In this document: in pieces, positions 1 through 64,000 of the stretch
How positions within the stretch are numbered: position 1 is the first letter of the stretch
Layout of the letters: the number at the start of each line of letters is the position of its first letter
Source: Flavobacteriaceae bacterium
GTDB lineage: Bacteria > Bacteroidota > Bacteroidia > Flavobacteriales > Flavobacteriaceae
DNA length: 64,000 bases
Reading direction: 5' to 3'
Assembly (NCBI GenBank): GCA_965659665.1
Contig: CBFHWU010000002.1
Span: 12,336-76,335 of the forward strand
Made by a program: the position numbers and the translations under genes
The notes under the pieces: model-generated
Database searches by the model: none
Seen by the model: the letters and a program-made list of their open reading frames with translations, nothing else
Told to the model about the DNA's origin: nothing

Positions 1-740
1 GCAATACTACTCAGTCCATAAGCAATGCTTTTTTCTATTTTGCCACGCCCCATTTGTGCAGCAACCACATTGTATTTTAAATCTGAGAATGATAATGAAG
101 CTGTAGTTTGAGTTCTGTCGATAGGAAAAGAACTTCCATAACCTGCAGCACTTCCCAATGGGTTTTGATCACAAATAGTATGAGCAGCGTTTAAAATATT
201 CAAATCATCAATTAAGCTTTCGGCATAGGCCGAAAACCATAACCCGAATGAGGACGGCATGGCAATCTGAAGATGTGTATATCCGGGGAGTAAAACATTT
301 TGATATTGATCAGCCAGTTTTATCCAAATATCAAACACAGATTTTGTAAGGATTTTAATATGTTTTATTTCATCTTTAAAATACAGTTGAAGGGCAACCA
401 ACACCTGATCGTTACGTGATCGAGCGGTATGTATTTTTTTTCCTACGTCCCCTAATTTTTGAATTAATTCAAATTCAATTTTTGAATGGATATCTTCAAA
501 ATGATTTTCAATAACAAAGGTTCCTCTTTTGACCTCTTCTAGTAAATGATTGATTCCTTGTTCCAGTTGTTGTACTTCTTTTGAGGATAATAAGCCTACT
601 TTCCCAAGCATTTGTGCGTGAGCAAGGGATGCGTTCAGGTCATAAGGGGCTAATCGAAGATCCCAAAATCGATCATCTCCTACGGTAAATCGATCAATAT
701 TTTCATGAACACTGATGTGTTTTTTTTGCCAAAGTTTCAT
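1..740 (-). CDS. argH: argininosuccinate lyase, N-terminal part only (3' end lies beyond the left window edge)
   Basis: Own minus-strand translation from the ATG at 740 gives MKLWQKKHISVHENIDRFTVGDDRFWDLRLAPYDLNASLAHAQMLGK. The lyase-family motif TARSRNDQV lies near 400-430. The start overlaps the upstream stop (ATGA at 737-740). It is the last gene of the arg cluster. Confidence 0.85.
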   Translation of the reverse strand, partial: MKLWQKKHISVHENIDRFTVGDDRFWDLRLAPYDLNASLAHAQMLGKVGLLSSKEVQQLEQGINHLLEEVKRGTFVIENHFEDIHSKIEFELIQKLGDVGKKIHTARSRNDQVLVALQLYFKDEIKHIKILTKSVFDIWIKLADQYQNVLLPGYTHLQIAMPSSFGLWFSAYAESLIDDLNILNAAHTICDQNPLGSAAGYGSSFPIDRTQTTASLSFSDLKYNVVAAQMGRGKIEKSIAYGLSSI

Positions 741-1789
741 AATACTTTTTCTAAAAGTTGAATATACAATTTTACAGCTTCTTCTATTTCATGAATATAA
801 ATAAATTCATCCGCAGAATGAGAACGCTTTGAATGACCAGGCCCAAGTTTTAACGAAGGACATGAAAGGATCGCTTGGTCGGATAAGGTAGGTGATCCAT
901 AGGTATTTCGTTGAAGGGTAATACCTGATTGTACTAAGGGGTGATTTTTACTTATGGAAGAGGAATTTAATTTTAAGGAGCGCGGCCTCACTTCACATGG
1001 TGCTTTTGATATAATTTCAGCAATTTCGTTATTGGTGTAAAGGTCATTAACACGAACATCTAAAACAAGCTTTACTTCTGCAGGTACGACATTGTGTTGT
1101 TGTCCTCCTTCAATTTGAGTAATGGTAAGTTTTACTGCTCCTAGGGATTCAGAAACTCTGTCAAATTTCAGGTTTTGGAACCAATTGATGACATCAATGG
1201 ATTTGATGATTGGATTGTCATTATTGGGATGTGCTGCATGACCTGCTTTTCCTTTAATCACGGCATCAAAAACAACCAAACCTTTTTCGGCGATAGCCAG
1301 TTGCATTTGAGTGGGTTCTCCTACAATTGCCACATCCAATTTTGGTAAATATGGTAAAAGACTATTCAGTCCATTTTGCCCAGAGTTTTCTTCTTCAGCT
1401 GTCGCCGCTATGATAAGGTTATATGCTAAATCTGAATGATGATAATAATGGGTAAATAAAGCAAGTAATGATACCAGGGCCCCTCCTGCATCATTACTCC
1501 CTAATCCGTAAAGTTGGCCATTTTCAATTTCTGCTTTAAATGGATTTCGAGTAAAGGCTTTGTTAGGACGAACGGTGTCATGATGAGAGTTTAACAATAA
1601 ATAGGGCTTATTCGGGGTGTGATGTTTACTAAAGGCATATATATTGTTTCCTTTTCGTTTCCATGGAATTTGATGATCATCAAACCATTTGATAATGCGC
1701 AATGCAGTTTGGTCTTCTTGACCTGAAAAAGATTCTATTTCAATTAAATCACCTAATAAGAAAATTGCTTTTTGAGTCAACGTTTTCAT
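737..1789 (-). CDS. argE: M20-family deacylase (acetylornithine deacetylase / succinyl-ornithine desuccinylase type)
   Basis: 350-aa ORF with an M20 peptidase pattern (NSHHDTV, GLGSNDAGG, EEE, GEPT). It sits in the arg operon and is translationally coupled on both sides. Confidence 0.8.
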   Translation of the reverse strand: MKTLTQKAIFLLGDLIEIESFSGQEDQTALRIIKWFDDHQIPWKRKGNNIYAFSKHHTPNKPYLLLNSHHDTVRPNKAFTRNPFKAEIENGQLYGLGSNDAGGALVSLLALFTHYYHHSDLAYNLIIAATAEEENSGQNGLNSLLPYLPKLDVAIVGEPTQMQLAIAEKGLVVFDAVIKGKAGHAAHPNNDNPIIKSIDVINWFQNLKFDRVSESLGAVKLTITQIEGGQQHNVVPAEVKLVLDVRVNDLYTNNEIAEIISKAPCEVRPRSLKLNSSSISKNHPLVQSGITLQRNTYGSPTLSDQAILSCPSLKLGPGHSKRSHSADEFIYIHEIEEAVKLYIQLLEKVL

Positions 1790-1790
1790 T

Positions 1791-2567
1791 TTACAAACTT
1801 AAAATAGTTCTTACATATTGTGGATTTGTTATCATTTCTGGTGATCCAATATGTACTTGATCAACTCCGCGTTTGAGTGCATTAAAAGCATGGTGGAGCT
1901 TAGGCAACATCCCTTCTGAAATGATTTTATTTTCATTTAAAGTTCTTAAAACTTCGGAATTGATGTGCTCAATGACAGAATCGTCATTTTCTGGGGACTC
2001 TAAAACCCCCTTTTTTTCAAAACAATATGACAACAGTACTTCGTGGTCTTTTGAAGCTTCAATAGCTATTTCAGAAGCTACTGTATCGGCATTGGTATTG
2101 AGTAATTGACCATTTTTATCATGGCTTATGGCACAACAAACAATCGTGATATTAGCCGTTATAAGATAATTAATCAATGACCTGTTGATATGAACAACAT
2201 CACCTGCAAACCCATAATCAATTTCTTTTACTGGTCTTTTTACCGCTTGAATTAGATTTCCATCAGCTCCGCTCATCCCTAAAGCTTGAACATTGAGTGC
2301 TTGAAGCTGGGCGACTATGTTTTTGTTTATAAGTCCAGCATATACCATGGTGGCTACTTCTAAAGTATTTTGGTCTGTAATTCGGCGTCCTTGGTGCATT
2401 TTTGATGAAACATCTAATTTAGTAGCAATTTCAGTAGCTTTTTTACCTCCTCCGTGAACCAATATTTTGGGTTCATTTAAAGCAGCAAAATATGAAAGTA
2501 CTTTATTAAGCTGATGAGTATCTTCGATCAAATTTCCTCCGATCTTAATCACGTGAAGTTTAGACAT
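1791..2567 (-). CDS. argB: acetylglutamate kinase
   Basis: 258-aa ORF with the amino-acid kinase fold N-terminus (VIKIGGN, VHGGG) in arg operon context. Confidence 0.88.
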   Translation of the reverse strand: MSKLHVIKIGGNLIEDTHQLNKVLSYFAALNEPKILVHGGGKKATEIATKLDVSSKMHQGRRITDQNTLEVATMVYAGLINKNIVAQLQALNVQALGMSGADGNLIQAVKRPVKEIDYGFAGDVVHINRSLINYLITANITIVCCAISHDKNGQLLNTNADTVASEIAIEASKDHEVLLSYCFEKKGVLESPENDDSVIEHINSEVLRTLNENKIISEGMLPKLHHAFNALKRGVDQVHIGSPEMITNPQYVRTILSL

Positions 2568-3507
2568 GATCTAATATTTTTTTTAAAACTGCCTGCGCTG
2601 CAAATGTTCGATTATTTGCTTGTGCAATAACTAACGAATGTGGACTATCTAAAACTTCATCATCGACAACAACATTTCTCCTAACAGGGAGGCAGTGCAT
2701 AAATTTAGCTTCATTAGTAAGTCGCATTTTGTTGGCGGTGACCATCCAAGTGTTGTCTGATCTTAAGACTTTCCCATAGTTCTCGTATGAACACCAATTT
2801 TTGGCATAAACTACATCAGCATATTGAAAAGCTTCCTCTTGATTGTGATAAACTTTCACATTTTTTACAATGTCAGGATTTAACGCATATTCTCTGGGGT
2901 GGGTAATAACAAACTCGGCTTCTTGTTGTTCCATCATTCGAATAAATGAATTGGCAACAGCGTGAGGAAGGGCTTTTGGATGAGGTGCCCAAGTCAAAAC
3001 TACTTTTGGTTTTTTTTTGATAATATGCTCTTTCAAGGTTAACGCATCAGCCAGCGCTTGCAATGGATGAGCTGTGGCACTTTCCATATTTACTACAGGA
3101 ATGTCAGCGTACTTCTTAAAACGTTCTAGTACTTGCTCGTTTTCGTCTTTGAATTTATCTGTTAGACTCGCAAAGGCACGAATTCCAATAATATCACAAT
3201 ATTGAGAAACCACTTGTGCAGCCTCTTTTATATGTTCAGATCGCAAACCACTCATGATGGTTCCGTCTTCGTATTCTATCGCCCATGCTTCGTTACTAAA
3301 GTTCATGATCATTACCTCCAAGCCTAATAATTTAGCAGCTTTTTGAGTACTTAAACGAGTGCGAAGACTGGGATTAAAAAATAATAATCCGATTGTTTTA
3401 TGTTTTCCCAAAGATTCAAATTGAAGGGGATTTGATTTTAATGAAGAGGCTAGTTCTACCATATTTGGAACAGAATTAACATCGTTAAGGCTCATAAAAT
3501 GTTTCAT
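2560..3507 (-). CDS. argF: N-acyl-ornithine carbamoyltransferase (ArgF' type, acetyl- or succinyl-ornithine specific)
   Basis: 315-aa ORF with the transcarbamylase motifs SLRTR and HCLP. It has the short ArgF'-like architecture typical of Bacteroidetes arg operons. Confidence 0.8.
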   Translation of the reverse strand: MKHFMSLNDVNSVPNMVELASSLKSNPLQFESLGKHKTIGLLFFNPSLRTRLSTQKAAKLLGLEVMIMNFSNEAWAIEYEDGTIMSGLRSEHIKEAAQVVSQYCDIIGIRAFASLTDKFKDENEQVLERFKKYADIPVVNMESATAHPLQALADALTLKEHIIKKKPKVVLTWAPHPKALPHAVANSFIRMMEQQEAEFVITHPREYALNPDIVKNVKVYHNQEEAFQYADVVYAKNWCSYENYGKVLRSDNTWMVTANKMRLTNEAKFMHCLPVRRNVVVDDEVLDSPHSLVIAQANNRTFAAQAVLKKILDHV

Positions 3508-4631
3508 GATAATGTTTGTTGTAAGGCATTGAAAAATTGGTCAATATGTTTTTTTTGTACGGTCAGTGGGGGTAGAATACGCAGCAGGTTTTTATTACTA
3601 CTTCCCCCTGTAAAAATGCGATGTTCGTAAATAAGTTTTTTGCGAAGTTCACTTACTTCATATTCAAATTCTAGGCCAAGCATCAAACCACGTCCCTTGA
3701 TGTGCTTGACTGCTGAAATTTCTTCAGCTTTTCGTACAAAATAATCACCCATATGGGATGCATGTTGCTGCAATTTTTTCTTTTTTAATACTTCTAAAAC
3801 AGCTAACGAAGCACTACAACCTAAATGATTGCCTCCAAAAGTTGTTCCTAGCATACCATACTTGGGTTTGATATCGGATCGAATTAATATACCTCCTATT
3901 GGAAATCCATTTCCCATCCCTTTAGCTATTGAAATAATTGATGGGGTGATGGGATAATGTTGATAAGCAAAAAATGTTCCTGTTCGTCCAAAGCCTGATT
4001 GTACTTCATCGGCAATCAATAGAGCACCATAGCGTTCACATAATTTTTCCATGGTTATCACAAAATCGTGATTAGGAGTATCTAATCCGCCCACTCCCTG
4101 AATAGGTTCAAATATGACCGCGCATACGTCCCCTTGTTGAAGTTCCTTCTCTAACAAAACATCATTATCAAAAGGAAGGAAAGTGACTTTTTGTTGTAAA
4201 TTTAAAGGAGCATTTATTTTTTTATTATCTGTTGCAGCCACAGCAGCACTGGTTCTTCCATGGAAGGCATTTTTAAAAGCAATTATTCTAGAGTTACCTG
4301 TTTGAAAAGAAGCAACTTTAAGTGCATTTTCGTTAGCCTCAGCACCCGAACTACACAAAAATAATTGAAAACCTTTACAACATGACTGGCGTTCAATTTC
4401 GTCGGCTAATTGTTGTTGAAGCGGATTATGAATGGCATTAGAATAAAACCCAATTTTATTGAGTTGACGTCTGATTTTTTTGACATAAGTGGGGTGTTTA
4501 TGTCCAATAGATATCACGGCATGTCCTCCGTACAAATCTAAATACTTTTTTCCATTTTCATCAAAAACATACACGTCTTTAGCGTTTATTGGGGTAACAT
4601 CATAAAGTGGATACACATCAAATAAAGGCAT
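3504..4631 (-). CDS. argD: acetylornithine (acyl-ornithine) aminotransferase, class III PLP enzyme
   Basis: 375-aa ORF with a class-III aminotransferase pattern (GGHAVISIGH, ADEVQSGFGRTG). It overlaps the argF' start by 4 nt. Confidence 0.88.
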   Translation of the reverse strand: MPLFDVYPLYDVTPINAKDVYVFDENGKKYLDLYGGHAVISIGHKHPTYVKKIRRQLNKIGFYSNAIHNPLQQQLADEIERQSCCKGFQLFLCSSGAEANENALKVASFQTGNSRIIAFKNAFHGRTSAAVAATDNKKINAPLNLQQKVTFLPFDNDVLLEKELQQGDVCAVIFEPIQGVGGLDTPNHDFVITMEKLCERYGALLIADEVQSGFGRTGTFFAYQHYPITPSIISIAKGMGNGFPIGGILIRSDIKPKYGMLGTTFGGNHLGCSASLAVLEVLKKKKLQQHASHMGDYFVRKAEEISAVKHIKGRGLMLGLEFEYEVSELRKKLIYEHRIFTGGSSNKNLLRILPPLTVQKKHIDQFFNALQQTLS

Positions 4632-4633
4632 GA

Positions 4634-5428
4634 TTAATTTTTTGAGATGATATTAATTTTATTGTAGGAGGCAACGATTCCTTTGATTAAAGAGGAACTT
4701 AATCCTTGATGTTCCATTTCATTCAGGCCTTCAATTGTGCATCCTTTAGGAGTGGTCACTTTGTCGATTTCTTGTTCAGGATGTGAGTCTGTTTCGATAA
4801 GTAAGGAAGCAGCTCCCAAAGCAGTGTACATCGACATCTTCATCGCATCATTGGCATCAAATCCAAGTTGTACTCCTCCCTGGGTTGTGGCGCGTATTAA
4901 ACGCATCCAAAAAGCGATTCCAGAAGCACATATTACAGTGGCTGCTCGCATTAGGCTTTCTTCAATGATGATACTTGTTCCTAAGCTGTTAAATATGGCT
5001 TCAGCCAAATCAAGCCGACCCTCACCTTTTGTATTGGCACACAAGCAGGTCATGGATTTACCAACCGAAATGGCAGTGTTGGGCATACTTCTAATCAAAT
5101 GAACAGTTGTTCCAACAATTGATTCCATTCGTGAAATACTAAATCCAGTTACTGTTGAAATTAATACATGCTTTTCATTGAGTAAATCTTTAAAAGAGCT
5201 TAGTAAGTCTTCTAATTGAGAAGGTTGAACAGCACAAATAAGAATATCTGAAGAAGCTACAGCTTTTCGGTTATCGTCCATGACTTGAGTATTGCTGTAC
5301 TCTTTCCAACTCGCAATCGAATCTTTGTTTCTTCTTGTTAAAATTAATTGCGTGATGGTATTGTTTGTAATGAGGCCTTTTGCAATGCTAAGGCCTAAAT
5401 TTCCTGCTCCTAAAATGGCTATTTTCAT
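4634..5428 (-). CDS. proC: pyrroline-5-carboxylate reductase
   Basis: 264-aa ORF with an N-terminal Rossmann motif (IAILGAGNLG) and a P5CR-like C-terminal dimerisation region. It is embedded in the arg operon. Confidence 0.8.
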   Translation of the reverse strand: MKIAILGAGNLGLSIAKGLITNNTITQLILTRRNKDSIASWKEYSNTQVMDDNRKAVASSDILICAVQPSQLEDLLSSFKDLLNEKHVLISTVTGFSISRMESIVGTTVHLIRSMPNTAISVGKSMTCLCANTKGEGRLDLAEAIFNSLGTSIIIEESLMRAATVICASGIAFWMRLIRATTQGGVQLGFDANDAMKMSMYTALGAASLLIETDSHPEQEIDKVTTPKGCTIEGLNEMEHQGLSSSLIKGIVASYNKINIISKN

Positions 5429-5432
5429 GACT

Positions 5433-6419
5433 TTAAAATAAATTTGCTTTAAGCTTTAACCCAGTATTTTGATCGAACCCGAACATCAAGTTCATGTTTT
5501 CAACTGCCTGACCAGAGGCACCTTTTAATAAGTTGTCAATAATACTTGTGACTAATAATTGATTTTTGTGTTGGTGTATATGCAACACACAATTGTTGGT
5601 GTTGACCACTTGTTTTAAAAAAATCTCATTTTTTGACACAAAAGTGAAGGGACTTGTTTGATAAAAATGAGTATACATTTGATAAGCGTCTTCTAATGAT
5701 CCTTCATATTCGGTGTATGAAGTAGCAAAAATTCCTCTTGAAAAATTTCCTCGTATTGGCATAAAGTTTAACTCTATTTCAGAGCCTTGCAACGATTCTA
5801 ATGTTTCTCCAATTTCTCCGAGGTGTTGGTGGGTAAAAGGTTTGTACCACGAAACATTGTTATTTCTCCAACTAAAGTGTGAGGTAGCCGAAGGCTTTAT
5901 ACCCGCACCTGTACTCCCCGTTATGGCATTGATATGAACGGAGTTTTTAAGTTGATTATTTGAAGCTAAAGGAAGTAAAGCCAATTGAATTGCTGTGGCA
6001 AAACAACCTGGGTTGGCAATTGCCTGGGCAGATTTAATAGCTAATTTTTGATATTCAGGCAATCCATAAACAAATGATTTACCCATGTAGATATGATCGG
6101 AATTAAGCCTAAAATCAGTACTAAGATCAATGATTTTTGTATTATCGTTAAAAACATTTTCATGTAAAAACGTCCCAGAATTTCCATGCCCTAAACACAA
6201 AAAAAGGACGTCAATATCAGGATTTATTTCTTGGGTAAAAATCATGTCAGATTTTCCTAATAAATCAGGATGAGAACGGTATAATTTTTCAGTTGCCTGT
6301 GTGGTACTATACACAAAATCAAGGGTAACGTTCGGATGATCAAGCAATAATCGAAGTAATTCACCACCTGTATATCCAGATCCTCCGATTACTCCAACCG
6401 AAATTTTATTTGTTGACAT
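5433..6419 (-). CDS. argC: N-acetyl-gamma-glutamyl-phosphate reductase
   Basis: 328-aa ORF with VGVIGGSGYTGGEL and the catalytic-Cys motif NPGCFATA. Confidence 0.9.
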   Translation of the reverse strand: MSTNKISVGVIGGSGYTGGELLRLLLDHPNVTLDFVYSTTQATEKLYRSHPDLLGKSDMIFTQEINPDIDVLFLCLGHGNSGTFLHENVFNDNTKIIDLSTDFRLNSDHIYMGKSFVYGLPEYQKLAIKSAQAIANPGCFATAIQLALLPLASNNQLKNSVHINAITGSTGAGIKPSATSHFSWRNNNVSWYKPFTHQHLGEIGETLESLQGSEIELNFMPIRGNFSRGIFATSYTEYEGSLEDAYQMYTHFYQTSPFTFVSKNEIFLKQVVNTNNCVLHIHQHKNQLLVTSIIDNLLKGASGQAVENMNLMFGFDQNTGLKLKANLF

Positions 6420-7584
6420 GGTTGTAAATTTTAGTTGCGTTTGCAGTAATTTTTATAAATCCTTTAGCTTCTTCAGCCGTCCAAGCATTGTTAATTTCTC
6501 CATAGGTTCCAAAACTGTTGTCCATTAAATCGTTCTCTGATTCAATCCCATCCAAGATAAATCGATAAGGTTTTAGTGTGACGAAAACAGTTCCGTTTAC
6601 CGTTCGTTGACTGCTGCTGAAAAATTGTTCAATATCACGCATAACAGGTTCAAGATATTGCCCTTCGTGGAGTTGCATCCCGTAAAAATTAGCCATATTT
6701 TCTTTTTGGAATTGTTGCCATTTGCTCAAAGTATGTTTTTCGAGCAGATGATGAGCTTTGATAATGAGTAATGCTGCAGCTGCTTCAAAGCCTATTCTTC
6801 CTTTAATTCCTATAATTGTATCACCAACATGTATGTCTCTTCCAATAGCATAAGAAGATGCAAGGTGTTCAAGTCGCTCAATAGCTTCAACAGGGGGAAA
6901 GAATTGTTTATTAAGACCAATTAATTCTCCTTTTTTGAAATGTAAACTTATTTTTTCTGTTTCGTTTTTGGTGGGCTGATTTGGATAGGCTTTTTCGGGA
7001 AGCGGGTAACGAGAGGTTAGTGTTTCACTGCCTCCAACACTGGTTCCCCACAAGCCTTTATTGATAGAATATTGTGCTTTTTCCCATGACCAACCAATGC
7101 CATGCGTCTGTAAAAATTCAATTTCTTCTTCTCTAGTAATTTTTTGATCCCGAATGGGGGTAATAATTTCTATCGTAGGAACCATGATTTGAAATATCAT
7201 ATCAAATCGAACTTGGTCATTTCCAGCTCCTGTGCTTCCATGAGCAATGGCATCAGCTTTATGTGTTTTAACATATTCTGCAATTGCTACTGCTTGTATG
7301 ATTCGTTCTGCGCTCACCGATAGGGGGTAGGTATTGTTTTTGAGCACATTGCCGTAAATAAGAAATTTTACGATTTGATCATAAAACTTTTGCACCGCAT
7401 TTATGGGAGTATATGAGGCTGCACCCAATGCCATTGCTCTATCTTTAAGAATTTGTGTTTCTTTGGCATCAAATCCTCCAGTGTTAACACTCACGGCATG
7501 TACTTCGTGCCCTTTTTGGGTTAATGATTTTATGCAATAAGAGGTATCTAACCCCCCGCTATAGGCTAATACTATTTTTTTCAT
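6406..7584 (-). CDS. argG: argininosuccinate synthase
   Basis: 392-aa ORF with the PP-loop AYSGGLDTS. It overlaps the argC start. Confidence 0.92.
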   Translation of the reverse strand: MKKIVLAYSGGLDTSYCIKSLTQKGHEVHAVSVNTGGFDAKETQILKDRAMALGAASYTPINAVQKFYDQIVKFLIYGNVLKNNTYPLSVSAERIIQAVAIAEYVKTHKADAIAHGSTGAGNDQVRFDMIFQIMVPTIEIITPIRDQKITREEEIEFLQTHGIGWSWEKAQYSINKGLWGTSVGGSETLTSRYPLPEKAYPNQPTKNETEKISLHFKKGELIGLNKQFFPPVEAIERLEHLASSYAIGRDIHVGDTIIGIKGRIGFEAAAALLIIKAHHLLEKHTLSKWQQFQKENMANFYGMQLHEGQYLEPVMRDIEQFFSSSQRTVNGTVFVTLKPYRFILDGIESENDLMDNSFGTYGEINNAWTAEEAKGFIKITANATKIYNHVNK

Positions 7585-8198
7585 GCTTCTTTATTTTTTA
7601 AAAACAAAGCTACTTTAATGTTTTTAAGTCGTTGAAGTACAGAATTATTATAAGGGATGGATGTACTATTTGTAGCTGCTTTTGGGTCGTGCAACATCCC
7701 CGTGCATAAGCACATTTTTTTTTCTGTTCGTGTCAGAATATCATAATTTTTACACGTTTGACATCCTTTCCAAAATTCGGGATCATCGGTAAGTTCAGAA
7801 AATGTAACGGGCTTGTACCCCAACGCATAGTTGATTTTCATCACTGCTAAGCCCGTTGTGATACCAAATATTTTGGCTTCAGGATATTTTTCTTTTGAAT
7901 AGGAAAAAATCTTATTCTTAATGGATTTGGCTAGACCTCTCCCTCGGTACTTAGGATCAACAATGAGACCTGAATGTGCCACATATTTATGATGCCCCCA
8001 TACTTCGATATAACAAAAACCCGCAAATAGTTCACCATCTAAGGCAATAATTGCGTTTTTATTTTCCATTTTTTTAGTGATGTATTCAGGTGTTCGACGA
8101 GCTATTCCCGTCCCTCGTATTTTGGCAGAGGAAGAGATGGTATCAGATATAATTCTCGCATATCTAACGTGAGAACGATTGGCTATGACAATTTGCAT
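7581..8198 (-). CDS. GNAT-family acyltransferase, first gene of the arg operon (candidate N-acyl-glutamate synthase)
   Basis: 205-aa ORF with a GNAT core (RGRGLAKSI). Its 4-nt overlap with the argG start implies co-translation. The functional assignment is by operon position only. Confidence 0.65.
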   Translation of the reverse strand: MQIVIANRSHVRYARIISDTISSSAKIRGTGIARRTPEYITKKMENKNAIIALDGELFAGFCYIEVWGHHKYVAHSGLIVDPKYRGRGLAKSIKNKIFSYSKEKYPEAKIFGITTGLAVMKINYALGYKPVTFSELTDDPEFWKGCQTCKNYDILTRTEKKMCLCTGMLHDPKAATNSTSIPYNNSVLQRLKNIKVALFLKNKEA

Positions 8199-8437
8199 AG
8201 ACTTTTAAATTAAATTAAAGTAAAATTAAAACGGATTTTTCGAAATCGGACTCACCTTGATCTCCTTACATAATGACACACCCCAAGGGGCGGCGTGTGT
8301 TGACAGAAAAAATATATATGACTGCATGTAACATGTCGCAAATATCTATAAAAAAAAATAATTATTTGGTTTTATACCTCAAAGTATTCACTATTTTTGT
8401 TATATATCAAACACTTATCATATTGTTAAAGCGCTTT

Positions 8438-9727
8438 GTGAAAAAATTTCCCCTTACAAATACTGCTCATTTTTCGAGTCAACTATTGTGCTGGGTTAAA
8501 AAATTTGAAGTCCATTTGTGGTTAGATTCTAATCAATATCAGCATAAACATAGCACTTATGGAAGCATATTGGCCGCTGACCCTATGAGTGAAATCTCGT
8601 CTCCATCAACAGGTTCATTTGATATTTTAGAAAGGTATATTAAGTTAAAAAAAGATTGGTTGTTTGGGTACTTGAGTTACGATTTAAAAAATGATCTCGA
8701 AAACTTAGATTCCTCTAATGCTGATTCATTGAAGTTGCCTGAGATGTATTTTTTTCAACCCAAAAAAATATGGATTATTGAAAGTAATTGTGCCAGTGCT
8801 CATTATACGAATCAAGAAGATATTGAAAATGATTGGTTGGAAATTCAAAACACCCAACCTATTTCAGAGACTTCAACTTCATTAGAGTTGAAACCAAAAT
8901 TCACCAAACAAGAATATTTAGATGCTGCACAGCAATTAATTCAGCATATTCACCGAGGGGATATTTATGAAGTGAATTTTTGTATGGAATGGTTCGCTGA
9001 ACAATGTAAAATAGTCCCTTTATCGGTATACCAACAACTTAATAAAATATCTAAAACACCTTTTGCTGCTTATTTCAAAAAACGTGAGCATTATCTTATT
9101 TGTGCGTCTCCTGAGCGTTTTTTAAAAAAAACAAACACTCGTTTGATTTCTCAACCCATTAAAGGAACAGCAAAGAGAGACCCGGATGATGTCCTGGACA
9201 AATCGTATGCTTTTCAATTGGTCAATAATAATAAAGAAAGAGCTGAAAATATTATGATTACTGATTTGGTTCGAAACGATTTGTCTCGTGTAGCTAAAAA
9301 GAGAACAGTACAAGTTTCAGAACTGTGTCATGTGTATCCGTTTGAGCAGGTACATCAAATGATCACGACTATTGAAGCAGAGCTTGACTCCTCATTTGAT
9401 GGGCTGGATGCCATCAAAGCTTGTTTTCCTATGGGTAGCATGACGGGCGCACCAAAAATTAAAGCGATGAAACTCATAGAAAACTATGAACAAAGCAAAA
9501 GAGGATTGTACAGTGGCTCGGTAGGTTATTTTACGCCTAAAGGAGATTTTGATTTTAATGTGGTAATTAGAAGTATGATTTATAACGCAAAAAAAGAATA
9601 TCTTTCCATTCAAGTTGGAAGTGCATTGACAGCTGCTGCAAATCCAATTGATGAATTTCAAGAATGCCAACTAAAAGTAAAAGCTCTGAAAGAAGTACTC
9701 CGCTATCCGGCTCTAACTAAGGCCTAA
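8438..9727 (+). CDS. pabB: aminodeoxychorismate synthase component I (chorismate-binding enzyme)
   Basis: Chorismate-binding family pattern (GDIYEVNFC, PERF, GTAKR, PMGSMTGAPK). The ORF is open from 8273, but residues encoded before about 8438 are AT-rich hydrophobic junk. I prefer the in-frame GTG at 8438 (VKKFPLTNTAHFSSQLL). ATG 8333 and ATG 8273 remain possible. Confidence 0.75.
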   Translation: MKKFPLTNTAHFSSQLLCWVKKFEVHLWLDSNQYQHKHSTYGSILAADPMSEISSPSTGSFDILERYIKLKKDWLFGYLSYDLKNDLENLDSSNADSLKLPEMYFFQPKKIWIIESNCASAHYTNQEDIENDWLEIQNTQPISETSTSLELKPKFTKQEYLDAAQQLIQHIHRGDIYEVNFCMEWFAEQCKIVPLSVYQQLNKISKTPFAAYFKKREHYLICASPERFLKKTNTRLISQPIKGTAKRDPDDVLDKSYAFQLVNNNKERAENIMITDLVRNDLSRVAKKRTVQVSELCHVYPFEQVHQMITTIEAELDSSFDGLDAIKACFPMGSMTGAPKIKAMKLIENYEQSKRGLYSGSVGYFTPKGDFDFNVVIRSMIYNAKKEYLSIQVGSALTAAANPIDEFQECQLKVKALKEVLRYPALTKA

Positions 9728-9750
9728 AAAATTAGTTTTAAATTTAGAAA

Positions 9751-11028
9751 ATGCTACAAGAGTTTAAGCAAATCATTGACACTAAATTTCATTTTTTGAA
9801 TAAGGCCCATGTTTTGGTAGCTGTCAGTGGCGGACTCGACAGTATGGTATTGTTGCACTTAATGAAATCGTTACAACTAAATATAATTGCTGCCCATTGC
9901 AATTTTGGCTTAAGAGGCCACGAAAGTGATGAAGATGCACATTTTGTAAGATCCTATTGCGAGATGCATCGAATTCGTTGTTTTGTGAAGCAGTTCGATA
10001 CGAAACACCCTAAAAATTCAATTCAAGTAGCTGCTCGAAATATTCGTTATCATTGGTTTGACAAATTGTGTGACTCTCTTCAATTAGATTATATTGCAAC
10101 TGCGCACCATAGTGACGATCATCTAGAAACGTTTTTGATTAATTTCACCCGAGGTTCTGGCTTGGGGGGGTTAAAAGGAATTCCGCTTCAAAATAGAAAT
10201 ATCGTTCGCCCCCTTTTATCATTTTCGAAAGCACAACTTCTTAATTTTGCCCAAACCCATAAGTTGGTTTGGCGTGAGGATTCGTCAAATGCCACTGATG
10301 ATTATTTACGCAATTCGATTCGTCATCATGTCGTTCCTGCTTTAAAAGCTGTTGATCAAAAATCATTTAACCAATCTTTACTATCCATCTCGTATTTAAA
10401 TGATGCCCATCAAGCCCTCGAGAAACACATAAATGAGGTTAAAAGTACTGTTTTTAAACCCATTAAAAATGGACATAAAATCTCGTTAAAAAAACTTCGT
10501 AAATTATTTCCTTTGCGTTTCTGGGTTCATCAATTTTTTAACCCTTATGGATTTCATTATAAAGAAGTGATCAAGCTAACCAATAGTGAAAAGGGAAAAC
10601 ACATATTTTCTGGTACCCACCGATTAGAACAAACACAATATGGATTATTCTTGACCTTAAAAACGACATTTGATCATACCGAACAATACGAAGTTTTTGA
10701 AGATGGAATAAAAGAACCTATTATTCTTGCTGTAGAATTAAATCCTCAAGAGGTAGATTTAAATGCTCATGTAGCCTTGTTGAATCCAAAAATGATTAAA
10801 TTTCCACTCGTTTTGCGCCGTCACCAAAAGGGCGATCGATTTTTCCCTGTAGGGATGAAAGGATCAAAAAAAATTTCGAAGTATTTTAAAGATGAAAAAA
10901 TGACTTCTGATGAAAAAATGGCACAATGGTTGCTCACTTGTGGGAATCAAGTGGTTTGGGTAGTGGGCAAACGAGTAGATAAAAGATATGCCTCGACAGT
11001 AACACCAATTAAAATTTCAATAAAATGA
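9751..11028 (+). CDS. tilS: tRNA(Ile)-lysidine synthase
   Basis: 425-aa ORF with the PP-loop SGGLDSM and a TilS-like C-terminal domain. Confidence 0.88.
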   Translation: MLQEFKQIIDTKFHFLNKAHVLVAVSGGLDSMVLLHLMKSLQLNIIAAHCNFGLRGHESDEDAHFVRSYCEMHRIRCFVKQFDTKHPKNSIQVAARNIRYHWFDKLCDSLQLDYIATAHHSDDHLETFLINFTRGSGLGGLKGIPLQNRNIVRPLLSFSKAQLLNFAQTHKLVWREDSSNATDDYLRNSIRHHVVPALKAVDQKSFNQSLLSISYLNDAHQALEKHINEVKSTVFKPIKNGHKISLKKLRKLFPLRFWVHQFFNPYGFHYKEVIKLTNSEKGKHIFSGTHRLEQTQYGLFLTLKTTFDHTEQYEVFEDGIKEPIILAVELNPQEVDLNAHVALLNPKMIKFPLVLRRHQKGDRFFPVGMKGSKKISKYFKDEKMTSDEKMAQWLLTCGNQVVWVVGKRVDKRYASTVTPIKISIK

Positions 11029-13007
11029 AACACCTACTTTATTTATTATTTCTTGTTTTTTCGTGGAACTCTTTGTCTCAAGAGGCAATAAGTTGGCAGA
11101 CACAAGCACGAAAAACAGATTCGCTATCCTATGACATTGTGTTAAAAGCAACCATTGAACCTCATTGGCATTTGTATGGCATAAATATGCCTGAATTTGG
11201 GCCTTTGCCTACGCAATTTGAATTTGAAAATGTTGAACTTGTTAATGATGTGCAGCACTCTGAAATCATTAATGCATATGACCCCATTTTTGAAATGGAG
11301 TTGAATTATTTTGATGACTATGCCGAGTTTTATCAATCCATTAAACTCAAAAACCCTGACGATACTTTTGTAAATATTAAGGTAACTTATCAAGCATGTG
11401 ATGATAAAGTATGCATTTTTAGAGAAGAAACTCTAAAAGTAAGCTTGTCAGGTTCCTATGATCAACAACCTAAAGAAGATTTAACATCATTTGATGACAA
11501 AACAACATATTCGCTTAAATTAGCCCTTAAAAACACTGAACTTCTCACAGCGACTAGTGAGTCTGATCCTACAGCTGATGGATATTGGACCGTTTTTCTT
11601 TTAGGTTTTTTAGGGGGGCTTATCGCAATTCTTACGCCATGTGTTTTTCCGATGATCCCGCTTACTGTATCCTTTTTTACCAAACAGTCAAGCGATCGAA
11701 AACAGGGATTGTCTCATGCGGTTTTATATGGGTTTTTTATTGTTTTAATTTATTTATTGCTCAGTATTCCATTTCACTTTTTGGATTCGGTCAATCCTGA
11801 GCTTTTGAATACCATTTCTACCAATATGTGGTTGAATGTATTTTTCTTTTTGATATTCATGTTTTTTGCTTTTTCATTTTTTGGATATTATGAACTTACA
11901 CTTCCCGCTTCTTGGGCCAATAAAATCGACTTTGCATCAAATAAATCTGGAGGAATTATTGGTATTTTTTTAATGGCACTTACCTTGGCTATTGTTTCTT
12001 TTTCGTGTACAGGCCCTATTCTAGGATCTTTGTTGGTTGGTTCATTAAGTGCAGAAGGGGGTGCTGTGCAATTGAGTATGGGAATGACAGGTTTTGGATT
12101 GGCATTAGCCTTACCTTTTGCCTTTTTTGCTTGGTTTCCTAATGCGTTAACGTTAATCCCTAAATCAGGCCAATGGATGAATACCATTAAAGTGGTTTTA
12201 GGTTTTTTAGAGCTCGCATTGGCGCTTAAGTTTTTGTCTAATGCCGACTTGGTGAGTCACTGGGGAATCCTTAAAAGAGAAATATTACTGGGATTATGGG
12301 CGATGATTTTTTTGGCGCTTGCCTTGTATCTGTTCGGGGTATATCGTTTTCCTCACGAAACCAAAGAAAAAATTTCGAAAGGACGGTATGGATTTGCATT
12401 TCTAAGCTTTGCTTTTACGGTCTATCTACTCTCGGGGGTGCTTCCTTATCAAAACACTAATTTAAGTTTGCTGGCTGGTTTTCCTCCCCCTACATTTTAC
12501 AGTATTTATGCTCAAAACTCGGATTGTCCTCTAGGCTTGGATTGTTACAAAGATTTTGAGGATGGACGAATAGTTGCTGCTTTGCAGAACAAACCGATCC
12601 TATTGGATTTTACAGGGTGGGCGTGTGTCAATTGTCGAAAAGTAGAAGAAAATGTATGGAGTGATCCTGAAATTTTTAAACTGATCAACGAAAATTTTGT
12701 TTTGATTTCCCTTTATGTTGATGATCGTAAAGCTTTGCCTGATAATGAGATATTTGATATTACATATGCTTCAGGAAGAGTTCGAACCATTGAAACAGTG
12801 GGTCAAAAATGGGCTGCATTTCAAGCCATTAATTTTCAATCCGTTGCACAACCACATTACATTTTGATGATGCCTGATGGCACTATATTAGCACCTGCTC
12901 AGCAATACACTGATATTGTTACATACAAATTATGGTTAAAACAAGGATTAAAAAATGTGCCTATTCAATCCTCAGAGCTCAGCTGGGAATACGAGCCAGA
13001 GAAGTAG
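11025..13007 (+). CDS. DsbD-like thiol:disulfide interchange protein (N-terminal periplasmic domain, multi-TM core, C-terminal thioredoxin domain)
   Basis: 660-aa ORF with a signal peptide, a multi-TM region containing PCVFPMIP, and a C-terminal WACVNC CxxC motif. Confidence 0.8.
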   Translation: MKHLLYLLFLVFSWNSLSQEAISWQTQARKTDSLSYDIVLKATIEPHWHLYGINMPEFGPLPTQFEFENVELVNDVQHSEIINAYDPIFEMELNYFDDYAEFYQSIKLKNPDDTFVNIKVTYQACDDKVCIFREETLKVSLSGSYDQQPKEDLTSFDDKTTYSLKLALKNTELLTATSESDPTADGYWTVFLLGFLGGLIAILTPCVFPMIPLTVSFFTKQSSDRKQGLSHAVLYGFFIVLIYLLLSIPFHFLDSVNPELLNTISTNMWLNVFFFLIFMFFAFSFFGYYELTLPASWANKIDFASNKSGGIIGIFLMALTLAIVSFSCTGPILGSLLVGSLSAEGGAVQLSMGMTGFGLALALPFAFFAWFPNALTLIPKSGQWMNTIKVVLGFLELALALKFLSNADLVSHWGILKREILLGLWAMIFLALALYLFGVYRFPHETKEKISKGRYGFAFLSFAFTVYLLSGVLPYQNTNLSLLAGFPPPTFYSIYAQNSDCPLGLDCYKDFEDGRIVAALQNKPILLDFTGWACVNCRKVEENVWSDPEIFKLINENFVLISLYVDDRKALPDNEIFDITYASGRVRTIETVGQKWAAFQAINFQSVAQPHYILMMPDGTILAPAQQYTDIVTYKLWLKQGLKNVPIQSSELSWEYEPEK

Positions 13008-13444
13008 AGTAAGGGTAGTCCTCCGTTGATGGTTCCCGAATGTACTTGTCCGATATATATCCAATGATCGCCACCTTCGTGACGCTCCGTTATATCTCCT
13101 TCAAGATAGGCGACCGAATCCTCAAATATTGGAGCTTTGGTATCGGGTAGAAGTTTAATGTTTTCAAAACGTTCATCAGCTCCTAGTTTGCTACTTGCAA
13201 AACGATTAGAGATGTCTTTTTGATGTTCAGTTAAAATATTTATTCCAAAAATAGCAGAAGACTGAAACGCAATATTGGAATGCGCCTCTTTTGCTAAACA
13301 GAATAAGATTAAAGGAGGATCTAACGAAACAGAAGTAAAAGAGTTGGCGGTAAATCCAATATTTTGAGTGCCATTTATGGTCGTAATTACAGTTATCCCT
13401 GTCGTAAATTGTCCACAAACAGAACGGAAAGTATTTTTATTCAT
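12965..13444 (-). CDS. flavin reductase-like FMN-binding protein
   Basis: 159-aa ORF with a Flavin_Reduct-type N-terminus (FRSVCGQFTTGITVITT). It is convergent with the dsbD-like gene and overlaps its 3' end by 43 nt. Confidence 0.7.
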   Translation of the reverse strand: MNKNTFRSVCGQFTTGITVITTINGTQNIGFTANSFTSVSLDPPLILFCLAKEAHSNIAFQSSAIFGINILTEHQKDISNRFASSKLGADERFENIKLLPDTKAPIFEDSVAYLEGDITERHEGGDHWIYIGQVHSGTINGGLPLLYFSGSYSQLSSED

Positions 13445-13523
13445 TACTGCAAATAAAGTTAATCTTTTATTAGAAATAAACTACTTCGATTTTTTTTTAT
13501 AAATTTAGTTCAAACCTACGCAT

Positions 13524-15044
13524 ATGCTCACACAAATTTATGGAAGTGCCGTTTATGGAATTGACGCTCTTCGGATCACCATTGAAGTCAACATTGATAA
13601 AGGTATTGGCTACCATTTGGTGGGTCTTCCGGATAATGCAGTTAAAGAAAGTAACTATCGAATTGCAGCTGCTTTGCAACACTCAGGGTATAAATTACCT
13701 GGCAAAAAAATTACCATTAATATGGCTCCTGCTGATATCAGAAAAGAGGGGGCAGCTTACGATTTGCCTATTGCGCTCGGAATATTATTGGCTTCAGGTC
13801 AAATAAATTCAGAAGGTATCGAAAACGTTATGATGATGGGAGAACTTTCATTAGATGGTTCAATACGTTCAATCAAAGGAGCTTTGTCAATGGCTTTGCA
13901 AGCCAAAAAAGAGGGCATTCAACACTTATTGATTCCCTCAAAAAATGCTAAGGAAGCTGCTATTGTGGACGGAATTTCGGTTTATGGGGTTTCAAACATT
14001 AAAGAGGTGATTGATTTTTTAAAAGATCCGAATGCGGCTACATCTACTACTGCTGAGTTAGAACAGCATGTGAATTCCGCACACCCTAAGCTCGATTTTT
14101 CGGATGTAAAAGGGCAAGACTCAATCAAACGCTGCATGGAAATCGCAGCAGCAGGAGGTCATAATATCATTTTAATTGGTCCTCCTGGATCTGGAAAAAC
14201 CATGTTAGCCAAACGATTACCAAGTATTTTACCACCCATGACCCTTGATGAGTCTCTTGAGACAACAAAAATTCATTCGGTAGTGGGTCGAATTAAAGAT
14301 GGTGTTATTATGGAAAGACCTTTTAGGGCTCCACACCACACGATTTCTGATGTAGCATTGGTAGGGGGAGGGAGTTATCCTCAACCTGGTGAGATATCTT
14401 TGGCCCATAACGGGGTATTATTTTTGGATGAACTCCCTGAATTTAAGCGAGGTGTTTTGGAAGTGATGCGCCAACCTCTTGAAGATAGGGAGATTACCAT
14501 TTCACGAGCTAAATTTTCGATTACTTATCCTGCCTCCTTTATGTTGGTGGCAAGTATGAATCCCAGTCCAGGCGGATATTTCCATGACGAATCTCATTAC
14601 GGCTCCAAAAACGAGACACAACGTTATTTAAGTAAAATTTCAGGACCTTTATTGGATCGTATTGATATGCATGTAGAGGTTACGCCTGTACCATTTGAAA
14701 GGTTGACTCAAAAAACAAAATCTACTTCAAGCACAACGATGCGAGACCGAGTGTTAAACGCTCGAAAAATTCAGTTGATACGTTTTGAACAGGACAAAAA
14801 TATTTTTTATAACGCACAAATGTATGGCAAAATGTTACAACGATATTGTGTCCTAAATTCAACGACCATGGACATGCTAAAAGAAGCCATGAATAGATTA
14901 TCGCTATCTGCCCGCGCCTTTGATCGTATTTTGAAGGTCGCCCGAACGATAGCCGATTTAGGAACCTGTACCCATGTCGAAGATCAACATATATCCGAAG
15001 CTATACAATATCGAAACCTTGACCGTGAAGGTTGGTTGGGCTAA
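13524..15044 (+). CDS. Mg-chelatase-like AAA+ ATPase, YifB/ComM family
   Basis: 506-aa ORF with a Lon-protease-like N-domain, Walker A GPPGSGKT and FLDELPEF. Confidence 0.88.
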   Translation: MLTQIYGSAVYGIDALRITIEVNIDKGIGYHLVGLPDNAVKESNYRIAAALQHSGYKLPGKKITINMAPADIRKEGAAYDLPIALGILLASGQINSEGIENVMMMGELSLDGSIRSIKGALSMALQAKKEGIQHLLIPSKNAKEAAIVDGISVYGVSNIKEVIDFLKDPNAATSTTAELEQHVNSAHPKLDFSDVKGQDSIKRCMEIAAAGGHNIILIGPPGSGKTMLAKRLPSILPPMTLDESLETTKIHSVVGRIKDGVIMERPFRAPHHTISDVALVGGGSYPQPGEISLAHNGVLFLDELPEFKRGVLEVMRQPLEDREITISRAKFSITYPASFMLVASMNPSPGGYFHDESHYGSKNETQRYLSKISGPLLDRIDMHVEVTPVPFERLTQKTKSTSSTTMRDRVLNARKIQLIRFEQDKNIFYNAQMYGKMLQRYCVLNSTTMDMLKEAMNRLSLSARAFDRILKVARTIADLGTCTHVEDQHISEAIQYRNLDREGWLG

Positions 15045-15125
15045 GGACCCACCCCTAAGTTTTTTCTTTCAATACAAAACCTAAAAAAACAATACAATAA
15101 AACTCACCACAACAAATAAAATGGG

Positions 15126-15851
15126 TCATATTTTTTTATAAACATCATTAAATGGAATTCGGAATCGTTTCCCATAAATTCCTTTTGAATTTCGAATACC
15201 ACATCCAATCACCATATTGATTTCGGGACCACGTCTCAATCCTAAAGCTCTTTTGACAAGCAAACTATCATGCCCTTCCATGGGGCAAGTATCATATCCT
15301 ACAGCAGCCATACTGATCATAAAATTTTGGGCTGCCAGTCCAGCACTTTTTTGAGCAACCACTCTTAGGTCACTTGCACGTGTTTGTCGGTATACGGGTC
15401 GAAATAATCCGACAATTTGCATTAATACATATTTCAAAAGTCCAGTAATTCCCAAAAAATCAGCATATAAGGTTGGAATTCCCTTCTCATAATACATTTT
15501 GATGGTTTTTAAACGTCGTGGGGTAGCTCCTTCGAAAGTGTCAAAGTTGTAGTCAATAAATCTAATATTTGCTCTTGCTCGTTTACGCCATAAATCTTTT
15601 CGACTCACTACCACGACCAATTGTTGTGCAGTCTTGGCAGCTTTTTGATTAAAACAAGCTGTAGCAATTTGTTTTTTAACATCTTGATCAGTGATATGAT
15701 AAAACTCCCAAAGTTGTAGATTGCTGCTTGTGGGGGCCAATGCTGCATTTTCAATACATTTTTTTACTTTTTCATCATCAAGAGGGGTGGTCTCAAAAAA
15801 ACGTACTGAACGTCGGTATTGTATGGCTTCTGTAACTTTTTTTTCAATCAT
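15126..15851 (-). CDS. nitroreductase-family protein
   Basis: 241-aa ORF with the N-terminal RRSVRFF motif typical of nitroreductase-fold proteins. Confidence 0.7.
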   Translation of the reverse strand: MIEKKVTEAIQYRRSVRFFETTPLDDEKVKKCIENAALAPTSSNLQLWEFYHITDQDVKKQIATACFNQKAAKTAQQLVVVVSRKDLWRKRARANIRFIDYNFDTFEGATPRRLKTIKMYYEKGIPTLYADFLGITGLLKYVLMQIVGLFRPVYRQTRASDLRVVAQKSAGLAAQNFMISMAAVGYDTCPMEGHDSLLVKRALGLRRGPEINMVIGCGIRNSKGIYGKRFRIPFNDVYKKI

Positions 15852-17221
15852 TGTAGATATTTAAGAAAAAACTTGACTAAAGGTAATGACTTTTTATAGG
15901 GAGCATAACGTGCTTTAAAATCAAACCTTGTACTTCTGTGGATGTAGGGTTTTTGATGGCTAAATGTATGAAAACTTGTTTTGCCGTGATAGGCACCCAG
16001 TCCACTGTGGCCAATACCTCCAAAAGGGAGATTTCGATTAGTAAATTGAATTACCGTATCGTTAATCACTCCCCCTCCAAATGAAAAAGTGTTCATTAAT
16101 TTTTTTGCCCATCCCTTGCGCTCACTAAAAACATAAAACGAGAGAGATTTTTCATACTGTGTAATCACTTCTTTAATCTCATTTTCGTCTTGGTAAGGGA
16201 TGATGGGAAGAAGGGGACCAAAAATTTCTTCTTTCATCACTAAAGATGATAAATCAGTGACTCTCAATAAGGTGGGTTGAATGTATTTGGTGTGCTCATT
16301 TGTCTTACCACCATAAGCGATCTCTTGATTGTACAATAAAGATGTTAATCGATCAAAGTGATGAGCGTTCACTATTCGTCCGTACTCTTCTGATTGTTCT
16401 GGATTTTCAGAGTAAGATCGTTCGATTTCTTTTTGTAAAGCAAACGTTAAATATTCAACAATAGACTGATGAGCCAAGATATAGTCAGGTGCAATACACG
16501 TTTGTCCACAATTTAAAAACTTTCCAAAAACGATACGTCTTGCGGTTACTTTTATATTTGCTGTTTGGTCAACGATGCAAGGATTTTTTCCTCCTAATTC
16601 AAGCGTCACAGGAGTAAGATGATTTGCAGCGGCTTGCGCCACTTTTTTGGCCACAGAGAGTCCTCCCGTAAAAAAAATATAATCCCAACGGAATGTCAAC
16701 AGTTTTTGAGCTATTTCTGGACCTCCTTGAATCACCTTAACCCACTCAGGTGGAAAAACAATATCTACAATTTTCTGTAGGATTTCAGCAGTATGAGGAG
16801 CATTTTCTGAAGGTTTTAGTACAACAGCATTTCCTGCTGCTATTGCTCCTACTAATGGGGTTAAAGCTAATTGAAAAGGGTAATTCCATGGTGCAATGTG
16901 CAAGGTTAACCCATATGGCTCATGAATGATATAATCCTTAGATGGAAAATTTATAAAAGAAGGTTGGACTTTTGTTGGAGCGCTCAAATGATTAATATTT
17001 TGAACAAAAAAATCAATTTCACTGATAATTTGTGAAGTTTCACTAAGAAAAACTTCTTCTTTAGATTTGCCTAGGTCATCAAACAATGCCTTTTCGATTT
17101 CTTTTTCTTTTTTAAGTATAGTTTCGCGAAGTGATTTTAAAAGTTGTTTTCGTTTTGAAACTTTAAAAGTATACCCATTATTAAAAAAAAGTCTTTGTCT
17201 TTCAATTAATTTCTCCATCAT
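15848..17221 (-). CDS. NAD(P)-dependent aldehyde dehydrogenase (class 3-like)
   Basis: ALDH motifs ELGGKNP and GQTCIAPDY (catalytic Cys). The ORF is open to 17260, but MMEKLIERQ at 17221 gives a family-typical length. Confidence 0.82.
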   Translation of the reverse strand: MMEKLIERQRLFFNNGYTFKVSKRKQLLKSLRETILKKEKEIEKALFDDLGKSKEEVFLSETSQIISEIDFFVQNINHLSAPTKVQPSFINFPSKDYIIHEPYGLTLHIAPWNYPFQLALTPLVGAIAAGNAVVLKPSENAPHTAEILQKIVDIVFPPEWVKVIQGGPEIAQKLLTFRWDYIFFTGGLSVAKKVAQAAANHLTPVTLELGGKNPCIVDQTANIKVTARRIVFGKFLNCGQTCIAPDYILAHQSIVEYLTFALQKEIERSYSENPEQSEEYGRIVNAHHFDRLTSLLYNQEIAYGGKTNEHTKYIQPTLLRVTDLSSLVMKEEIFGPLLPIIPYQDENEIKEVITQYEKSLSFYVFSERKGWAKKLMNTFSFGGGVINDTVIQFTNRNLPFGGIGHSGLGAYHGKTSFHTFSHQKPYIHRSTRFDFKARYAPYKKSLPLVKFFLKYLQ

Positions 17222-17451
17222 CACTAACAATATAACAAATTTCCAAAAAATAAACAACAAACTATCGGACCAACTTTGTAAGTTTGTTTTTTTATTTTTC
17301 TAACTTATTGAATGAAATGAACATCTATAATTAAAATGATTTAAGTTGTTTATTATCATTTAGTTATAATTTTTTTTAATGTGTTGAACATAATTTTACA
17401 TTTTATAAGTGGACCTTCTTGTCAATCACACTGCTATTTTTGTTATGTATT

Positions 17452-19125
17452 ATGAAAAATAAGTTTAGTAAAGCAGTTACTCAAGATCCAAGCCAACCTG
17501 CAGCGCAAGCCATGCTTCACGCGATTGGTTTATCCGACGAAGATCTAAAAAAACCATTAGTTGGAATTGGAAGTACAGGCTATGAGGGTAATCCTTGTAA
17601 TATGCATTTAAATGATTTGGCTAAAGAAGTAAAAAAAGGAACTGAAGCAGTTGATCTGATTGGACTTATATTCAATACCATTGGGGTAAGTGATGGCATA
17701 TCAATGGGAACACCAGGAATGCGTTTTTCTTTGCCATCCCGTGACCTTATTGCTGATTCAATGGAAACCGTTATGGGTGGAATGTCCTATGATGCTTTAG
17801 TAACTGTTGTTGGTTGTGATAAAAATATGCCTGGTGCCTTGATGGCCATGTTACGATTAAACCGGCCTAGTGTTTTGCTTTACGGCGGAACCATTGCTTC
17901 GGGATGTGTCAACGATAAAAAACTGGATATTGTTTCTGCTTTTGAGGCTTGGGGAGAAAAGGTTTCTGGAAGCATCAACGAACAACAATTCAGAGAAGTT
18001 ATTCACAATGCATGTCCTGGTGCTGGAGCTTGTGGAGGAATGTATACAGCCAACACGATGGCTTCAGCCATAGAAGCGTTGGGTATGTCTCTGCCATATA
18101 GCTCTTCAAACCCTGCGATTGGAGAAGCCAAAATAAAGGATAGCATTGCAGCTGGAAAAGCATTAAACTATCTGCTCGAAAATAACATAAAACCCAAAGA
18201 TATTGTTACTAGAAAAGCACTGGAAAACGCGATTAGATTGGTCACTGTTTTAGGGGGATCAACAAATGCAGTGCTTCATTTTTTGGCTATCGCAAAAGCA
18301 GCAGACGTAGTATTCACTCTTGAAGATTTTCAGCGAATTAGTGATACCACCCCATTCTTAGCTGATCTGAAACCTAGCGGAAAATATTTAATGGAAGATT
18401 TGCATCAAGTAGGAGGTATTCCGGCAGTCATGAAGTTTATGTTCGAAGCAGGAATGTTACATGGAGATTGCCTTACGGTGACAGGCAAAACAATAGCGGA
18501 GAACTTATCTGAGGTAAAAGGTTTGCACGATGGTCAGGATGTTATTCGTGATCTCGATCATCCAATTAAGCCCACGGGTCATATTCGGATATTAATGGGC
18601 AATTTAGCCCAAGAAGGTTCTGTAGCCAAAATTACAGGAAAAGAAGGCTTAATTTTTTCAGGTCCTGCACGTGTTTTTGACGGTGAATATGCAGCAAATG
18701 ATGGCATAAAAAATGGACTTGTTGAGAAGGGAGAAGTCGTTGTTATTCGTTACGAAGGTCCTCAAGGAGGTCCTGGAATGCCTGAAATGCTAAAACCAAC
18801 GGCTGCAATTATGGGTGTTGGTTTAGGAAAAGAAGTTGCCCTGATTACAGATGGACGTTTTTCGGGCGGAACACATGGATTTGTAGTTGGTCATATTACT
18901 CCCGAAGCGCAAGTAGGAGGTACTCTTGCTTTGTTAAAAGATGGGGATTTAATAACCATAGATGCTGAAACAAATACCATAAATGTAAAGTTATCCCAAC
19001 AAGAAATACATGAAAGACGATCAAAATGGTCGCCACCTGAATTAAAAGTTAAACGAGGTGTTTTATATAAATACGCCAAAACGGTTTCCTCTGCATCAGA
19101 GGGTTGTGTAACCGATGAAATATAA
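17452..19125 (+). CDS. ilvD: dihydroxy-acid dehydratase
   Basis: Motifs CDKNMPG and [12 protein letters not shown] 17452 ([22 protein letters not shown]) fits the family N-terminus. The 11-codon TTG extension from 17419 is unlikely to be real. Confidence 0.92.
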
Positions 19126-19127
19126 TA

Positions 19128-20825
19128 ATGAAAGAAATGTTACATATCTCTGGAGCTGAAGCTGTTATACGGTGCTTACTCGCTGAAAAAGTTCATTTGA
19201 TTTATGGATATCCCGGTGGAGCTATCATGCCCATTTACGATGAACTCTACAAATTTCAAGATCAACTTCATCATGTACTTACTCGACATGAACAAGGAGC
19301 AACTCATGCCGCTCAAGGCTATGCACGTATCAGCGGAGATATTGGGGTATGTATGGCGACTTCTGGTCCAGGTGCAACGAATCTCGTCACAGGAATAGCC
19401 GATGCCATGATCGATTCCACTCCGATGGTTTGTATCACAGGTCAAGTACCTTCCCATTTGTTGGGCTCTGATGCTTTCCAAGAAACAGATATCATTGGTA
19501 TTTCAACGCCAGTAACCAAATGGAGTTATCAAGTCACCAAAGCCAAGGAAATTCCAAGAGTGATGGCCAAAGCATTTTATATTGCGCGCACAGGGCGTCC
19601 AGGTCCTGTACTAATTGATATCACCAAGGATGCACAATTTAGTTTTTTTGATTTTGCTTATACGAGTTGTCAAAAAGTAAGAAGTTATCAGCCAAAACCC
19701 AAAGTTGATTTTTCTCAAATTGAAGCGGCGGCAACCCTTTTAAAAAATGCCAAAAAACCTTTTATTGTGTGGGGACAGGGTGTAATTCTAGGCAAAGCAG
19801 AAGATGAGTTTAAAGCTTTTGTTGAAAAATCTGGAATTCCTGCGGCATGGACTATTCTTGGCGCTTCTGCGTTGTCCACAGATCATCCTCTTAATGTAGG
19901 CATGGTAGGTATGCACGGCAATTATGGCCCTAATAAATTGACAAACGAATGCGATGTTCTTTTGGCAATCGGAATGCGATTTGATGATCGTGTAACGGGA
20001 AATCTTACTACCTATGCGAAACAGGCAAAAATCATTCATTTTGAAATTGATCCAGCTGAAGTCAACAAAAACGTAATGGCTGATGTATGTGTTTTGGGCG
20101 ATGTTAAAGAATCCCTTCCACAACTCACCTCCATGATCGAAAATCGTCAATATCCTGATTGGCTAAACGTTTTTAAAAAATATTATGACATTGAGTTTGA
20201 AAAGGTGATCAATTCAGAACTCAACCCTACCAAAGTCGGTTTGACAATGGGAGAGGTCATCAAAGAAATCAATCGGGCCAGTGACGGAAAAGCTGCTATC
20301 GTAACTGATGTAGGACAACACCAAATGATTGCTTGCCGTTATGCCGAATTTAAAGAGTCAAAAAGTAACATTACCTCGGGAGGTTTAGGAACTATGGGAT
20401 TTGCGCTTCCTGCTGCATTAGGGGCTAAGATGGGCGCCCCCCAAAGAGAGGTAGTTGCAGTTATTGGTGATGGTGGTTTTCAAATGACCATACAAGAGTT
20501 GGCCACTATTTTTCAAACGCAAGCAGCTGTCAAAATTGTTGTGCTAAATAATGGTTTTTTGGGAATGGTACGACAGTGGCAACAACTTTTTTTTGACAAA
20601 CGTTATGCTTCAACTGAAATGGTAAATCCTGATTTTATCAAAATAGCAGAAGGGTATTTTTTAGACGCTAAAAGAGTTAGCGCACGTGAAGATCTTGCTG
20701 GAGCAGTTGATGAAATGATACAATCTAATAAACCTTATTTTTTAGAAGTTTGCGTTGAAAAAGAACACAACGTGTTTCCGATGGTTCCTTCAGGGGCATC
20801 TGTTTCAGACATTCGCCTAAGTTAA
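19128..20825 (+). CDS. ilvB: acetolactate synthase large subunit
   Basis: 565-aa ORF with the ThDP motif GDGGFQM...NN. It begins 2 nt after ilvD. Confidence 0.92.
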   Translation: MKEMLHISGAEAVIRCLLAEKVHLIYGYPGGAIMPIYDELYKFQDQLHHVLTRHEQGATHAAQGYARISGDIGVCMATSGPGATNLVTGIADAMIDSTPMVCITGQVPSHLLGSDAFQETDIIGISTPVTKWSYQVTKAKEIPRVMAKAFYIARTGRPGPVLIDITKDAQFSFFDFAYTSCQKVRSYQPKPKVDFSQIEAAATLLKNAKKPFIVWGQGVILGKAEDEFKAFVEKSGIPAAWTILGASALSTDHPLNVGMVGMHGNYGPNKLTNECDVLLAIGMRFDDRVTGNLTTYAKQAKIIHFEIDPAEVNKNVMADVCVLGDVKESLPQLTSMIENRQYPDWLNVFKKYYDIEFEKVINSELNPTKVGLTMGEVIKEINRASDGKAAIVTDVGQHQMIACRYAEFKESKSNITSGGLGTMGFALPAALGAKMGAPQREVVAVIGDGGFQMTIQELATIFQTQAAVKIVVLNNGFLGMVRQWQQLFFDKRYASTEMVNPDFIKIAEGYFLDAKRVSAREDLAGAVDEMIQSNKPYFLEVCVEKEHNVFPMVPSGASVSDIRLS

Positions 20826-20829
20826 TTTT

Positions 20830-21357
20830 ATGGAACAAAAAACATACACTATATCCATTTACACTGAAAATAACATCGGATTATTGACTCGTATATCCTC
20901 AATTTTTCTCAAACGCCATATTAATATTGAAAGTTTAGTATGCTCTCCTTCTGAAATCAATACTGTTTTTCGATTTGTTGTTGTTGTAAAAATTACAGAA
21001 GAACAAGTAAAAAAAATTGTAAAACAAATAGATAAACAAGTTGAAGTAATTAAAGCCTATTACCATACCGACCAAGAAACTATTTTTCAAGAGTCGGCTT
21101 TATACAAAGTAGCTTCTAAATCCCTGTTTGAAGAAAAACAAATTCAAAATTTCATCAAAAAAAGTCATGCCAGTATCGTTACGGTAAATCCTGATTTTTT
21201 TGTGATTCAAAAAACAGGTTTTAGGCACGAAACAGAACAATTGTACAACGATTTGGAACCATTTGGTTTATTACAATTTGTTCGATCAGGTCGTATATCA
21301 GTCTCAAAAAAACCTATGGATATCTCACAACTTTTAAAACAATTGACAGAAAATTAA
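20830..21357 (+). CDS. ilvN: acetolactate synthase small (regulatory) subunit
   Basis: 175-aa ORF with an ACT-domain N-terminus ([16 protein letters not shown]), immediately after ilvB. Confidence 0.85.
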
Positions 21358-21368
21358 TTCAATTACAA

Positions 21369-22841
21369 ATGACAAATTATTTTAACTCCCTATCGCTTCG
21401 TGAACAATTAGATCAATTATCAAAATGCCGTTTTATGGATGCTTCCGAGTTCTCGGAGGGGATTACGGCTTTGAAAGGAAAAAATATTGTAATTGTTGGC
21501 TGTGGAGCTCAAGGCCTCAATCAAGGGCTTAATATGCGAGATTCGGGACTTCAAATTTCATATGCTCTTCGCCAGGGAGCCATTGAGCAAAAGAGAGTTT
21601 CATTCATGAATGCTTCATCAAACGACTTTCCTGTAGGTAATTATCAGGAAATGATTCCAACAGCAGATTTGGTTATTAACCTCACCCCCGACAAAAACCA
21701 TACGCCCGTAGTAGCTCAAGTAATGCCTTTAATGAAAAAAGGAGCTACCTTATCGTATTCTCACGGATTTAATATTGTGGAAGAAGGAATGGAAGTCCGA
21801 AAGGATTTGACGGTTATTATGGTAGCACCAAAAAGTCCTGGTTCAGAAGTTAGGGAAGAATACAAACGTGGTTTTGGAGTTCCAACCCTTATTGCCGTAC
21901 ACGCTGATAACGATCCTCATGGTGTTGGTCTTGAACAAGCAAAAGCGTATTGTGTAGCTACTGGTGGACACCGTGCAGGAGTTTTAGAATCATCATTTGT
22001 GGCTGAAGTAAAGTCTGACCTTATGGGAGAACAAACCATACTTTGTGGCGTTCTTCAAACAGGTTCTATTTTGTGTTTTGATAAAATGGTAGAAAAAGGA
22101 ATTGATCCTTCTTATGCTGCTAAACTTATCCAATATGGTTGGGAAACCATCACAGAAGCTTTAAAATATGGGGGAATTACCAATATGATGGATCGATTGT
22201 CAAATCCAGCAAAATTAAAAGCGTTTCACTTATCGGAAGAATTAAAAGTAATTATGACTCCTTTGTTTGAAAAACATATGGACGATATTATGTCTGGACA
22301 TTTTTCTAAAACCATGATGGAAGATTGGGCAAACGATGATATCAACTTACTTACATGGCGTGCAGCTACAGCTGAAACAGCTTTTGAAAAAACAGTAGTT
22401 ACCGATCAAAAAATAACAGAACAAGAGTTTTTCGATCATGGAGTTTTGATGGTGGCTTATGTGCGAGCTGGAGTAGAATTAGCTTTTGACACTATGGTAG
22501 ATGCAGGAATAAAAGATGCTTCAGCCTATTACGAATCATTACATGAAACTCCTCTTATTGCCAATACCATTGCTCGAAAAAAACTGTACGAAATGAATAG
22601 AGTAATCTCCGATACTGCTGAGTATGGATGTTATTTATTTGATCATGCATGCAAGCCTATGCTTACTGATTTTATGAAGTCTATTGATATCGATGTTATC
22701 GGAACCTCATATGGTGGAACAGAAAACGGAGTAGATAACAAACAATTAATTGAAGTGAATGCTGCGATACGTAACCACCCTGTTGAGATTATTGGCACAC
22801 ATTTAAGGGCTTCAATGACAGCGATGACAAAGATCATTTAG
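21369..22841 (+). CDS. ilvC: ketol-acid reductoisomerase, long (class II, about 490 aa) form
   Basis: 490-aa ORF with [12 protein letters not shown] and a duplicated knotted C-terminal domain length. Confidence 0.92.
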
Positions 22842-22842
22842 T

Positions 22843-24093
22843 TTGAATTTTTTATTTGACATAAATACCGTTAAAGAAGCACAATCCCGATTAAAAGGAG
22901 TGGTACAGGACACTCCTCTGCAGCACAATGAAAGGTTGAGTAATCTTTATGATGCCACTGTTTTTTTAAAACGTGAAGACCTTCAACAAGTTCGTTCATT
23001 CAAAATTAGGGGGGCTTACAACAAAATTAGCTCGCTTTCAGATGACGAACGAAAAAAAGGGGTAGTATGTGCCAGTGCTGGGAATCACGCCCAAGGATTT
23101 GCCTACGCATGCCAATCTCTCGGTATTCATGGCACAGTATTTATGCCAGTTCCAACACCAAAACAAAAGATTGAACAAGTTAGAATGTTTGGGGACGATA
23201 TGGTTGAGGTAAGATTAGTTGGGGATACTTACGATGATGCATACGAATCAGCAGTTGAGTACAGCAAAAACAAAGGAAATATATTTGTTCACCCATTCAA
23301 CGATATCAAAGTAATAGCTGGCCAAGCCACTCTTGCATTGGAAATTCTAGAACAAGCTAAATCAACTATTGACTATTTATTTATTCCAATAGGAGGAGGT
23401 GGATTGGTTTCTGGAATTATTCATGTGTTTAAACGCCTATCTCCAACAACCAAAATAATAGGAATAGAACCTGCTGGAGCACCCGCCATGAAGACTTCGC
23501 TAGATAGAGGTAAATTGGTTACTCTTGACTGGATAGACCCTTTTGTGGATGGTGCAGCTGTACGCAGAGTAGGAAGTATTACTTTCGATTTGTGCAAAGC
23601 GTATTTGGACGACTTGATCCTAATTCGAGAAGGAGCAATTTGTCAAGGTATTTTAGATATGTACAACAAGGATGCGATTGTAGTTGAGCCCGCAGGTGCT
23701 ATGGCCACAGCGGCATTAAAGCTTTATGCAGATCAAATAAAAGGAAAACAGGTGGTAAGTCTTGTTTGTGGTGGAAATAACGACATCACTCGAATGGCTG
23801 AAATTAAAGAAAAAGCATTGTTAGAAGCAAGTTTAAAACATTATTTCATTATTCGCTTTCCTCAACGTGCAGGTGCATTGAAAGAGTTTGTTGTTCAAAT
23901 TTTGGGTCCCGAAGACGATATTACCTATTTTGAGTATTCCAAAAAACACAACCGCTCTAACGGACCAGCAGTAGTAGGTATTGAGCTTAAAAACAAAGAA
24001 AGTTTTCATCCTCTTGTGAAAAGAATGAAAAAAGGAGGTTTTTTTGGTGATTATTTAAATAATAAGCCTGATTTATTTCAGTTTTTAATTTAA
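22843..24093 (+). CDS. ilvA: threonine ammonia-lyase (biosynthetic type with C-terminal regulatory domain)
   Basis: 416-aa ORF with the PLP-lysine motif SFKIRGA and GGGGL. It has an apparent TTG start 1 nt after the ilvC stop. Confidence 0.88.
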   Translation: MNFLFDINTVKEAQSRLKGVVQDTPLQHNERLSNLYDATVFLKREDLQQVRSFKIRGAYNKISSLSDDERKKGVVCASAGNHAQGFAYACQSLGIHGTVFMPVPTPKQKIEQVRMFGDDMVEVRLVGDTYDDAYESAVEYSKNKGNIFVHPFNDIKVIAGQATLALEILEQAKSTIDYLFIPIGGGGLVSGIIHVFKRLSPTTKIIGIEPAGAPAMKTSLDRGKLVTLDWIDPFVDGAAVRRVGSITFDLCKAYLDDLILIREGAICQGILDMYNKDAIVVEPAGAMATAALKLYADQIKGKQVVSLVCGGNNDITRMAEIKEKALLEASLKHYFIIRFPQRAGALKEFVVQILGPEDDITYFEYSKKHNRSNGPAVVGIELKNKESFHPLVKRMKKGGFFGDYLNNKPDLFQFLI

Positions 24094-24105
24094 ATTGCAA
24101 AAATT

Positions 24106-25704
24106 ATGACAAACAAAAATAACACTATTCCAGATCAGTTTCAGATAAAGGAAACTATTGATCACAAAACATTTTTAATCAATGGACAAATTGGTTTTTG
24201 GGATGGAGATTCATCCCCAGTTTATTCAACGATACAAACAGAAGATTTAGAGGGTAATTATGGGCCCACTCACTTGGGTAATGTTCCCAATATGAATGAG
24301 CGTAAAGCATTAGAAGCTCTTGACGCGGCTTGTAATGCCTTTGACAAAGGAAAAGGGGTTTGGCCCACGATGAAAGTTTCTGAACGCATCAGCTGCATGG
24401 AGCGTTTTGTGGAATTAATGAAGCTCAAACGCGAGTCAGTTGTAAAGCTTTTAATGTGGGAAATTGGAAAAAACCTCAACGACTCACAAAAAGAATTTGA
24501 TCGAACAGTTGACTATATTGTGGATACTATCGATGAATACAAAAACATAGATCGTGACAGTGCAAAATTTCACAACCATGGAGGTGTTTACGCGCACATA
24601 CGAAGAGGTCCTTTAGGGGTTGTGCTTTGTTTGGGTCCTTACAATTATCCCCTTAATGAGACTTTCGCCCTTTTGATCCCTGCGATTATGATGGGGAATA
24701 CCACTATTTTTAAACCTGCTAAACACGGTGTGCTCCTTATAGCTCCATTGTTAGATGCTTTTGCAGAAAGTTTTCCTGAAGGTGTTGTCAATATTGTATT
24801 TGGGCGTGGTCGATCCATCGCATCACCCATAATGAAAACAGGCCTTATTGATGTATTAGCCTTGATTGGTCATAGCTCCTCTGCGATATCATTACAAGAT
24901 TTACACCCCAATAAAAATAGATTACGCCTTGTTCTTGGACTAGAAGCAAAAAATCCTGGTATTATTTTACCTGATGCAGATCTTGACAAAACAGTAGCAG
25001 AATGTATTTCAGGTACATTGTCATTTAATGGTCAACGATGTACAGCTTTAAAAATTCTTTATGTTCATGAGGATATAAAAGAATCTTTCTTTGAAAAATT
25101 CACTGCTGCAGTGGATGCGCTTCAACTGGGAATGCCCTGGGACAATACACTTTTAACTCCACTACCGGAGCCGAGTAAACCGAGTTATATCCAGGAACTT
25201 ATCCAAGATGCTCAACAAAAAGGGGCTTCTGTGTTGAATAAAAGAGGAGGTGAACTTTCTGATAATTATTGTTTTCCAGCTGTTTTATATCCCGTCACTA
25301 AAGAAATGCGAGTATACGAAGAAGAACAGTTTGGACCTGTTATTCCTATCATTTCATTTGATGATATTGATCAACCTCTTGATGATATGTCAGCCTCTGT
25401 TTATGGACAACAAGTGAGCTTATTTGGGAAAGATATTAACAAGCTCGCCCCATTAATCGACACATTAGCCAATTTGGTATGTAGAGTAAACCTTAATAGC
25501 TCTTGTCAACGAGGGCCAGATATTTATCCTTTTACTGGTCGAAAAAATTCTGCGGTAAGCACGCTAAGTGTTCACGATGCGTTACGATCGTTCTCCATTC
25601 GAACATTCGTTGCTACTAAGGACACAAATGAGAATAAAGAAATCATACGAAATTTGTTAGATAGCAAATCATCTAACTTCCTCAGCACGGATTATATCTT
25701 GTAA
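24106..25704 (+). CDS. NADP-dependent non-phosphorylating aldehyde dehydrogenase (GapN-like)
   Basis: 532-aa ORF with ALDH motifs LGLEAKNPG and [10 protein letters not shown]. It lies 12 nt downstream of ilvA on the same strand. Confidence 0.75.
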
Positions 25705-25714
25705 AGTTGAAAAA

Positions 25715-26833
25715 TTAATCATTGAGCATCACGGGCATCACTAACATGGTGATTTGCTCGTGTTCCTCATTGCTATGTAATGGGGTGAGGATACCTGCCC
25801 TATTTGGAACAGACAATTCCAATTGGACTTCTTCAGATTTTAAATTGTTGAGCATTTCAACCAAGAAACGTGCATTAAAACCGATTTGCATATCTTCTCC
25901 TTGATATGAACATCCTAATCGTTCTTCGGCTTTGTTGCTGTAGTCAATATCCTCAGCTGAAATGTGTAATTCAGCACCAGCTAACCTCAATCGAATTTGA
26001 TGTGTCGTTTTGTTTGAAAATATACTCACACGCTTTACCGAATTTAAAAATAAATGTCGGTTGATGGTCATCACATTAGGATTTTCTTTTGGAATAACGG
26101 CTTCATAATTAGGATATTTCCCATCAATTAATCGACACACTAAGGTAGTTTCTTCAAAAGAAAATCGAACATTACTCTCGTTATATTCAATTTTTACCTC
26201 AGACTCGCTTCCCATTAAAATAGACTTTAAAATAGTTAAAGGTTTTTTAGGCATAATAAACTCTGCAGAGGATGAAGATTGAAAATCTGTTCTTTTATAT
26301 TTAACAAGTTTGTGCGCATCTGTTGCCACAAAAGTCATTTCATTGGAATTCAATTGAAAGAATACACCACTCATTATAGGGCGTAAATCATCATTTCCAG
26401 AAGCAAAAAGTGTGTTGGTTATTGCAGTTGATAAAATATCTCCAATAATTGAAGTAGAAGAAGCATCAGATACTGTAGCAGGTTTTGGATATTCTTCTGA
26501 AGCGGCATATGCAAGTGCATATTTACCATGATTTGAACTTATTTCAATGGTACTACTATCTGTTGAAGAAAATGTAAGAGGTTGTTCGGGAAAGGTTTTT
26601 AATGTTTCTAGAAGTAATCTAGCGGGCACAGCAATACTTTCTTCTTCATTTGACTCTACATCTATATTTGAAATTAAAGTGGTTTCAAGATCTGTAGCGG
26701 TAACTCGCAGGACATTAGGCGATAACTCAAACAAGAAATGATCCAGAATTGGAAGCGTATTGGTTGTGTTCAAGACACCACTTAACATTTGGAGTTGCTT
26801 AAACAAAGTAGAACTTGAAACGATGAACTTCAT
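25715..26833 (-). CDS. dnaN: DNA polymerase III beta sliding clamp
   Basis: 372-aa ORF with the typical MKF..S...L N-terminus and three-domain length. Confidence 0.9.
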   Translation of the reverse strand: MKFIVSSSTLFKQLQMLSGVLNTTNTLPILDHFLFELSPNVLRVTATDLETTLISNIDVESNEEESIAVPARLLLETLKTFPEQPLTFSSTDSSTIEISSNHGKYALAYAASEEYPKPATVSDASSTSIIGDILSTAITNTLFASGNDDLRPIMSGVFFQLNSNEMTFVATDAHKLVKYKRTDFQSSSSAEFIMPKKPLTILKSILMGSESEVKIEYNESNVRFSFEETTLVCRLIDGKYPNYEAVIPKENPNVMTINRHLFLNSVKRVSIFSNKTTHQIRLRLAGAELHISAEDIDYSNKAEERLGCSYQGEDMQIGFNARFLVEMLNNLKSEEVQLELSVPNRAGILTPLHSNEEHEQITMLVMPVMLND

Positions 26834-26905
26834 GATTTAGAAATTAGGATATCTACAAATATATCAGATACCTAGGGGATAATAAAAAATATTTATCAAC
26901 AGTTT

Positions 26906-27739
26906 TTAATAAAACCGAATTGATATAATATCTAAATATTTGAGTCCTAATAAACTGCTAGCTCCTCCAGTTTCAAAAGGATTACTTTTGTAAATTGCAA
27001 TTTCTAAAAAACCCAATGAATTAAAAATAGCCAATTGTTTTCCATCTTCAATTCGATCTATTTTGGGTACATCAAATCGTATAGCTTCGTGGTAAGAATG
27101 AACTATTTTTTTGAAAACATGATTCCGAGCTCGTATTTCAAAAGAACGATTGCGTTGAATTTCTTTAAAAATTTTTTCTTTGATGTTGGTAACAACATTT
27201 TCATAACGGTCTATGTAAATCACATTTCCATTGATGCTATTTTTAGCCGGATTAACTGTTGGAGTGAAGGTGATTTGTTGTTTGATGAATTGTAAAGGAC
27301 TTCCAATGATTTCAAGTTTACCTCCACGAGCTAAGTGAGCAGCAGCTTTAGCAAAAGTCATTAAACCGTTCAGGGTATTTTGTTTTGTATTTGGGATATG
27401 AAGAGCAACCATTTTATCCGCTTTAATGGAGGGATTAACTAGTGATAACAAGCCGTTGTTAGCACAGATAAAATAGTGACCATCAAGAAAAACGACAATG
27501 GGTTTGTTATCGGGTCTAATTTCAGTTTCAATAGCGACGATATGAATACTTCCTTTGGGAAAAGAATGATAGGCCTTTTGAAGTATGTACGCGCCCTGAG
27601 CGATATGAAATGGGGGGATTTGATGGGAGATATCAACAATAGAGGGATGATTCAACTCCGAATAAAGTGTTCCTTTAAGTTGAGCAATCTCCGCATCTTT
27701 ATAGCCTAAGTCGGAGGTTAACGTTATGATGGGCATCAA
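26906..27739 (-). CDS. SAM hydrolase / SAM hydroxide adenosyltransferase family protein (DUF62)
   Basis: 277-aa ORF whose N-terminus IITLTSDLGYKD is typical of the family. Confidence 0.7.
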   Translation of the reverse strand: MMPIITLTSDLGYKDAEIAQLKGTLYSELNHPSIVDISHQIPPFHIAQGAYILQKAYHSFPKGSIHIVAIETEIRPDNKPIVVFLDGHYFICANNGLLSLVNPSIKADKMVALHIPNTKQNTLNGLMTFAKAAAHLARGGKLEIIGSPLQFIKQQITFTPTVNPAKNSINGNVIYIDRYENVVTNIKEKIFKEIQRNRSFEIRARNHVFKKIVHSYHEAIRFDVPKIDRIEDGKQLAIFNSLGFLEIAIYKSNPFETGGASSLLGLKYLDIISIRFY

Positions 27740-27834
27740 TTTGATAGCTATAATTTAAATTTTGAGATAAAAAATTTCATAAATTTGAATTCAAAGTTAC
27801 CAAAAACAAATTCTTTAACTAAAAAAAACACAAT

Positions 27835-28791
27835 TTGAACGAACTTACAATTGAACTTGCAGAAGTTGACCCAAGCGAGTTTTATGGGGGTAAAGCAAAT
27901 GCCAACATTACATTATTAAAACAACATTTTCCAAAACTTAAAATTGTTGCTCGAGGAAATAAAATTAAAGCCTTTGGAGAAGAAGAAGTTTTAGAAGAAT
28001 TTGAAAAACAATTAGACCGTCTTGTTTCGCACTACGGAAAATACAATTCCTTAGATGTATCAATTGTCGAACACATACTTCAAACTGATGAGGAAGACAA
28101 TTTTGGTCTTGAGCCTGACGACAAAAAAGTTATTTTGCACGGAGTTGGAGGGAAAATTATAAAAGCTCAAACTTTAAATCAATTCCGACTAGTGGAGGCC
28201 ACCCAAAAAAATGATATGGTTTTTGCGGTGGGCCCTGCTGGAACAGGAAAAACCTATACTGGTGTTGCTGTTGCAGTCAAAGCATTGAAATCAAAAGAAG
28301 TGAAACGCATTATTTTAACTCGTCCTGCAGTTGAGGCAGGCGAAAATTTAGGGTTTTTACCTGGAGATCTAAAAGAAAAATTGGATCCTTATATGCAACC
28401 CTTATATGACTCATTACGTGATATGATTCCTGCCGAAAAGCTTTCTCACTATATCGAAACAGGCGTGATTCAGATAGCTCCCATGGCCTTTATGCGAGGT
28501 CGAACTTTAGACAACGCTTTTGTAATTTTAGATGAAGCCCAAAACACCACTCATAACCAAATGAAGATGTTCCTAACTAGAATGGGAAAAAGTGCCAAAT
28601 TTATGATTACTGGTGATCCGGGTCAAATAGATTTACCAAGAAGAGTGATTTCCGGACTCAAAGAGGCCATTCTTGTTTTGGGAAATATTCCAGGAATAGA
28701 AGTAGTATATTTGGATGACAAGGATGTCATACGACACAAACTTGTTAAAAAAGTAATACAAGCTTACAAACGAACAGAACACCACAATTAG
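27835..28791 (+). CDS. phoH: PhoH-like ATPase
   Basis: 318-aa ORF with Walker A GPAGTGKT, ILDEAQN and GDPGQIDL. The apparent start is TTG. Confidence 0.88.
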   Translation: MNELTIELAEVDPSEFYGGKANANITLLKQHFPKLKIVARGNKIKAFGEEEVLEEFEKQLDRLVSHYGKYNSLDVSIVEHILQTDEEDNFGLEPDDKKVILHGVGGKIIKAQTLNQFRLVEATQKNDMVFAVGPAGTGKTYTGVAVAVKALKSKEVKRIILTRPAVEAGENLGFLPGDLKEKLDPYMQPLYDSLRDMIPAEKLSHYIETGVIQIAPMAFMRGRTLDNAFVILDEAQNTTHNQMKMFLTRMGKSAKFMITGDPGQIDLPRRVISGLKEAILVLGNIPGIEVVYLDDKDVIRHKLVKKVIQAYKRTEHHN

Positions 28792-28797
28792 CTTCGA

Positions 28798-29742
28798 ATG
28801 AACACCTTAATGCACACGGATCTTCCTTTCCATGGGTTGATTTCAAAATATAACGGCAAAGTCAGAGAGGTGTATACCTTAGAAGATGATATATTGATCA
28901 TGATTGCTACCGATAGGCTTTCTGCATTTGATGTTGTATTGCCCAAGGGCATTCCCTATAAGGGTCAAATATTGAATCAAATAGCCACTCAAATGATGGA
29001 TCTTACACAAGATATTGTGCCTAATTGGCTGATTGACACTCCTGATCCTAATGTTGCTGTAGGAAAACGCTGTACTCCTTTTAAGGTTGAAATGGTGATT
29101 AGAGGCTACTTATCTGGACATGCTGCTCGCGAATACAAAAAAGGAAAACGTCAACTTTGTGGGGAACACATGCCCAATGGAATGATAGAAAATGATAAAT
29201 TTCCACAACCCATCATTACCCCTGCCACAAAAGCGGACCAAGGAGACCATGACCAAGATATTTCGGAAGAAGAACTTTTAGAACAAAAAATAGTAACCGA
29301 AACGGACTATGCCCAACTCAAAGCATACACCTCCGCATTATTTCATAGGGGAAGTGAATGGGCCGCACAACAAGGGCTGATTTTAGTGGATACCAAATAC
29401 GAGTTTGGAAAAACAACAGAAGGAACCATTGTACTTATTGACGAAATACACACTCCTGACTCTTCACGATACTTTTATGCTGAAGGATATCAACAACGTC
29501 AAAATAGAGCTGAAATACAAAAACAATTGTCTAAAGAGTTTGTTCGGCAATGGTTGATTCAGCGAGGTTTTCAAGGAAAAGAAGGGCAACAACTACCCAC
29601 AATGAACAATACATTCATTAAAATTGTCTCAGATCGTTATATCGAACTTTATGAAAATATTACTGGATCTCAATTTATTAAAGCAGATAATAACAATATT
29701 GAACAACGTATCCAAACCAACCTAAAAAAATATCTAGCGTAA
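28798..29742 (+). CDS. purC: phosphoribosylaminoimidazole-succinocarboxamide synthase (long form)
   Basis: 314-aa ORF with a SAICAR synthetase pattern ([24 protein letters not shown]). Confidence 0.9.
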
Positions 29743-30915
29743 GCTCATAATCCAGTCAATGCTACCGGAAATGTAAGGGATAAAACTATTGAAGTGATTA
29801 GCACCATTGATTGGAAATAGACTTACATTCCCTCCTCGTCCAGTTAAAGATTCGTAAGCCGTAATTGAATTACTAGGAAATACAAAATCATCATTTGTAC
29901 CATAGTATAATCTTACAGGTGCTCTTGGACTCCAATCTATCAAATCATTATCGGCTAACGCATTACTCAAAGGGCCATCTCCTTGGTTAAGGGTTTCTAA
30001 AAAACTTGGCGTAAACAGTTCTTGTGGATTGTTATTAATCAGGTTAGCATCTAACGTTATAATATTTGTTTCATTAATATTTGACGCATAAGGTTCATTT
30101 ATATAGTAGGACAAAGGCTGATTGATGTTGTATATCCAATTATAAGAGTAAATTACCCATAAATAGTTGGGTATAAATGAAGATGCTATATCAAGTTCAC
30201 TGATTTGTTGTGCAAACAAGGTTTTGTTATACGATCCATTTCCTGATGTGGTAGCTGTTATACTGGTCTCAGTTTGTGTTTCAATATATTTATGCAATGC
30301 CAATGTCGCAGTTCCTCCCTCGGAATATCCCATGAGAAATAATTTTTCGTTATCATTTTGTTTTTTATTGTTTAAAAAAACCTTTGTAGCAACAAGCATA
30401 TCATAAGAGGCATAAGCGAGGCTGTTAGCATGTTCATATGGATGATCATAATGCGCATTACTTCCATAACCTAAATAATCCGGAATGGATAAAATAAACC
30501 CTAAGGAAGCTAGAGAAGCTCCTGCGAGTGCACTTTCAGAATTTAAGTTATAATTGGATGGGGCATCATTTGGATTGCTTATTGTTCCATGTTGATATGA
30601 AATTACAGCGTAATCACCAGCATTGGAGGGCATAATCACTAACCCTGAAGCAACAACGTCTTCACTTTGGTTTGGGTATTGGGTTTTATAAGTTAATTTA
30701 TAAACCTCTACATTCATTATAGGGTACTGAATGTTTTGAGTGACTGAGTTGATGATTAAGGCGGTTTGTAAACTTGTTAAACTACCCAAAAATTCACTAG
30801 ATAGTAAAATGTCTTCATTTAAATCACTGGGGATGACATCATCGTCATCACTTGAACATGAAAGAATAAAAAAGGAAATAAAAAAGAAGAGATAAAAAAT
30901 AAAGTATCGTTTCAT
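29734..30915 (-). CDS. lipoprotein, alpha/beta-hydrolase fold (lipase/esterase-like)
   Basis: 393-aa ORF with a lipobox-type signal ([12 protein letters not shown]) and the nucleophile elbow GYSEGG. Confidence 0.65.
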
Positions 30916-30938
30916 TTGGGTTTTTTAGGTATTTAAAT

Positions 30939-31826
30939 TTACAAAATTAATTTTAAGGGATCACTATCATGAGGAACAAACTTAAGAGAAGCATCTCTTT
31001 TGAGCCATGAGAGTTGTCTTTTGGCAAATCTTCGTGTATTTTGTTTCATGTTTTGTACTGCCTCTTCAAGCGTCGATAATCCATCAAAATACGTGAATAA
31101 TTCTTTGTAGCCTACAGTTTGTAAGGCATTTAACATTCGGTGAGGGTATAGATATTCAGCTTCTTGGACAAGTCCCATTTCAATCATTTGATCGACCCGA
31201 TGGTTGATTCGAGCGTAAATTAATTTTCTGTCAGCGATCAAAGCGTAAGATTGAATTTCGAAAGGTCTTTTTTTGGGTTTATTGTTTAAATAATACGAAT
31301 AAGGAAAATTACCAGAATAACATACTTCTAGAGCTCTCATAAGCCGCACATGATTATTCAAATCTACTTGACGATAATAAACAGGATCAATTTTATTTAA
31401 TTCAAGTTGTAAAAAATTCAATCCTTTTTTTTCGTAATCAGAACGTACTTTTAGTTGTATGTCATTTGGAATCTCAGGAAAGTCATCCAATCCAAAACGA
31501 ACAGCATCGTTATAGAGCCCAGACCCCCCCACCAATATGGCATATTGATGGTTTTTGAAGTATGTATTTAATCTCAAAAGAATATCTTTTTCGTATTGAC
31601 CCACTGAATAATTTTCAAAAATACTTCGGTGTTGTATAAAGTGATGCTTTACCGCGCTGAGATCCTTTTTAGAGGGAACAGCGGTACCAATGGACATTTC
31701 TTTATAAAATTGTCGCGAATCAGCAGAAAATATTTCTGCTTTTAGGTATTTAGCGAGGTGTATTGAAAAGGAAGTTTTTCCTATTGCAGTTGGTCCCGAT
31801 ATAATAATAAGTTTATTAGATGTCAT
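30939..31826 (-). CDS. miaA: tRNA dimethylallyltransferase
   Basis: 295-aa ORF with the P-loop GPTAIGKT and an IPPT-family pattern. Confidence 0.9.
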   Translation of the reverse strand: MTSNKLIIISGPTAIGKTSFSIHLAKYLKAEIFSADSRQFYKEMSIGTAVPSKKDLSAVKHHFIQHRSIFENYSVGQYEKDILLRLNTYFKNHQYAILVGGSGLYNDAVRFGLDDFPEIPNDIQLKVRSDYEKKGLNFLQLELNKIDPVYYRQVDLNNHVRLMRALEVCYSGNFPYSYYLNNKPKKRPFEIQSYALIADRKLIYARINHRVDQMIEMGLVQEAEYLYPHRMLNALQTVGYKELFTYFDGLSTLEEAVQNMKQNTRRFAKRQLSWLKRDASLKFVPHDSDPLKLIL

Positions 31827-32640
31827 TTAATACCTTTCCACAACGATGACAATGGATAGCATGATCCATATGGTTTTCATTCATACAATTCGGACAGGCT
31901 TGCGTATTGGTCTTTTTATTTTGGAAAGACCGGGCCAGTTCAGCGGTAACGATTCCTGTAGGAACAGCGATAATCCCATAACCTAAAATCATAATGAAAG
32001 CTGCAATAAACTGACCGATAGCAGTAATAGGAGCAATGTCACCATAGCCCACCGTTGTTAGTGTAACAATACACCAATAAACACTTCTGGGAATGCTCGT
32101 AAACCCTGATTTTGACCCCTCAACAAGATACATTATTGATCCAAAAATGATACAAATGATAAGAACAGTTGATATAAAAACCAGAATTTTAGGTCTACTT
32201 CTTCGAAGTGCAATCATAAGAATATTTGCCTCATGAGTGTAACGGGTGAGCTTCAGGATTCGAAAAACTCTGAGAAGGCGTAAGGCTCGAATAGCCACTA
32301 AGCTTTGGGTTCCAAAGGCAAATAAAGAAATATATTTGGGTAAAATGGCCAACAAATCAATAATCCCAAAAAAACTTTTGATATAAATGATGGGTTTTTT
32401 TACAGCGAGTATTCTTAAAAAATATTCTAAACTAAAGAGAATGGTGATGATCCATTCTATAATATCTAAATAGGGATGATATTTTTGATCTATGCTGGGA
32501 ACACTTTCAAGCATTACCATTAATACACTCATGATGATTAGAAGCAATAGAGCAACATCAAACCATTTGCCTAGTTTGGTATCTGCTTCATAAATCACCT
32601 CGTGAAGCTTATGTCGCCATTTCTTTTTTGTAAAAGACAT
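31816..32640 (-). CDS. voltage-sensor-type K+ channel with C-terminal CxxC...CxxC zinc-ribbon tail
   Basis: 274-aa ORF with an S4-like segment RALRLLRVFRILKLTRY, the selectivity filter TTVGYGD, and the tail CPNC...CHRC. Its 3' end overlaps the miaA start by 11 nt. Confidence 0.82.
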   Translation of the reverse strand: MSFTKKKWRHKLHEVIYEADTKLGKWFDVALLLLIIMSVLMVMLESVPSIDQKYHPYLDIIEWIITILFSLEYFLRILAVKKPIIYIKSFFGIIDLLAILPKYISLFAFGTQSLVAIRALRLLRVFRILKLTRYTHEANILMIALRRSRPKILVFISTVLIICIIFGSIMYLVEGSKSGFTSIPRSVYWCIVTLTTVGYGDIAPITAIGQFIAAFIMILGYGIIAVPTGIVTAELARSFQNKKTNTQACPNCMNENHMDHAIHCHRCGKVLNDI

Positions 32641-32656
32641 GATCTAAAGTTACAAA

Positions 32657-34027
32657 TTAAGTTTTGTCTAAATTAATAAGTTGATGGGTCTTGCTTTTTC
32701 GTAAATATTGCTGGATTATTTGACGTGATTCACGTGTGTTTTTTCCTATGGTAATCAAAGATTCTAAAACCTTTAAATTTTTAATTTGATAATTTAAATT
32801 AAAATATCCAAATCCTTGATATTCATTATTTTGAATAAGTACAATACTTTTTTCATCTTCTTTCCTTCCTTTATCAATAATTAGCATATTGCGAAAAGGA
32901 TAGCTCATACTTTTGATAAGTTGATTGACACGTTCATTATAGGTTTCAGATTTTTCTTTTGAAATACACGCTCCTAAGCATAGGTTAACTTTATAATGAT
33001 TACAAGGCCCTTCTTTTGAATTAAAATGAATAAGTTTCAAACATAAGGTATATTTCGCTGCGTAATAAAGCAGTAATTTTCGAGCATTATTAATGTTTTT
33101 AAATGTAGTCACATAATGAGCGCGACCATCAGCATGGGCTATTCTTAAAAAATGATAGCCATCACTATTCACCCCAGACTCCAATCCAAATTTAACAATC
33201 GAATTTTTGTAAACTCGATTAAGCTTAGGTTTATGAATTTTTATTTCTTCCTCTTCTTTCAATAGGGCTATCAATTCATTTCCAGTTTCCTCAAAACTAA
33301 CAGCATTGGTTTCGAGTTGGATTTTTAAAGACTTACGATTTTTTCCAGTAAAGTGTTGATTAAGTCTCTTTTTAATATTTTTACTTTTTCCAATGTAGAT
33401 GATATATCCTTTAACATCGTATAAGTAATATATTCCAGTGGCATTAGGACTTTGATCAATGAGTTTCAGTAAATGATGTGGAACATTTTGGTCATGCTTT
33501 GTTTTTATAAATGTGGATATAATTTCTTTTTTGAGGTCTTTACTCATCAAAAGTTTTAATAATTCCACTGTGGCACGAGCATCTCCTGCAGCTCGATGAC
33601 GATCACTCAAAGGAATTCCTAAGGATCGGACAAGTTTTCCGAGTTTATACGAGGGAAGATTAGGAATGAGTTTTTTGCTGAGTTGTACGGTACACAGAGT
33701 AGGTTGCTCAAATCGGAATCCTAGACGTCTAAATTCAGTTTTCAAAATTCGAGAATCAAAACTCGCATTATGAGCCACAAGGACACAATCACTTGTAATT
33801 TCTATTACCCTTTTGGCTATTTCGTAAAACTTCGGAGCATTACGCAACATTTGCGCATTGATCCCTGTTAGATTGACTACAAAAGGCTGAATGGGCCTTT
33901 CAGGATTAATTAAACTAATAAATTGGTCGGTTATTTCTTTTCCATCGTACCGATAAATAGCGATTTCAGTTATTCCCTCCTCGTCATATTTACCCCCTGT
34001 TGTTTCGATGTCTATTATTGCGTACAA
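32657..34027 (-). CDS. DnaQ-like 3'-5' exonuclease fused to a GIY-YIG nuclease domain
   Basis: 456-aa ORF with the Exo I motif AIIDIETTG, HNASFD, the H-x4-D region RHRAAGDA, then GIYYLYD...IYIGKS (GIY-YIG). Confidence 0.8.
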   Translation of the reverse strand: MYAIIDIETTGGKYDEEGITEIAIYRYDGKEITDQFISLINPERPIQPFVVNLTGINAQMLRNAPKFYEIAKRVIEITSDCVLVAHNASFDSRILKTEFRRLGFRFEQPTLCTVQLSKKLIPNLPSYKLGKLVRSLGIPLSDRHRAAGDARATVELLKLLMSKDLKKEIISTFIKTKHDQNVPHHLLKLIDQSPNATGIYYLYDVKGYIIYIGKSKNIKKRLNQHFTGKNRKSLKIQLETNAVSFEETGNELIALLKEEEEIKIHKPKLNRVYKNSIVKFGLESGVNSDGYHFLRIAHADGRAHYVTTFKNINNARKLLLYYAAKYTLCLKLIHFNSKEGPCNHYKVNLCLGACISKEKSETYNERVNQLIKSMSYPFRNMLIIDKGRKEDEKSIVLIQNNEYQGFGYFNLNYQIKNLKVLESLITIGKNTRESRQIIQQYLRKSKTHQLINLDKT

Positions 34028-34032
34028 GGACT

Positions 34033-34692
34033 TTAAGTATAATTTCGTTTTCCAAATATATTGCTTCCTACTCTAATCATATTACTTCCCATTTGAATTG
34101 CAAGAGGATAATCTGCACTCATCCCCATGGAAAGCCACTGAAAACGATGTTTTTTCTTAATGGAATGATAAAAATCAGATAATCCCTTAAATTCATTTTT
34201 GATTTGTTGTTTATCATCAGTAAAGCTTGCCATACCCATTAGCCCTTGTACACGAACAAAAGGAAGTTGATCGATTTCTTGTGCTAGTATTTGTTTTGCT
34301 TCTTCAAATGAAAGTCCGAATTTTGATGATTCAGAGGCGATATGAAGCTGAAGTAAACACGAAATCACTCGACGGTTTTGTGCTCCTTGTTTATTGATTT
34401 CTTTTAGTAAGCGTAAACTATCCACGCCGTGAATTAAGTGAATAAAAGGCGCAATATATTTTACTTTATTTCTTTGTAAATGGCCTATCATATGCCAACG
34501 AATATCCTTTGACATTTTTTCGGCTTTCATACATAATTCTTGAACTTTATTTTCTCCAAAATCTAATTGACCAGCAGAAAATGCACTTTCTAAAGAAGAA
34601 ATGGGCTTTGTTTTTGAAACAGCTACTAAACACACAGCATCAGAGACGGAGGATTTAATGGTCTTTAAATTTTCAATTATTGACATCTTCAA
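34033..34692 (-). CDS. yggS: YggS-family PLP homeostasis protein
   Basis: 219-aa ORF with VAVSKTKP (PLP lysine), an FGENKVQE-type motif and a single-domain alanine-racemase-fold length. Confidence 0.85.
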   Translation of the reverse strand: MKMSIIENLKTIKSSVSDAVCLVAVSKTKPISSLESAFSAGQLDFGENKVQELCMKAEKMSKDIRWHMIGHLQRNKVKYIAPFIHLIHGVDSLRLLKEINKQGAQNRRVISCLLQLHIASESSKFGLSFEEAKQILAQEIDQLPFVRVQGLMGMASFTDDKQQIKNEFKGLSDFYHSIKKKHRFQWLSMGMSADYPLAIQMGSNMIRVGSNIFGKRNYT

Positions 34693-35839
34693 AATTATAG
34701 ATTAACAAGCCATTAAGAGGTTTAGGTATAATACATGTACTTTTCGGCGGAAGAAGCAAATCTTGATCACAAACTTCTTTGATGGTAGCAAATTTTATTG
34801 GGTAGTGAATGATACCCAGTGCTACCTTTTTGCTCAATACAGCATTTTCGACTGCTTGTTTGGGATCATTATCATAACCATATTCAATTCGTGGATCGGT
34901 TCTAAGATCGGTAATATCTAAAAGTTGTTTGGCAATACTATCATAAATGGTTTGAGAAGAAATTACTTTTGCTTCTTTAGTTTTATGAATTAAACGATAC
35001 CACTTTTTGTTAATGAATAAATTAAATTGTTTGCTAGATGCTGGAAGAGAATAATTTTTCATTCCGTTAACCACAAATGATTCTGATAAACTTGCTAAAA
35101 AATAATCTACCCTTGTTCCGTTTAAGTCCTTAAATAGGCGATAAAAAGAATCGAAATACAACTGATCACTTGGAACGATAAAGCTCAAACAGTAACGATA
35201 ATTTTCGAGTGCTGTATCTAATCTAGTTAAGTTTGCTGAAGAGGCACATCGGTGATGTCCATCCATCAGATACAATATGTCATTCTTTTTTGATAAAGTT
35301 TGAATTTGATTTAACAAAGTAGGGTGATTAATACGCCAAAGCTTATGAACGGAATCTGCATGCGTAAAATGATAATGAGGTTTGCTGCGTTGTATTTCAT
35401 TAATTCGCTGGTCGAGCTCTTTATTATTATCATAAGCAAGTACAACAGGCTCCGTATTAATTTCAGCGGTTTTTAAAAAACTGCTGAAAGTTTTAACCAC
35501 TTGATCCAAAACCCCTTCATGAGGTTTTACTTTTTTGGTCACAATTTTTTTGGTATCCACAAGACCGACAATTCCATTGATCGTAGATTTTGGATGAATA
35601 ACCTTGTATATATAGATGCTTTTTTCGGAGTCTTGAACGAGAATCTTTTTATTTATGAATTTTTTTAACCTTTTTTTTATGGCTACTCCATCATTGGATT
35701 GAGGTTGAATAAGTCCTAAAAAATCTAATTTAAGTTTGCCTTTACGTCGTTGAGGGGTTTTATCGATTTGATCTTTTAAAAAAACGGAAGCATTTTGAGG
35801 ACAAGGACGTATAGCTTTGAAAGGAAAAATGTTAAACAT
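34673..35839 (-). CDS. DUF1015-family protein
   Basis: The family-typical N-terminus MFNIFPFKAIRP begins at 35839. The ORF is open to 35851. Confidence 0.65.
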   Translation of the reverse strand: MFNIFPFKAIRPCPQNASVFLKDQIDKTPQRRKGKLKLDFLGLIQPQSNDGVAIKKRLKKFINKKILVQDSEKSIYIYKVIHPKSTINGIVGLVDTKKIVTKKVKPHEGVLDQVVKTFSSFLKTAEINTEPVVLAYDNNKELDQRINEIQRSKPHYHFTHADSVHKLWRINHPTLLNQIQTLSKKNDILYLMDGHHRCASSANLTRLDTALENYRYCLSFIVPSDQLYFDSFYRLFKDLNGTRVDYFLASLSESFVVNGMKNYSLPASSKQFNLFINKKWYRLIHKTKEAKVISSQTIYDSIAKQLLDITDLRTDPRIEYGYDNDPKQAVENAVLSKKVALGIIHYPIKFATIKEVCDQDLLLPPKSTCIIPKPLNGLLIYNFEDVNN

Positions 35840-35841
35840 AA

Positions 35842-36810
35842 TTAGAAGCAAGAGATAATTTGATGAGCGACTTTAAGGGCTGAAGTAGCTTGAGTTAAAG
35901 TAACAATGGGTTTCTTATGGTGCTTTATTGCCTCAGCAAAGCTGTCTAACTCCATAAGTATAGCATTACTTTCTTGGATGTTAGGATGATCAAAATAAAT
36001 CTGTTTTTTTTGACCTTCAGCATTTTCTAAAATCATAGCAAATTCATCGTCTGTTTCGGGTGGGTCTTTCATTTTTACGATTTCTACTTTTTTATCTAAA
36101 TAATCAATAGAAACATAAGCATCTTTTTGAAAAAACCTAGATTTACGCATATTTTTCAATGAAATTCTACTAGCAGTGAGATTTGCCACACATCCATTTT
36201 CAAATTCTATTCGGGCATTTGCAATATCTGGACTGTCACTAATAACGGCAACTCCACTGGCAGAGATTTGCTTAACTTTTGATTGAACGACACTTAAAAC
36301 GGTGTCAATATCGTGAATCATAAGATCTAAAACTACGGGCACATCTGTACCTCTAGGGTTAAATTCTGCTAATCGATGTGTTTCAATAAACATGGGATGA
36401 TGAATACTTTTTTTGGCAGCTAAAAAAGCGGGATTAAAACGCTCGACATGACCTACTTGACCTTTGACATTATATTTTTCAGATAAGAATAAGAGCTCTT
36501 GAGCTTCTTCAACGGTTTGGGTGATTGGTTTTTCAATGAAAACATGTTTTCCAGCTATTATAGCAGCTTTCGCTGCTTGATAATGAAACGGGGTAGGGGT
36601 AACAATGTCCACTACCTCAACAGCAGCAATCAATTTATCTTGTGATGAATAATAGGAGTAACCAAAATCTTTTTCAATTGTATGTGCATAGCTCGTGTTC
36701 GCATCATAAAACCCGACCAATTCATACATGGACGATTGTTGTAATAATCGAAGGTGTATTTTTCCTAAATGACCAGCACCTAAAACGCCGATTTTTATTT
36801 TTTTTGTCAT
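35842..36810 (-). CDS. Gfo/Idh/MocA-family NAD(P)-dependent oxidoreductase
   Basis: 322-aa ORF with an N-terminal Rossmann motif (IGVLGAGHLGKIH) and EKP. Confidence 0.8.
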   Translation of the reverse strand: MTKKIKIGVLGAGHLGKIHLRLLQQSSMYELVGFYDANTSYAHTIEKDFGYSYYSSQDKLIAAVEVVDIVTPTPFHYQAAKAAIIAGKHVFIEKPITQTVEEAQELLFLSEKYNVKGQVGHVERFNPAFLAAKKSIHHPMFIETHRLAEFNPRGTDVPVVLDLMIHDIDTVLSVVQSKVKQISASGVAVISDSPDIANARIEFENGCVANLTASRISLKNMRKSRFFQKDAYVSIDYLDKKVEIVKMKDPPETDDEFAMILENAEGQKKQIYFDHPNIQESNAILMELDSFAEAIKHHKKPIVTLTQATSALKVAHQIISCF

Positions 36811-36886
36811 AAAACAAATTTAAAATATTCACGCCTCTAAATGTAAAAAATATTTAAAGTATATTCTATTTTTACCACACAGATTT

Positions 36887-37531
36887 ATGATTCAAGACAC
36901 GACCAAACATCAAGGGATGCGAAAGCGCTTAGTTGAGCTTCTCAAATCAAAAGGAATTAAAGATCAATTGGTTCTTGGAGCGATTGGGAAAATTCCTCGT
37001 CATATTTTTATGGACAGTGGTTTTGAGTCACATGCCTATCAAGATAAAGCATTTCCTATTGCATCGGGACAAACCATTTCTCAGCCCTATACCGTTGCCT
37101 TTCAAACGGAACTGCTTTCTCTACAACCTAATCAAAAAGTATTGGAAATTGGTACAGGTTCAGGGTATCAAACGGCTGTTTTGATACAAATGGGAATGAA
37201 GGTTTACTCTATTGAGCGTCAACACGAATTATTTCGTTTATCCTTAAAACGTTTACCTCAGCTGGGGTTATCTCCCAAAAAACTCATTTTTGGAGATGGT
37301 TATAAAGGGTATCCAGATCAAGCACCTTTCAATGCGATCATCGTTACGGCAGGTGCTCCTGAAGTACCAAAAACGCTTTTGGCTCAACTCGATTTAGGGG
37401 GTCGTCTCGTGGTTCCTGTTGGCTCTAAACACCAAAAAATGATGCGATATACCAGAACATCAAAACATTCATTTGATCAAGAGTCTTTTGGAGATTTCCG
37501 GTTTGTACCAATGCTTGGAGATAAAAACTAA
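36887..37531 (+). CDS. pcm: protein-L-isoaspartate O-methyltransferase
   Basis: 214-aa ORF with the SAM motif VLEIGTGSGYQTA and QTISQP. Confidence 0.9.
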   Translation: MIQDTTKHQGMRKRLVELLKSKGIKDQLVLGAIGKIPRHIFMDSGFESHAYQDKAFPIASGQTISQPYTVAFQTELLSLQPNQKVLEIGTGSGYQTAVLIQMGMKVYSIERQHELFRLSLKRLPQLGLSPKKLIFGDGYKGYPDQAPFNAIIVTAGAPEVPKTLLAQLDLGGRLVVPVGSKHQKMMRYTRTSKHSFDQESFGDFRFVPMLGDKN

Positions 37532-38097
37532 GTTAAGGTGGAAAATCGTTGTGAGTTAATTTCTTGTATTTCCTTTAAATACTCCTCGCGTTGTTCAAAA
37601 CTACTTTCAATTATAGAGCCGAAAAAGCTAATTTTAGTATCAATACCACTAACATTCATGATGCCATCAATTATAAGTTTTGAAATGGCATCATGCATTT
37701 TTGATTGATTGTATTTTATATTTGAGGTTCTTGACAATATATAAAGATGAGCTGTTTTATTTCCTAATAACCCTTTAAAACCATTTTCATCTTCAGAAAA
37801 AGCAAATCCTTCTGTAAATACACGATCAAAAAAACCTTTGAGCATGGCAGGCATGTGTGCCCACCACAATGGAAAAACAAAACTTAAATGAGTTGACCAA
37901 TAAATTAAGTCTTGGTATTTTAGAATTTGAAATGTTTTGGTAATATTAGAACTCAACACAGGATTAAATCCTTCAGCATACAAATCAATCACTTGAACAA
38001 GTTCTCCATTTTTTCGAGAATTAAGCTGTAACGTCTTGGTAATTGCAGTTGTAAAACTATTTTTTTGGTGATGAGTGTGAATGATCAAATGTTTCAT
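37528..38097 (-). CDS. NAD(P)H dehydrogenase (quinone)-like flavodoxin-fold protein
   Basis: 189-aa ORF with a Flavodoxin_2-like pattern (LIIHTHHQKNSF, FPLWW). Confidence 0.6.
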   Translation of the reverse strand: MKHLIIHTHHQKNSFTTAITKTLQLNSRKNGELVQVIDLYAEGFNPVLSSNITKTFQILKYQDLIYWSTHLSFVFPLWWAHMPAMLKGFFDRVFTEGFAFSEDENGFKGLLGNKTAHLYILSRTSNIKYNQSKMHDAISKLIIDGIMNVSGIDTKISFFGSIIESSFEQREEYLKEIQEINSQRFSTLT

Positions 38098-38394
38098 TAT
38101 GACTAATTATTAGAAAAAGATTGGAGTACTACATGTTCAGTTAAAAAGGAATACCCATAAGGGTTACTACCAAATAAAGAATTATTTTTATTCCATTGAT
38201 AATTAAAAAATTTTAGTGATTTGATCTGAATTTGTGCATCCTCAAATTTATCATGGTTAGATAAACGTATAACAAAAGGAAAAATTAAACACTTTGATAA
38301 AAAATCTTTTGTCAAGCGGCACAGATTGTTCATAATTAAGGTAATTTAAGATTTTTTGAAGGGCTAATCCTTGTATAAAATTATTAAAACCATC

Positions 38395-38856
38395 TCAATT
38401 GCGAAAACTTTTTTTCACTCTATCCAAGTTCCTTTTATTGTCACGATCTTTTATGGTTTCTCGCTTATCATGAAGTTTTTTCCCTTTGGCTAAGGCAATT
38501 CGAAGCTTGGCAAAACCTTTGTCACTGATAAATAAATTAAGGGGAACAATGGTTAACCCTACATTGTTGACTTCTTTATACAGTTTGCGAAGTTCACGTT
38601 TATTTAAAAGAAGTTTTCGTTCCCCTCGAGTACGGTGATTAACATATCCACCGTGACTGTATTCATCGACATACATATTAATCACAAATAACTCGCCTGC
38701 TGGATTAAACTCACAAAAACTTTCAGTTATTGAAGCTTTACTTGACCGAATAGATTTGATTTCGGTGCCTGTCAACACCAAACCAGCCGTATATTGATCT
38801 AAAAGATCATACTCAAAGCGTGCACGTTTGTTTTTAATGTTAACTTGTTTCTGCAT
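38395..38856 (-). CDS. smpB: SsrA-binding protein
   Basis: 153-aa ORF with the SmpB pattern NKRARFEY, TGTEIKS and a basic C-terminal tail. Confidence 0.92.
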   Translation of the reverse strand: MQKQVNIKNKRARFEYDLLDQYTAGLVLTGTEIKSIRSSKASITESFCEFNPAGELFVINMYVDEYSHGGYVNHRTRGERKLLLNKRELRKLYKEVNNVGLTIVPLNLFISDKGFAKLRIALAKGKKLHDKRETIKDRDNKRNLDRVKKSFRN

Positions 38857-38879
38857 GTCACAAAGGTAAGACTAATCCA

Positions 38880-41453
38880 TTAGCTATTTCTAAAGACCAT
38901 TTTTCCATCGAACTCGTCCAACAGAATGACTCCATTTTTTTGAATATTTCCGCTTAAAAGTTCTTTTGACAGTTGATTGAGAACCAGTCGTTGTAGTGTT
39001 CGTTTTACAGGGCGAGCACCAAACTGAGGATTAAATCCTTTTTGAGCAATATGGGAAATAGCTTCTTTCGTTGCATCCAAAACGAGTTGTTGGTCTGATA
39101 ATCGTTTTGAAAGTTGCTTCAGCTGAAGTCTAACGATTGACTCAATATCGGATCGAGTTAGTGGACTGAACAAGATGATATCATCGATACGATTGATAAA
39201 CTCAGGCCTTACCCTTTTTTTGAGTAATTCTAAAACATCCTTTTGGGCTTTCTCATGAGCTAATTCTATGGATGACGCTGAAGAAAATGCTTGTTCAATG
39301 TATTCACTTCCCAAATTACTGGTCATGATAATGATACTGTTTTTAAAATCTGCGACTCTTCCCTTGTTATCGGTTAGTCGTCCTTCATCCAATACTTGCA
39401 ATAAGATATTAAAAGCGTCGGGGTGTGCTTTTTCGATTTCATCTAACAAAATAACAGAGTAGGGGCGACGGCGAATAGCTTCGGTTAGCTGACCGCCTTC
39501 CTCATACCCTACATAACCTGGAGGGGCTCCTACCAATCGACTTACTGCATGGCGTTCTTGATATTCACTCATATCAATTCGGGTAAGGGCATTTTCATCA
39601 TCAAACAAATATTCGGCAAGCGTTTTAGCCAATTCCGTTTTTCCTACGCCTGTGGTTCCTAGGAACAAAAAACTTCCCACAGGCCGATTAGGATCTTGTA
39701 AACCTGCTCTGCTTCGACGAACGGCATCACTTACGGCTGATACAGCTTCATTTTGTCCTATGACTCTATGATGAAGTTTATTTTCAAGTTTTAATAGTTT
39801 CTCTCGTTCCGATTGCAACATTTTAGAGACAGGAATTCCAGTCCATTTAGCTACAACTTCTGCAATATCATCATAAAGCACTTCTTCTTTTACCATTTCC
39901 GATTGTTGTTCTGCTAATGCGTGTTGTTGTTCTTCCAAATGTTGTTGAACTTCTTTTAATTTTCCGTAACGTATTTCAGCAACTTTCCCATAATGTCCTT
40001 CTCGTTCAGCTCGTTCAGCTTCTAATTTTAAACTTTCGATATTACTTTTAGATTGTTGAATAGCCTCAATACGTTCTTTTTCAGTATTCCATTTTGAAAA
40101 CACTGTTGTTCGTTGTTCTTTGAGCTCGCCTAATTCACTATTTAGTTTTTTTAGCTTTTGTGCATCATTTTCTCTTTTGATCGCTTCAATTTCAATTTCA
40201 AGTTGCATTATTTTTCGATCTAATGTATCCAGCTCTTCAGGCTTCGAGTTTATTTCCATTCTTAATTTTGAGGAGGCTTCGTCCATTAGATCAATAGCTT
40301 TATCTGGTAAAAAACGATGTGTGATATAACGTTGGGATAATTTTACTGCTCCTATAACAGCTTCATCTTTAATACGAACTTTATGGTGACTTTCGTATTT
40401 TTCTTTAATTCCTCTCAAAATAGAAATCGCACTATCGGTATCGGGTTCATCCACAATAACTTTTTGAAAACGTCTTTCTAGGGCTTTATCTTTTTCAAAA
40501 TATTTTTGGTATTCGTCCGAAGTAGTAGCGCCCACTGCACGAAGTTCACCACGAGCTAGAGCAGGTTTTAAAATATTAGCAGCATCCATCGCCCCTTCGC
40601 CACCACCTGCACCAACTAAAGTGTGAATTTCGTCGATAAACAAAACAACATTTCCATCGCTTTCTGTTACCTCCTTGATCACCGATTTGAGGCGTTCTTC
40701 GAATTCCCCTTTGTATTTTGCTCCTGCAATAAGCGCCCCCATATCAAGAGCATAGATACGTTTATCTTTTAAATTTTCGGGGATATCCCCTGAAACGATA
40801 CGATAAGCCAAACCCTCAGCAATGGCTGTTTTTCCGGTTCCTGGTTCTCCGACGAGGATGGGATTGTTTTTTGTTCTCCGTGTCAGAATTTGAAGAATAC
40901 GACGAATTTCATCATCTCGTCCAATTACAGGATCTAATTTAGATTCTTCTGCTAACTGATTTAAATTTCTGGAATAACGGGCTAAGGCTTGATAGGTATC
41001 ATCTCCCGAAGCTGATAGTACTTGAGAGCCTTGACGAAGCTCCGCAATTGCTTTTTGAAGGTCTTTTCTTGTTACTCCTTGGTCTTTTAATATTTGAGAT
41101 GCTTTGCTTTTAGAATCAAAAAGAGATAACAATACATGCTCTACAGCGACGTAGGCATCCTTCATTTTTTGTGCGATGGTTGCCGCTTGGGATAATGTAT
41201 GGTTGGATTCGTTAGACAGTGTAAATGTTCCTCCAGAAACTTTAGCTTTTGATGATAAGGTTTTGTCGGCTATTTGTTGGAGTAAATTTATATTTACCCC
41301 TAATTTATTATACACAAACTGTAACGAGTCAACGGATAATAAAGTGTGTAATAGGTGATCATTATCAAGTTGAGCATGTTGTTTTGATTGCGCAAGGACT
41401 TGTGCTTGTTGCAGTAGTTCTTGTGTTTTGGTGGTGAATTGATTGGGATTCAT
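38880..41453 (-). CDS. clpB: ATP-dependent disaggregase ClpB
   Basis: 857-aa ORF with two AAA+ modules (GEPGTGKT and GTTGVGKT) separated by a long coiled-coil middle domain. Confidence 0.95.
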
Positions 41454-41981
41454 AGAATTTTTCTAAAATCTAATCAAAATAAATACCAAACACCAAAACA
41501 GTAAATATGTCTGATACTTGATAAATTTACTGTCGTTTTGACAGAAAGAATTTTTTTTAAATGTTTGTCTGTTGAAAAAAGCTTGTTCTAATTCCAAAGC
41601 TAAGGATTCAGTAGCCTCTTATATCATAGGGCTGTTTCCCCTTATATGATCAATTTTAGTTATATTTTACAACATTTGCGGTTAAGGGGTTGATTTTTTT
41701 ATGAAAACTTGAGGCAATAATTTGAATTGAAGTGAGATGCTAATTATTTTATTATTAACAGATCAAAATGAATTTGTCAAATTGAGAGGCACAATATGCC
41801 TTGATGAGATGTATTTAAAAAAACGTAATTGACTATAGATTTACTAGGATTGGTTCGATTTCTAAAAATATATATTAATCAAACTGTAAACCACAAAATT
41901 ATTTTAAAATAATAGGTGGAACACTAATATATTTAATGATCAAAAACACTTTTTTAGAAAACTACGGAAATAATCTTTTAC

Positions 41982-42554
41982 CTACATCGAGGGATTAAAC
42001 GTTATAGGGATCGTTACTCTTACTGATCCCCAACCCATAATCATTTTGGTCATATTTTCAGCAGTTTCATTGGTAAAAGCAATCGAAAAAGCTTCAAGAT
42101 GTTCTTCTTTATTATGAGATGTTTTTGCGATAATTCGGGAAACATCTGCGTTGTCATCATACGTGTAATGCCCCCATTGATTTAAGTTCTTGTTCAAAAT
42201 CACAGTCCATTCGTTTTTGCCTGGAATGGTAAGTAATGAGTAGGTTCCTGCTTTAACTTTTTTACCTCCAAAATTTGCATCTTTGTAAAATATGATTTCT
42301 GGAGTTTCATTGGCGCCTGTTCGCCAAACTTTTGAAGGTTTTGCCAAGCTGTACACTTTTCTTTTTAGATCTCCTTTAGTAAGTTGAGGTCTGCTGTAAG
42401 TAATGCGAATATTTTTGTCGGCATTTTTGTAACTTGAGGGGAACGCAGCAATGTCCAAAGGGCTTTTGTCTAAACTTGGAAATTTTTGTGCTGTTGAATT
42501 AGAAACAACAAATAAGGAGGTTAATAAAATGGAAAGAAATATATTTTTTTTCAT
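41982..42554 (-). CDS. secreted DUF2911-family protein
   Basis: A signal peptide begins at ATG 42554 (MKKNIFLSILLTSLFVVSNSTAQ), with WRTGANE typical of DUF2911. Confidence 0.65.
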   Translation of the reverse strand: MKKNIFLSILLTSLFVVSNSTAQKFPSLDKSPLDIAAFPSSYKNADKNIRITYSRPQLTKGDLKRKVYSLAKPSKVWRTGANETPEIIFYKDANFGGKKVKAGTYSLLTIPGKNEWTVILNKNLNQWGHYTYDDNADVSRIIAKTSHNKEEHLEAFSIAFTNETAENMTKMIMGWGSVRVTIPITFNPSM

Positions 42555-42773
42555 GATGTAAAATTTAGTATGGTCCAAAAGTATTGTTTTACTTACAAAT
42601 AAATGGTAAAAAAAAGTTAATTTTAGATCGTTGATTTTCTATCATAATTATTTACTTTTTTATTTTTTAATAAATATCATTGAATACACCTTTATGCTTG
42701 GTTTTATTATTAACTCTGGCATTGATTGATCATTCCAACACGATCATCCATACGCTTTATTTGTCCGAAAGTT

Positions 42774-43547
42774 TTATTTGTAAGGAATGGTATTTAGAAT
42801 ATGATTAATGGCCTTTAGTCGAGCTTTGGATTTTTGATTGGCATCAATGATAACCCAAGGAGCCAGAGTAGTGTTGGTATTTTTAAACATGAAATTTTTA
42901 TAGCGGCTATACTCATTCCATAGCGCTTGTGCTTTTTCGTCAACAGGGGTCATTTTCCAACGTTTAAGGGGATTTTTTTTTATTTCTTCAAATCTTGTGG
43001 CTTGTTCTTCTTTAGAAATAGAAAAGTAGAATTTGATCAAGAAAGTGTTGGATTGAATGATCATTTTTTCAAAATCATTTACTTGAGACATAAATATTTG
43101 ATATTCTTTTTCAGAGCAAAAATTATTGACTGGCTCAACAACTGCTCGATTGTACCAACTTCTATCAAAAAATACGATTTCACTTGGTTTTGGTAATTGG
43201 TTGATATAACGCTGAAAAAACCATTGTTTTTTTTCATCTTCTGAGGGAATGTTAAGGGCGACTGTTCGAAAATGTCTTGGATTGATATATTCAGTTATTC
43301 TTCTAATTGCCCCTCCTTTTCCTGCGGCGTCTCTACCTTCGAAAAGAACCACTACTTTTTCATCATTTTTGATGACCCAATTTTGCAATTTAATGAGCTC
43401 TTCTTGGTGTCTTCTGAGTTGAGAAATATAATGGGTTTCTTGTAACGATTTTGTCAGATTTATTTTCTTATTTTTCAACAGAGAATATAATCCTTCACTG
43501 GAGTTTAACAGTCTTAAATCACTATCAGTTAACTTTTTTGGATTCAT
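42774..43547 (-). CDS. ppk2: polyphosphate kinase 2 (single-domain)
   Basis: 257-aa ORF with the Walker A-like FEGRDAAGKGG, FDRSWYNR and the lid motif. Confidence 0.88.
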   Translation of the reverse strand: MNPKKLTDSDLRLLNSSEGLYSLLKNKKINLTKSLQETHYISQLRRHQEELIKLQNWVIKNDEKVVVLFEGRDAAGKGGAIRRITEYINPRHFRTVALNIPSEDEKKQWFFQRYINQLPKPSEIVFFDRSWYNRAVVEPVNNFCSEKEYQIFMSQVNDFEKMIIQSNTFLIKFYFSISKEEQATRFEEIKKNPLKRWKMTPVDEKAQALWNEYSRYKNFMFKNTNTTLAPWVIIDANQKSKARLKAINHILNTIPYK

Positions 43548-43558
43548 TTTTTTAAAAA

Positions 43559-44407
43559 TTAAATATCAATTTGTACAAGACTTCTGTGATACCGCATCAC
43601 CACATTAGGATCGGGAAAGAGTGTTACGCCTGAAGCTCCTTTTCCTTCGTAATCAAACAAGGATAATACATATCTCATGCTTTCTAATCTAGCTTGTTTT
43701 TTACTATTTGTTTTTATGATAATCCATGGACTAAAATTGGTGTGGGTTTTACTAAACATTTGTTCTTTGTAGTGGGTGTATTGATCCCACATTTCTTGTC
43801 CTTTCATATCGACAGGACTAAACTTCCATCGTTTTAAAGGGTTTTTTAGGCGCGCATCAAATCTTTTTTTTTGTTCTTGTTTAGAAACTGAAAACCAAAA
43901 CTTTATCATTTTAAGATGGTCTTCATAAAGTAGGTGTTCAAACTCGGGAACTTGAATCATAAATTTTTCGTATTGTTTTTTGGAACAAAACCCCATTACA
44001 GGTTCTACGACAGCTCTGTTATACCAACTTCGGTCAAAAAATACAATCTCTCCGGGGTTAGGAAGTTTTTTGATGTATCTTCTAAAATACCACTGACCTT
44101 TTTCAACTTCGGTCGGTTTCGTCAGTGCTACTACCCTTGACGTTCGAGGATTAAGATGTTCTTTAAATCGTTTTATGGATCCTCCTTTGCCTGACGCATC
44201 CCTTCCTTCAAATAGAATGGCAACTCTATGATGTTTTTGAGCAATCCATTTTTGAAGGTTTACGAATTCAGATTGTAACTTAGCTAATTCTATTTCATAT
44301 TTAATTTTATTTAATGTTTTAGAAATGGAAATATTGTTTTCTTGAGCTAATTCAATTAAATCTTTTCTTTTTTTTGCTTGCAGTAGGTGGTCAGAATTAA
44401 AGTTCAT
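43559..44407 (-). CDS. ppk2: polyphosphate kinase 2 (single-domain), tandem paralog
   Basis: 282-aa ORF with FEGRDASGKGG and FDRSWYNRAVVEPV, the latter identical to its neighbour. Confidence 0.88.
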   Translation of the reverse strand: MNFNSDHLLQAKKRKDLIELAQENNISISKTLNKIKYEIELAKLQSEFVNLQKWIAQKHHRVAILFEGRDASGKGGSIKRFKEHLNPRTSRVVALTKPTEVEKGQWYFRRYIKKLPNPGEIVFFDRSWYNRAVVEPVMGFCSKKQYEKFMIQVPEFEHLLYEDHLKMIKFWFSVSKQEQKKRFDARLKNPLKRWKFSPVDMKGQEMWDQYTHYKEQMFSKTHTNFSPWIIIKTNSKKQARLESMRYVLSLFDYEGKGASGVTLFPDPNVVMRYHRSLVQIDI

Positions 44408-44565
44408 GAATCTTAATGTTGAATTAAAAATTTAGGACTACTTATTATAAGCTTAAGTAGATAATTTGGCAATATAAATTTAGTGATTTATGTTGAAATC
44501 AACAATAAAACAAATTGTTATTAGTCTTAATTTATATTTTAATTATTAGTGTAAATTTGATAAAA

Positions 44566-45351
44566 CTAGGGGAGATAAATAGATCCTTTTAGGTACAAAA
44601 CAGCTTTCCCTTCAATAAGCACACGTTCATCTTCGATTGAACAAGTCAAAGTTCCTTTTCTGTCGGAGAGTTGATGGGCTACAAAAGTATTTTTATTTAA
44701 TTTTTTTTGCCAGTACGGAATTAAAGAGGCGTGTGTTGAACCTGTAACTGGATCTTCGACTACGGAAGCTTGAGCATCAAAAACTCGCGATACAAAGTCA
44801 ACATGCTTTCCTTTGGCTGTTGGTGCGATACCCAAATAGGGTAATTTTTTCAACACATTAATATCATATTCAATCGTTCTTATTTGTTCTTCATTTTTAA
44901 AGAGCAGAATCAAATCTCTGCTAGCGGCGGCTTCAATAGGCTTGTGGTTAAAGGCAGAAAATGCCAATATGGGGATGTGTATATTTTTTGGAGGACGTGA
45001 AGGAAAATTCAAGATGATACTTTCTTGCTCGGTTTTTTGAGCCTTCAATAGTCCACTTTTTGAATAAAATGATATAACATCTGATTTATAATCAAGATGA
45101 TAAAATAGTACAAAAGCAGCAGCTAAAGTAGCATGACCACATAAATCAATTTCGCCATGAGGCATAAACCAACGAATCTCATACTTTTGCGCTTTTTTAA
45201 CAAAAAAAGCAGTTTCTGATAAATTATTTTCGGCAGCAATAGCTTGCATGGTCTTATCATCTAACCAATAGGGTAGAGGACATACCGCAGCGGGGTTGCC
45301 ACCAAATACTTTCTCGGTGAAAGCATCAATTTGATAGATACTTAGTATCAT
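44566..45351 (-). CDS. PhzF-family isomerase
   Basis: 261-aa ORF with the N-terminus QIDAFTEKVFGGNPAAV and ETAF typical of PhzF/YddE. Confidence 0.82.
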   Translation of the reverse strand: MILSIYQIDAFTEKVFGGNPAAVCPLPYWLDDKTMQAIAAENNLSETAFFVKKAQKYEIRWFMPHGEIDLCGHATLAAAFVLFYHLDYKSDVISFYSKSGLLKAQKTEQESIILNFPSRPPKNIHIPILAFSAFNHKPIEAAASRDLILLFKNEEQIRTIEYDINVLKKLPYLGIAPTAKGKHVDFVSRVFDAQASVVEDPVTGSTHASLIPYWQKKLNKNTFVAHQLSDRKGTLTCSIEDERVLIEGKAVLYLKGSIYLP

Positions 45352-45435
45352 AATTTTTGTTAAGATAAAAAAAAACGATCATTTTGTAAGCTACAATAAA
45401 ACTTCCACACTATGGGGAAATCTTTTAATGTGTAA

Positions 45436-46695
45436 TCAAAAATATTGTCCAATTCCAAAAACGATTCCTCTCGCGGCATTTTTTGAGATACCATACCCAT
45501 AATCAATTCGAAATATAGCATTAAATATTTTTTTGTGAATCAACCGAATACCTATTCCAGGATATATGCGAATATTATCATGTTCGATAAAGTCATCAAA
45601 TTTTCCTCCAGGGTTACGCCAACTACCCGCATCAATAAAAACAGTGCTTTGAACGACAAACCAATCTTTGTCAATTAAAGTATGCCGATACTCTGTATTT
45701 AGCACTATTGATCCCGTTCCACGATCAATGGTATTCCCTACCCCTCTAATATTAATATTGTTGTCCAACGAAAAAGGGGCAAAAGGAGTTGTTGTATTTG
45801 TAGCCAATCCTATTCTAAGACGATTTGCCCAATTACCAAAAAATCCAATACGTTTATAAAAAATAAAATCATTGAATCCGATTAAAAAATCGGAGAAGTT
45901 ATGGAGAGAACTTCCGACAGATTCAATATTGAGGTTACTTTTGAAACCACTCAAATACTGGTAATGGTATTTTACATTGTCGTAATTGTAAATCAGTTTT
46001 ATCAAATGCTTATCAGTATGTAATGATTGTGGCACATCAGATCTTACTCCTCCAAAAAGATATTGGTAGTCTTCGTTAAAAAGATTAAAGCCTAGTTCAA
46101 TTCTATTTTTTAGATCAAATTGATATAAACCCAATACCTCAAATCCAACATTACTGTATTGATATTCGGCGGAGTTGTGTTCAAAAAAAACGGGTTCTTG
46201 AGTAGCAAAATCATAATAACTCAGAGATAGTCCAAGCTTAGGACCCAATAAGTAAGGGGCTCTAAAATGGCATCCAATGGAATTAAAAATATCATGTTGA
46301 TAAAAACTACCTAATGTGATATTACGTCCTAATAAATTGAATTCTTGTATTCCAATTCGAAATGCAAATTCATCATTTGATGAGGTAAAAAGATGTGCAA
46401 AAGGAATAAGTGTAACGTTTTCTTCCACTATAAAAATTACCTTATAGTTTGCCTTTTGGGTCAACAAAACTTGATAATAAGCGTGAGATATCGAAGTAAG
46501 TTTTTTTAAGCGAATTAAATCGTCTTCCAAAACTAATGAGTCCAGTATTTTTTTTGGTTGGGAATAAATCATTTTTTTTAATAATGCGGACTTGGTTCTT
46601 TTATTACCTTGGATCTTGACAACCTCAATTAGAGTATGTTGAGCTGTTCCTAAATAAGTCAATAGAAATAAAATAAATAGACAATATCGCATCAT
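45436..46695 (-). CDS. Omp85/BamA-like outer-membrane protein with a single POTRA-like N-domain
   Basis: 419-aa ORF with a signal peptide, a POTRA-like segment (VKIQGNKRTK), a beta-rich body and a C-terminal ...GIGQYF. Confidence 0.65.
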   Translation of the reverse strand: MMRYCLFILFLLTYLGTAQHTLIEVVKIQGNKRTKSALLKKMIYSQPKKILDSLVLEDDLIRLKKLTSISHAYYQVLLTQKANYKVIFIVEENVTLIPFAHLFTSSNDEFAFRIGIQEFNLLGRNITLGSFYQHDIFNSIGCHFRAPYLLGPKLGLSLSYYDFATQEPVFFEHNSAEYQYSNVGFEVLGLYQFDLKNRIELGFNLFNEDYQYLFGGVRSDVPQSLHTDKHLIKLIYNYDNVKYHYQYLSGFKSNLNIESVGSSLHNFSDFLIGFNDFIFYKRIGFFGNWANRLRIGLATNTTTPFAPFSLDNNINIRGVGNTIDRGTGSIVLNTEYRHTLIDKDWFVVQSTVFIDAGSWRNPGGKFDDFIEHDNIRIYPGIGIRLIHKKIFNAIFRIDYGYGISKNAARGIVFGIGQYF

Positions 46696-46718
46696 TATCC
46701 CTGTACCTTTTTTGCAAT

Positions 46719-47600
46719 TTAAAATACGGCGCGCAATCCGATGTTAAACGTTTGTCCTAATCCTGTATTAGAGCCTCGAACAAAATTGGTATAAAGTATT
46801 TCAATATGTAATGCATCGGTGAGCTGGTATTTTGTTCCTCCTCCTAGCGCCGTATAATTTTGTTCAAAATTGTTTCCAAGAGCTATCCTTTGGAGGTGTT
46901 GAGCCAATGCCAATACGGTAAATTTTGAAGAGGGAAAATAGCTTAAAAAGACGCCAGGAGCGAGATTCAAGCTATTATTAGCAAAGCTTTCAGATGATTT
47001 ACCAAAATTCCATTCTGTATTAAGTTCAGTAAACAATTGCCATGCATTGCCCTGAAAGGTATGATCGTAAAAAAAGCGATTTTGCCATATAAACCCTTTT
47101 TGATCCAAAAACACGCCATTTTCCAATTCATTATCGACCAAAGGAATAAAAAATGAACTTTGAATTGAAAAACTAGCTGTCGACGCAAAAGGAACAAATT
47201 TTATGGAAGGAGCGATGGAAGTAACCCCAGATCGGGCGGAGTTAGTTTGACCATCAAACTTAAAAACGTCTAGGGCATTTCTATCGTTAATCACGTTGGA
47301 ACGTATTTCTAAAATTAGTCCTAGATTTATTCTTTTCTGCTGACCTACTCCACTGTATACCTCAATCGTTGAGGTGAAAAAAGTTTCTCTCGGAATTGTT
47401 TCATCTTCAAAAGTTGACTCCGTTTGGGTGTATAAATTATTAAACCACTTTAAATCCCATTGCCCTTGTCCGACCAGTTTTGATGGGGTATATTGTTGAA
47501 TATTACTTTTTTGTTGGTGAGCATCTGTTTCAACCCCTTGTGAGGTACCTAGAAACACGGTACTAAGAAACAGAAATATTAAAGATAATTGGTGGGTCAT
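46719..47600 (-). CDS. hypothetical outer-membrane beta-barrel protein
   Basis: 293-aa ORF with a signal peptide, an alternating beta-strand pattern and a terminal aromatic (...GLRAVF). Confidence 0.55.
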   Translation of the reverse strand: MTHQLSLIFLFLSTVFLGTSQGVETDAHQQKSNIQQYTPSKLVGQGQWDLKWFNNLYTQTESTFEDETIPRETFFTSTIEVYSGVGQQKRINLGLILEIRSNVINDRNALDVFKFDGQTNSARSGVTSIAPSIKFVPFASTASFSIQSSFFIPLVDNELENGVFLDQKGFIWQNRFFYDHTFQGNAWQLFTELNTEWNFGKSSESFANNSLNLAPGVFLSYFPSSKFTVLALAQHLQRIALGNNFEQNYTALGGGTKYQLTDALHIEILYTNFVRGSNTGLGQTFNIGLRAVF

Positions 47601-47605
47601 AAGAT

Positions 47606-48343
47606 TTAATTTGAGGTTTTTTCATGAAATTCATTTAATGACCAATTGTATTGGTGAAATAAAATTTTTGTTTTTTGAGGCAATTTTAAATTTCTGTATT
47701 GATTTATAAAATCGATCAAACTTTTCCCATTGGAAGTAAAATCGTCGTTATACCATTCAAAAATTTGGGATACTTTAGCTTTGTTTTTGTTGACGCTCAC
47801 AAAATCAGGATGATTAATCGTCAGTTGTGTTTGTCTTGTAAGTTGTTCGTCTAATACATGGGGTTTGTACGCTTGATTGATAATTGGAGGGCAACCTAAT
47901 CCAGCACAAACCAACACAAAATGAAAACGGGGATCGTAGTTAAATTTTTCAAGGAGTAATTGGTGTTCGATTTCATTTAAAGTCACCCATTTTTGTCCAA
48001 TTTCGTGCTTGTCTTCATCAAAAAACCCTGGTTTATCCAAAGGGGAAGATATCGGATAATGGTTTACTATGCTCTTGATAACTAAAAGATTGTATCCGTT
48101 GATCCAAAATGCTTGATAGTAATTGGGATTATGGACAGACACTTCTATACTTTTGGCCATCTTTAATAGAGTAGCTAAGGATTTTTCGTCCTTTTTAATT
48201 GCCAAATAGTTTATTCTTCCGTCTTTCACATAACTTTTAAAAAAGTCATCTACTTTTAAAAAATAAGTATCCAGGTCTTGTGCGTTTACTCCAAACGATA
48301 GAAGTAAACATACAATAATAGGTATTCTGTTTATTTTCATCAT
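47606..48343 (-). CDS. secreted DUF547-family protein
   Basis: A signal peptide begins at MMKINRIPIIVCLLLSFGVNAQ (ATG 48343), with a DUF547-like core (FWINGYN, VCAGLGCPP). This is the last core-like gene before the accessory region. Confidence 0.65.
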   Translation of the reverse strand: MMKINRIPIIVCLLLSFGVNAQDLDTYFLKVDDFFKSYVKDGRINYLAIKKDEKSLATLLKMAKSIEVSVHNPNYYQAFWINGYNLLVIKSIVNHYPISSPLDKPGFFDEDKHEIGQKWVTLNEIEHQLLLEKFNYDPRFHFVLVCAGLGCPPIINQAYKPHVLDEQLTRQTQLTINHPDFVSVNKNKAKVSQIFEWYNDDFTSNGKSLIDFINQYRNLKLPQKTKILFHQYNWSLNEFHEKTSN

Positions 48344-49121
48344 AGGATGTTGTTTGAAAAAAGCCAATTCATACCCCAAAAAAAAAGGAATGCGTAAAAA
48401 CGTTAAGTTGTTGAAAATACATCAGTAGGTTGTTAGATTTTAAAGATAGTTGATTTTTGAAACTACACAAATTTTTTTCTATTATTCCATCCGTTTTGAT
48501 GGGTGATTTAAAGGAATTGAGTCTATTATTTTTTTGTCATCGTCACCATTTTGACATGAGATTAATGCATTTAACATAAAAAAAAAATATTTAATTTTTT
48601 CGTTCCAACAATTTTTTCGTTCATATTTCTCCGTTAGCGAGCATTATATTCCGTCATTCAAATATGTCAAATTACTACTATTTGAGTTTATTTTTTCTAT
48701 GATTGGTCTAAAGTATTATATACACTTACATTCTTTATTAAAGAAGTGGGGTTTTCGAAATTAAAACCAATAAAATCATTAAAACATGATGGAGCTGCTG
48801 AAATAATCTCATCATTTGAAATGCTAAAACAGCCTCCTCTAGGAGGATTACCACTGCCACTTTCCGAAAAATATTTTATTGTTGAACTACAATTATTTGT
48901 TGCAGTAACCCTGCCGTTAAAAGTCCATTTATTTGTTCCTCCTACAACATGTGTAGAATACATAACTTGATTTTGTGATATAGTACGTTGACTAGAAACT
49001 TTTTGCCATCATGTATTAGATAAATTTTGTTTGTTCGCATTTTTAATAGCTACATCATATGCAACGGTCTTGTATAAGAACAGTAGCAGAGTAAATTTGC
49101 TATTACTTTCCGATTGAAAAT

Positions 49122-49175
49122 AAAAATAGCAGAAAAGACGAAACCTTTGGCTTAAAACTCTTTACTGCTATTTTT
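49122..49175 (-). terminator. possible bidirectional hairpin terminator downstream of the T9SS cargo gene
   Basis: An 11-bp perfect stem AAAAATAGCAG / CTGCTATTTTT (49122-49132 with 49165-49175) is flanked by A/T runs. The 32-nt loop is long, so the call is weak. Confidence 0.3.
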
Positions 49176-49206
49176 TTATATACCTTGTTAGCAAACGTTG
49201 TTTTAT

Positions 49207-49908
49207 TTATTCTTTTATGAATTTAATCGTATTTCCATTGACAAATTTTAAAAAATAAAGTCCGTTAGGGAAATTTATAATATCAATTTGTTCATTGTTA
49301 GACATAAATCCTTTTTTAATTTCAACCCCCAAAATATTATAAATTCTATAATTCTCTTTGTTAGTCAATCCAGAAACTTTAATAAATTCACTTGATGGGT
49401 TGGGAAATAATTTAATACTATTCTTTAATTCAAATTCGCTAGTGCTTAGAGCTTGGTTAGTAGAACGCTGATATGTAAATCCACCACCAGCACCACCTGA
49501 TGTCCAAGCAGTTATTTTAGTGTCAATATAAATGTCATCATTTATTAAGTGAAGTACTGCATCAACGTTTATTAGACTTTCAGGATTAGATGAATGAGCA
49601 TTATCCCATGTGTCAAATGTTAATGTGCCTACTCCATCAGCAATAGTACCAATTGCCCACTCTGTATCTATCGGACTAGTATAATTGGCATTGTCAAATA
49701 CAGTTTCTTGTGCAATGTTAAAAATTCCCTTATTATCAGCTCTAGTTAAAATAACGTTGGCTGTAAGAGCGTCTTGATTTGCTGGTAGTGTCCAATCAGC
49801 ATAATCTGCTTTTGTCAATGTAATAGTAGGCCCTGTCCATTCAGTTTGACCATATATCTGATTAAAACTGAAAATAAAAATTGTCACTAAAATGTAAATC
49901 TGTTTCAT
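49207..49908 (-). CDS. secreted protein with a T9SS C-terminal sorting domain
   Basis: A signal peptide begins at ATG 49908 (MKQIYILVTIFIFSFNQIYGQ). The C-terminus has the Por-secretion-tail pattern (KLFPNPSSEFIKV...GLYFLKFVNGNTIKFIKE). The upstream in-frame extension to 50124 runs through palindromic non-coding DNA. Confidence 0.75.
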   Translation of the reverse strand: MKQIYILVTIFIFSFNQIYGQTEWTGPTITLTKADYADWTLPANQDALTANVILTRADNKGIFNIAQETVFDNANYTSPIDTEWAIGTIADGVGTLTFDTWDNAHSSNPESLINVDAVLHLINDDIYIDTKITAWTSGGAGGGFTYQRSTNQALSTSEFELKNSIKLFPNPSSEFIKVSGLTNKENYRIYNILGVEIKKGFMSNNEQIDIINFPNGLYFLKFVNGNTIKFIKE

Positions 49909-49953
49909 TGTGTAAATTTTAATTATTAATATTCTGTTTTTAATGTTTGCTAA

Positions 49954-50141
49954 CGCCCGGCTAAACGCAGTGGGGTTCTGGATGTTGAGTTTTTCGAGTT
50001 TACTCGATAAAACACAACATACAATAAGCACCTTATCAAATTGTGATTTAGCCATTGATGTGGCATCGTTTTCTCTCGATGGGCAGTTAAAGCTGTATGT
50101 TAAATTATAGATCATAGCGAGCAATTTGGTTTAGCGGGGCG
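49954..50141. repeat. long-range 13-nt inverted repeat CGCCCGGCTAAAC / GTTTAGCGGGGCG (one mismatch)
   Basis: Read directly: the arms are 49954-49966 and 50129-50141. The right arm abuts the 82-nt structured repeat. It is flanked by CTAAC (49950-49954) and GTTAG (50226-50230). Confidence 0.6.
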
Positions 50142-50224
50142 ATGTAGCACATTTCCAAAGGGACGGGAGCGCGTCAACGGCGTGCGTAGTAACTTTGGTC
50201 AGCTTTTGCTGAATGTGCTACATC
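50141..50224 (+). repeat. GC-rich self-folding repeat, copy A (candidate att/attC-like site or small structured RNA)
   Basis: GATGTAGCACATT...AATGTGCTACATC closes a three-way-junction fold. It is 77/82 identical to 62749-62830 and far more GC-rich than its surroundings. Confidence 0.7.
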
Positions 50225-50550
50225 GGTTAGTATATGAAAAGCAGCGGGCTTTAAGCACTAACTTTTCGTTTTATAACTGACCTTTATGTTATTATTTATC
50301 TTTCCTTTAAGCACCAAAACCGCTATTTTTTTATATACCGCTTAGGTTTGTCTTTTAATAACTTAGACACTTAAACAGAAAGAATAAAAGAGAGCATTAA
50401 GGTTACTATATACGGTGAAGCTTTAGACTTCGACAATATTGATAATCCTCTTTCTTTTCTACTAAAAATCACGTTCAGTTCTGTGAGACTTTGATCTCGA
50501 TTTCAAGTTGTTGTGAATTGAGTAGATTATTCTTTCAACAATCAATAGTT

Positions 50551-50829
50551 ATGAATAAATATAATGAAACTTTTGGAATAGACATCAGTAAAGATGTTTT
50601 TGATTGTTATGGCAATGTTCAAGGTCATTTGCAATTTAACAATAGTGAAACAGGTTTTAAGAAGTTTCAAGAATTACTATCTAAAGATAGTTTGGTAGTA
50701 ATGGAAGCTACCGGTTATTATCATTACAGATTTGCCCAATTTTTGTATCTGTATTATAGGTTAAGTAGTAAGTTAAATCTAAAAATAATGAACCAAAAAC
50801 GCTTAATTAAAAAATTATGCCTCGCATAA
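50551..50829 (+). mobile_element. IS110-family (DEDD) transposase, N-terminal remnant only
   Basis: MNKYNETFGIDISKDVFDC...LVVMEATGYYHYRFAQFLY matches the IS110 N-terminal RuvC-like domain. Homology ends near 50745 and the ORF runs into unrelated sequence. About 75% of the gene is missing. Confidence 0.75.
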
Positions 50830-50864
50830 TAGTGTCTAAAATTCATTAAGAAAAGAGTTGTTTT

Positions 50865-51626
50865 TTAGCTCAGTTCTTTGTTGGCGATTTTTTTTATTCT
50901 ATTAAATAGTCTTTTTACCTGCAAATCCCCGAAACCGTATATACTCTCTCTTTTATTAAATTCTTTGAATACAGGCCCAAATTCTTCTGTTTTGAGTTCT
51001 TCTATTATCGCTAGCAATGATTTAACTGGTCTGCCTGGATATCCCTTGGTTGGTTTTCGCTCAATATGCGCTTCCACAGAGGGTAAAATAAATGGGTAAA
51101 TGGATTCTAGATCTCGTGCTGTGTTAATTAACTTTTCTAAATCGTCATTTTGATAAGAGACCCAAAGACTCGCAATTTTATTAAGCTTTGTTAGTGTCAA
51201 CTTGTTTTCATAAATGGAAATTAATTCAGACTGATTTAATCCTCCGAAGCCATATTGATTATGTGATTCAGGTCTAATGAGATAAATTGCATTCTTCTGA
51301 TTTCTTTTAGTCAAAAGATTTGCAACGAACCAAAAGTTTACTTGACAAAACAAATCATCCTCAAACCACAAATTAATATCAGAATTGTCATTTATGCTCA
51401 TTATTTTCTGGAACTCAGAAACCACTTTGTCATAATAGCCTTGTTCGGTTTCGCCATAACTCTGACTAAGAAATTTGGCTCTTGAACAAAACAACTCGTC
51501 TAGGTGATTTCCTTTCGCATTCCCATCCACAAAGCATTCTCGAATTACAATAATTTCCCCATCAATGTTTTCAGGGAACTCTTGTTTAAGGGAATCTCCG
51601 TTTAATATGTGGTATTGTTTTTTCAT
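50865..51626 (-). CDS. DUF1835-like protein
   Basis: 253-aa ORF whose N-terminus YHILNGDSLKQEF...IVIRECFVDG resembles DUF1835. There are no other recognisable motifs. Confidence 0.5.
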   Translation of the reverse strand: MKKQYHILNGDSLKQEFPENIDGEIIVIRECFVDGNAKGNHLDELFCSRAKFLSQSYGETEQGYYDKVVSEFQKIMSINDNSDINLWFEDDLFCQVNFWFVANLLTKRNQKNAIYLIRPESHNQYGFGGLNQSELISIYENKLTLTKLNKIASLWVSYQNDDLEKLINTARDLESIYPFILPSVEAHIERKPTKGYPGRPVKSLLAIIEELKTEEFGPVFKEFNKRESIYGFGDLQVKRLFNRIKKIANKELS

Positions 51627-51672
51627 CCTTTAATAATTGCTATCGACGGTTTTTAAAAGCGTAGAGGTGAGG

Positions 51673-52554
51673 TTATGCGCCATTTTCGCTTATACTTTGT
51701 TGTAGGTGGTTTTTTATTAATTTTCGATAATATCTTGTAAGTATCCTTTCAACTTTATTATCAGGAATTTCTTTTGAAATATTCATACCGTTTATCCAAA
51801 TTTTGGTTTTACTGTCTGATATTTTTTCAAGTGCAAATTGAAAATGTGTGAGTGTGTCTGTACCGATTATTATTCTATCAATTTTATAATATGGATAATT
51901 ATTCATCCAATTACTCGTGCTGTCTCTCCAGTAATACTCAAATCTATATCCTTCTTTAATCGGTAAACTGTCCATACTGACTGCATAATTGTTTTTCTTC
52001 AATATTTCTAATAATTCAGACTTACCATATTTTACAGTTTTGGTACATTTAAAGCATTTCAATTCTCCGTCTGAATAGGTGTATTTGTAATAAGCAGGTG
52101 GAGATGTAGCGATAAATATTATAGTAGCCGGAAGAAGTAGAATAACTGGATTTAAGCCTTTTACTTTAATTTTTAGTTTCTCAAATTCATTTATTTTATA
52201 CAAAAAAAAGTAAGAAATAGGTAAAAAACATAAAGCTACTAAATCCGAATAGTCAACTACTCTTGTAATTTTAATTAAAGTGATCTGATTGTAACCATCA
52301 ATAAATGATTGAGAAACTGGTGATTTCCAAAATATAAAGAAGAGACCAGTTAGAATTACATTTGTCTTTTTTGACCTAGGGAAAAGATATGTCAAAACCA
52401 TCGGCAAAATAAGAACTCCAATAAAATCAGATAATTTTCCAGTCAACCAATTGGAATATTCCAGCTTTAAATAATGGTCGTTAGTCAATAGAACTATTAA
52501 TCCTATTATAAAGACCAAATTCTGTAAATAATATTTTCGGTTTTCTCTGTTCAT
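51673..52554 (-). CDS. hypothetical integral membrane protein
   Basis: 293-aa ORF with about 5 predicted TM segments in the N-terminal 150 aa, followed by a soluble C-terminal domain. No family recognised. Confidence 0.55.
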   Translation of the reverse strand: MNRENRKYYLQNLVFIIGLIVLLTNDHYLKLEYSNWLTGKLSDFIGVLILPMVLTYLFPRSKKTNVILTGLFFIFWKSPVSQSFIDGYNQITLIKITRVVDYSDLVALCFLPISYFFLYKINEFEKLKIKVKGLNPVILLLPATIIFIATSPPAYYKYTYSDGELKCFKCTKTVKYGKSELLEILKKNNYAVSMDSLPIKEGYRFEYYWRDSTSNWMNNYPYYKIDRIIIGTDTLTHFQFALEKISDSKTKIWINGMNISKEIPDNKVERILTRYYRKLIKNHLQQSISENGA

Positions 52555-52776
52555 AAATCAAATACATCGTGTTTGTGTATGGTTTGTTGCGTGTTTTAAG
52601 CACCTAATTTAGCAAAAGGAAACCGAATAGAAAATCCGCGAGGATTTCAGAAGTAAGCCAGAACAATGCATAAAAAAAACATTAAATCGAGGAACCATAA
52701 GATTAATCAAACAGTAAATATTTGGTTTTAAGAAAACAGTACTGGAATTTTATAGGAGTGATTTTGCTAAGAAGTA

Positions 52777-53709
52777 TTAATTTTTCATTCCTATTTCTTT
52801 TAATTTTTTATTTAGAATTAATGATGCTTTCCTAGCCCCATTGTGGTTTAAATGATCTGCATCATAAAAATCAAAATAATCAAAACTTTCATGTTGAATC
52901 ATATTGTAATAAGTAACATGCTGGTTCAAACTATCCAAATAAGCGAGTGTATTGGTCATTTTATCTTTCTTTTTGGGATTTAATAGATCATAAAATTTTT
53001 TTGTATTGGGTAACGTTAGCAACACGATTTTTATGTCCTTATCATGACAATATTTAATCATGTTATCCAACAAAACTAAATTTTCCTCAAAATCAAATAG
53101 ATGATCTTCAATCGCTATAGCTCTTTTTTGAATTAAATCATCCGAAAGTCTTTGCTCCGAATAATCTCTATAATTAATTCCAAAACCAGAATCATTGCAA
53201 TTTGTAATCGATCCATCTTTTATATACCGGATGAATAATTTAACATTAGATCTTAAGCCTCTTGTGAAAGAAATGAAATAATTTCTTTTATCAAAAACAG
53301 AATTATTGGGAATCTCTACATTCATATAATGTTGATAATAATATTTTCTCCATATATTTTCTTTGTTTTCAACAAGTTCAGCAAGTGTAGTGTACTCAAT
53401 ATGTAAGATAATGCATTTTAAATTTTTAAATTTTGGGATATGTTTATCAAATAATAATTTATCATAATATAAAGTTTGACTTATCAAAGAAAAATTATAG
53501 GTAGAAAAATCGATATATTTAGGATTAATGCCATAAAACGGATGCGAATTACCGAAGACTAATATTTCAGCTTTATCATACTGAAATTGAATATCATGCG
53601 CTTTTTTTGTATAATCATTTTCAGCTGCTCTGTAAAAACATTCAAAGAAGAGGATCAGGATTACAATTGGTAAGATAAAAAGGAAGAGTTTTTTATATTT
53701 ACGAATCAT
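52777..53709 (-). CDS. membrane-anchored protein coupled to the MBOAT (DltD/AlgJ-like partner role inferred)
   Basis: 310-aa ORF with a single N-terminal TM. It starts 12 nt after the MBOAT stop. The function is inferred from gene pairing only. Confidence 0.55.
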   Translation of the reverse strand: MIRKYKKLFLFILPIVILILFFECFYRAAENDYTKKAHDIQFQYDKAEILVFGNSHPFYGINPKYIDFSTYNFSLISQTLYYDKLLFDKHIPKFKNLKCIILHIEYTTLAELVENKENIWRKYYYQHYMNVEIPNNSVFDKRNYFISFTRGLRSNVKLFIRYIKDGSITNCNDSGFGINYRDYSEQRLSDDLIQKRAIAIEDHLFDFEENLVLLDNMIKYCHDKDIKIVLLTLPNTKKFYDLLNPKKKDKMTNTLAYLDSLNQHVTYYNMIQHESFDYFDFYDADHLNHNGARKASLILNKKLKEIGMKN

Positions 53710-53721
53710 TGATTCCGAGAG

Positions 53722-55116
53722 TTAAAATTGAAAATAAATAAATTTTTGATCCGAATTATGGTAATGTAAAATTAGAAAAACAGCTAGATAATACATCCCA
53801 TATCTGATCATATGCTTGGAATAAAGCATATTAAAATAATTTTTGTGAAATCTAAATAAGAACTCACCACAAAAAGATGCACCTATTAAAAAAAGTAAAG
53901 CTTTAGGCAAAACATCAGGGAATTTAAAAGTTGACCAATCAAACAAATACCCTATGTAGGCAATTGAATGTGTCAAATTTTCTGAACGAAAAAAAATCCA
54001 TGCAAAGGAAACAAAAAGAAATGTTGTTATTGTAGCTAAAAAATCTGAACTTTTATTTTGGTATGAAGGAAAAAGCGATGAAACATAAAAACCAAAAAAA
54101 TGAAGTAAACCCCAGGCTACAAAGGTCCAATTTGCACCATGCCAAACCCCACTTATTAGAAATACAATAAAAACGTTTCTGAAGGTAATAATCTTATTTT
54201 TTTTGTTCCCGCCTAGTGGAATGTATACATAATCTTTAAACCAACTGCTTAATGAAATATGCCACCTGCTCCAAAATTCTTTGAGGTTGGCCGAAAAATA
54301 AGGCATTTTAAAATTATACATTAAATTAAACCCCAACATTTTAGCAATGCCTACCGCCATATCAGAATAGCCAGAAAAATCTCCGTAGATTTGAATACTA
54401 AAAAGAAAAACCCCTAAAGCGAGTGTACTTGAATTATAATTTTCATAATTAAAGAAAATATCATCTACATATACAGAGCATTGATCAGCGATTACGACTT
54501 TTTTAAAAAGCCCCCATAAAAATAATTTTAAACCAAATGAAAAATTTCTAGGATGAAGGAATCTTTTTTTTTCAATTTGGGTTAATAAATCCTTTGCGCG
54601 CTCTATTGGTCCTGCGATCAATTGCGGAAAAAAACCCACAAAACACAGAAATGAAATTAAATCGTTAGTGGGTCGAATTCTTTTCTTGTACACATCTATG
54701 GTATAACTTAATGTTTGAAAGGTGTAAAAACTTATCCCTAAAGGTAAAATTAATTCTAGGTAATGAATAGTAACTCTAATACCAAAAAATGTCAGCGAAT
54801 TAGTTACATTTTCTATAAAAAAATTATAATATTTAAAAGTAATTAACACACCAATATTAATAATTACACTAAACAAAAGATATCTTTTTTTTACATGTTG
54901 TCTTGTCTCATGGTATATTTTTTGGCCCATATTATAATCTAATAATGAACTAAAAATTATTAACGCGAGATAACTCCAATGCCAATAACCATAAAAAAAA
55001 TAACTAAACAATAGTAATAAAAGGTTTTGTTTTTTTAAGTCTTTATTAAAAACAAACCAATATAAAGTGTAAAAAACAATAAAAAAAACTCCAAAATCTA
55101 CTGAATTAAAAAGCAA
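53722..55116 (-). CDS. MBOAT-family O-acyltransferase (AlgI/DltB-like)
   Basis: 464-aa polytopic ORF with the MBOAT His motif RWHISLSSWFKDYVYIPLGG. It has an apparent TTG start (MLFNSVDF). Confidence 0.85.
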   Translation of the reverse strand: MLFNSVDFGVFFIVFYTLYWFVFNKDLKKQNLLLLLFSYFFYGYWHWSYLALIIFSSLLDYNMGQKIYHETRQHVKKRYLLFSVIINIGVLITFKYYNFFIENVTNSLTFFGIRVTIHYLELILPLGISFYTFQTLSYTIDVYKKRIRPTNDLISFLCFVGFFPQLIAGPIERAKDLLTQIEKKRFLHPRNFSFGLKLFLWGLFKKVVIADQCSVYVDDIFFNYENYNSSTLALGVFLFSIQIYGDFSGYSDMAVGIAKMLGFNLMYNFKMPYFSANLKEFWSRWHISLSSWFKDYVYIPLGGNKKNKIITFRNVFIVFLISGVWHGANWTFVAWGLLHFFGFYVSSLFPSYQNKSSDFLATITTFLFVSFAWIFFRSENLTHSIAYIGYLFDWSTFKFPDVLPKALLFLIGASFCGEFLFRFHKNYFNMLYSKHMIRYGMYYLAVFLILHYHNSDQKFIYFQF

Positions 55117-55309
55117 AATATTACAATAAGTAAGTGAAAATATGTAAAAAAGACTATACTATCAATATTGTTTATGTTTTAAATAAATTATATTAAATAA
55201 ATATAGCTAAATCGATAAAAAATAACATTAATTTTTTGAGCAAAAACCCAAATTATAGCATTAAAAAATATCGCTGTAACTAAGGCTATACCTCATAAAA
55301 AGTGTGTAT

Positions 55310-55854
55310 TTATTTTTTGGTTATTTCGTAGCAAAAATGTTTTTCGTATGCAGGATGATTAATCATTTCAGGATGATTGAATTCTCTCTTTTTTTGTCAT
55401 TCCTATTTTCTTCATAACATTTTGGGATTTATTATTCTTTATCGGGCAGACTGATATTATTTTATTTATACCTAATTCATTAAATGCATATTCAAGACAT
55501 TTCTTTCCACCTTCTGTTGCATATCCTTTTCCCCAGGCATTTCTTTTTAATCTCCAACCAATATCAATTGCAGGAGTAAATGTTGTTTTATAATCTTGAA
55601 ATGCAAGACCTATCATTCCAATAAATTCATTTGTTTCTAATATTTCAGCTGCGTAGTATGTGAATCCATTTTTAGCAAAATGGTTTCTGAGTTTATCTAT
55701 GAGTTTCTCAACTTCTTTTTTCGATAGTGTATTTCGGAAAGTGTTCCATTACATCTTCATCAGAATTTAACTTTGCAAATTCTTCCAAATCTTCGTTTCT
55801 CCATTTTCGAAAACCTAATCTCTCTGATTTAAATATGTATTCGCTTTTATTCAT
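55310..55854 (-). pseudogene. GNAT (RimJ/RimL-like) N-acetyltransferase disrupted by two homopolymer frameshifts
   Basis: Own translation gives three frame segments. The first is MNKSEYIFKSERLGFRKWRNEDLEEFAKLNSDEDVMEHFPKYTIEK. After a shift at the T6 run near 55725 it continues EVEKLIDKLRNHFAKNGFTYYAAEILETNEFIGMIGLAFQ...KIGMTKK. After a shift at the T7 run near 55391 it ends REFNHPEMINHPAYEKHFCYEITKK. Confidence 0.75.
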
Positions 55855-55878
55855 TTTTAAATGGAAGCTAACCCAGTG

Positions 55879-57294
<1,416 letters not shown>

Positions 57295-57354
57295 TTAATA
57301 ACACATAAGGGTTTGGAGTATGTAGAGTGGCGAGCTATTTCCCAACATATTTTT

Positions 57355-57897
57355 TTATATATATATGGTGTCGTTATTTTTAAAATTCCTTATCAGCTCC
57401 AAGTCAGTTAATTTAACTCCACGAAATGTTAGAACTTCAAGATTTTCATGTTGTGACACACTTTCTAATCCTTTTTTCATTCCATCAACATAGAAATATT
57501 TTAAATCCTTTAGGTCAGAGACAAAACTTAAATCAATAGCTACAGATTTTGTTTCGCCAATACTCAGTGCTGTCAGTTTAAGATAGTCACGAATTGGAGT
57601 AAAATCTGTAGTCATATAAGATGAAATAGTGAATTTTTTTACAGCTTGTAAATACTTTAAAAAGTTAAAATCCACTGTGTCATCCCACGAAATTCGTAAT
57701 CTTATATCAGGATATTTTTTGTAGAAGTTATTGAGAACTTTCCAAGTTTTTTTGTTTGGGTTTTTAAATTCAAAAAACTGAATTGTATGGATATTTGGTT
57801 CTTTTATCAATTTTGAAATATCAGAATTCCTGAGATTATTATAGATGTTGATATTCCCACTGAAATTTTTCCAATTTTTTTGTTCAATTAATTTCAT
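57355..57897 (-). CDS. hypothetical protein with leucine-rich-repeat-like periodicity
   Basis: 180-aa ORF with repeated L..L..L/F segments in the C-terminal half (LKLTALSIGE, LKDLKYFYVDG, LEVLTFRGVKLTDLELI). No family recognised. Confidence 0.5.
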   Translation of the reverse strand: MKLIEQKNWKNFSGNINIYNNLRNSDISKLIKEPNIHTIQFFEFKNPNKKTWKVLNNFYKKYPDIRLRISWDDTVDFNFLKYLQAVKKFTISSYMTTDFTPIRDYLKLTALSIGETKSVAIDLSFVSDLKDLKYFYVDGMKKGLESVSQHENLEVLTFRGVKLTDLELIRNFKNNDTIYI

Positions 57898-57975
57898 TTA
57901 GTATTCGGTTTCTGTAATGCACTACATCGGTTTTGTTTATGATACCTACCCTGAAAAGGGTGTGTGCTAAACAGC

Positions 57976-58701
57976 TTATTTTGGCGTTATTATTTTTATT
58001 GTTTTTTTATTTTCTACTGTTATTTCTGAGCCTTCAACTAACATTACCGAAATTGGTTTGGTTGAATTTAGAAATTCGAATTCCTTTCCGTACACAGTAC
58101 CAAAGTTTATATCAATTTCATAATTAGTCACTTTATAGGCTTCCCACTTTGGGTGGGTAACTTCATATTCATTGGATTTAGTACGATTTACTTTTGCATA
58201 GCCCCAATAGTGTTCTGTAATAAATTCTATCTCACTATTTGATTCTATATTGAATTTTTCAATACTTGCATCAATTTTTATAAAATTCCATTTATTTGAT
58301 TTTTTCCATCTGTATTGCACAGTTCTTTGTTTGTGGTTTGAACTCCAAGAGTGTTCCATTGGCAATGTTTCATAATTTTCATTATACACTGTATTTGCCA
58401 CAAAAGTCAAAGCTCGTTTCGGAACAATTTCTTTGATAAATACAACTCCTCTTTTCCATTCTCGATTGTCAAATCGTTTAACGTAGAATCGTAAATTAAC
58501 TTCTTCGAAGTTTGAATGAAATGGAATTTTAACCCCTAATAGTTTAGTATTTAAAAACATAAATCCGACTAAGCTAACATAGCATTTTCCATTCCACAAG
58601 TCTAATTCGGTACCAACAGGAAGATATTTGTCAAGTAGTTGCTTATCAATGATATAATTCGCTAATGCGAGTTTTCTCCATTCTGCTTTTATAAAGCTCA
58701 T
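57976..58701 (-). CDS. DUF2071-family (YqjF-like) protein
   Basis: 241-aa ORF whose N-terminus AEWRKLALANY...LDLWNGKCYVSLVGFMF and NLRFYV are typical of DUF2071. Confidence 0.65.
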   Translation of the reverse strand: MSFIKAEWRKLALANYIIDKQLLDKYLPVGTELDLWNGKCYVSLVGFMFLNTKLLGVKIPFHSNFEEVNLRFYVKRFDNREWKRGVVFIKEIVPKRALTFVANTVYNENYETLPMEHSWSSNHKQRTVQYRWKKSNKWNFIKIDASIEKFNIESNSEIEFITEHYWGYAKVNRTKSNEYEVTHPKWEAYKVTNYEIDINFGTVYGKEFEFLNSTKPISVMLVEGSEITVENKKTIKIITPK

Positions 58702-58782
58702 ATCGTTTCGTTTTAGTTGCCCTAAGGGTTTGTGTCGTTTATTATTAAAAAGTGTAAAAACACTGCTTCAGTTTGTCTTTTG

Positions 58783-59367
58783 TTAAATTGAAGCTAATGT
58801 TAATATTTCAGGGTATGTTCCTTTCCCCTTGTTCAGAAAGTCTACCCCTTGTTTTATTCGTTTGTTTAATTGTTTAGATCCTGGTCTTTGGCTTAATAAA
58901 TCTTCAATTTCATTCATATATTTTTTAGCAGTTTTATGATTTTTATTTTCAACGTTTAAAGCAGCAATAAAAAGTTTGAAGTCCATTTCATTCACAAAAA
59001 AACGCACTCCCTTGTTCATTAATTTTCGATGTTTCTTTATTATTTTTTTACTGTCCCTTACATTCAACCACTTGGATAATGATGAGCAGTAAAATTCATT
59101 TACGTCTGAATAATGTTTTTCGAAGTAATACCAAAGAGAATCAAGTCTTCGAATTAAAGTTTTGTGTGTGTCTTTGATATCATATTTCCATTAAAAAAGT
59201 AGTTATAAGAACCCCCAGCGTTTATACCAGTAAAATTTTGTTTATTTATTTGATTAGCATAAACAGTATTAGCAGAAAGTATTTTATAATTTGCTGCATT
59301 CTTTTCCTTCTAGTTCTAATTTAAGGTCAAGAACTGCGCCTTTAAAAGTAATTTCGATTTTGTTCAT
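58783..59367 (-). pseudogene. hypothetical gene split over three frames (two single-base frameshifts)
   Basis: Own translation gives three frame segments from ATG 59367. They are MNKIEITFKGAVLDLKLELEG, then KNAANYKILSANTVYANQINKQNFTGINAGGSYNYFF, then WKYDIKDTHKTLIRRLDSLWYYFEKHYSDVNEFYCSSLSKWLNVRDSKK..., which runs to the stop at 58783. The shifts fall at short A/T runs. Confidence 0.5.
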
Positions 59368-59384
59368 ATGTATTTGGTTTTAAT

Positions 59385-60104
59385 TTATGTGCTAAGTGGT
59401 AAATCTCTTTCACCGTATGTGTAAGAACTACTTCCTAAGTTTGATATATTGTTGATGTTGCCTACGTTGAACTCAGACTCCCAAGGGTCAAGCAGCCTTT
59501 CGTTAGGGCTAAACCCTGTAAAATCCCCAGTTTTATTTTCATTTCCTGTAATACTTTGCCAGTCATTCCAAATTCTATCAACATTCGCATGATGAAGCCA
59601 GAATAATGGATCTCTTGGGGAGAACATAGGGTTACCCATTATTCCACCAACAAAATTATGCCCCCTGTTATGTGGTCCAACTTCTAGTTGTTTAGTAAAC
59701 GAATAAAAGTCAGAATTAGATAGAATCGTAGTTATTTCGCTTTCATCTGTAAAATCAACATTTCTTATATGTCGGTTATTATTTGGAAGGGCTGTAATTT
59801 TACTTGGGATTTGTGTGTCTTTTGTCCAATCCCAATATGGTATAAAAACACTTGGGTTAATTCTTTGCAAAGCTCTTTCAAAGACAAGTAGATAGGCTCT
59901 ATGCCAGGGTAAAAATCTAAGAAACCCTAATCTTCCTGACATACTACCATGCATTCTATGCCTAGCCATGAAACTTGTTCCCATTGCAGCATGATGCATG
60001 ACAAATGACTCATATAATCCATCATTGAATAATTTTTCGACTGCCGAATTAAAATTTAACCAATCTTCATCGGTCATTTGCTTAGAACTTTTTCTTATTG
60101 TCAT
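59385..60104 (-). CDS. small type-3 copper protein (tyrosinase / polyphenol-oxidase family)
   Basis: 239-aa ORF with a CuA region (HH..M...FLPWHRAYL) and a CuB region (HNRGHNFVGG...DPLFWLHHANVDRIW). No signal peptide is visible. Confidence 0.82.
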   Translation of the reverse strand: MTIRKSSKQMTDEDWLNFNSAVEKLFNDGLYESFVMHHAAMGTSFMARHRMHGSMSGRLGFLRFLPWHRAYLLVFERALQRINPSVFIPYWDWTKDTQIPSKITALPNNNRHIRNVDFTDESEITTILSNSDFYSFTKQLEVGPHNRGHNFVGGIMGNPMFSPRDPLFWLHHANVDRIWNDWQSITGNENKTGDFTGFSPNERLLDPWESEFNVGNINNISNLGSSSYTYGERDLPLST

Positions 60105-60130
60105 TTTATAGTTTATTTAGTTTTTAATTT

Positions 60131-60194
60131 GCTACAACGGTTTGAATATGGTGCGTATCCCGCAGGGTATGCATTATACACCTTGTTGTAGGGC
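60131..60194. repeat. 64-nt imperfect palindrome with AAC...GTT outer boxes (attC-like candidate)
   Basis: The outer box CTACAAC (60132-60138) pairs with GTTGTAG (60185-60191). Two bulged T bases follow. The central stem is GCGTATCC/GGGTATGC, with two G.T pairs that exist only on the plus strand. Confidence 0.5.
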
Positions 60195-60199
60195 GTTTT

Positions 60200-60778
60200 T
60201 TATTCAATAATATCTTCAAAGATTATTTCATTTTTTACTTTGCTAATTGAAATTCTCCTAAAAGCCGGAGCATAACCTTTTTGTCCACTTGGTTCGCAAT
60301 ATTCTCTAACAAAAGCAAATTCAGTTTCATAGTTTTGAATCACTTTGGGTCCAAAATATCTTTTGTCCGACATATAAAGCACCTCTTCAACAGAATTATT
60401 TTCCGCTTGAAAATTGTCCGAGTTTTTGATTTTGTTAACAGCATTATTTTTATCTCTTTCAGATATTTCTAAAGTGAAAGTATGGTAATAATCACCTATT
60501 GCTGACATGGATTCATTATTAACAAGTTCGAACTCGTCAATTAGTTCCATTCCTTGTTCTTCAATAAGTCTTTTTGCATTATTCTCAGTAAAAAGCTGAT
60601 CCTCAAAAACTATGAAGAATGTAATTGCTAGTACAATTAAGCCGTATCCAATTATAAGATATGTTGAGGCCTTTGGATATCCAAGCCGTTTAGGAATGAA
60701 ATATAGGAGAAGTCCAACTCCGACAGGTATTCCTATAAATACAAGCATTAATAAACCTATGAATAGATATTCGTCCAT
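60200..60778 (-). CDS. hypothetical membrane protein (2 N-terminal TM segments)
   Basis: 192-aa ORF with no recognisable family. Confidence 0.5.
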   Translation of the reverse strand: MDEYLFIGLLMLVFIGIPVGVGLLLYFIPKRLGYPKASTYLIIGYGLIVLAITFFIVFEDQLFTENNAKRLIEEQGMELIDEFELVNNESMSAIGDYYHTFTLEISERDKNNAVNKIKNSDNFQAENNSVEEVLYMSDKRYFGPKVIQNYETEFAFVREYCEPSGQKGYAPAFRRISISKVKNEIIFEDIIE

Positions 60779-60859
60779 TGATATTTCGTTTTTTTTAATG
60801 CCCTACTAGTGTGTATATACTCCTTTAGGGGTGTTTATTTTCGTTATGTTTTTGTTTTT

Positions 60860-60898
60860 GTTCAACAATACTTCCCCAATCAGCATGTATTGTTGAAC
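60860..60898. repeat. perfect 12-bp stem / 15-nt loop hairpin at the 3' boundary of recombinase remnant 1
   Basis: GTTCAACAATAC-N15-GTATTGTTGAAC, 2 nt beyond the stop of the 60901-61233 ORF. It has the same architecture as 63551-63589. Confidence 0.7.
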
Positions 60899-60900
60899 TT

Positions 60901-61233
60901 TTATTCAATGTAACAATCATCTAAAGGGTTTTTTATTTTTCCAATTTCTTGAACGGAAACCCGTGTATAAAGTTCCGTTGTTTTGCGGCTATTATGCCCC
61001 AATAAAACCTGTATAGGTTTCAAGCTAACCCCCTGTTCCAATAAATGTGTTGCAAAACTATGCCGCAACATATGTGGAGTTACTCTTTTTTGAATTCCAA
61101 CAAGTTTAGCTTTGACTCCCTCGGGTTGTGTTTGTTTTTTGACCAAATCCAATAACGCCTTGTCATAAGCAAAATCTAGTTTTACAATAGCTTGTTGTTT
61201 GTGAACGTCGGGTATTAATCGTAGGTTTTTCAT
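60901..61233 (-). pseudogene. tyrosine recombinase remnant (internally deleted: about 35 N-terminal plus about 75 C-terminal residues)
   Basis: The C-terminus [39 protein letters not shown]...KIKNPLDD carries the R-H-x-x-R/H...Y catalytic box. At 110 aa, against the roughly 300+ aa usual for this family, it cannot be functional. Confidence 0.75.
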
Positions 61234-61324
61234 TACTAGAAAACAAATCTGGGGGGTTGTCTATCTCTAAATTTGCAAAAAATTACCAACTTCCAAAATG
61301 TACATGCTGCTTTTCTCTTATGTT
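61221..61324 (-). repeat. 104-nt conserved leader of the recombinase module, copy 1
   Basis: About 90% identical by eye to 63808-63911. It covers the start codon, the first codons and about 90 nt upstream. Confidence 0.8.
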
Positions 61325-61870
61325 TAGCGAATTTATTTGGGGCTTAATCATTTTCAAAAGTCCAATTCACCTCCATCAGAATGCTTATCATCCGTATAAT
61401 GGTAAGGAAAATATTTTTTACACACGCTCATTAGGGGTTAATGAGCACAAAACAAGGGTGAACGGTATGTTTTTGTATGGAAATGGTCATTATTAACCTG
61501 ATAAAAGCTGTAGGTAAAATCCTACATTTAGATCGTGAGACAACTCATCAAATTGAACGTTAAATATTAAAAAATAAAAGGAAAACAGAGGTTTTAATTA
61601 GCGGTATAGCATATCAAAAGTGACGAACAAAAGCGAGCTATGATTTCTATGTAAAAGATAACACGTTTATTTAAGTTGTAGCAATTGTCTTTATTTCTAT
61701 TATCATTTTTAAAAAATTAATGTTTCATCATTAAAAACTTGTAGGCTACATCTATTTAAAAATTATTTTTTTTTTATATTTGAGAAACCCAAATTTTTCT
61801 GACCCATGAAACAATTTACCACTCCATGGTTGTTTTCCCTTTTTTTAGTTGTCGATTTAACTTTCAATTA

Positions 61871-62572
61871 ATGAAAAAGAAATTAAGATTAATCGTAGAG
61901 GACAACAATTCTAAAAAAGGAAAATTATTTAATTATTTTATACAGGCATTGGTTATCCTGTCACTTATTTCATTTGCTGTCGAAACTTTGCCCAGCATTT
62001 CACCAAACGCAATCGATATGCTTAATGATTTTGAATTGTTTTGCGTATTGGTGTTTACGTTAGAATATTTGTTAAGGATTTATGTGTCAAAAGAACCTTT
62101 AAAATATATATTTAGTTTTTATGGAATTATTGACCTTTTAGCTTTTTTTCCATTTTATTTCAGATTAGCCTATGATTTTAGAGCTTTACGTATTTTTCGG
62201 ATTTTTAGAGTATTAAAACTAATCCGTTATAAAAAAACGCTTTACAGATTCCATATTGCTGCTAAAATAGTTAAAGAGGAGATGATTTTGTTTTTTTTTG
62301 TTACCTCAATATTCATATTCCTTGCATCGGCAGGTATTTACTTTTTTGAAAATAAAGCGCAGCCCGAATTATTTAGCTCTATATTTCATAGTGGTTGGTG
62401 GGCTATAGCAACATTAACGACAGTTGGTTATGGCGACGTTTATCCTATTACTATGGGGGGGAAAATATTTACTTTTTTTATTCTTTTAATTAGTATTGGA
62501 GTGGTTACAGTTCCGGCAGGATTAATTGCCAGTGCTTTATCTAAAGCACGTGAAATAGAAGAAAAAAATTAA
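61871..62572 (+). CDS. voltage-sensor-type K+ channel, accessory-region paralog (no zinc-ribbon tail)
   Basis: S4-like RALRIFRIFRVLKLIRY and filter TTVGYGD. ATG 61871 (MKKKLRLIVEDNN) is preferred over the 61826 extension. Confidence 0.82.
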   Translation: MKKKLRLIVEDNNSKKGKLFNYFIQALVILSLISFAVETLPSISPNAIDMLNDFELFCVLVFTLEYLLRIYVSKEPLKYIFSFYGIIDLLAFFPFYFRLAYDFRALRIFRIFRVLKLIRYKKTLYRFHIAAKIVKEEMILFFFVTSIFIFLASAGIYFFENKAQPELFSSIFHSGWWAIATLTTVGYGDVYPITMGGKIFTFFILLISIGVVTVPAGLIASALSKAREIEEKN

Positions 62573-62746
62573 ACAAATTGTTTTTAACTAATCAATCTTA
62601 AAAGAACTTTAAAAGGTATTAAAACTAGCGTTACCATGTGTGGTTAATTACGTTGGCTAGGACTAGTTAATAAACAAAAACGAACAATAGGAAAATCCGT
62701 AGGATTATCCGAATACACACAAACAAAACAATTGACTATACTCCGT

Positions 62747-62830
62747 GTTGTAGCACGTTTCCAAAGGGACGGGAGCGCGCCAACGGCGTGCGTAGTAACT
62801 TTAGTCCGCTTTTGCTGAATGTGCTACACC
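62747..62830 (+). repeat. GC-rich self-folding repeat, copy B
   Basis: It has the same orientation as copy A. There are 5 differences in 82 aligned nt by manual alignment. Confidence 0.7.
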
Positions 62831-62946
62831 GTTCAGATAAGCTCAGTGAGCATATCCATTCGGGATGATTTTAAAGTTGATATCTTGCACTAAAATGTGT
62901 TTACGGTTCAGTTTGCTCATTAAGCTTATTGTTTGTTATCAGCATC

Positions 62947-63324
62947 TTAATTGGTGCTTTCCCACAATATTCTAATTTCTACTAATTTATCTAATGATAT
63001 GTTAGAACAACTGTCTTCATTTCTATTCCCATCAACTATGTGGCAAACAGTTGCTCCGAGACAATTATACAATTTAAAATTATTATCATCTCCATAAGAA
63101 ATTAGGGTATCCTGTTTGTACGTATACAATTTGGAAGAATTATCTGGAGGATTAGCTATGGTACTTATTCCATTTTCACCATACAACCAATCATAATCAT
63201 CGATCAATTTTTTTAACCATGTTAATTCTTCAATGGGATTTTTGTAATTACATTCAATTGGTTCAATTTTTTCTTGACAATAAAGAAAAAGCAAAAGAAA
63301 AAAAGCCATACATAACTGTTTCAT
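62947..63324 (-). CDS. small lipoprotein, hypothetical
   Basis: ATG 63324 gives MKQLCMAFFLLLFLYCQEK (a lipobox-like Cys). The upstream in-frame part of the 62947-63540 ORF is a different, remnant domain. Confidence 0.55.
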   Translation of the reverse strand: MKQLCMAFFLLLFLYCQEKIEPIECNYKNPIEELTWLKKLIDDYDWLYGENGISTIANPPDNSSKLYTYKQDTLISYGDDNNFKLYNCLGATVCHIVDGNRNEDSCSNISLDKLVEIRILWESTN

Positions 63325-63561
63325 TATTTTGAGGGGATTATAATTTGTTTTGATATAATTTGTTTGTTGCTTCAATAAATATACCGTAAGCTTCAAGCTA
63401 CTTAAATTTATTAAGGAAACCTTATCATCAATTTCTTTTTGAAAAACATGATTACCCAATAAATCAGTTACGATTACATTAAATTTTAAGTCCTCATTAT
63501 AATAGCTTACAAAATCAATAAATAAGACATTATTAGTCACGGGGTTAGGAGTGTTGTTTAG
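63325..63561 (-). pseudogene. remnant of a T9SS C-terminal sorting domain (body of the gene missing)
   Basis: LNNTPNPVTNNVLFIDF...VIVTDLLGNHVFQKEI...INLSSLKLTVYLLKQQTNYIKT fits the Por-secretion-tail pattern. There is no upstream cargo domain and no stop of its own. It reads straight into the lipoprotein ORF. Confidence 0.45.
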
Positions 63562-63589
63562 CTTACTTTTTCGGAGGGCTAAACAACAC
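63551..63589. repeat. perfect 12-bp stem / 15-nt loop hairpin at the 3' boundary of recombinase remnant 2
   Basis: GTGTTGTTTAGC-N15-GCTAAACAACAC. The arm sequence resembles the 60860-60898 arms (9/12) but in flipped arm order. Confidence 0.7.
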
Positions 63590-63820
63590 GTTATTATTTT
63601 TTTGAATTCCTAAAGAATCAAAAGGATTCTTTATATTTTCAAACCCTTTTTTCGTAATATGTATAAAGTTTTCAGTGGTCTTGCTACTACTATGCCCTAA
63701 TAATTCTTGAATATATCCTATGTCTGTCCCTTGTTTAATTATGCGAGTAGTAGTAAGCGTACCTGTGTTTAAAGTTGCTAATCGTCGCCGGAATTCAGGA
63801 ATGAGTAGTAGGTTTTTCAT
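63563..63820 (-). pseudogene. tyrosine recombinase remnant 2 (more degraded)
   Basis: MKNLLLIPEF... then GTDIGYIQELLGHSSSKTTENFIHITKKGFENIKNPFDSL. It has the same N-terminal codons and C-terminal box as remnant 1 but is only 85 aa. Confidence 0.7.
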
Positions 63821-63911
63821 TACTAGAAAACAAAACTGGGGGGTTGTCTACCACTAAATTAGCAAAAAATTACCAACTCCCAAAATGTACATGCTGCTTT
63901 TCTCCCATGTT
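63808..63911 (-). repeat. 104-nt conserved leader of the recombinase module, copy 2
   Basis: Aligned by eye with 61221-61324, including the shared string ctggggggttgtcta and ccaaaatgtacatgctgcttttctc. Confidence 0.8.
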
Positions 63912-64000
63912 CCGCTATTATGTAATCCCATGTTTACATCAATTGCATAACCAAAACGGAACGAAAATCACCAACTGTGTCGCTCTGTACTAAGGAATCA

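Follow-up and report, generated by a model that had tools for sequence, protein, structure and literature searches.

An accessory-gene island around broken tyrosine-recombinase elements and a 290-base folded module in a marine Flavobacteriaceae bacterium

The window, a 64,000-nt stretch of DNA from a marine Flavobacteriaceae bacterium, ends in 16 kb of an accessory-gene island arranged around broken copies of a small tyrosine-recombinase element and an undescribed 290-base folded DNA or RNA module. A sequence-only reading had placed an abrupt switch from core genome to a decayed mosaic at about 48.4 kb, and this switch is real. The island has a coding density of 0.765 versus 0.92 to 0.96 in the core, a median ORF length of 218 versus 318 aa and a GC content of 31.2% versus 35.8%, with its GC3 mostly under the core mean. 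The boundary zone (48380 to 49206, minus strand) consists of a 317-nt spacer, an 88-aa ORF (48697 to 48963) and a 243-nt spacer with a terminator-like hairpin (49119 to 49178), and it is collinear in metagenome contig L007. The 88-aa ORF had no family match; judged by eye, its C-terminus resembles the start of a T9SS sorting domain. The window lacks tRNA and tmRNA genes as well as any tRNA T-arm motif, and none of the curated covariance models of Rfam 15 matched it at the gathering score. At E ≤ 1, the sole Rfam match within 47 to 64 kb was a chance miRNA-like one on a terminator hairpin.

The gene list of that reading was matched by gene calls and family matches across the island. A T9SS cargo protein with a Por_Secre_tail domain is encoded at 49207 to 49908 on the minus strand, and its probable start (MKQIYILV) lies 28 nt past the end of the module. 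At 50491 to 50829 on the plus strand, the proposed IS110 remnant is present as a truncated N-terminal transposase relic with a GIDISK motif, although the match to PF01548 is weak (E = 0.0011; 19.2 bits, below the cut-off of 29). Members of the IS110 family are DEDD transposases with an N-terminal PF01548 and a C-terminal PF02371 domain. About 60 to 90 N-terminal residues are left here, and the remnant is a relic, not a functional IS; its presumed left end lies about 15 to 20 nt from the module hairpin. Ten accessory ORFs on the minus strand (50865 to 60778) are matched in order and sequence (99.6 to 99.8% identity) in metagenome contigs L003 to L006. They comprise DUF1835, a 293-aa membrane protein, a 310-aa protein plus MBOAT, a GNAT pseudogene, RtcB, a 180-aa protein, DUF2071, a 94-aa protein, a tyrosinase and a 192-aa membrane protein. 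The GNAT pseudogene (55117 to 55878, minus strand) is frameshifted by two 1-nt insertions compared to a 99.6%-identical metagenome contig that bears an intact 180-aa version. At least two frameshifted genes had been claimed; GNAT is one, but the second case (57357/57359) is a TA-repeat slip altering only a C-terminus. Further to the right are a voltage-gated-type K+ channel gene (61871 to 62572), the sole plus-strand island gene besides the IS110 relic, and a lipoprotein gene (62947 to 63540, minus strand; probable start MKQLCMAFF). The latter is preceded by a sorting-domain fragment at about 63340 to 63540, which confirms the T9SS-domain remnant suggested earlier.

Metagenome contigs of the same population (99.6 to 99.9% identical) were collinear with the window over 50.9 to 60.8 kb, and no unit-wise variation was seen among them. 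No close relative was found in the genome collection, the best match having 56% amino acid identity. The count of 16 minus-strand ORFs out of 18 in the island was reproduced, but this one-directional layout does not set the island apart, since the core beside it (29.7 to 48.4 kb) has the same strand bias, with 17 of 18 genes on the minus strand. The orientation of the island genes probably just follows the neighboring core and does not reflect cassette logic.

The conserved structured non-coding module of ~290 nt is located at 49937 to 50228 on the plus strand, so that its folded strand is antisense to the neighboring genes. The consensus fold reached −110 kcal/mol on the plus strand versus −90 kcal/mol on the minus strand, one-sided changes preserve G.U pairs solely on the plus strand, and compensatory changes were observed at four pairs. 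Substitutions fall 5/8/9 by codon position, and the module is therefore not coding; it also matched no Rfam family. Copies in metagenome contigs L008 to L012 showed 88 to 97% identity, and those of L009 and L012 agree at 99% over 216 nt. The module occurs in six different contexts in which both flanks differ, and no conserved promoter was found in the 5' flank. In five or six of these contexts, the module ends 6 to 45 nt ahead of the start codons of unrelated genes. Similarity stops at a GTT, yet some 15 nt past it are semi-conserved. In L008, two copies 1.3 kb apart flank a single gene, and in L012 one copy is interrupted by a 1.8-kb insert. The outer end of the module forms a GC-rich three-way-junction hairpin of 88 to 90 nt (50138 to 50227, plus strand; 111.9 bits), the closing stem of which is GATGTAGCACATT/AATGTGCTACATC. 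A partly degenerate, hairpin-only second copy (62744 to 62833, plus strand; 100.2 bits) is a direct repeat of it, 12.6 kb from the full module, and these two are the only hairpin copies in the 16 kb. Breakpoints at the hairpin-only copy and in L012 are irregular, as expected of illegitimate deletion. The module copies of the window and L011 have no adjoining recombinase or U element (see below).

Two long repeats were found in the island, one of 144 nt (61181 to 61324 and 63768 to 63911, 83% identity) and one of 88 nt (50143 to 50230 and 62749 to 62836). The palindromes ascribed to many spacers were scarce: a local hairpin exceeded shuffles in stability (z < −2) in only 5 of the 17 island spacers and in 0 of 12 core spacers. 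Motifs common to spacers had also been proposed. A modest k-mer excess over shuffles was indeed seen, but no k-mer occurred in three or more spacers. The 13-nt motif GATGTAGYNNATT occurs 10 times versus 2.8 expected, and five minus-strand copies sit in island spacers; three copies are additional to those in the hairpins, a post hoc observation. Further copies of the 13-nt core lie shortly before three other island genes. Between the tyrosinase and 192-aa genes, a 60-nt palindrome (CTACAAC...GTTGTAG, 60132 to 60191; z of about −2.9) includes one copy of the motif.

The two tyrosine-recombinase remnants of the sequence-only reading were confirmed at the right-hand end of the island, in the same direction as the genes. 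Relic 1 (60901 to 61233, minus strand; 110 aa) joins 35 N-terminal residues to the C-terminal catalytic end, and an identical protein is on record from an NCBI contig. Relic 2 (63563 to 63820, minus strand; 85 aa) lies 0.7 kb beyond the partial module copy. The 144-nt repeat gives both a common 5' flank, and its upstream part forms a conserved "left end" at 61234 to 61324 (minus strand) ahead of relic 1 and at 63821 to 63911 ahead of relic 2. The family in the protein database consists of relics of 70 to 190 aa, many of 108 aa, with differing internal deletions and, in some, mutated catalytic Arg residues. The relics derive from XerA/IntI-like enzymes of 360 to 400 aa; they end in an IntI-like C-terminus (..IKNPLD) and score similarly on integron-integrase and XerC/D models. 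With NF040815, the NCBIfam model for XerA-like "site-specific tyrosine recombinase/integron integrase" (cut-off 220 bits), the window relics, being fragments, scored 78 and 31 bits. Among seven full-length relatives, six just passed at 220 to 240 bits and the seventh scored 200.6.

Next to relic 1 is an element that we call U (60798 to 60893, minus strand; z of −3.6/−6.3). It contains a conserved hairpin (GTTCAACAATAC..GTATTGTTGAAC) and a second small hairpin, terminates in ..GTATATACACACTAG, and is conserved in five loci. Beyond U comes the module hairpin in L008, L010 and L012, and a degenerate copy of the first 13 nt of that hairpin in the window and L014. The relic-plus-U units of L014 and L022 are 90.5% identical and have no complete module; the core genes behind which they stand differ, being a PPK2 pair and a Pyr_redox gene. 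In L013, a recombinase relic stands behind uvrB; after the relic units of L013, L014 and L022 come accessory genes and contig ends. In L009, a relic converges on the hairpin end of the module. Metagenome contigs from this and related organisms break at relic, U and module elements, as expected of repeats.

The proposal that the region resembles an integron or CALIN cassette array failed every test that we ran, namely those of attC sites, spacers, strand bias and the integrase model. Such arrays contain two or more attC sites, which are R''-L''...L'-R' imperfect palindromes of 57 to 141 nt with RYYYAAC/GTTRRRY cores, spaced by less than about 4 kb. A strict consensus-plus-fold scan gave 4 candidates, none of which folds, versus 0, 2 and 4 in core segments of the same size; a relaxed scan gave 2 versus 0, 0 and 1. 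A home-made covariance model built from 8 real attCs recovered attCs on control plasmids at 17 to 57 bits, including two outside the training set, and missed 2 of about 11 control sites. Its best match in the window had 12.7 bits (E of about 1) and lay in a coding sequence. No attC site above background was therefore detected in the window by the two scans and the model. IntI is a tyrosine recombinase with an IntI-specific additional domain, for which the window relics are too short to be judged directly. Their closest full-length relatives scored 185 to 221 on TIGR02249 (cut-off 265) and 128 to 148 on NF011946 (cut-off 435). These matches are broken into two parts, of which the first runs to about profile position 180 to 200, and the split of the TIGR02249 match falls where the IntI-specific insertion would be. 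The longer relic P0126 has no insertion between LREYF and TPHMLRH. The full-length relatives fail both models, which speaks against an identity of the relics as integron integrases.

The island is thus not an integron cassette array, though it partly behaves like one. Its genes are short, functionally unrelated and in the same direction, the folded strand of the module is antisense to them like the bottom strand of attC, conservation of the module ends at GTT just ahead of the next start codon, and the recombinase is Xer/IntI-like with an ..NPLD C-terminus. However, the island has no attC and most of its spacers are unstructured, the recombinase lineage lacks the IntI insertion, fails the IntI models and is present in several copies, and the putative site is ~290 nt long and occurs once or twice per 16 kb. 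The reading as a canonical sedentary integron or CALIN, in which attC would separate the cassettes, is favored by the gene layout and the C-terminus of the relics, but it is already largely refuted by the attC and integrase results and seems extremely improbable.

The locus is best explained, and with somewhat better than even probability, as an insertion hotspot (48.4 to 64 kb) where small site-specific mobile elements accumulated and then decayed, and accessory genes were brought in or trapped. The architecture of the element was reconstructed from relics because no intact element was found. On the minus strand, it would comprise a short left end, a gene for a XerA/IntI-like tyrosine recombinase of 360 to 400 aa, a two-hairpin U segment of ~100 nt ending in ..GTATATACACTAG and, beside U, the 13-nt core GATGTAGCACATT, which would be the closing arm of the 88-nt hairpin that opens the ~290-nt module. 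The window holds at least two internally deleted recombinases; in addition, it has a single U, a complete and a hairpin-only copy of the module, and a few core-like 13-mers, with the IS110 relic beside the hairpin of the complete module. The relics and repeats are present in the window and recur in other contexts. The mosaic may have arisen by insertion through the recombinase at the hairpin core or next to it, and subsequent deletions and IS activity may have destroyed the recombinases. Because there is one relic per unit and relic-plus-U units follow different core genes, self-encoded small integrative elements fit better than one resident integrase. The module and the relic-plus-U unit may be independent elements that merely associate, since the latter occurs in L014 and L022 without a complete module.

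Similarities to other mobile systems were also found. Tandem tyrosine-integrase islands at structured RNA genes (tRNA/tmRNA genes; marine "tycheposons," bioRxiv 10.1101/2020.12.28.424599) likewise show integrase relics at unit boundaries, a structured element that is partly duplicated as a direct repeat, decayed units in tandem, AT-richer accessory cargo and adjoining core genes. However, the repeated element here is not a tRNA or tmRNA, belongs to no Rfam family and occurs in several contexts; the recombinase is XerA/IntI-like with a Bacteroidota-type N-terminal domain; and relic-plus-U units stand behind several core genes, not at one att locus. In a tRNA/tmRNA island, the RNA gene bounds one side and its 3' part is directly repeated on the opposite side, whereas the direct repeat in the window is part of an unclassified structured module. 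As with non-autonomous, MITE-like deletion derivatives of mobile elements, the same derivative (a 108-aa relic plus U) occurs in different genomic contexts, and such derivatives may have been mobile in trans. The Xer-type recombinase and modular mosaic make-up are reminiscent of these derivatives and of Acinetobacter pdif modules, which are Xer dependent. No terminal inverted repeats, target-site duplications or 28-bp dif-like sites were recognized. Members of IS110/IS1111 insert beside repeated palindromes (REP or attC targeting). The IS110 relic, which starts near the module hairpin, might have targeted it in this way, although the IS is truncated and its ends cannot be defined.

Two other explanations are each improbable in our view. 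The module could be a resident plus-strand non-coding RNA gene whose 3' hairpin serves as an island attachment site, as tRNA and tmRNA genes do; the 88-nt direct repeat would then mark attL/attR of a 12.6-kb island (50231 to 62833), to the right of which more islands would have been added in tandem. The strong structure, the G.U-compatible substitutions on the plus strand only, the classical island signature of a complete copy with a direct repeat of only the 3' end, and the positions of the relic in L009 and of relic 2 agree with this. However, the 5' flank of the module also varies everywhere and shows no conserved promoter, near-identical copies lie in different contexts and even within 1.3 kb of each other (L008), no Rfam family matches, and relic-plus-U units stand behind core genes without a complete module. 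The region could also be an ordinary variable one where unrelated relics (IS110, recombinase fragments and a REP/MITE-like repeat) gathered under weak selection with no common mechanism. Decay throughout (low density, pseudogenes), the collinearity of all population contigs and the merely modest k-mer excess are consistent with such a history, but two observations argue against it: relic, U and hairpin core stand together in a fixed order at five or more independent loci, and two relics, two hairpins and motif copies are co-oriented within 14 kb.

An undescribed integron-like platform, with the module or its 88-nt hairpin as a folded single-strand recombination site (attC/attI-like), is unlikely as well. 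A XerA/IntI-like recombinase would recognize this site and insert promoter-poor genes right after its ...ACGTT end. The sequence-only reading had considered an analogous Bacteroidota site-specific system with its recombinase end rightward, and the relics at the right end, U and the module before unrelated genes lend this some support; the single relic per unit and the relic-plus-U units behind different core genes fit self-encoded elements better. The short distance from the GTT, where similarity ends, to the ATG of unrelated genes, the antisense folded strand, the module-gene-module order in L008, the co-oriented relics upstream with their similar scores on both kinds of model, and the 13-nt core ahead of three other genes all favor the platform. 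Against it, most genes have no separating site and only two hairpins occur, several relics (one per unit) replace a single resident integrase, the module has two to five times the length of any attC, the sequence past GTT remains semi-conserved, breakpoints are irregular, and population contigs lack unit-wise variation.

The integrons reported for Bacteroidetes are limited to In0 elements and one complete integron (PMC9024848), a point in favor of such a platform. There is a small chance that marine Flavobacteriaceae possess an undescribed site-specific gene-capture system in which a XerA/IntI-like tyrosine recombinase acts on the 88-nt three-way hairpin of the ~290-nt module, with the functional strand antisense to the captured genes and new genes placed immediately downstream. 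If true, such a system would be functionally analogous to integrons, in a phylum that has hardly any canonical ones.

To the right of 48.4 kb, coding density was 0.765, compared with 0.92 to 0.96 in the part of the window to the left (the core), the median ORF was 218 aa instead of 318 aa, and GC was 31.2% against 35.8%, with GC3 mostly lower as well. The switch out of the core described by the sequence-only reading was thus borne out for this island (48.4 to 64 kb), and Pfam and NCBIfam confirmed essentially every gene it had named. The one-directional layout was also real, with 16 of 18 island ORFs on the minus strand, but so are 17 of 18 core genes at 29.7 to 48.4 kb; the layout runs on from the core and is therefore not an island property. 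Two frameshifted genes had been proposed. The GNAT gene (55117-55878) was truly broken, being inactivated by two 1-nt insertions (55387 and 55732), neither in a long homopolymer; it is intact in L003, a 99.6%-identical metagenome contig of the same population, and both insertions are absent there. The other case was a TA-repeat slip at 57357-57359 (region 57355-57360) that alters the C-terminus of a 180-aa protein. Read from the sequences, these lesions point to recent, strain-specific decay. The lowest GC of the window (27.5 to 28.4%, 52000-56000) coincides with the MBOAT gene and its 310-aa partner, which suggests an origin of this two-gene unit separate from that of its neighbors. The core contains two unusually long spacers, upstream of clpB (41454-41981, 528 nt) and smpB (38098-38394, 297 nt), neither with an ORF, an Rfam match or a significant hairpin.

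The island had been likened to a sedentary integron or CALIN-type cassette array. In Bacteroidota, canonical integrons are nearly absent, and just In0 elements and one complete integron have been reported (PMC9024848). A strict attC scan for RYYYAAC...GTTRRRY pairs that lie 50 to 150 nt apart and must fold returned four candidates in the island; core segments of equal size gave 0, 2 and 4, and no candidate folds as an attC. A relaxed scan for AAC/GTT palindromes gave two in the island against 0, 0 and 1. Our attC covariance model, trained on eight genuine sites of class 1 cassettes in five plasmid integrons, recovered controls at 17 to 57 bits, including two non-training sites, and missed arr-3 and dfrA5; its best match in the window was at background (12.7 bits, E ~1), within the K+ channel gene. 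The two recombinase relics (60901-61233 and 63563-63820, both minus strand) scored similarly against the XerA, XerC, XerD and integron-integrase models and, being fragments, fell far short of every cut-off. Their closest full-length relatives have 360 to 400 aa, and six of seven just pass NF040815 ("XerA / integron integrase", cut-off 220) with scores of 220 to 240, the remaining one scoring 200.6. These relatives fail TIGR02249 (185 to 221 against a cut-off of 265) and NF011946, and at the place of the IntI-specific insertion their matches to both models break into two stretches. The island is not a canonical integron or CALIN. The observation behind that label was largely real; the label itself is wrong.

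Many spacers had been said to carry palindromes and shared motifs. A local hairpin stabler than shuffled sequence (z < -2) was found in 5 of 17 island spacers versus 0 of 12 in the core, but the rest were plain and no k-mer was common to three or more spacers, so this claim is only partly true. Long repeats aside, the longest motif shared by two spacers is a string of ~20 nt, GCTATTTTTTTATATACC (49167-49186 and 50322-50341), at the 3' foot of two hairpins flanking the T9SS cargo gene and the module described below. Between the tyrosinase gene and that of a 192-aa membrane protein lies a 60-nt near-perfect palindrome, CTACAAC...GTTGTAG (60132-60191), with a GC-rich internal hairpin; it is attC-sized with AAC/GTT ends, yet scores at background with the attC model. 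The 13-nt hairpin arm GATGTAGYNNATT was counted 10 times where 2.8 copies would be expected, with five minus-strand copies in island spacers, three of them 1 to 22 nt before a start codon. This recurrence in spacers and near starts is suggestive, but it was noted post hoc. The motif AAGGTRTATA, recurrent by eye, was not enriched when tested, and scans for sigma-70 promoters and terminators gave nothing informative.

Repeat searches revealed a 144-nt pair that takes in, at each of the two recombinase relics, the start of the relic and the flank upstream of it. They also revealed a GC-rich direct repeat of 88 nt (50143-50230 and 62749-62836). On the plus strand, the left-hand copy of the latter folds into a very stable three-way junction (-47.8 kcal/mol, z = -5.6), and a covariance model of this hairpin found only the two copies within the window. 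A pattern scan of metagenome contigs yielded four with the element, and a protein look-up added a fifth. Alignment identified the hairpin as the outer end of a ~290-nt module (49937-50228), whose copies are 88 to 97% identical (99% over 216 nt between contigs L009 and L012) and have different flanks on both sides in every contig. The consensus fold reaches -110 kcal/mol on the plus strand of the window versus -90 on the other. Six substitutions on one side of a pair leave a G.U pair on the plus strand, where the other strand would have a C.A mismatch, and at four pairs both sides have changed with pairing kept. Substitutions fall 5/8/9 by codon position in an apparent small ORF, which is therefore not coding. 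No Rfam family matches the module.

On the gene strand, the module ends in ...GCGGGACGTT. After a further 6 to 45 nt comes a start codon, and the gene it opens is unrelated from context to context: the T9SS cargo protein in the window, membrane proteins of 309 aa in L008 and 144 aa in L009, a 655-aa NTPase in L011 and a 205-aa secreted protein in L012. Semi-conservation persists for ~15 nt beyond the GTT of the module. L008 carries two copies 1.3 kb apart with one gene between them. In the ENA metagenome contig L012 (1-2450), a 1.8-kb three-gene insert splits the module and is flanked by a 70-nt duplication of module sequence. The insert encodes a T9SS-CTD protein, an Lcl_C-domain protein and bAvd, the latter two being typical accessory parts of diversity-generating retroelements; it contains no reverse transcriptase. 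In L009, ~0.9 kb from the module and a recombinase relic, a tRNA 3' fragment (13075-13115, minus strand; T-arm GGTTCGAATCC and acceptor end) occurs with no complete tRNA; it looks like a scar left at this hotspot by another integrative element, one that targets tRNA genes.

Together with other short proteins (70 to 190 aa, many of 108 aa), the recombinase relics form a large family whose members keep the N-terminus MKNLRLIP... and C-terminus ...IKNPLDDFY of the full-length enzyme; the internal deletions vary, and some members have lost catalytic arginines. Directly 3' of the relic stop codon lies a conserved segment with two hairpins, U (60811-60893 in the window), which ends in ..GTATATACACTAG. 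U abuts the module hairpin in L008, L010 and L012; in the window and L014, the first 13 nt of the hairpin come after it in degenerate form. A putative recombination core has the sequence GATGTAGCACATT. Relic plus U is 90.5% identical between L014 and L022, where different core genes precede it (a PPK2 pair and a Pyr_redox gene, respectively), indicating that one deletion derivative reached several sites. A relic follows uvrB in L013, and U with the module follows leuB in L010. Contigs often end at relic, U or module elements because repeats break assemblies. In the window, the tandem PPK2 pair is followed by DUF2911 (42774-44407), and in the related metagenome contig L014 (8304-10327) directly by a 108-aa relic and U; the element thus used this site in that relative but not here. 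Right after the 130-aa relic behind uvrB, L013 has a 1.6-kb AT-rich stretch without a called gene (10394-11962), in which 44 nt of the module interior survive; this is the same arrangement, in another genus and further decayed.

Several other identities were considered and rejected. The hairpin is not an IS110 bridge RNA or left end, as five contigs carry the module without any IS110 gene. A small protein gene (pseudo-ORF MSNNLKYSFNCPSREND...) was dismissed for its lack of codon-position bias and its just two protein clusters. The bAvd and Lcl_C neighbors in L012 prompted a comparison with diversity-generating retroelements, but a reverse transcriptase and a VR/TR repeat are both missing, and those genes interrupt the module. 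A tRNA or tmRNA attachment site was discarded since neither is present in the window. Flavobacteriaceae plasmid XerA genes were not accepted as this element, being homologues in a resolvase context. The 88-nt element had no match in viral contigs, phages or plasmids, and searching viral contigs with a full-length recombinase relative found nothing.

The source organism, which has low GC, belongs to the Maribacter/Zobellia clade of Flavobacteriaceae, and its core proteins are just 55 to 62% identical to those of the nearest sequenced relatives. The sole relative found in a genome-collection scan, Pseudozobellia, is 56% identical and its synteny is uninformative. One sampling series yielded several short metagenome contigs that match the window at 99.6 to 99.9% identity; all are collinear with it and show no unit-wise variation. 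Since no movement was observed, we infer the mechanism. The simplest account is a decayed hotspot of repeated small-element insertion, which would have received several copies of a site-specific element composed of a left end, an XerA/IntI-like recombinase, U, and the hairpin core or module. An IS110 would also have landed beside the hairpin, and all of these would since have decayed, with accessory genes between them.

Alternatively, the module could serve an integron-like platform as a large, folded site for recombination; its geometry at gene starts, the folded strand antisense to the genes and the module-gene-module order in L008 all suggest this. There are, however, too few sites, and most spacers are plain. 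The presence of one relic per unit, and of units after different core genes, fits self-encoded integrative elements better than one integrase with many cassettes. The module could also be a resident ncRNA gene serving as an attachment site. A complete copy and a 3'-end-only direct repeat, here 12.6 kb apart, are a classical island signature, but the 5' flank varies too and copies recur close together. Repeated insertion of small elements stays the simplest account, and the region is a decayed mobile-element hotspot with an undescribed structured module and a widespread recombinase-relic family, both of which merit follow-up.

The accessory genomes of marine Flavobacteriaceae are very fluid. 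At this locus, three parts recur together in an ordered way: an XerA/IntI-like recombinase, the conserved segment with its hairpins, and the long module, whose structure is strand-specific and which sits directly upstream of accessory genes unrelated to one another. For the annotation of such hotspots, the sequences of the module, of U and of the relics of 108 aa can serve as handles. If the association is not an active mechanism, the look of a cassette array, with short unrelated genes on the same strand and recombinase relics, can come from co-orientation and repeated insertion and decay. If it is active, it would show how these bacteria gather accessory genes beside core genes, and would contribute either a novel structured RNA or a folded recombination site of a new type.

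Follow-up and report, generated by a model that had tools for sequence, protein, structure and literature searches.

What are two nearly identical, self-folding direct repeats doing on either side of 12.7 kb of DNA that contains a recombinase relic? The question is raised by the window, that is, the whole 64,000-nt stretch analysed here, from a Flavobacteriaceae bacterium (GCA_965659665.1 CBFHWU010000002.1:12336-76335). The two repeats, and the longer unit to which one of them belongs, are as follows (arrows mark junctions).

50141-50224, plus strand: copy A, the 82-nt hairpin (50143-50224 as the 82-nt repeat)
50141-50152/50213-50224 (P1), 50155-50160/50193-50198 (P2), 50169-50175/50179-50185 (P3), 50199-50203/50208-50212 (P4): helices of copy A
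62749-62830, plus strand: copy B, with start box, cargo (58 nt) and end box as in A; P2 and P4 disrupted
49952-50224, plus strand: the whole ORF-less cassette (hereafter the module), 273 nt, in cassette sense ↓ATGTAGCACAT...GTTTAGCGGGGCG↓

As the initial annotation had described, A and B lie on the same strand and agree at 77 of 82 positions, the five differences (A/B) being 50151 A/G, 50174 T/C, 50197 G/A, 50201 A/C and 50223 T/C. Their 31-nt core occurs twice in the window, against none expected from 100 shuffles, and both are indeed GC-rich islands (51-55% GC) in AT-rich DNA (31% for 48-64 kb). The RNA fold of copy A (-43.4 kcal/mol, z -6.45, 0 of 200 shuffles as good) is a three-way junction of P1 to P4, and its minus strand folds less well (-31.7). 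The same junction had been proposed for B, whose minimum-energy structure (-33.3, z -2.2) differs because one substitution in P2 and another in P4 disrupt these helices, as had already been noticed. A comparison with Rfam, also suggested at the outset, gave no match to the window at gathering score, nor at E<=10 over 50050-50320, and no tRNA or tmRNA gene was found by ARAGORN.

The similarity was said to stop at both ends of the element. This is true of A against B, whose 40-nt flanks are unrelated (15/40 and 11/40 matches), but not elsewhere: in other genomes homology to A runs about 190 nt further left, to 49952. The search of relatives that had been recommended thus found the module, which contains A, at full length (273 nt) and 89.7-91.6% identity in five Formosa-like contigs other than the window (L001, L009, L010, L011, L012). 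The DNA on both sides of it is unrelated across these five contigs. Read in the cassette (minus) sense, copy A is the first part of the module, whereas the sequence following copy B in that sense, AAC ACGGAGTATAG..., is like the start of an ordinary hairpin site and unlike the 190-nt domain. There is no ORF support in the module, and in the translations inspected almost all differences between copies alter the amino acid.

The kind of unit that the module may represent can be seen from related loci. In intact relatives, a gene for an Xer-like tyrosine recombinase is followed by an attI-like point (...ATATACACTA↓G) and then by co-directional genes. The sequence ...ATATACA(C/A)TA↓G occurs in nine loci, before differing first cassettes or the 273-nt unit; in L016, L018, L015 and L021/L024, ...ATATACA(C/A)TA↓GTTxxxx leads directly into the first gene. 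Each cassette starts with TT and 7-9 specific bases, and ends with an imperfect hairpin site (xxxxxxxAAC ... AACC G↓TTxxxxxxx); its first 10-12 nt are the reverse complement of the box (specific bases plus AAC) at its own hairpin. Start box and own end box correspond at 11/12 positions in the window, L009 and L001 and at 10/12 in L010. The same rule is obeyed by cassettes 1 and 3 of L016, cassette 1 of L018, three cassettes of L021/L024 and five successive cassettes of Labilibaculum antarcticum AP018042. Comparison of the loci shows this complementarity as the trace predicted for a cassette that was a circle when it recombined at G↓TT. Imperfect hairpin sites of attC type, so judged by structural resemblance and not by a model hit, are present in L016, L018, L021/L024, L027 and the window, and at least two co-directional downstream genes with conserved intergenic repeats in L016, L018, L021, L024 and L027. 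In five of six ordinary sites the bottom strand folds better than the top. The bottom-strand folds have an outer and an inner stem separated by an asymmetric internal loop; the inner stem contains a single bulged base and is capped by a variable loop. The Pfam families of the cargo (ten window ORFs and related loci) include DUF1835, DUF2071, tyrosinase, peptidase C92, ParDE, a beta-lactamase fold and TonB_C, and general Pfam recognised no immunity families in this set.

The corresponding features of the window suggest that it, too, probably carries such a cassette array, which occupies about 49.05-63.8 kb of the minus strand and is now decayed, with two recombinase relics.

49049-49072, minus strand: junction box CAAGACCG↓TTGCATATGATGTAGC
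49107-49198, minus strand: hairpin site of the T9SS-protein cassette (arms 49122-49138 and 49159-49175)
49943-49954, minus strand: junction of the module with the next cassette, start box GTTAGCAAACAT; the next gene (49207-49908) encodes a T9SS-tail protein
50224-50346, minus strand: long-class hairpin site preceding module A in cassette sense, ending ...TTTTCATATACTAACC↓G
50551-50760, plus strand: relic of an IS110-family DEDD transposase, N-terminal fragment only, adjoining the 50224-50346 site and outside the repeat
51647-51709, minus strand: hairpin site, end box CCACCTACAAC ... AAAAACCG↓TCGATAGC, coordinates derived by hand from the printed sequence
52559-52582, minus strand: junction end of a long-class site, CCATACACAAACACG↓ATGTATTTG
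57898-57975, minus strand: degenerate site separating the DUF2071 cassette from the ORF that follows, junction ...AACAAAACCG↓ATGTAGTGCAT (the motif at 57917-57933)
60131-60194, minus strand: short-class hairpin site, GCCCTACAAC AAGGTGTATAATGCATACCC TGC GGGATACGCACCATATTCAAACC G↓TTGTAGC (the motif at 60131-60141)
60806-60898, minus strand: platform remnant, with the conserved hairpin of the recombinase 3' end (60860-60898) and an attI-like junction ATATACACACTA↓G (60806-60818)
60901-61233, minus strand: tyrosine recombinase relic 1, 110 aa, internally deleted
62830-62940, minus strand: hairpin site preceding copy B (arms 62837-62852 and 62914-62929), end ...CTTATCTGAAC G↓GTGTAGCAC
63563-63820, minus strand: tyrosine recombinase relic 2, 85 aa

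The GC content of 48-64 kb is 31.2%, against 35.8% for the remainder of the window. The end box of the T9SS cassette, ACGTTTGCTAAC (49187-49198), is complementary to its start box at 11 of 12 positions, and arm 50319-50339 of the long-class site is 95% identical to 49164-49184. At the far end of the array, the contig of a 99.8%-identical relative begins at 49064, precisely where the G of the predicted G↓TT point is followed by its first T. The initial annotation had also seen the end motif of the repeats standing alone at 57917-57933 and, as a 5' arm, at 60131-60141. These occurrences are real (ATGYRCTACANCGKT has seven matches with at most two mismatches, 57917 and 60127 among them, against 1.5 expected), and both belong to ordinary cassette junctions. 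As for the recombinase relics reported in the flanked block, relic 1 lies inside the interval and relic 2 beyond it. The 5' region of relic 2 (63768-63911) duplicates 61181-61324 at 83%, and therefore two platforms would stand in tandem. There is no intact recombinase in the window; the start-box/end-box rule fails for the DUF2071 cassette and for the cassette at 51673-52554, and the attI junction is 3 nt short. It is important to note that, the array being decayed, this reading of the window leans on the related loci.

How well does the module fit a cassette slot? Only 58 nt separate its start box (G)ATGTAGCACAT from its end box ATGTGCTACAT(C), and because the cargo between them is so short, the two boxes pair as stem P1. 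The end box continues into a second 12-bp stem, helix 1 (49955-49966 with 50129-50140), which abuts P1 directly and closes a structured arc of 165 nt, and the unit ends in ...GGGACG↓TT. When the two ends are joined, they form a perfect 24-bp inverted repeat, GTTTAGCGGGACGATGTAGCACAT / ATGTGCTACATCGTCCCGCTAAAC. In L001, L009 and L011, the attI sequence is followed by ↓GATGTAGCAC...module...GGGACG↓TT and then by a gene; in L010 the attI match is shorter and more diverged (...ATATATACAA↓G), and a recombinase relic adjoins the module. Thus far, the module is the first cassette in four of seven placements. In the others it stands behind the hairpin site of another cassette, namely in window copy A (...TAACC↓G), in L012 (...CTAGC↓G) and in the second copy of L009 (...GAAAC↓G), where two copies have one 309-aa gene between them. 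The module also has features of its own: its junction is G↓AT (G↓GT in B) and not the usual G↓TT, it has neither the AACC spacer nor the internal loop of ordinary sites, and its end box, once integrated, pairs poorly with the start of the next cassette. Other parsings of it are a pair of hairpin units without genes, or a hairpin of 106 nt with 165 nt of cargo.

We therefore answer the opening question as follows, and consider the answer likely: A and B would be two copies of a small, ORF-less mobile cassette within the decayed integron-like array on the minus strand at about 49.05-63.8 kb. The 273-nt unit appears to occupy exactly one cassette slot, with P1 as its pair of start and end boxes. 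The recombinase would excise and insert it like other cassettes, the substrate being the folded bottom strand, which is the plus strand of the window. A and B may be separate insertions or remnants, in the two tandem platforms, and B may have lost or exchanged the 190-nt part. The earlier suggestion of an attC-like family was near the mark, in that P1 corresponds to a pair of recombination boxes and the solitary motifs to junction boxes of ordinary hairpin sites. The array is, on its predicted features, one that keeps integron cassette rules but uses an Xer-type recombinase without the IntI-specific insertion.

Why the module is so well conserved is a separate matter, for which a promoter or regulatory cassette, a structured RNA and a purely selfish recombination substrate are candidate reasons. 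With DNA parameters, its plus strand folds at -57.6 kcal/mol (z -7.8) into 96 base pairs in 273 nt, arranged in 11 helices including the 165-nt arc. In an alignment of six closely related sequences, from which the structure itself was derived, 99% of cells pair, compensatory changes occur at three pairs, and all eight one-sided changes remain paired only as G.T/G.U on the plus strand. The earlier proposal that the plus strand is the folded one is thus strengthened with more sequences.

These data could also mean that the plus strand of the 273-nt unit, or of its 82-nt hairpin, is transcribed into a functional RNA, in the direction of the recombinase gene and antisense to the array; this RNA would travel in a cassette, and the structure would be kept for its sake and not for recombination. 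The strong folds of hairpin and module, the wobble-only and compensatory changes that favour the plus strand across all 11 helices, the 165-nt arc included, and the lack of ORF support are in accord with such an RNA, as is a perfect Bacteroidetes-type -7 box on the plus strand, TAACTTTG, which lies inside the hairpin in six of six full copies and is mutated in B. But no -33 element upstream of this box and no terminator of the module's own were found, Rfam gave no match, and a single-stranded bottom-strand recombination substrate predicts plus-strand folding equally well, the same bias being seen in ordinary sites. On balance, a functional RNA is an unlikely explanation.

We judge it similarly improbable that the unit is a minus-sense promoter or regulatory cassette which, from the first position, drives or modulates the promoterless cassettes downstream. 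Its frequent first position would suit this role, and a gene in the same sense begins 13-44 nt past the unit end in six of six loci, although this distance to the next start codon is the normal cassette layout. In the minus sense, TTG ... TATGTTTT / TATTTTTT, about 60 nt before the module end, is a near-match to the Bacteroidetes -33/-7 in five of six copies; its -7 part has one mismatch, and the window copy is without it. ORF-less integron cassettes with promoter activity are on record, as the study of Tansirichaiya et al. (2019, Sci Rep, PMC6557892) is cited in PMC8618304; they resemble the module in being gene-free and bounded by recombination sites, but reside in IntI integrons. A promoter would leave the 96 bp of conserved structure unexplained.

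A broader and rather speculative version of the cassette reading, to which we give a small chance, is that the unit is more than a recombination substrate, being itself a structured nucleic-acid device (RNA or folded ssDNA) that travels as cargo. It might regulate the recombinase by antisense, or act in cis on expression, and would be spreading between marine flavobacteria as a cassette of an IntI-independent integron analogue. If so, no structured non-coding 'gene' with this kind of mobility would have been known before in Bacteroidota.

The attL/attR explanation, in which the 3' end of a small structured RNA gene has received a 12.7-kb element, is now highly improbable. Several facts are as expected of such an event: the two repeats are direct, there are recombinase relics both inside the interval and outside it, and A stands within a longer conserved non-coding unit of which B is a bare 3' fragment. 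Such an event would also call for a single-copy target, a fixed context and one element, and these were not found: the neighbours of the supposed gene differ on both sides in six genomes, A fills a cassette slot whose junctions coincide with the unit ends, and the L009 copies are only one gene apart. The 12.7-kb interval contains at least six separate hairpin sites or junctions, the attI remnant and one of the two tandem platforms, and therefore is not one element.

Equally remote is the idea that the element is a non-coding end, bridge RNA or target of the adjoining IS110-family IS, or an invertible promoter between the 12-13 bp inverted repeats of helix 1. IS110/IS1111 elements target hairpin repeats, attC included, which counts in its favour, as do the DEDD transposase relic that begins 327 nt right of A and the inverted repeat that helix 1 forms around 165 bp just upstream of genes; but an IS end or bridge RNA requires contiguity and co-occurrence with the transposase, and only this relic was found, beyond a long-class hairpin site, B being without an adjoining IS, the ORF lists inspected by eye placing no transposase beside the five other full copies, and the same internal orientation of all six copies therefore giving no sign of inversion.

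With the cassette reading preferred, the nature of the recombinase becomes important. The window relics match full-length proteins of 360-400 aa that pass NF040815 ('site-specific tyrosine recombinase/integron integrase'). Against TIGR02249 these score 211-217 bits, in two stretches, which is below the cut-off of 265, and XerA (4a8e) matches the recombinase equally well. In the alignment to VchIntIA (2a3v), query residues 271-289 lie opposite IntI4 residues 183-244, and therefore the IntI-specific insertion of about 43 aa is missing; an extra N-terminal domain of about 95 aa is present. The insertion is thought to be essential for the handling of attC by IntI. Comparison of the loci shows what appears to be the full cassette logic (hairpin sites, G↓TT junction, cassette-specific start/end complementarity, attI-like point and bottom-strand folding bias) in marine Flavobacteriaceae and a Marinilabiliales genome, here together with an Xer-like recombinase that has no such insertion. 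If experiments bear this out, gene capture by hairpin sites would have a second solution, and the Bacteroidota of ocean and gut would contain a large pool of unexplored cassettes. The gene-less structured cassette offers a handy natural mini-substrate for tests of mechanism and is also a candidate regulatory element. Canonical integrons are reported to be nearly absent from Bacteroidetes (PMC9024848).

The likeness to integrons is extensive. In both, the recombinase gene has an insertion point beside it, and the cassettes arrayed after this point share one orientation and mostly lack promoters; the sites are imperfect hairpins with outer ...AAC / GTT... boxes, a bulged inner stem and a variable top; the junction is G↓TT, each cassette begins with bases complementary to the first box of its own site, and the bottom strand folds better. 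Toxin-antitoxin cassettes occur likewise (ParDE in L016), and the sites of L027, near-identical and about 200 nt long within one genome, are like the VCRs of Vibrio. Gene-less cassettes are found in integrons as well, and we know of no conserved secondary structure as large (96 pairs in 273 nt) in ORF-less integron cassettes. The differences are as clear. IntI has the insertion of about 43 aa, whereas the recombinase here does not, falls under the TIGR02249 cut-off and has the extra N-terminal domain. The integron integrase points away from its array, whereas the recombinase here points into it, co-directional with the cassettes; in Treponema-type integron arrays, where the ORF-less cassettes with promoter activity occur, the integrase has the same direction as the cassettes, as here. 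Unlike in integrons, the attI region holds conserved hairpins, a conserved (A/G)AACC spacer precedes G↓TT, and the complementarity of start and end boxes is cassette-specific over 10-12 nt, in place of a 7-nt consensus. Measured against the definition of an integron, attC-type sites, a GTT cassette boundary and insertion next to attI are all present, but the recombinase falls outside the integrase definition.

The closest described system, when compared by description, appears to be rAID-1 of gut Bacteroidales, the recombinase-associated acquired interbacterial defence arrays (Ross et al. 2019, bioRxiv 10.1101/471110). Their definition asks for an XerD-like recombinase on the 5' side, with 44% identity or more to B. 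fragilis BF9343_RS08045 (Ross et al. 2019), and for orphan T6SS immunity genes in Bacteroidales, a cargo not seen here with general Pfam profiles. The reports on rAID-1 (Ross et al. 2019; PMC12247911) give motif enrichment only; hairpin sites, a crossover point, start/end complementarity and structured cassettes without genes do not figure in them. The repetitive intergenic motifs of rAID-1 were called "reminiscent of integrons" (Ross et al. 2019, bioRxiv 10.1101/471110; PMC12247911). Both systems belong to the same phylum and have AT-rich arrays, and the features that rAID-1 requires downstream of the recombinase, namely at least two co-directional genes, conserved intergenic repeats and low GC, are all found in the loci described here.

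The 273-nt unit at 49952-50224, which lacks an ORF and includes the 82-nt copy A (50143-50224), is probably, on comparative sequence grounds, a cassette without a gene, in which the prominent stems serve as recombination boxes and which a Xer-like recombinase mobilises. The initial annotation had described copy A and copy B (62749-62830) as GC-rich direct repeats whose similarity stops at both ends. The two are indeed near-identical on the same strand (5 mismatches in 82 positions) and GC-rich (51-55% against 31% regionally), and their 31-nt core occurs twice in the window, with no occurrence in 100 shuffles. Their similarity does stop at both ends when A is compared with B (the 40-nt flanks match at 15/40 and 11/40 positions), but elsewhere copy A is conserved with its relatives for ~190 nt more on the left side.

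A 21-mer scan of the genome collection matched one contig (L001, from a Formosa sp. MAG) and a metagenome scan matched four (L009-L012); all five contain the 82-nt element together with the ~190 nt on its left. Over its full length the unit is 89.7-91.6% identical to these relatives, and the DNA on either side is different at every locus. A minus-strand gene begins 13-44 nt past the left end of the unit in each case, and it is a different gene each time. A 12-bp helix (49955-49966 / 50129-50140), with one compensatory change from T-A to C-G, closes an arc of 165 nt and abuts stem P1 of the 82-nt hairpin. In L009 the 82-nt element occurs twice, with one gene between the two copies. Among viral sequences, a 17-mer gave seven chance matches with no similarity beyond them, and a 19-mer of the arc gave no match; Rfam returned nothing across the window at the gathering threshold or around copy A at E<=10, and ARAGORN found no tRNA or tmRNA in the window.

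The surroundings of the unit are those of a cassette (↓ marks the predicted crossover). In L001, L009 and L011, the unit (↓GATGTAGCAC ... GGGACG↓) comes immediately after an attI-like sequence, and TT and the next cassette come after the unit; in L010, the attI-like match is shorter and more diverged (...ATATATACAA↓G), and a recombinase relic lies beside the unit. Platforms without the unit run from the same attI-like point straight into a gene cassette. For copy A of the window, L012 and the second copy in L009, the unit is placed after the end of another cassette's site. Because it follows either the attI-like point or the end of another site, the unit fills exactly one cassette slot and, we infer, would move as a cassette. 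Read in the minus sense, it consists of a start box (ATGTAGCACAT), 58 nt, an end box (ATGTGCTACAT(C)), GTCCCGCTAAAC, 165 nt and GTTTAGCGGGACG↓, and joining its two ends gives a perfect inverted repeat of 24 bp. The start and end boxes lie close together because the cargo (P2-P4) is only 58 nt.

The earlier suggestion of an attC-like family was thus essentially right: P1 is the start-box/end-box pair, and the lone copies of the 3'-arm motif are junction boxes. This motif is enriched in the window (7 matches against 1.5 expected), and its occurrences at 57917 and 60127 belong to the ordinary sites 57898-57975 and 60131-60194.

The rule that governs such cassettes emerges from loci with an intact recombinase gene (L015, L016, L018, L021-L026, and L027 from Labilibaculum antarcticum AP018042). 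Their common layout is a recombinase gene, a conserved 3'-end hairpin, the insertion point ...ATATACA(C/A)TA↓G and then several genes that point the same way. Behind each gene lies an imperfect hairpin site, composed of specific bases plus AAC, AA ... (A/G)AACC G↓TT, specific bases. Each cassette opens with 10-12 bases that are reverse-complementary to the first box in its own site; GTTGTAAATC / GATTTACAAC and GTTAGCAATA / TATTGCTAAC are examples, and L027 adds five cassettes in a row. For the gene beside the unit, the rule holds at 11/12 positions in the window, L009 and L001, and at 10/12 in L010. This complementarity is the footprint that circular cassettes would leave on recombining within GTT, as integron cassettes do. 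In the window, the following sites or junctions share one orientation:

49049-49072, minus strand, site or junction
49107-49198, minus strand, site or junction
50224-50346, minus strand, site or junction
~51647-51709, minus strand, site or junction
52559-52582, minus strand, site or junction

A contig of GCA_042089245.1 (L013), 99.8% identical to the window over 12.3 kb, starts exactly at window position 49064, the first base after a predicted G↓TT. This suggests that the junction varies in its cassettes, within or between populations. A loose regular expression for the junction is by itself not specific for sites, and the centres of six short sites align poorly (MAFFT and RNAalifold, only 9 pairs).

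The cargo is varied. The array region of the window holds a large membrane protein (53722-55116), a gene that we take from its translation to encode an RtcB-like RNA ligase (55879-57282) and a tyrosinase-domain protein (Pfam PF00264; 59385-60104), which are unusually large and diverse for cassettes; several of these genes are without recognisable sites, so cassettes may not account for the whole region. Two orphan boxes, AATTGCTACAAC (61675-61686) and GATGTAGCCTACAAG (61738-61752), lie upstream of the first recombinase relic and are probably remnants of rearranged sites; the tyrosinase cassette opens with the complement of AATTGCTACAAC (GTTGTAGCAAAT, 60131-60142). The array of L016 contains a ParD/ParE toxin-antitoxin pair (13576-14247) that starts only 9 nt past the previous cassette's end box; chromosomal integrons, too, carry toxin-antitoxin cassettes.

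Which strand folds bears on an alternative reading, a plus-strand RNA. Copy A takes up the three-way junction proposed for both repeats, with an RNA fold energy of -43.4 kcal/mol (z -6.45) against -31.7 on the complementary strand; disruptions in both P2 and P4 give copy B a different minimum-energy structure. Across six sequences of the unit, 96 pairs are 99% paired, compensatory changes occur at three pairs, and all eight one-sided changes keep pairing only as G.T/G.U on the plus strand; sliding the pairing partner by 1-3 columns lowers the paired fraction to ~40%. This evidence is supportive rather than decisive, as the set is small, its members are close relatives, and the structure itself came from these sequences. 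With DNA parameters, the bottom strand of the cassettes (the window's plus strand) is more stable than the top in 5/6 ordinary sites. In its fold, an asymmetric internal loop separates the outer stem from the inner one, which has a single bulged base, and the loop at the top is variable. The strand evidence fits a single-stranded bottom-strand DNA substrate, as in integrons, and a plus-strand RNA equally well.

The initial annotation had put first attL and attR of a 12.7-kb island, a reading that same-strand repeats might invite; it is rejected, as the unit fills a cassette slot and its flanking DNA differs at every locus. We instead take copy B for a second copy, now decayed, located in the second of the two platforms that lie in tandem. 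It keeps the start box, cargo and end box of the unit, is preceded by a regular hairpin site (62830-62940) and is followed by sequence that begins like an ordinary site (AAC ACGGAGTATAG); the recombinase 5' regions are duplicated in the window (61181-61324 and 63768-63911). A minus-sense ORF through the 165-nt arc was rejected on inspection of the translations, given ~12 residue differences for ~13 nucleotide changes between the window and L001 and the position where the frame stops, which differs in L009 and L010. An inverton was rejected on the collinearity of 6/6 copies, and an IS110 end or bridge RNA was rejected as the identity of the unit.

Insertion sequences do occur at or beside hairpin sites. 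An IS110-family relic (50551-50760, plus strand) adjoins the site 50224-50346, and in Labilibaculum two DDE_Tnp_1 copies (L027 14264-15811 and 16925 onwards) are inserted immediately behind ...AAGACCG↓TCAGACTG, each at a site of its own. This is reminiscent of the IS1111-attC group, which targets integron attC sites.

The window's recombinase relics (60901-61233 and 63563-63820) match many differently deleted forms of one tyrosine recombinase of 360-400 aa. The recombinase-like matches of 108-140 aa were considered as a conserved small protein family, which was rejected; they are relics, because they carry different internal deletions of that one protein. Scores of the full-length relatives lie above the cut-off of NCBIfam NF040815 ("site-specific tyrosine recombinase/integron integrase"; 233-241 bits against 220) and below that of TIGR02249 (integron integrase; 211-217 against 265). 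Their best solved relatives, XerA (4a8e) and VchIntIA (2a3v), have equal E-values. The IntI-specific insertion is absent, since 18 query residues face 61 of IntI4, and there is an extra N-terminal region of ~95 aa. The system would therefore work like an integron without counting as one, given the integrase criterion that defines integrons.

At the 3' end of the recombinase gene, every platform has a hairpin with a stem of 12-13 bp and a loop of 13-15 nt:

Window 60860-60898 and 63551-63589, recombinase 3'-end hairpin
L016 11109-11147, recombinase 3'-end hairpin
L021 ~11135-11175, recombinase 3'-end hairpin
L027 9095-9135, recombinase 3'-end hairpin

Its stems covary (GTTCAACAATAC / GTATTGTTGAAC, GTGGCACAATACA / TGTATTGTGCCAC, GGTGCACAATACA / TGTATTGTGCACC, GCTAAACAACAC / GTGTTGTTTAGC). 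It looks like a nucleic-acid element, because its place is inside the ORF of some genes (where it is translated as STIHADLGSIVEQ) and past the stop codon of others; it may belong to attI or act as a terminator or regulator. Another small hairpin (CACC-TAAA-GGTG) is found ~12 nt ahead of the insertion point.

A regulatory role for the unit is possible, as it is conserved, often comes first in the array and has more structure than a site apparently requires. A perfect Bacteroidetes -7 box (TAACTTTG, 50190-50197, plus strand), a candidate promoter element, is present in 6/6 full copies and mutated in B; a weaker candidate -33/-7 in the cassette sense occurs in 5/6 copies. In IntI integrons, some cassettes that lack an ORF are known to have promoter activity, according to work cited in PMC8618304.

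The interest lies mainly in the system that the element exposes. Canonical integrons are nearly absent from Bacteroidetes according to IntegronFinder 2.0 (PMC9024848), and in the literature searched no paper paired "attC-like" with Bacteroid*. Recombinase-associated rAID-1 arrays, to which the window's system may belong, have been described in Bacteroidales (Ross et al. 2019, 10.1101/471110), and a 2025 preprint speaks only of conserved intergenic motifs for such arrays (PMC12247911). The element falls within the integron-like recombinase arrays of Bacteroidota, already known as a kind. In L027 (10124-16924), the sites are ~200 nt long and near-identical between cassettes (AAC AAAAGCTAAATTGTCATGGGCG ... 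CGCCCACGAAACTTAGCAAGACC GTT), a species-specific repeat family comparable to the VCRs of Vibrio.

Follow-up and report, generated by a model that had tools for sequence, protein, structure and literature searches.

Integrons are the textbook system for the capture and shuffling of gene cassettes, and are defined by the integrase IntI and its extra domain. In the searchable literature, surveys record almost no integrons in Bacteroidetes, and for this phylum the IntegronFinder 2.0 paper lists nothing beyond In0 elements and a single complete integron, that of Salinibacter. In the 64,000-nt stretch of Flavobacteriaceae DNA analysed here (the window), an imperfect palindrome between two cassette-like genes had been predicted to be an attC-like site. 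The locus raises the question of whether this palindrome, which we call E1, is such a site and, if so, to which recombination system it belongs. In our judgment, E1 is probably the counterpart of an integron attC, a site for recombination that closes the 3′ end of a cassette, in a chromosomal integron-like array of a marine, Formosa-like Flavobacteriaceae genome.

Sequence and setting of E1

The original prediction described the sequence accurately. E1 is a 60-base imperfect palindrome, CTACAAC...GTTGTAG (the + strand of the window reads GCTACAACGG...CCTTGTTGTAGGGC from 60131 to 60194), located in the spacer between the stop codon of ORF 60200-60778 and the tyrosinase start codon 27 nt downstream (Table 1). 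An internally deleted tyrosine-recombinase gene lies ~700 nt upstream. On the - strand, which is the cassette-coding or "top" strand, E1 consists of the R'' box CTACAAC, AA, L'' (GGTGTATAATGCATACCC), the loop TGCG, L' (GGGATACGCACCATATTC), the spacer AAACC, and the R' box GTTGTAG. The predicted 7-bp outer box (CTACAAC, 60132-60138, with GTTGTAG, 60185-60191) is complementary at 7/7 positions and, with its halves 35-65 nt apart, occurs once in the window vs. 0.01 times expected from dinucleotide shuffles.

The AAC of R'' and the GTT of R' are at the inner ends of this inverted repeat, and their flanks deviate, as had been noted, from the integron consensus RYYYAAC/GTTRRRY. CTACAAC and GTTGTAG each fit at 2/4 degenerate positions, and agreement is confined to the AAC/GTT cores. 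Some relatives do fit the consensus, such as the GTCTAAC-like AGCTAAC/GTTAGCG in the related contig L011. Since a palindromic box shows AAC...GTT on either strand, the orientation of E1 rests on its spacer asymmetry and G.T pairs rather than on the boxes. In the family alignment, the spacers are unpaired and unequal, with AA after R'' vs. AAACC before R'. A single-base bulge like the extra base of class-1 L'' is clear in the Bacteroidales-type relatives described below and ambiguous in E1. The two bulged T bases and the GG/CC step of the original prediction represent one possible fold; ViennaRNA pairs GG with TT instead.

Table 1. Features of the recombinase-linked region, in window coordinates and in - strand order
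Feature	Position	Strand	Basis or remark
Remnant 2, second recombinase	63563..63820	-	tblastn with full-length relatives, NCBIfam
E3, degenerate second copy of the E2 mini-cassette	62736..62831	-	repeat D15
Isolated R''-like box CAATTGCTACAAC	61675..61687	-	reverse complement of the E1 R' extension GTTGTAGCAA, 10/10
Remnant 1, internally deleted tyrosine-recombinase gene	60901..61233	-	Pfam Phage_integrase C-terminus
Conserved recombinase-proximal region	60819..60898	-	80% identical to L010 366-462
attI-like junction ACACACTAG|TAGGGCATT	60797..60815	-	conserved recombinase-proximal sequence ends and cassette 1 starts
Cassette 1 ORF, 192 aa, predicted membrane protein	60200..60778	-	no Pfam family
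R'' box with outward extension AACGCCCTACAAC	60185..60197	-	end of the cassette carrying ORF 60200-60778
E1, attC-like site	60132..60191	-	sequence; match to family model R2
R' box with extension GTTGTAGCAAATT	60126..60138	-	fits the family cassette-end rule
Tyrosinase-domain protein, 239 aa, first ORF of the next cassette-like unit	59385..60104	-	Pfam PF00264
Putative degenerate E1-type site after the DUF2071 gene	57916..57975	-	inferred from a motif match; weak fold
Large attC-like site	50212..50346	-	homologous to sites in L014 and L016
E2, ORF-less mini-cassette, 84-86 nt	50141..50224	-	start and end 13/13 complementary
Long attC-like site of mini-cassette E2	49942..50153	-	88.6% conserved in L010
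attC-like site ending the T9SS-tail protein cassette	49056..49199	-	cassette-end match 10/10

Strand asymmetry of the fold

E1 has the 14-bp inner stem that had been described, with four G.T(U) pairs on the + strand that become A.C mismatches on the - strand. The accompanying claim, that the non-coding strand is the structured one, holds across the site family. The bottom strand was the more stable in 44/55 Bacteroidales-type sites (p 1.2e-6) and in 7/9 Flavobacteriaceae-type sites, and the bottom strand contains four G.T pairs in E1 as in each of three relatives. Folded as RNA, the + strand of E1 reached -26.9 kcal/mol (z -3.5, with 0/200 shuffles as good) and the - strand -16.1 kcal/mol (z -1.4). 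As ssDNA, the + strand was again favored, both in a 76-nt stretch (-9.0 vs. -7.4 kcal/mol) and in the 60-nt core (-8.0 vs. -6.8 kcal/mol). The refutation checks set out with the original prediction therefore came out mixed: the expected preference was observed, but the difference is small (1.2-1.6 kcal/mol), and neither strand of the 76-nt stretch folded better as ssDNA than its shuffles (z -1.07 for + and -0.71 for -).

A strong and asymmetric RNA fold on the + strand, together with the T-run that follows it, is also what a + strand RNA element with no link to recombination might look like (an intrinsic terminator, or a small antisense RNA hairpin, followed by GGGCGUUUUUUAUU). However, the U-tract of a Rho-independent terminator is present on the + strand only, where no gene and no promoter-supported transcript ends at E1, and the T-run is the complement of an A-rich stretch after the stop codon that recurs before the R'' boxes of relatives. 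Our consensus promoter/terminator scan does not list E1, and Rfam returned nothing relevant in the whole window (gathering threshold) or in 48-64 kb (E<=5). An RNA element would also leave unexplained the cassette-end complementarity, the recombinase link, and the homologues at cassette boundaries described below, and we regard it as highly unlikely.

The location of E1 between a stop codon and a nearby start codon, and the ability of palindromes to bind dimeric regulators, would likewise suit a cis-regulatory element without a recombination role, whether a terminator or attenuator of the 192-aa ORF, or a 5′-UTR element or operator of the tyrosinase gene. Yet the - strand, which is the mRNA strand, folds weakly as RNA, contains the A.C mismatches, and has no U-tract after the hairpin. 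In addition, nothing of the kind lies upstream of the tyrosinase orthologue in L007 (74% identical), and the homologues of E1 in L016 and L083 precede unrelated genes. We therefore give a purely regulatory function very little credence; a secondary effect of E1 on expression may exist.

The neighbouring recombinase is not an IntI

Of a protein of roughly 350 aa, remnant 1 retains about residues 1-34 and 303-352, as judged by tblastn with full-length relatives, and it has NCBIfam XerA, XerD, XerC, and IntI C-terminal matches. It has a 144-nt conserved upstream/5′ region in common with remnant 2 (D1, 83% identity), and both share their orientation with ~20 kb of functionally unrelated genes on that strand (tyrosinase, DUF2071, RtcB, GNAT, and MBOAT). 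Full-length relatives of ~350 aa are encoded in L011-L016, L021, L022, L030, L034, and L066. This family scores best with NF040815 (207-245 bits, with a cut-off of 220) and has Xer-like spacing between its KDR and HxLRH motifs. With TIGR02249, the full-length relatives matched in two stretches only, at 175-223 bits, which is below the cut-off of 265, and their alignment to IntI1 has gaps of 31 and ~10 residues over the IntI-specific region. By both comparisons, the IntI-specific additional domain around patch III is absent from the family, which carries instead an extra N-terminal domain of ~90 aa without a Pfam match. The recombinase beside E1 is a relative of the integron integrases without being an IntI itself.

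Related arrays and covariance models of their sites

In the related contigs, full-length recombinase genes are followed by co-oriented ORFs, each ending in a hairpin site, as in an integron platform, where mostly co-oriented, functionally unrelated ORFs with their sites lie beside the recombinase and an attI-type insertion point. In at least one locus, L016, the recombinase gene itself is bracketed by hairpin sites. The sites range from ~50 to ~215 nt and follow a common layout (NNNNAAC, AA, L'', variable loop, L', ~5 nt spacer, GTTNNNN). Bacteroidales-type sites have ATT in place of GTT; Flavobacteriaceae-type sites have a conserved A.C (top) / G.T (bottom) position rather than a clear extrahelical base. 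A second ATT/AAC recurs 10 nt outside the boxes and is a candidate target of the N-terminal domain of the recombinase. The hairpins covary, with 73-76% of cells paired vs. 17-42% in slid controls, and the covariation score was reached by 0/500 shuffles.

For the models, we aligned mini-sites consisting of the arms only; when full-length sites from different classes were aligned together with MAFFT, the R'' boxes were misplaced. Heuristic scanners for AAC...GTT with L boxes were dropped in favor of covariance models because they were too permissive in AT-rich DNA, and the contrast between downstream (20/214) and upstream (9/182) sequence was weak. R1, a model of the Bacteroidales-type site, gave 58 matches with E<0.3, all 58 of them located downstream of the recombinase and on its strand. 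Neither the window nor the Flavobacteriaceae-type loci gave any R1 site, and a single model therefore cannot cover both site classes, which have diverged too far. The 14 Flavobacteriaceae-type sites used to build R2 all come from outside the window and themselves score 27-38 bits. Over both strands of the 64-kb window, the single R2 match was E1, on the - strand, at a modest 28.4 bits (E 0.0025, a rough value, given that the calibration was shortened); with filters off, E1 was still the top match (19.3 bits, E 0.07). R2 finds short-loop sites only and misses the long sites of L011, L014, and L016, and for this reason is unusable for per-array site counts.

A model of integron attC sites proper behaved differently. 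R3, a surrogate built from the arms of 12 class-1 cassette attCs, recovered class-1 sites at E 3e-10 to 2.5e-3, one untrained site included, and gave no match at E1 up to E 10. The attC-model check suggested with the original prediction was negative with R3, which is a narrow model and differs from that of IntegronFinder.

Homologues of E1 were found by nhmmer in L016 (15347-15414, E 1e-18) and in L083 (4660-4717, E 3.5e-6), in both cases inside an array and at a cassette boundary. The L016 homologue has a paired AGC/GCT insertion in both arms, and the cassettes of the L016 array encode defence-type and beta-lactamase-family proteins. E1 thus belongs to this site family, and has the position and orientation of a family member.

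Organisation of the array in the window

The recombinase-proximal region contains a 12-bp perfect palindrome, GTTCAACAATAC..GTATTGTTGAAC (60860-60898), and a small hairpin, CACCCCTAAAGGAGT (60819-60833). It is conserved downstream of many relatives, where it is seen as read-through peptides ending in ..SSTIHADLGSIVEQKQKYNGNKHT, and also in L011/L014. The attI-like junction at its end aligns with ..ACACTAG|ATGTAGCAC in L010, ..ACAATAG|TTAGCAATA in L011, and ..ACACTAG|TTATGGGC in L016, and is apparently 3 nt shorter than in these relatives (the TT of the crossover).

Beyond the tyrosinase gene, the putative site at 57916-57975 reads ACACACCC TTTTCA GGGTAGGTATCATAAAC AAAACC GATGTAGTGCATT and has no recognisable R'' box. 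The large site at 50212-50346 (..CCTAAGC GGTATATAAAAAAATAGCGG ... CCGCTGCTTTTCATATAC TAACC GATGTAGCACATT) forms the right-hand boundary of a 10.6-kb segment that is absent from L010. It is followed by the site at 49942-50153 (R'' GCTACATC, L'' GCCCCGCTAAACC ... L' GCGTTTAGCCGGGC, R' GTTAGCAAACATT), which folds at -33.7/-38.4 kcal/mol, and by that at 49056-49199, with the R'' extension AACGTTTGCTAAC and then ..CTTATAC AAGACC GTTGCAT. E3, on the other side of remnant 1, ends in GTGCTACAAC AC GGAGTATAG, which is the R''-L'' start of an E1-type site. The window array is partly degraded, and several of its intergenic regions have no recognisable site. No tRNA genes were found.

Cassette ends and the predicted crossover

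Because the crossover is presumed to occur at x|TT, the first bases of a cassette are expected to be complementary to the R'' at its own end. The family shows this integron cassette signature. In 35 pairs of neighbouring sites, positions 6-12 counted from x|TT matched the reverse complement of the next R'' extension at 4.69/7; the control values were 2.25 for comparisons inside one site and 2.33 for pairs drawn at random (p 1e-8 and 5e-13). The matches reach 9-10/10 in the Flavobacteriaceae loci L011, L016, and L022, and these include the cassette bounded by the homologue of E1 (GTTGTGTGTA / TACACACAAC). The same signature is present around E1. The reverse complement of the E1 R'' extension, GTTGTAGGGCGTT, has GTAGGGC.TT in common with the start of cassette 1 (60797-60806), a match of 9/10 between the R'' side of E1 and its own cassette start, though the junction lacks the TT. 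In the T9SS-tail cassette, GTTAGCAAAC at the start (49954-49945) matches GTTTGCTAAC at the end at 10/10, and the E2 mini-cassette (start G|ATGTAGCACATT, end AATGTGCTACATC) reaches 13/13.

In E1, crossover is predicted at G|TT, with 60138 and 60137 on either side, so that the tyrosinase cassette would begin with TTGTAGCAAATT. Two independent Logan contigs that carry the tyrosinase gene, L004 (from ACCGTTGTAGC) and L005 (from CGTTGTAGC), begin 1-3 nt ahead of this predicted G|TT, although contig ends can have other causes. Downstream of E1, we found no site with an R'' complementary to the E1 R' extension, and as a consequence, the end of the tyrosinase unit is undefined. The only 10/10 match to this extension is the isolated R''-like box upstream of remnant 1.

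Comparison with other genomes revealed a presence/absence polymorphism with boundaries at the sites. In the Formosa MAG contig L010, the attI-like region is joined directly to E2, and the window has 10.6 kb (60806-50225, E1 included) where L010 has none. Identical copies of the tyrosinase locus keep E1. Homologues of the tyrosinase gene are rare and mostly on contigs of ~1-3 kb; those in L007-L009 (74%, 60%, and 56%) are uninformative on breakpoints, since their contexts are unrelated and E1 is absent.

These comparisons also bear on the idea that E1 is one of many palindromic repeats with a GTAG end, similar to REP/REPIN or MITE elements, that a transposase dispersed, and that it is intergenic by chance. 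E1 is indeed a short intergenic imperfect palindrome with a GTAG-containing end, the motif CGNTGTAGCAMATT, or (C)G.TGTAGCA.ATT, is enriched in the window (9 copies vs. 2.7 expected), and E2 and E3 resemble 86-nt elements with 14-nt terminal inverted repeats. However, within the 64 kb of the genome covered, all motif copies lie at 49-63 kb and are recombinase-linked (three matches elsewhere have 2 mismatches each), and they flank cassettes whose ends are complementary. The core 22-mer of E2 occurs in one other species-representative genome only, beside the same attI-like sequence. The "terminal inverted repeat" of E2 is a cassette signature, because it consists of the start and R'' of a mini-cassette that are complementary at 13/13, and we rejected E2 and E3 as a MITE or REPIN in favor of an ORF-less mini-cassette. 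Furthermore, no RAYT- or IS200-like gene was seen among the ORFs examined (part of the window's set), and the homologues of E1 elsewhere sit inside arrays. A dispersed repeat is, accordingly, a most improbable origin for E1.

A model for E1 and its relation to known systems

The recombinase remnant upstream, the R2 match, the homologues, and the end signature uphold the core of the original prediction, an attC-like site at a cassette boundary. "attC-like" is the right term; E1 is no canonical attC, and "integron attC", taken strictly, says more than the ssDNA fold, the class-1 model result, and the non-IntI recombinase allow. In the model that we favor, the array would run on the - strand from the deleted recombinase gene through the palindrome and small hairpin to the attI-like junction at ~60806, and then through cassette 1 with its 192-aa ORF, E1, the tyrosinase unit, and further cassettes and sites to at least ~49050. 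The + strand, complementary to the cassette mRNA, would fold into an imperfect hairpin in which the AAC and GTT boxes pair, with strand and orientation marked by the unpaired AA vs. the AAACC spacer and by the G.T wobbles. The recombinase, as the presumed acting protein, would exchange strands at G|TT, between 60138 and 60137, so that TTGTAGC... would go with the downstream cassette and ...CTACAAC-hairpin-G with the upstream one. Circular-cassette junctions would then consist of ...CCG joined to TTGTAGGGC-type starts. In this genome, E1 is probably a relic, unless an intact recombinase acts in trans, because neither recombinase gene of the locus is more than a remnant, and degradation has reached the attI-like junction as well as the sites around it.

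The likeness to integron attC sites is extensive. Members of the family are imperfect palindromes that end promoterless-looking cassettes, with AAC...GTT outer boxes, L boxes further in, a central spacer that is asymmetric and unpaired, and a terminal loop that varies; their bottom strand folds better, and the cassette start is complementary to its own R''. They differ in that the R boxes depart from RYYYAAC/GTTRRRY outside the cores, the spacers are 2-3 nt and ~5 nt where our class-1 sites have 5 and 6 nt, the Bacteroidales type has ATT rather than GTT, the class-1-derived model is blind to them, and the partner recombinase has no IntI domain. That domain reads the extrahelical bases of folded attC sites and is presumed necessary for their recognition.

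Xer proteins act on double-stranded dif-like sites of ~28 bp. Like Xer-type recombinases (XerC/D, archaeal XerA; NF040815), the present family has its best score and motif spacing in the Xer range, whereas the sites linked to it are hairpin-forming elements of 50-215 nt in arrays. In Treponema integrons, the integrase gene is co-oriented with the cassettes, and the integrases are bona fide IntI proteins. Our arrays resemble them in that the recombinase gene immediately precedes the cassettes and shares their strand, and differ in the absence of the IntI insertion and the presence of the ~90-aa N-terminal domain.

CALINs are attC arrays without IntI, for one proposed origin of which an integrase pseudogene beside the array would be fitting (PMC4889954). 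The window array likewise combines cassette-like genes and attC-like sites with no IntI gene nearby. However, its adjacent (pseudo)gene comes from another recombinase family, which is intact in relatives and consistently array-linked; these arrays are therefore not orphaned IntI arrays.

The literature searched offered no description of this recombinase/array family, an absence that is not proof of novelty, and this integron-like Bacteroidota platform is apparently undescribed so far. We propose, tentatively and at slightly less than even chances, that E1 is a site of an undescribed class of integron-like platform found Bacteroidota-wide, from marine Flavobacteriaceae to Bacteroidales contigs labelled human gut metagenome. 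In this class, a tyrosine recombinase related to IntI and XerA would act on hairpin sites at x|TT; it would have the ~90-aa N-terminal domain in place of the IntI domain, and its gene would be co-oriented with the cassettes. The arrays bear the fingerprint of integron-type exchange: co-orientation, covarying hairpins, bottom-strand bias, and end complementarity at x|TT. Within the window, an odd palindrome and several neighbouring repeats find an explanation as relics of a decayed array. If the proposal is true, new recombinase markers and site models would become available for annotation tools, hairpin-site cassette recombination could do without the IntI insertion, and integron-like gene capture would reach a major phylum, gut Bacteroidales included.

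Sequence and folding of E1

The original prediction placed an attC-like imperfect palindrome, E1, in the spacer that follows the stop codon of ORF 60200-60778(-) and precedes the start codon of ORF 59385-60104(-). Read directly, the plus strand of 60131-60194 is GCTACAAC GG TTTGAATATGGTGCGTATCCCGCAGGGTATGCATTATACACC TT GTTGTAGGGC, and the palindrome is present as described. A CTACAAC/GTTGTAG pair of 7-bp boxes 35-65 nt apart occurs once in the window (0.01 expected from shuffles), and the 14-bp inner stem holds four G.T pairs on the plus strand that become A.C mismatches on the minus strand.

The expected advantage of the plus strand (the bottom strand, complementary to the cassette mRNA) held in direction when a 76-nt stretch was folded as ssDNA, but the gap was small, with z only about -1 (-9.0 kcal/mol, z -1.07, versus -7.4, z -0.71). 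The corresponding RNA folds gave -26.9 (z -3.5) and -16.1. As an isolated hairpin, E1 is not remarkable in DNA terms and, taken alone, could be a chance occurrence or an RNA element; the decision was therefore left to its context and relatives. Of 55 Bacteroidales-type sites, 44 fold more stably as ssDNA on the bottom strand (Wilcoxon p 1.2e-6), as do seven of nine Flavobacteriaceae-type sites, E1 among the seven. Since four bottom-strand G.T pairs are found in E1 and in each of three relatives, the strand-specific pairs are a family trait rather than an accident of the E1 copy.

Features of the window
Feature	Position	Strand	Remarks
E1	60132-60191	-	attC-like site
Recombinase remnant 1	60901-61233	-	tyrosine-recombinase C-terminal end fused to ~34 N-terminal residues; directly upstream of 192-aa ORF
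Second recombinase remnant	63563-63820	-	144-nt conserved 5' region
Palindrome after recombinase stop codon	60860-60898		perfect, 12 bp: GTTCAACAATAC-N15-GTATTGTTGAAC
Isolated R''-like box	61675-61687	-	CAATTGCTACAAC; upstream of remnant 1
Ion-transport (K+ channel-like) gene	61826-62572	+	between both remnants
GNAT acetyltransferase gene	55368-55880	-	frameshift or stop; N-terminal part from ~55853, C-terminal ORF 55368-55616
Site after DUF2071	57916-57975		R'' lost
ORF with T9SS C-terminal tail	49207-50124
E2	50141-50224		86-nt folding element
E3	62736-62831		second copy of the E2 element
Second triplets	60126-60138, 60185-60197, 49942-49954, 49187-49199, 50212-50224		also in sites of L011, L016, L021, L022

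Arrays and sites in relatives

In five comparison contigs (L011-L015) the recombinase gene comes after housekeeping genes (dnaA ... rplS, icd). Downstream of it, there as well as in L016, L021, L022, L030, L034 and L066, lie co-oriented ORFs of unrelated function, and every intergenic space of these arrays contains an imperfect palindrome of one common layout, which E1 shares.

Layout of sites
Site	Sequence
E1	CTACAAC AA GGTGTATAATGCATACCC TGCG GGGATACGCACCATATTC AAACC GTTGTAG
L011	AGCTAAC AA CGGCTATAAATC...CTTCATAGCC AAAAC GTTAGCG
L021	GGCTTACAAC AA TGTGTAATACGC...GCGCATACACGCACC GTTAGGG
L030	TTATAAC AA GCGGCTTAACC...GGTTAGCCACC AAAC ATTATAT

A covariance model of nine Bacteroidales-type sites (R1) recovered 58 sites at E<0.3 in 605 kb, up to 16 per locus; all 58 follow the recombinase gene and share its strand. 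The Flavobacteriaceae-type model (R2) drew on the arms of 14 sites, none of them in the window, and gave a single match across both strands of the 64 kb, namely E1 on the minus strand (28.4 bits, E 0.0025; training sites, 27-38 bits); with filters off, E1 was still the top match (19.3 bits, E 0.07). By nhmmer profile, E1 has homologues within the arrays of L016 (15347-15414, E 1e-18) and L083 (4660-4717, E 3.5e-6), the former with AGC inserted in one arm and the complementary GCT in the other. In the two site classes, 73% and 76% of cells are paired, whereas slid controls reach 17-42%. None of 500 shuffles attained the covariation scores (0.375 and 0.292), which come from one alignment fitted to its structure and one structure derived from the sequences themselves; these counts support the hairpin in both classes.

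Long arrays, with as many as 16 sites over 9 kb, occur in L030, L034, L036, L066, L064, L035, L038 and others, several of them labelled human gut metagenome. Sites of the L030 type are ~53 nt long and very homogeneous (NNATAAC AA GCGGCT(C)AACC..GGTTAGCCACC AAAC ATTATNN), carry ATT rather than GTT in R' and a one-base bulge in L'', separate very short ORFs, and are again preceded by recombinase genes of the family described here. In L016, a ~110-nt direct repeat (~9420-9540, ~16690-16810) that begins at an R' box (GTTGTATGCCATGCGAGAATG...) brackets the recombinase gene and the entire array, an attC-like site preceding each copy. The recombinase gene itself seems to lie within a cassette-like unit, which suggests that the whole platform may be mobile.

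Cassette ends

In integrons, crossover at G/TT (the slash marks the exchange point) leaves a cassette with the rest of R' at its start and its own R'' at its end; the two ends should therefore be complementary beyond the shared core. For 35 pairs of neighbouring sites in R1 arrays, the bases that follow x/TT were compared with the reverse complement of the R'' extension of the next site; at positions 5-10 the match rate was 0.69-0.86 per position. Within a single site it was 0.21-0.49, and in random pairs ~0.3-0.4 (p 1e-8 and 5e-13). At position 1, where A meets the complement of C, no pair matched, which fits an exchange point immediately after it. The same signature is seen in Flavobacteriaceae-type loci and in three cassettes of the window.

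Cassette starts and ends
Cassette	Start	End	Complementarity
L011 (attI junction)	GTTAGCAATA	TATTGCTAAC
L016	GTTATGGGCA	TGCCCATAAC
L022	GTTAGCAAAC	GTTTGCTAAC
L016, bounded by E1 homologue	GTTGTGTGTA	TACACACAAC
192-aa ORF	..TAG/TAGGGCATT (60806-60797)	E1's AACGCCCTACAAC, reverse complement GTTGTAGGGCGTT
E2 (86 nt)	G/ATGTAGCACATT	AATGTGCTACATC	13/13
T9SS tail	GTTAGCAAACATT	AACGTTTGCTAAC	10/10

E2 and E3 fold strongly (E2 as ssDNA, -27 kcal/mol, z -6.9) and have terminal inverted repeats of 13-14 nt, which in E2 arise because cassette start and end are complementary; we read both as ORF-less mini-cassettes. Their interior is conserved (..GTTACTACGCACGCCGTTGACGCGCTCCCGTCCCTTTGG..), and the elements have no match in Rfam. 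Among representative genomes the E2 core was found only in a Formosa MAG (L010), whose conserved recombinase-proximal region (palindrome, small hairpin, ..ACACTAG) runs straight into E2. The window has 10.6 kb between that region and E2, a stretch that includes E1 and about eleven genes, and the homology blocks stop at the junction sequences. The tyrosinase gene is also carried by two Logan contigs, each from a different run; they begin at ACCGTTGTAGC and CGTTGTAGC, 1-3 nt before the predicted G/TT (60138/60137), which is no more than suggestive. Homologues of the small tyrosinase are rare (42 matches at E<=1e-20 among 5.8 billion proteins) and lie mostly on contigs of ~1-3 kb (L001-L009 examined), as would be predicted of genes whose surroundings are hypervariable or bounded by repeats.

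Exactly 10 nt beyond the R boxes, Flavobacteriaceae-type sites have a second triplet: cassette ends read AAC-N7-AAC and cassette starts GTT-N7-ATT, and an A-versus-G mismatch between the two ends recurs at this position. The class-1 attCs used as controls lack this triplet, which might be a further contact for the recombinase or its N-terminal domain.

The recombinase family

ORF 60901-61233 is an internally deleted tyrosine-recombinase gene. Its homologues are abundant, and many are differently deleted pseudogenes (108-179 aa) that share the N-terminus, the C-terminus (..KIKNPLDD) and the downstream palindrome, seen as read-through peptides. Marine metagenomes hold dozens of independent internal deletions of varied size (proteins P0044-P0162, and both window remnants), all of which keep the first 12-35 codons, the last ~60 codons and the palindrome. 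This recurrent pattern of decay is striking and may have arisen through selection against the activity or through deletions between repeats inside the gene. The palindrome's outer 7-mers fit RYYYAAC/GTTRRRY perfectly, and its position is conserved with compensatory sequence changes (GTGGCACAATACATCC..GGATGTATTGTGCCAC in L011); it may be a piece of the attI region, or a terminator.

Full-length members (~350 aa) consist of a ~90-aa N-terminal domain (..ARWSQS..WYFP..) without a Pfam match, followed by Phage_int_SAM_4 and Phage_integrase. Their top NCBIfam match is NF040815, 'site-specific tyrosine recombinase/integron integrase' (207-245 bits, cut-off 220). They fit the integron-integrase model TIGR02249 better than XerC/D, in two stretches only and under its cut-off, and BLASTP against IntI1 gives 29% identity with gaps of 31 and ~10 residues exactly over the IntI-specific region. 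Judged from these profile matches and gaps, the family is therefore IntI/XerA-related and without the IntI-defining domain.

Comparison with canonical attC sites

A surrogate attC model (R3), made from the arms of 12 class-1 cassette sites on plasmids L097-L105, recovered class-1 sites, including one untrained site. The attC-model match that the original prediction called for did not materialize: R3, which is narrow and not IntegronFinder's model, matched neither E1 nor any other Flavobacteriaceae-type site. In the control integron L105 (~3628-5646), R3 still found an attC displaced from its cassette gene by a group II intron (ltrA), the known group IIC-attC intron phenomenon. Unlike class-1 attCs, Flavobacteriaceae-type sites have shorter spacers (2-3 and ~5 nt, against 5 and 6), R boxes that do not fit RYYY/RRRY, and a conserved mismatch instead of a clean bulge. 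Given these differences, the R3 result and the missing IntI domain, E1 should be kept apart from the canonical integron attCs, although it works like one of them on all the indirect criteria that could be applied.

Integrons, attC sites, CALINs and integrase pseudogenes are well known. In the full-text literature, of which coverage was incomplete, neither this recombinase family nor arrays of this kind in Bacteroidota were found described, and in the IntegronFinder 2.0 survey Bacteroidetes had only In0 elements and one complete integron (Salinibacter ruber). On these grounds we rate E1 as an apparently undescribed variant of the known integron/attC kind; such arrays may have been counted before as CALINs.

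State of the array in the window

The T9SS tail and homology matches place the host in Flavobacteriaceae. From ~42 kb to 61.2 kb all genes are on the minus strand, and those around E1 are functionally unrelated (192-aa membrane protein, tyrosinase, DUF2071, RtcB, frameshifted GNAT, MBOAT); the ion-transport gene is the sole plus-strand gene of the region. Of the two recombinase genes only remnants are left, TT is missing from the attI-like junction, and several intergenic regions of the array have no recognisable site. The split GNAT gene fits cassette-gene decay. Downstream of E1, the window contains no R'' complementary to E1's R' extension. The isolated R''-like box upstream of remnant 1 is the reverse complement of that extension (10/10), and it looks as if the recombinase unit and cassette 1 had been inserted into one former single site. 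The array in the window looks like a decaying sedentary platform, and its decay fits with the many independently deleted recombinase genes in metagenomes.

Follow-up and report, generated by a model that had tools for sequence, protein, structure and literature searches.

Shortened recombinase genes in a Flavobacteriaceae genome as probable decayed platforms of an integron-like cassette system

[quoted passage not shown] Xanthomonas chromosomal integrons carry an inactivated intI downstream of ilvD (bioRxiv 10.1101/2025.06.18.660453; Gillings et al. cited there), and CALINs were described by Cury et al. 2016 (PMC4889954). As here, the recombinase gene of a decayed integron stands at a fixed chromosomal site and heads a one-directional array. 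The gene has been inactivated by large deletions, frameshifts or stops in many lineages while the array persists, and attI adjoins it, with cassettes joined at the G|TT of a GTTRRRY-type box. Unlike the integron integrases, the recombinase studied here has no IntI-specific domain and reads into the array instead of away from it, an orientation that departs from classical integrons with a divergent intI and recalls the 'inverted' integron group. In further contrast to decayed integrons, its remnants occur within arrays as well and have been duplicated, a conserved hairpin is found between the gene end and attI, and exchange beside dead copies apparently continues.

The searched parts of the rAID-1 papers (Ross et al. 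[quoted passage not shown] 2019), report a cargo dominated by orphan immunity genes (Ross et al. [quoted passage not shown] The layout is shared by the system considered here, and relatives of its recombinase, 41-44% identical to the full-length homologue P0001, occur in Bacteroides MAGs (L049, L050). A further mark of rAID-1, at least two co-directional, low-G+C downstream genes with repetitive intergenic motifs, is seen here too: contigs C3 and C5 are low in G+C (0.327 and 0.329; genome about 0.355), and C3 and locus L014 show co-oriented ORFs with repeated site motifs. The host, however, is a marine member of the Flavobacteriaceae and the cargo is not visibly made up of immunity genes; gutted recombinase copies, an attI crossover point and a gene-end hairpin are not described in the searched parts of the rAID-1 papers. 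A third parallel is offered by the delta-attI-type cassettes of class 1/2 integrons, an experimentally tested IntI1 system in which attI or its remnants lie inside arrays and can serve as the cassette-ending recombination site (PMC12901181). The putative attI copies described below differ in coming with a promoter and recombinase remnants.

Two recombinase genes without an interior

The stretch analysed, hereafter the window, comprises 64,000 nucleotides of contig CBFHWU010000002.1 (positions 12,336 to 76,335). A sequence-only reading had described two recombinase modules in it, module 1 at 60860-61324 and module 2 at 63551-63911. Both are indeed found at these coordinates on the minus strand, each with the three parts ascribed to it: a leader, a shortened ORF and a hairpin (Table 1).

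Table 1. Features of the two modules and their surroundings, in window coordinates
Feature	Position	Strand	Comment
attC-like imperfect palindrome after first module 1 cassette ORF	60131-60194		by reading
First cassette ORF behind module 1	60200..60778	-	192 aa, membrane protein
attI-like block of module 1	60800..60859	-	AAAAACAAAAACATAACGAAAATAAACAC, small CCCC/GGAG hairpin (60819-60833), TATATACACACTAG, degenerate R box
Degenerate R box of attI-like block	60800-60812	-	
Hairpin 1	60860..60898	-	GTTCAACAATAC, 15-nt loop with ATTGGG, GTATTGTTGAAC
Module 1 ORF	60901..61233	-	110 aa; N-terminus compared with P0001 and L102
Partner direct repeat	61145-61153		ATTGGATTT; marks C3_R deletion
Module 1 core leader	61234..61312	-	read as promoter and 5'UTR
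Inverted repeat in module 1 UTR	61239-61261	-	AAACAA/TTTGTT
Module 1 -7-like box	61265-61276	-	GCAAATTTAG
Module 1 -33 box	61290-61300	-	TTTG-type
Segment upstream of module 1 leader	61313..61551	-	common to some copies only
Direct repeat	61358-61366	-	ATTGGACTT
attC-3'-end-like box upstream of module 1 leader	61456-61469	-	CATACCGTTCACCC
T9SS C-terminal sorting domain fragment	63325..63540	-	translation by reading; directly behind hairpin 2
Hairpin 2	63551..63589	-	GTGTTGTTTAGC, 15-nt loop, GCTAAACAACAC
Module 2 ORF	63563..63820	-	85 aa; profile match and reading of translation
Module 2 core leader	63821..63899	-	
Module 2 -7-like box	63852-63863	-	GCTAATTTAG
Module 2 -33 box	63877-63887	-	
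Peptidase N-terminal fragment upstream of module 2 leader	63900 to beyond window end		translation by reading

The leader is common to both modules (61208-61324 versus 63795-63911; 89.7% identity over 117 nt, ungapped) and spans the start codon. Five copies occur in the genome: two on contig C2, one at C17:169127-169257 and one each at the starts of C13 and C11. That of module 1 is presumably a promoter, as judged from the Bacteroidota -33/-7 consensus, and its core has no structure as a single strand (z +0.9). The distal limit of this core, AAGCAGCATG, is common to module 2 and C11, and the core leader of module 2 borders on what is left of the coding sequence for a peptidase N-terminus (NSGTWE, 63902-63919). 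Full-length homologues have the leader too, its promoter-proximal half being carried by L134, L135, L102 and L014. The proximal ~60 nt common to full-length genes reads TTTTTTG-TAAnTTAG...AAACAA...CCCAaATtTGTT...ATG, and the distal sequence is genome-specific, unmatched in 40 relatives.

Both ORFs open with MKNL(R/L)LIP, as do full-length relatives, and both are cut down to N-terminal codons and a C-terminal catalytic box, as had been read from the sequence. In module 1 the recombinase N-terminus (~33 aa) is joined in frame to the C-terminal 65-77 aa, which include ...LLGH...LYTRV...KNPLDD; the box I Arg, the catalytic Lys and the entire SAM-like domain are gone, and PF00589 matches with its last third only (profile positions 119-171 of 172, E 1e-16). 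Module 2 joins ~10-20 N-terminal codons to a degenerate C-terminal box, in which HxLRH is lost and Phe stands in place of the catalytic Tyr (TTENFIHI), and its match to PF00589 (profile positions 138-170, E 1e-4) falls under the gathering score. By these matches, the complete R-K-H-R-H/W-Y set and the core-binding domain are absent from both ORFs; since the interior has been lost by in-frame deletion, neither product can catalyse recombination. Derivation of the modules from a full-length recombinase by deletion, as had been proposed, is borne out by their termini, which match P0001, L102 and a partial copy on C3. Full-length homologues exist, in this genome as the partial C3 copy and elsewhere as P0001, L102 and L019. 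The two ORFs go back to separate recombinase subfamilies and their junctions differ, that of module 1 recurring in P0122 and on C3_R and that of module 2 in a C31 paralogue (72% nucleotide identity). Dozens of metagenome relatives of 94-179 aa also retain both ends, at varying junctions. The T9SS and peptidase fragments on its two sides place module 2 among gene debris.

The hairpins are perfect 12-bp stems with 15-nt loops in both modules, beginning 20 nt (hairpin 1) and 27 nt (hairpin 2) after the NP(L/F)D codons. Folded as DNA, they reach -11.0 and -10.7 kcal/mol, respectively (z = -5.3 and -7.8 against dinucleotide shuffles). They had been regarded as versions of one element, a view that found no support: hairpin 1 is a conserved part of an attI region and hairpin 2 is unique. 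The 9/12 match that had been noted, of the hairpin 1 3' arm to the hairpin 2 5' arm, was confirmed by reading, but nothing beyond shared AACAA/TTGTT-type content was found in it. As proposed, hairpin 1 is retained in full-length genes of its subfamily (L102, L019), and it is conserved at 26 loci from metagenomes and, within this genome, at four positions. The 3' tail of the ORF contains it in intact relatives, where it is translated STIHADLGSIVEQ; in Marinilabiliales loci a homologous hairpin shows compensatory changes. Hairpin 2 has no second copy in the genome or among 120 fetched loci; even the C31 paralogue of module 2 lacks it, and it stands outside the conserved system. A perfect hairpin of 12 bp or more is no rarity here, with 180 nested matches in the 2.17 Mb genome. 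Behind the stems come AAAAACAAAAAC (hairpin 1) and TCCTAACCCC (hairpin 2), and a scan for intrinsic terminators (G+C-rich stem, then T run) calls neither hairpin.

Intact relatives, cassette arrays and the docking site

The full-length recombinase is a Xer-like protein of ~380-400 aa with an ~100-aa N-terminal extension. It scores 237.9 bits against the NF040815 profile (cutoff 220) and passes the NCBIfam model for XerA, which is also its best solved relative (4a8e, E 5e-41). The alignment with XerA and XerD covers its catalytic and core-binding domains over their whole length. It differs from XerA/XerC/XerD in the additional N-terminal domain and in being a multi-copy, decaying gene at cassette arrays. 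The IntI-specific insertion, for which a check had been suggested, is absent. In the alignment with VchIntIA (2A3V), query residues 103-291 correspond to chain residues 11-197 and 293-366 to 244-317; the query runs on from residue 291 to 293, so IntI residues 198-243 have no counterpart. The integron integrase model TIGR02249 gives 212 bits against a cutoff of 265, with the match in two stretches. The partial copy on C3, which runs off the contig end, is the only member in this genome above the NCBIfam cut-off; besides it, C7 and C31 each have a Xer-like gene (308 and 320 aa, respectively), and these are taken to be the housekeeping pair.

Full-length homologues do sit next to cassette arrays, as had been anticipated: in relatives within the Bacteroidota, the recombinase lies at the 5' end of a co-oriented array of apparently attC-type cassettes. 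Recombinase and cassettes share one orientation in C3, at L014 and at other loci. Eight small co-oriented ORFs come after the recombinase at L014, with intervening sites of the form GCTAAC-N3-GTATA...TATAC-N6-GTTAGC. Strict attC-like matches, with sites judged by reading and a home-made heuristic rather than IntegronFinder's covariance model, occur at 0.088/kb downstream and 0.008/kb upstream of 84 full-length genes, an 11-fold difference. attC-type palindromes are clear by reading at L014, L041, L074, L076 and L080 and in the window, where the palindrome behind the first module 1 cassette has a homologue in the L014 site at 8766-8825. A search of Rfam returned no match for the attC-type sites. 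The cassette cargo of the window reads as heterogeneous, with RtcB, tyrosinase-like, membrane and T9SS proteins.

Hairpin 1 is part of an ~95-nt block with an attI-type site at its end. From AAAAGTTCAAC to ACACTAG this block is 80-99% conserved (27 unique sequences), and in these sequences identity stops exactly at TAG|TT, beyond which lie GTTRRRY-like boxes and unrelated genes. Judged from the sequences, attI would adjoin the gene as in an integron, with the cassette junction at the G|TT of a GTTRRRY box. The motif A[TC]AC-N2-7-GTT is found at most 105 nt from the stop codon in 46 of the 84 full-length loci. The modules had been described as elements that retain their ends and have lost their coding interior. 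This fits the slow evolution of the hairpin 1-attI block, but the hairpin itself was not upheld as the end: the functional boundary lies ~60 nt beyond it, at TAG|TT.

Ten loci have an identical deletion junction, with the start codon 258 nt ahead of the hairpin, and ten different sequences after TAG|TT. One deletion allele with ten different first cassettes suggests a docking site that is served in trans. Inside a single deletion allele, the hairpin 1-attI block shows a synonymous divergence of 0.065 and the remnant one of 0.29-0.34, synonymous sites of the block thus changing ~5x more slowly than those of the adjoining remnant. In related genomes, the docking site beside a dead copy has been conserved better than that copy and appears to have received further cassettes. 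Module 1 reads GTAGGGC instead of GTTAGG at its R box, so its attI copy is probably damaged, and it may be fully dead. A 108-aa remnant (L098) and two full-length genes (L102, L134) all stand behind one core gene ending ...DAYDEVIHL*, a position that would reflect orthologous decay.

Origin of the copies and of the open frames

The modules are probably what remains of platforms in an integron-like (rAID-like) cassette system of the Bacteroidota, in a decayed and non-autonomous state. An intact platform would consist, in order, of a promoter with 5'UTR, the Xer-like recombinase and an attI-type site ending in G|TT, 20-110 nt behind the recombinase stop, with attC-bounded cassettes following on the same strand. 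After the deletion, the promoter/leader would survive in cis and presumably still transcribe into the cassettes behind it. The hairpin 1-attI block of module 1 would survive likewise, and comparative data suggest that an intact paralogue could insert or exchange cassettes there in trans. Copies inside arrays would stem from segmental duplication and from homologous or illegitimate recombination between arrays, not from transposition. That the remnant ORFs are still open (pN/pS 0.36-0.42) speaks against this explanation, as does the purely synonymous difference between module 1 and C3_R given below. Open, constrained frames are not predicted by a plain pseudogene reading, unless gene conversion from intact paralogues accounts for them; the mosaic P0123 shows that such exchange occurs.

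The shortened ORFs could also be kept for a function, either as a regulatory C-terminal fragment that binds the recombinase or attI, which we consider improbable, or as a leader frame whose translation through hairpin 1 to attI couples first-cassette expression, like ORF-11 in attI1, to which we give no greater credence. The frame is open in 9 of 10 unique sequences of the 108-aa allele despite a pS of ~0.27-0.34 (9 of 12 once the frameshifted L117 and L126 are included), the core pN/pS is 0.36, and between module 1 and C3_R, 48 codons show 4 synonymous differences and no non-synonymous one. In L098, L102 and others the frame stops shortly before the attI core is reached, and every recovered derivative is an in-frame deletion, though ORF-based searches favour these. 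However, conserved residues decay in some remnants (HxLRH degenerate, Tyr to Cys/Phe, GH to GY), the N-terminal part is near-neutral (pN/pS 0.73) and stops or frameshifts are present in L104, L117 and L126. The module 1 stop precedes hairpin 1, which is therefore not translated through. Gene conversion of the P0123 kind can bring in a low pN/pS from intact paralogues, and by a rough estimate about a third of neutral copies would stay open anyway.

The sequence-only reading had likened the modules to MITEs, which they resemble in a lost coding interior, retained cis-acting parts and the need for an enzyme in trans. MITE-like mobility was not upheld: 5' boundaries vary, terminal inverted repeats and target-site duplications are absent at the module copies, and the retained site, unlike a MITE end, docks cassettes. 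It is unlikely that the modules are mobile units, be it of this kind or as 'platform cassettes' in which an intact recombinase would cut out and re-insert the segment bounded by an upstream attC-type G|TT and the attI G|TT, and a spread of promoter+attI units through arrays by this route is just as hard to credit. Copies with the same junction do lie at different places (module 1/C3_R, module 2/C31), a ~170-nt mini-unit of variant leader, about 8 codons and attI hairpin occurs five times before different genes on C2 and C5, and a 112-nt hairpin 1-attI unit is also found behind an unrelated ORF on C8 and C29. An attC-3'-like box precedes the module 1 leader, and class 1 integron cassettes ending in attI remnants are functional (PMC12901181). 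Yet the 5' limits of the leader repeat vary (at AAGCAGC in C11 and module 2, at ATGGAGGTG in C17 and ~240 nt further out in C13 and C3_R), and in none of these copies was a G|TT-type junction seen there. The copies also carry flanking sequence along: module 1, C3_R and C13 have common flanks, as in segmental duplicates, the segment upstream of the module 1 leader reaching 61379 in C17 and about 61551 in C13 and C3_R. A deletion bounded by two ATTGGAYTT direct repeats distinguishes C3_R from module 1. In other genomes, remnants occupy the orthologous platform position beside core genes, not new sites. By eye, the stretch upstream of the module 1, C17 and C13 leaders resembles a decayed copy of the peptidase fragment adjoining the module 2 leader; a flank shared in this way fits segmental duplication.

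It is barely conceivable that a simple local duplication left the shared parts behind by coincidence and without wider meaning, as the 2.6-kb spacing and common orientation of the modules and the genome-specific distal leader might suggest, given the different subfamilies and junctions of the ORFs, the nearest relative of module 2 on another contig and the same architecture in many unrelated metagenomes and genomes.

Implications for cassette systems of the Bacteroidota

For the window alone, reading the modules as decayed platforms is mostly a clarification: they are recombinase pseudogenes with retained cis elements and no new kind of transposon. More broadly, it supplies a testable anatomy for a Bacteroidota cassette system, with a promoter/leader, a Xer-like recombinase lacking the IntI domain, a gene-end hairpin and an attI whose crossover point would be readable as TAG|TT. 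Arrays without an intact neighbouring recombinase would be scored as integrase-less by integron-finding software; as the docking site outlives the enzyme and apparently works beside dead copies, such arrays may still be dynamic. If the enzyme recombines folded attC-type sites, the indispensability of the IntI-specific domain would be called into question.

A stronger version, which we hold to be doubtful, is that gutted platforms form a maintained non-autonomous class, served in trans by an intact recombinase that is itself rare, and copied through arrays as promoter+attI units; it is with the same reserve that we would expect such a class to retain promoter, open mini-frame and hairpin-attI site. 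Were it true, long and otherwise promoterless arrays would possess internal points of expression and insertion, and an insertion-less Xer-like enzyme would perform attI x attC chemistry without the supposedly essential domain.

Gutted recombinase genes and their intact relatives

Two recombinase modules lie on the minus strand of the window, each made of a leader, a gutted recombinase ORF and a hairpin, and the features that the sequence-only reading ascribed to them are real. Start codon and upstream leader align at 89.7% identity over 117 nt, hairpins 1 and 2 each combine a perfect 12-bp stem with a 15-nt loop (z of -5.3 and -7.8 against shuffled sequence), and the Pfam Phage_integrase profile is matched in its last third only, at profile positions 119-171 of 172 in module 1 and, under the gathering score, at 138-170 in module 2. 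Full-length relatives measure 380-397 aa, carry ...FAYD...GARWSQT in the N-terminal part and end in LLGH...Y.H....P.D; they include P0001, 94% identical to the product of the long copy that opens contig C3 (the C3 protein), and the gene of L102, one of the loci fetched from relatives and metagenomes. In module 1, about 33 N-terminal residues are fused in frame to the last 65-77, and in module 2 about 10-20 N-terminal residues precede a degenerate tail from which HxLRH is gone and in which the nucleophilic tyrosine has become phenylalanine. Neither product can act as a recombinase.

Such internal deletions are not confined to this genome, as a search with module 1 returned dozens of 94-179-aa proteins from marine metagenomes with the same two ends and different junctions. 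The metagenome protein P0123 (121 aa) combines 65 N-terminal residues of the module 1 type with a tail of the C3 type, joined within a conserved stretch, a mosaic indicating that paralogues or recombinase subfamilies recombine by homologous exchange. The closest relative of module 2 is the module on contig C31, which has the identical deletion junction, 72% nucleotide identity and no hairpin; for the C-terminus of module 2, no close full-length relative was found among the fetched loci, identity reaching at most 60%. One core gene (...DAYDEVIHL*) precedes both the 108-aa remnant of locus L098 and the full-length genes of L102 and L134, which shows that decay took place on the spot. The intact L102 gene is directly preceded, at oriented coordinates 6180-6440, by a second piece of recombinase N-terminus (aa 14-98) in a decayed state, an indication that platforms were inserted or duplicated more than once at one chromosomal site. 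The modules are gutted versions of the recombinase gene that heads the array, with its putative promoter and, in module 1, the attI region (the docking site for cassettes) kept, and belong to a size series running from the full gene through 110 aa and 85 aa to copies without an ORF.

The window corresponds to C2:12336-76335, and the assembly (2.17 Mb, 32 contigs) holds five leader copies: two on C2, one at C17:169127-169257 and one at the very start of each of C13 and C11. In C3_R, leader and first 26 codons have been lost, relative to module 1, between two ATTGGAYTT direct repeats. A comparison of the start of C3 with all contig ends gave no assembled overlap, the C3 5' end being joined to neither the C13 nor the C11 leader, so the 5' end of the single long copy is unassembled. 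The C17 copy (169084-169306) comprises leader and 26 codons without the 3' part; it stands in front of a lipoprotein gene and has core genes as neighbours, namely genes for cbb3 oxidase maturation and an fnr-like regulator. A further array, of minimal size, may begin with this copy. Adjoining the leader at the start of C11 is an ORF (C11:175-1188) whose N-terminus resembles, by eye only, an ISAs1-family transposase.

Recombinase remnants, mini-platforms and associated features
Feature	Location	Strand	Description
Module 1 ORF	window 60901-61233	minus	110 aa; recombinase-like, on C2
Module 2 ORF	window 63563-63820	minus	85 aa; recombinase-like, on C2
C3_R	end of C3		copy of module 1 3' part, 95% identical
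Third module	C31		
Recombinase stub	C17		26 codons
Long recombinase copy	start of C3		345 aa, runs off contig
Ordinary Xer-like genes (two)	C7, C31		
Mini-platform	L133:215-450 (= C2:76550-76785)		just past window end
Mini-platform	C2:83676-83829		
Mini-platform	C2:82925-83024		
Mini-platform	C5:1947-2059		
Mini-platform	C5:4083-4235		
Self-complementary repeat, ~82 nt	window 50141-50225		
Self-complementary repeat, ~82 nt	window 62745-62830		
Self-complementary repeat, ~82 nt	C31 ~201880-201950		
Self-complementary repeat, ~82 nt	C3 ~4300-4530		
Secreted S1-type peptidase, N-terminal fragment	window 63900-64000 and L133:1-170		signal peptide ... RFGYAIDVNMGLHNSGTWE, frameshift
T9SS C-terminal sorting-domain fragment	window 63325-63540		flanks module 2

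Hairpin 1 and the attI docking site

Used as an exact pattern against metagenome contigs, the hairpin 1 core identified 26 loci, which together with the genome's own copies give 27 unique sequences. Throughout these, a block conserved at 80-99% runs from AAAAGTTCAAC through hairpin 1, AACAAAAACAAAAATATAACGGAAATAAACAC and a small second hairpin to TATATACACTAG, and identity drops to background directly past TAG|TT, where the sequence continues with differing GTTRRRY-like boxes (GTTGGCA, GTTGTGC, GTTATGG and GTTAGCT among others) and with unrelated genes. Conservation that ends so abruptly bears the signature of a docking site predicted to join cassettes at G|TT. The C3-type site, GATATATCGGAAC..GTTCTGATATAC..AGTAG|TT, continues with GTAAGC in C3, GTAGGC in L014 and ATCTGC in L134, and a 112-nt unit of hairpin 1 and attI also stands behind an unrelated ORF on C8 and C29 with the divergence point unchanged. 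The R box of module 1 (the GTTRRRY-type box at whose G|TT cassettes would be joined) reads GTAGGGC and is probably damaged.

On the sequence-only reading, the shared parts would have been coincidental leftovers of a local duplication had full-length homologues been absent or lacked both leader and hairpin, and two loci show otherwise. The 397-aa gene of L102 is intact; its frame extends across hairpin 1 (tail KTKSSTIHADLGSIVEQKQKYNGNKHT) and closes immediately ahead of the attI core, and L019 is a second full-length gene carrying hairpin 1. Intact genes are a minority: where metagenome loci extend 1.2 kb or more upstream of hairpin 1, which is so in nine, a full-length gene is present in one, a remnant only in five and nothing recognisable in three.

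The docking site has outlasted the enzyme in a 108-aa deletion allele shared by eleven loci, in which the start codon lies exactly 258 nt before the hairpin. Over ten unique sequences of this allele (loci L101, L103, L104, L108, L110, L115, L116, L119, L123 and L098), pS is 0.29 and pN/pS 0.73 in the first 24 codons, 0.34 and 0.36 in the core remnant, and 0.065 and 0.15 in the tail from hairpin 1 to attI; the low tail pS indicates constraint on the DNA itself. Past TAG|TT, ten loci of the allele carry ten different sequences, so the first cassette appears to have been replaced repeatedly after the recombinase was gutted, for which an enzyme supplied in trans would be the simplest reading. A plain pseudogene does not explain the open frame of the allele, which persists in nine of the ten unique sequences at a synonymous divergence of about 0.3; its catalytic residues are degenerate despite the pN/pS of the core.

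The arms of hairpin 1 spell RYYYAAC/GTTRRRY, as if it were a miniature attC (the imperfect palindrome bounding cassettes), yet AAC/GTT is lost in Marinilabiliales homologues, the stem is perfect and without asymmetric spacers, and in an intact gene the reading frame encloses the hairpin; this candidate was rejected. In the Marinilabiliales loci L061, L031 and L045 the hairpin directly follows the stop codon (CAATACATGC..ATTGG..GTATTG) and is like hairpin 1 in the stem and partly in the loop. An alignment of six hairpin sequences, from two clades only, has 95.8% of cells paired and three pairs changed on both sides, a pattern across orders that a palindromic protein-binding site would produce as well. 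In 77 loci, folding of the 110 nt after NPLD is more stable than that of shuffles, with a mean z of -1.3 and 30% of loci below -2. Hairpin 1 is read as accessory to the attI region, and could serve recombinase binding or control read-through into the cassettes. Hairpin 2 resembles it in stem length, loop length and position, a likeness that is not backed by homology; a search with hairpin 2 and its flanks turned up no second copy, either in this genome or among all fetched loci.

Leaders, mini-platforms and the mode of copying

The proximal ~60 nt of the leader, which reads TTTTTTG-TAAnTTAG, AAACAA...CCCAaATtTGTT and ATG AAA AAC CTA, is common to the full-length genes of L134, L135, L102 and L014 and to the C31 module, and we take it to be a putative promoter of the Bacteroidota TTTG / TAnnTTTG type. 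A sigma-70 scan, whose model is inapplicable to Bacteroidota promoters, found 18 promoters against 15 expected, no enrichment. The leader DNA had no match in 40 relatives, making its distal part (AAGCAGCATGTACATTTTGG...) genome-specific; as a single strand it is unstructured.

The modules had been proposed to be MITE-like deletion derivatives of an autonomous recombinase element, with leader and hairpin as retained ends. MITE-like transposition is not supported. Copies of the leader repeat vary in where they end on the 5' side, and the sequence upstream of the module 1, C17 and C13 leaders resembles, by eye, a decayed copy of the peptidase fragment flanking module 2, which argues for segmental duplication rather than transposition. 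Module 2 itself lies between that N-terminal fragment, whose NSGTWE abuts the leader, and the T9SS sorting-domain fragment, and these could represent opposite ends of a single gene that had its central part replaced.

Mini-platforms of ~170 nt open with a variant leader (TTTTTTGTAGTTTTAG...CCCAAATCTGTTCT) and some eight codons in decay; a stretch rich in T comes next, and an attI hairpin of the C3 type, with AG|TT at its end, completes the unit. A different gene lies behind each of the five copies, and their single deletion junction indicates that the unit was copied within arrays.

The recombinase family, its arrays and known systems

The full-length recombinase passes the NCBIfam XerA model (237.9 bits, cutoff 220) and fails the integron-integrase model (212, cutoff 265), its match to the latter being split in two. 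Against the solved Vibrio integrase IntI4 (2A3V), residues 103-291 correspond to chain 11-197 and residues 293-366 to chain 244-317, and nothing corresponds to the 46 residues that make up the IntI-specific domain; the IntI-specific insertion is absent, and archaeal XerA is the best solved relative.

Relatives occur in eighty loci in genomes of Flavobacteriales, Marinilabiliales, Bacteroidales, Cytophagales, Chlorobiota and others, and full-length copies do sit beside cassette-like arrays. In L014 the recombinase gene, divergent from a gyrB-like gene, is followed by eight small unrelated ORFs on the same strand, separated by sites such as GGCTAACACAGTATAAAC...GTTTATACGCTACCGTTAGGC. Hits to a strict attC-like pattern, a home-made heuristic, reach 0.088 per kb downstream of the genes against 0.008 upstream, an 11-fold difference in density; a loose home-made version did not separate array from core, with 0.6-0.9 hits per kb everywhere. 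In 46 of 84 loci the stop codon is followed, after 10-105 nt, by the motif A[TC]AC-N2-7-GTT, in many cases as ATACACATACGTT, against an estimated chance rate of ~10%. Rfam returned a single chance miRNA-like hit over window 44-64 kb, on a palindrome.

In many MAGs (L021, L033, L037, L038, L042, L047, L050, L054, L055, L065, L070, L072 and others) the contig breaks off within 100-300 nt of the recombinase stop codon, on its downstream side, suggesting that assemblies break at attI and the array start, as expected for a population-variable site. A GC-rich, self-complementary repeat of ~82 nt (CGATGTAGCACATT...AATGTGCTACATCG) is found repeatedly where cassettes meet, on several contigs, its C31 copy directly upstream of the third module, and may be a variant attC.

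Integron integrases that occupy a fixed chromosomal site and have been inactivated through large deletions are well described in Xanthomonas (10.1101/2025.06.18.660453), and attI remnants inside arrays are functional in class 1 integrons (PMC12901181). In the rAID-1 elements of Bacteroidales a XerD-like recombinase heads short genes of one orientation, and the repetitive motifs between these genes are termed 'reminiscent of integrons' (10.1101/471110); their biogenesis is stated to be unresolved (PMC12247911). According to the IntegronFinder authors, Bacteroidetes have almost no integrons (PMC9024848), a near-absence to be expected if the enzyme is without the domain that the integrase model requires. 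The likeness to the Xanthomonas integrons lies in a recombinase gene inactivated by a large deletion, and that to rAID-1 in a XerD-like recombinase heading co-oriented short genes with repetitive intergenic motifs. Taken together, the modules are a variant of known recombinase-headed array systems, gutted of their enzyme and with the putative promoter and, in module 1, the attI region kept.
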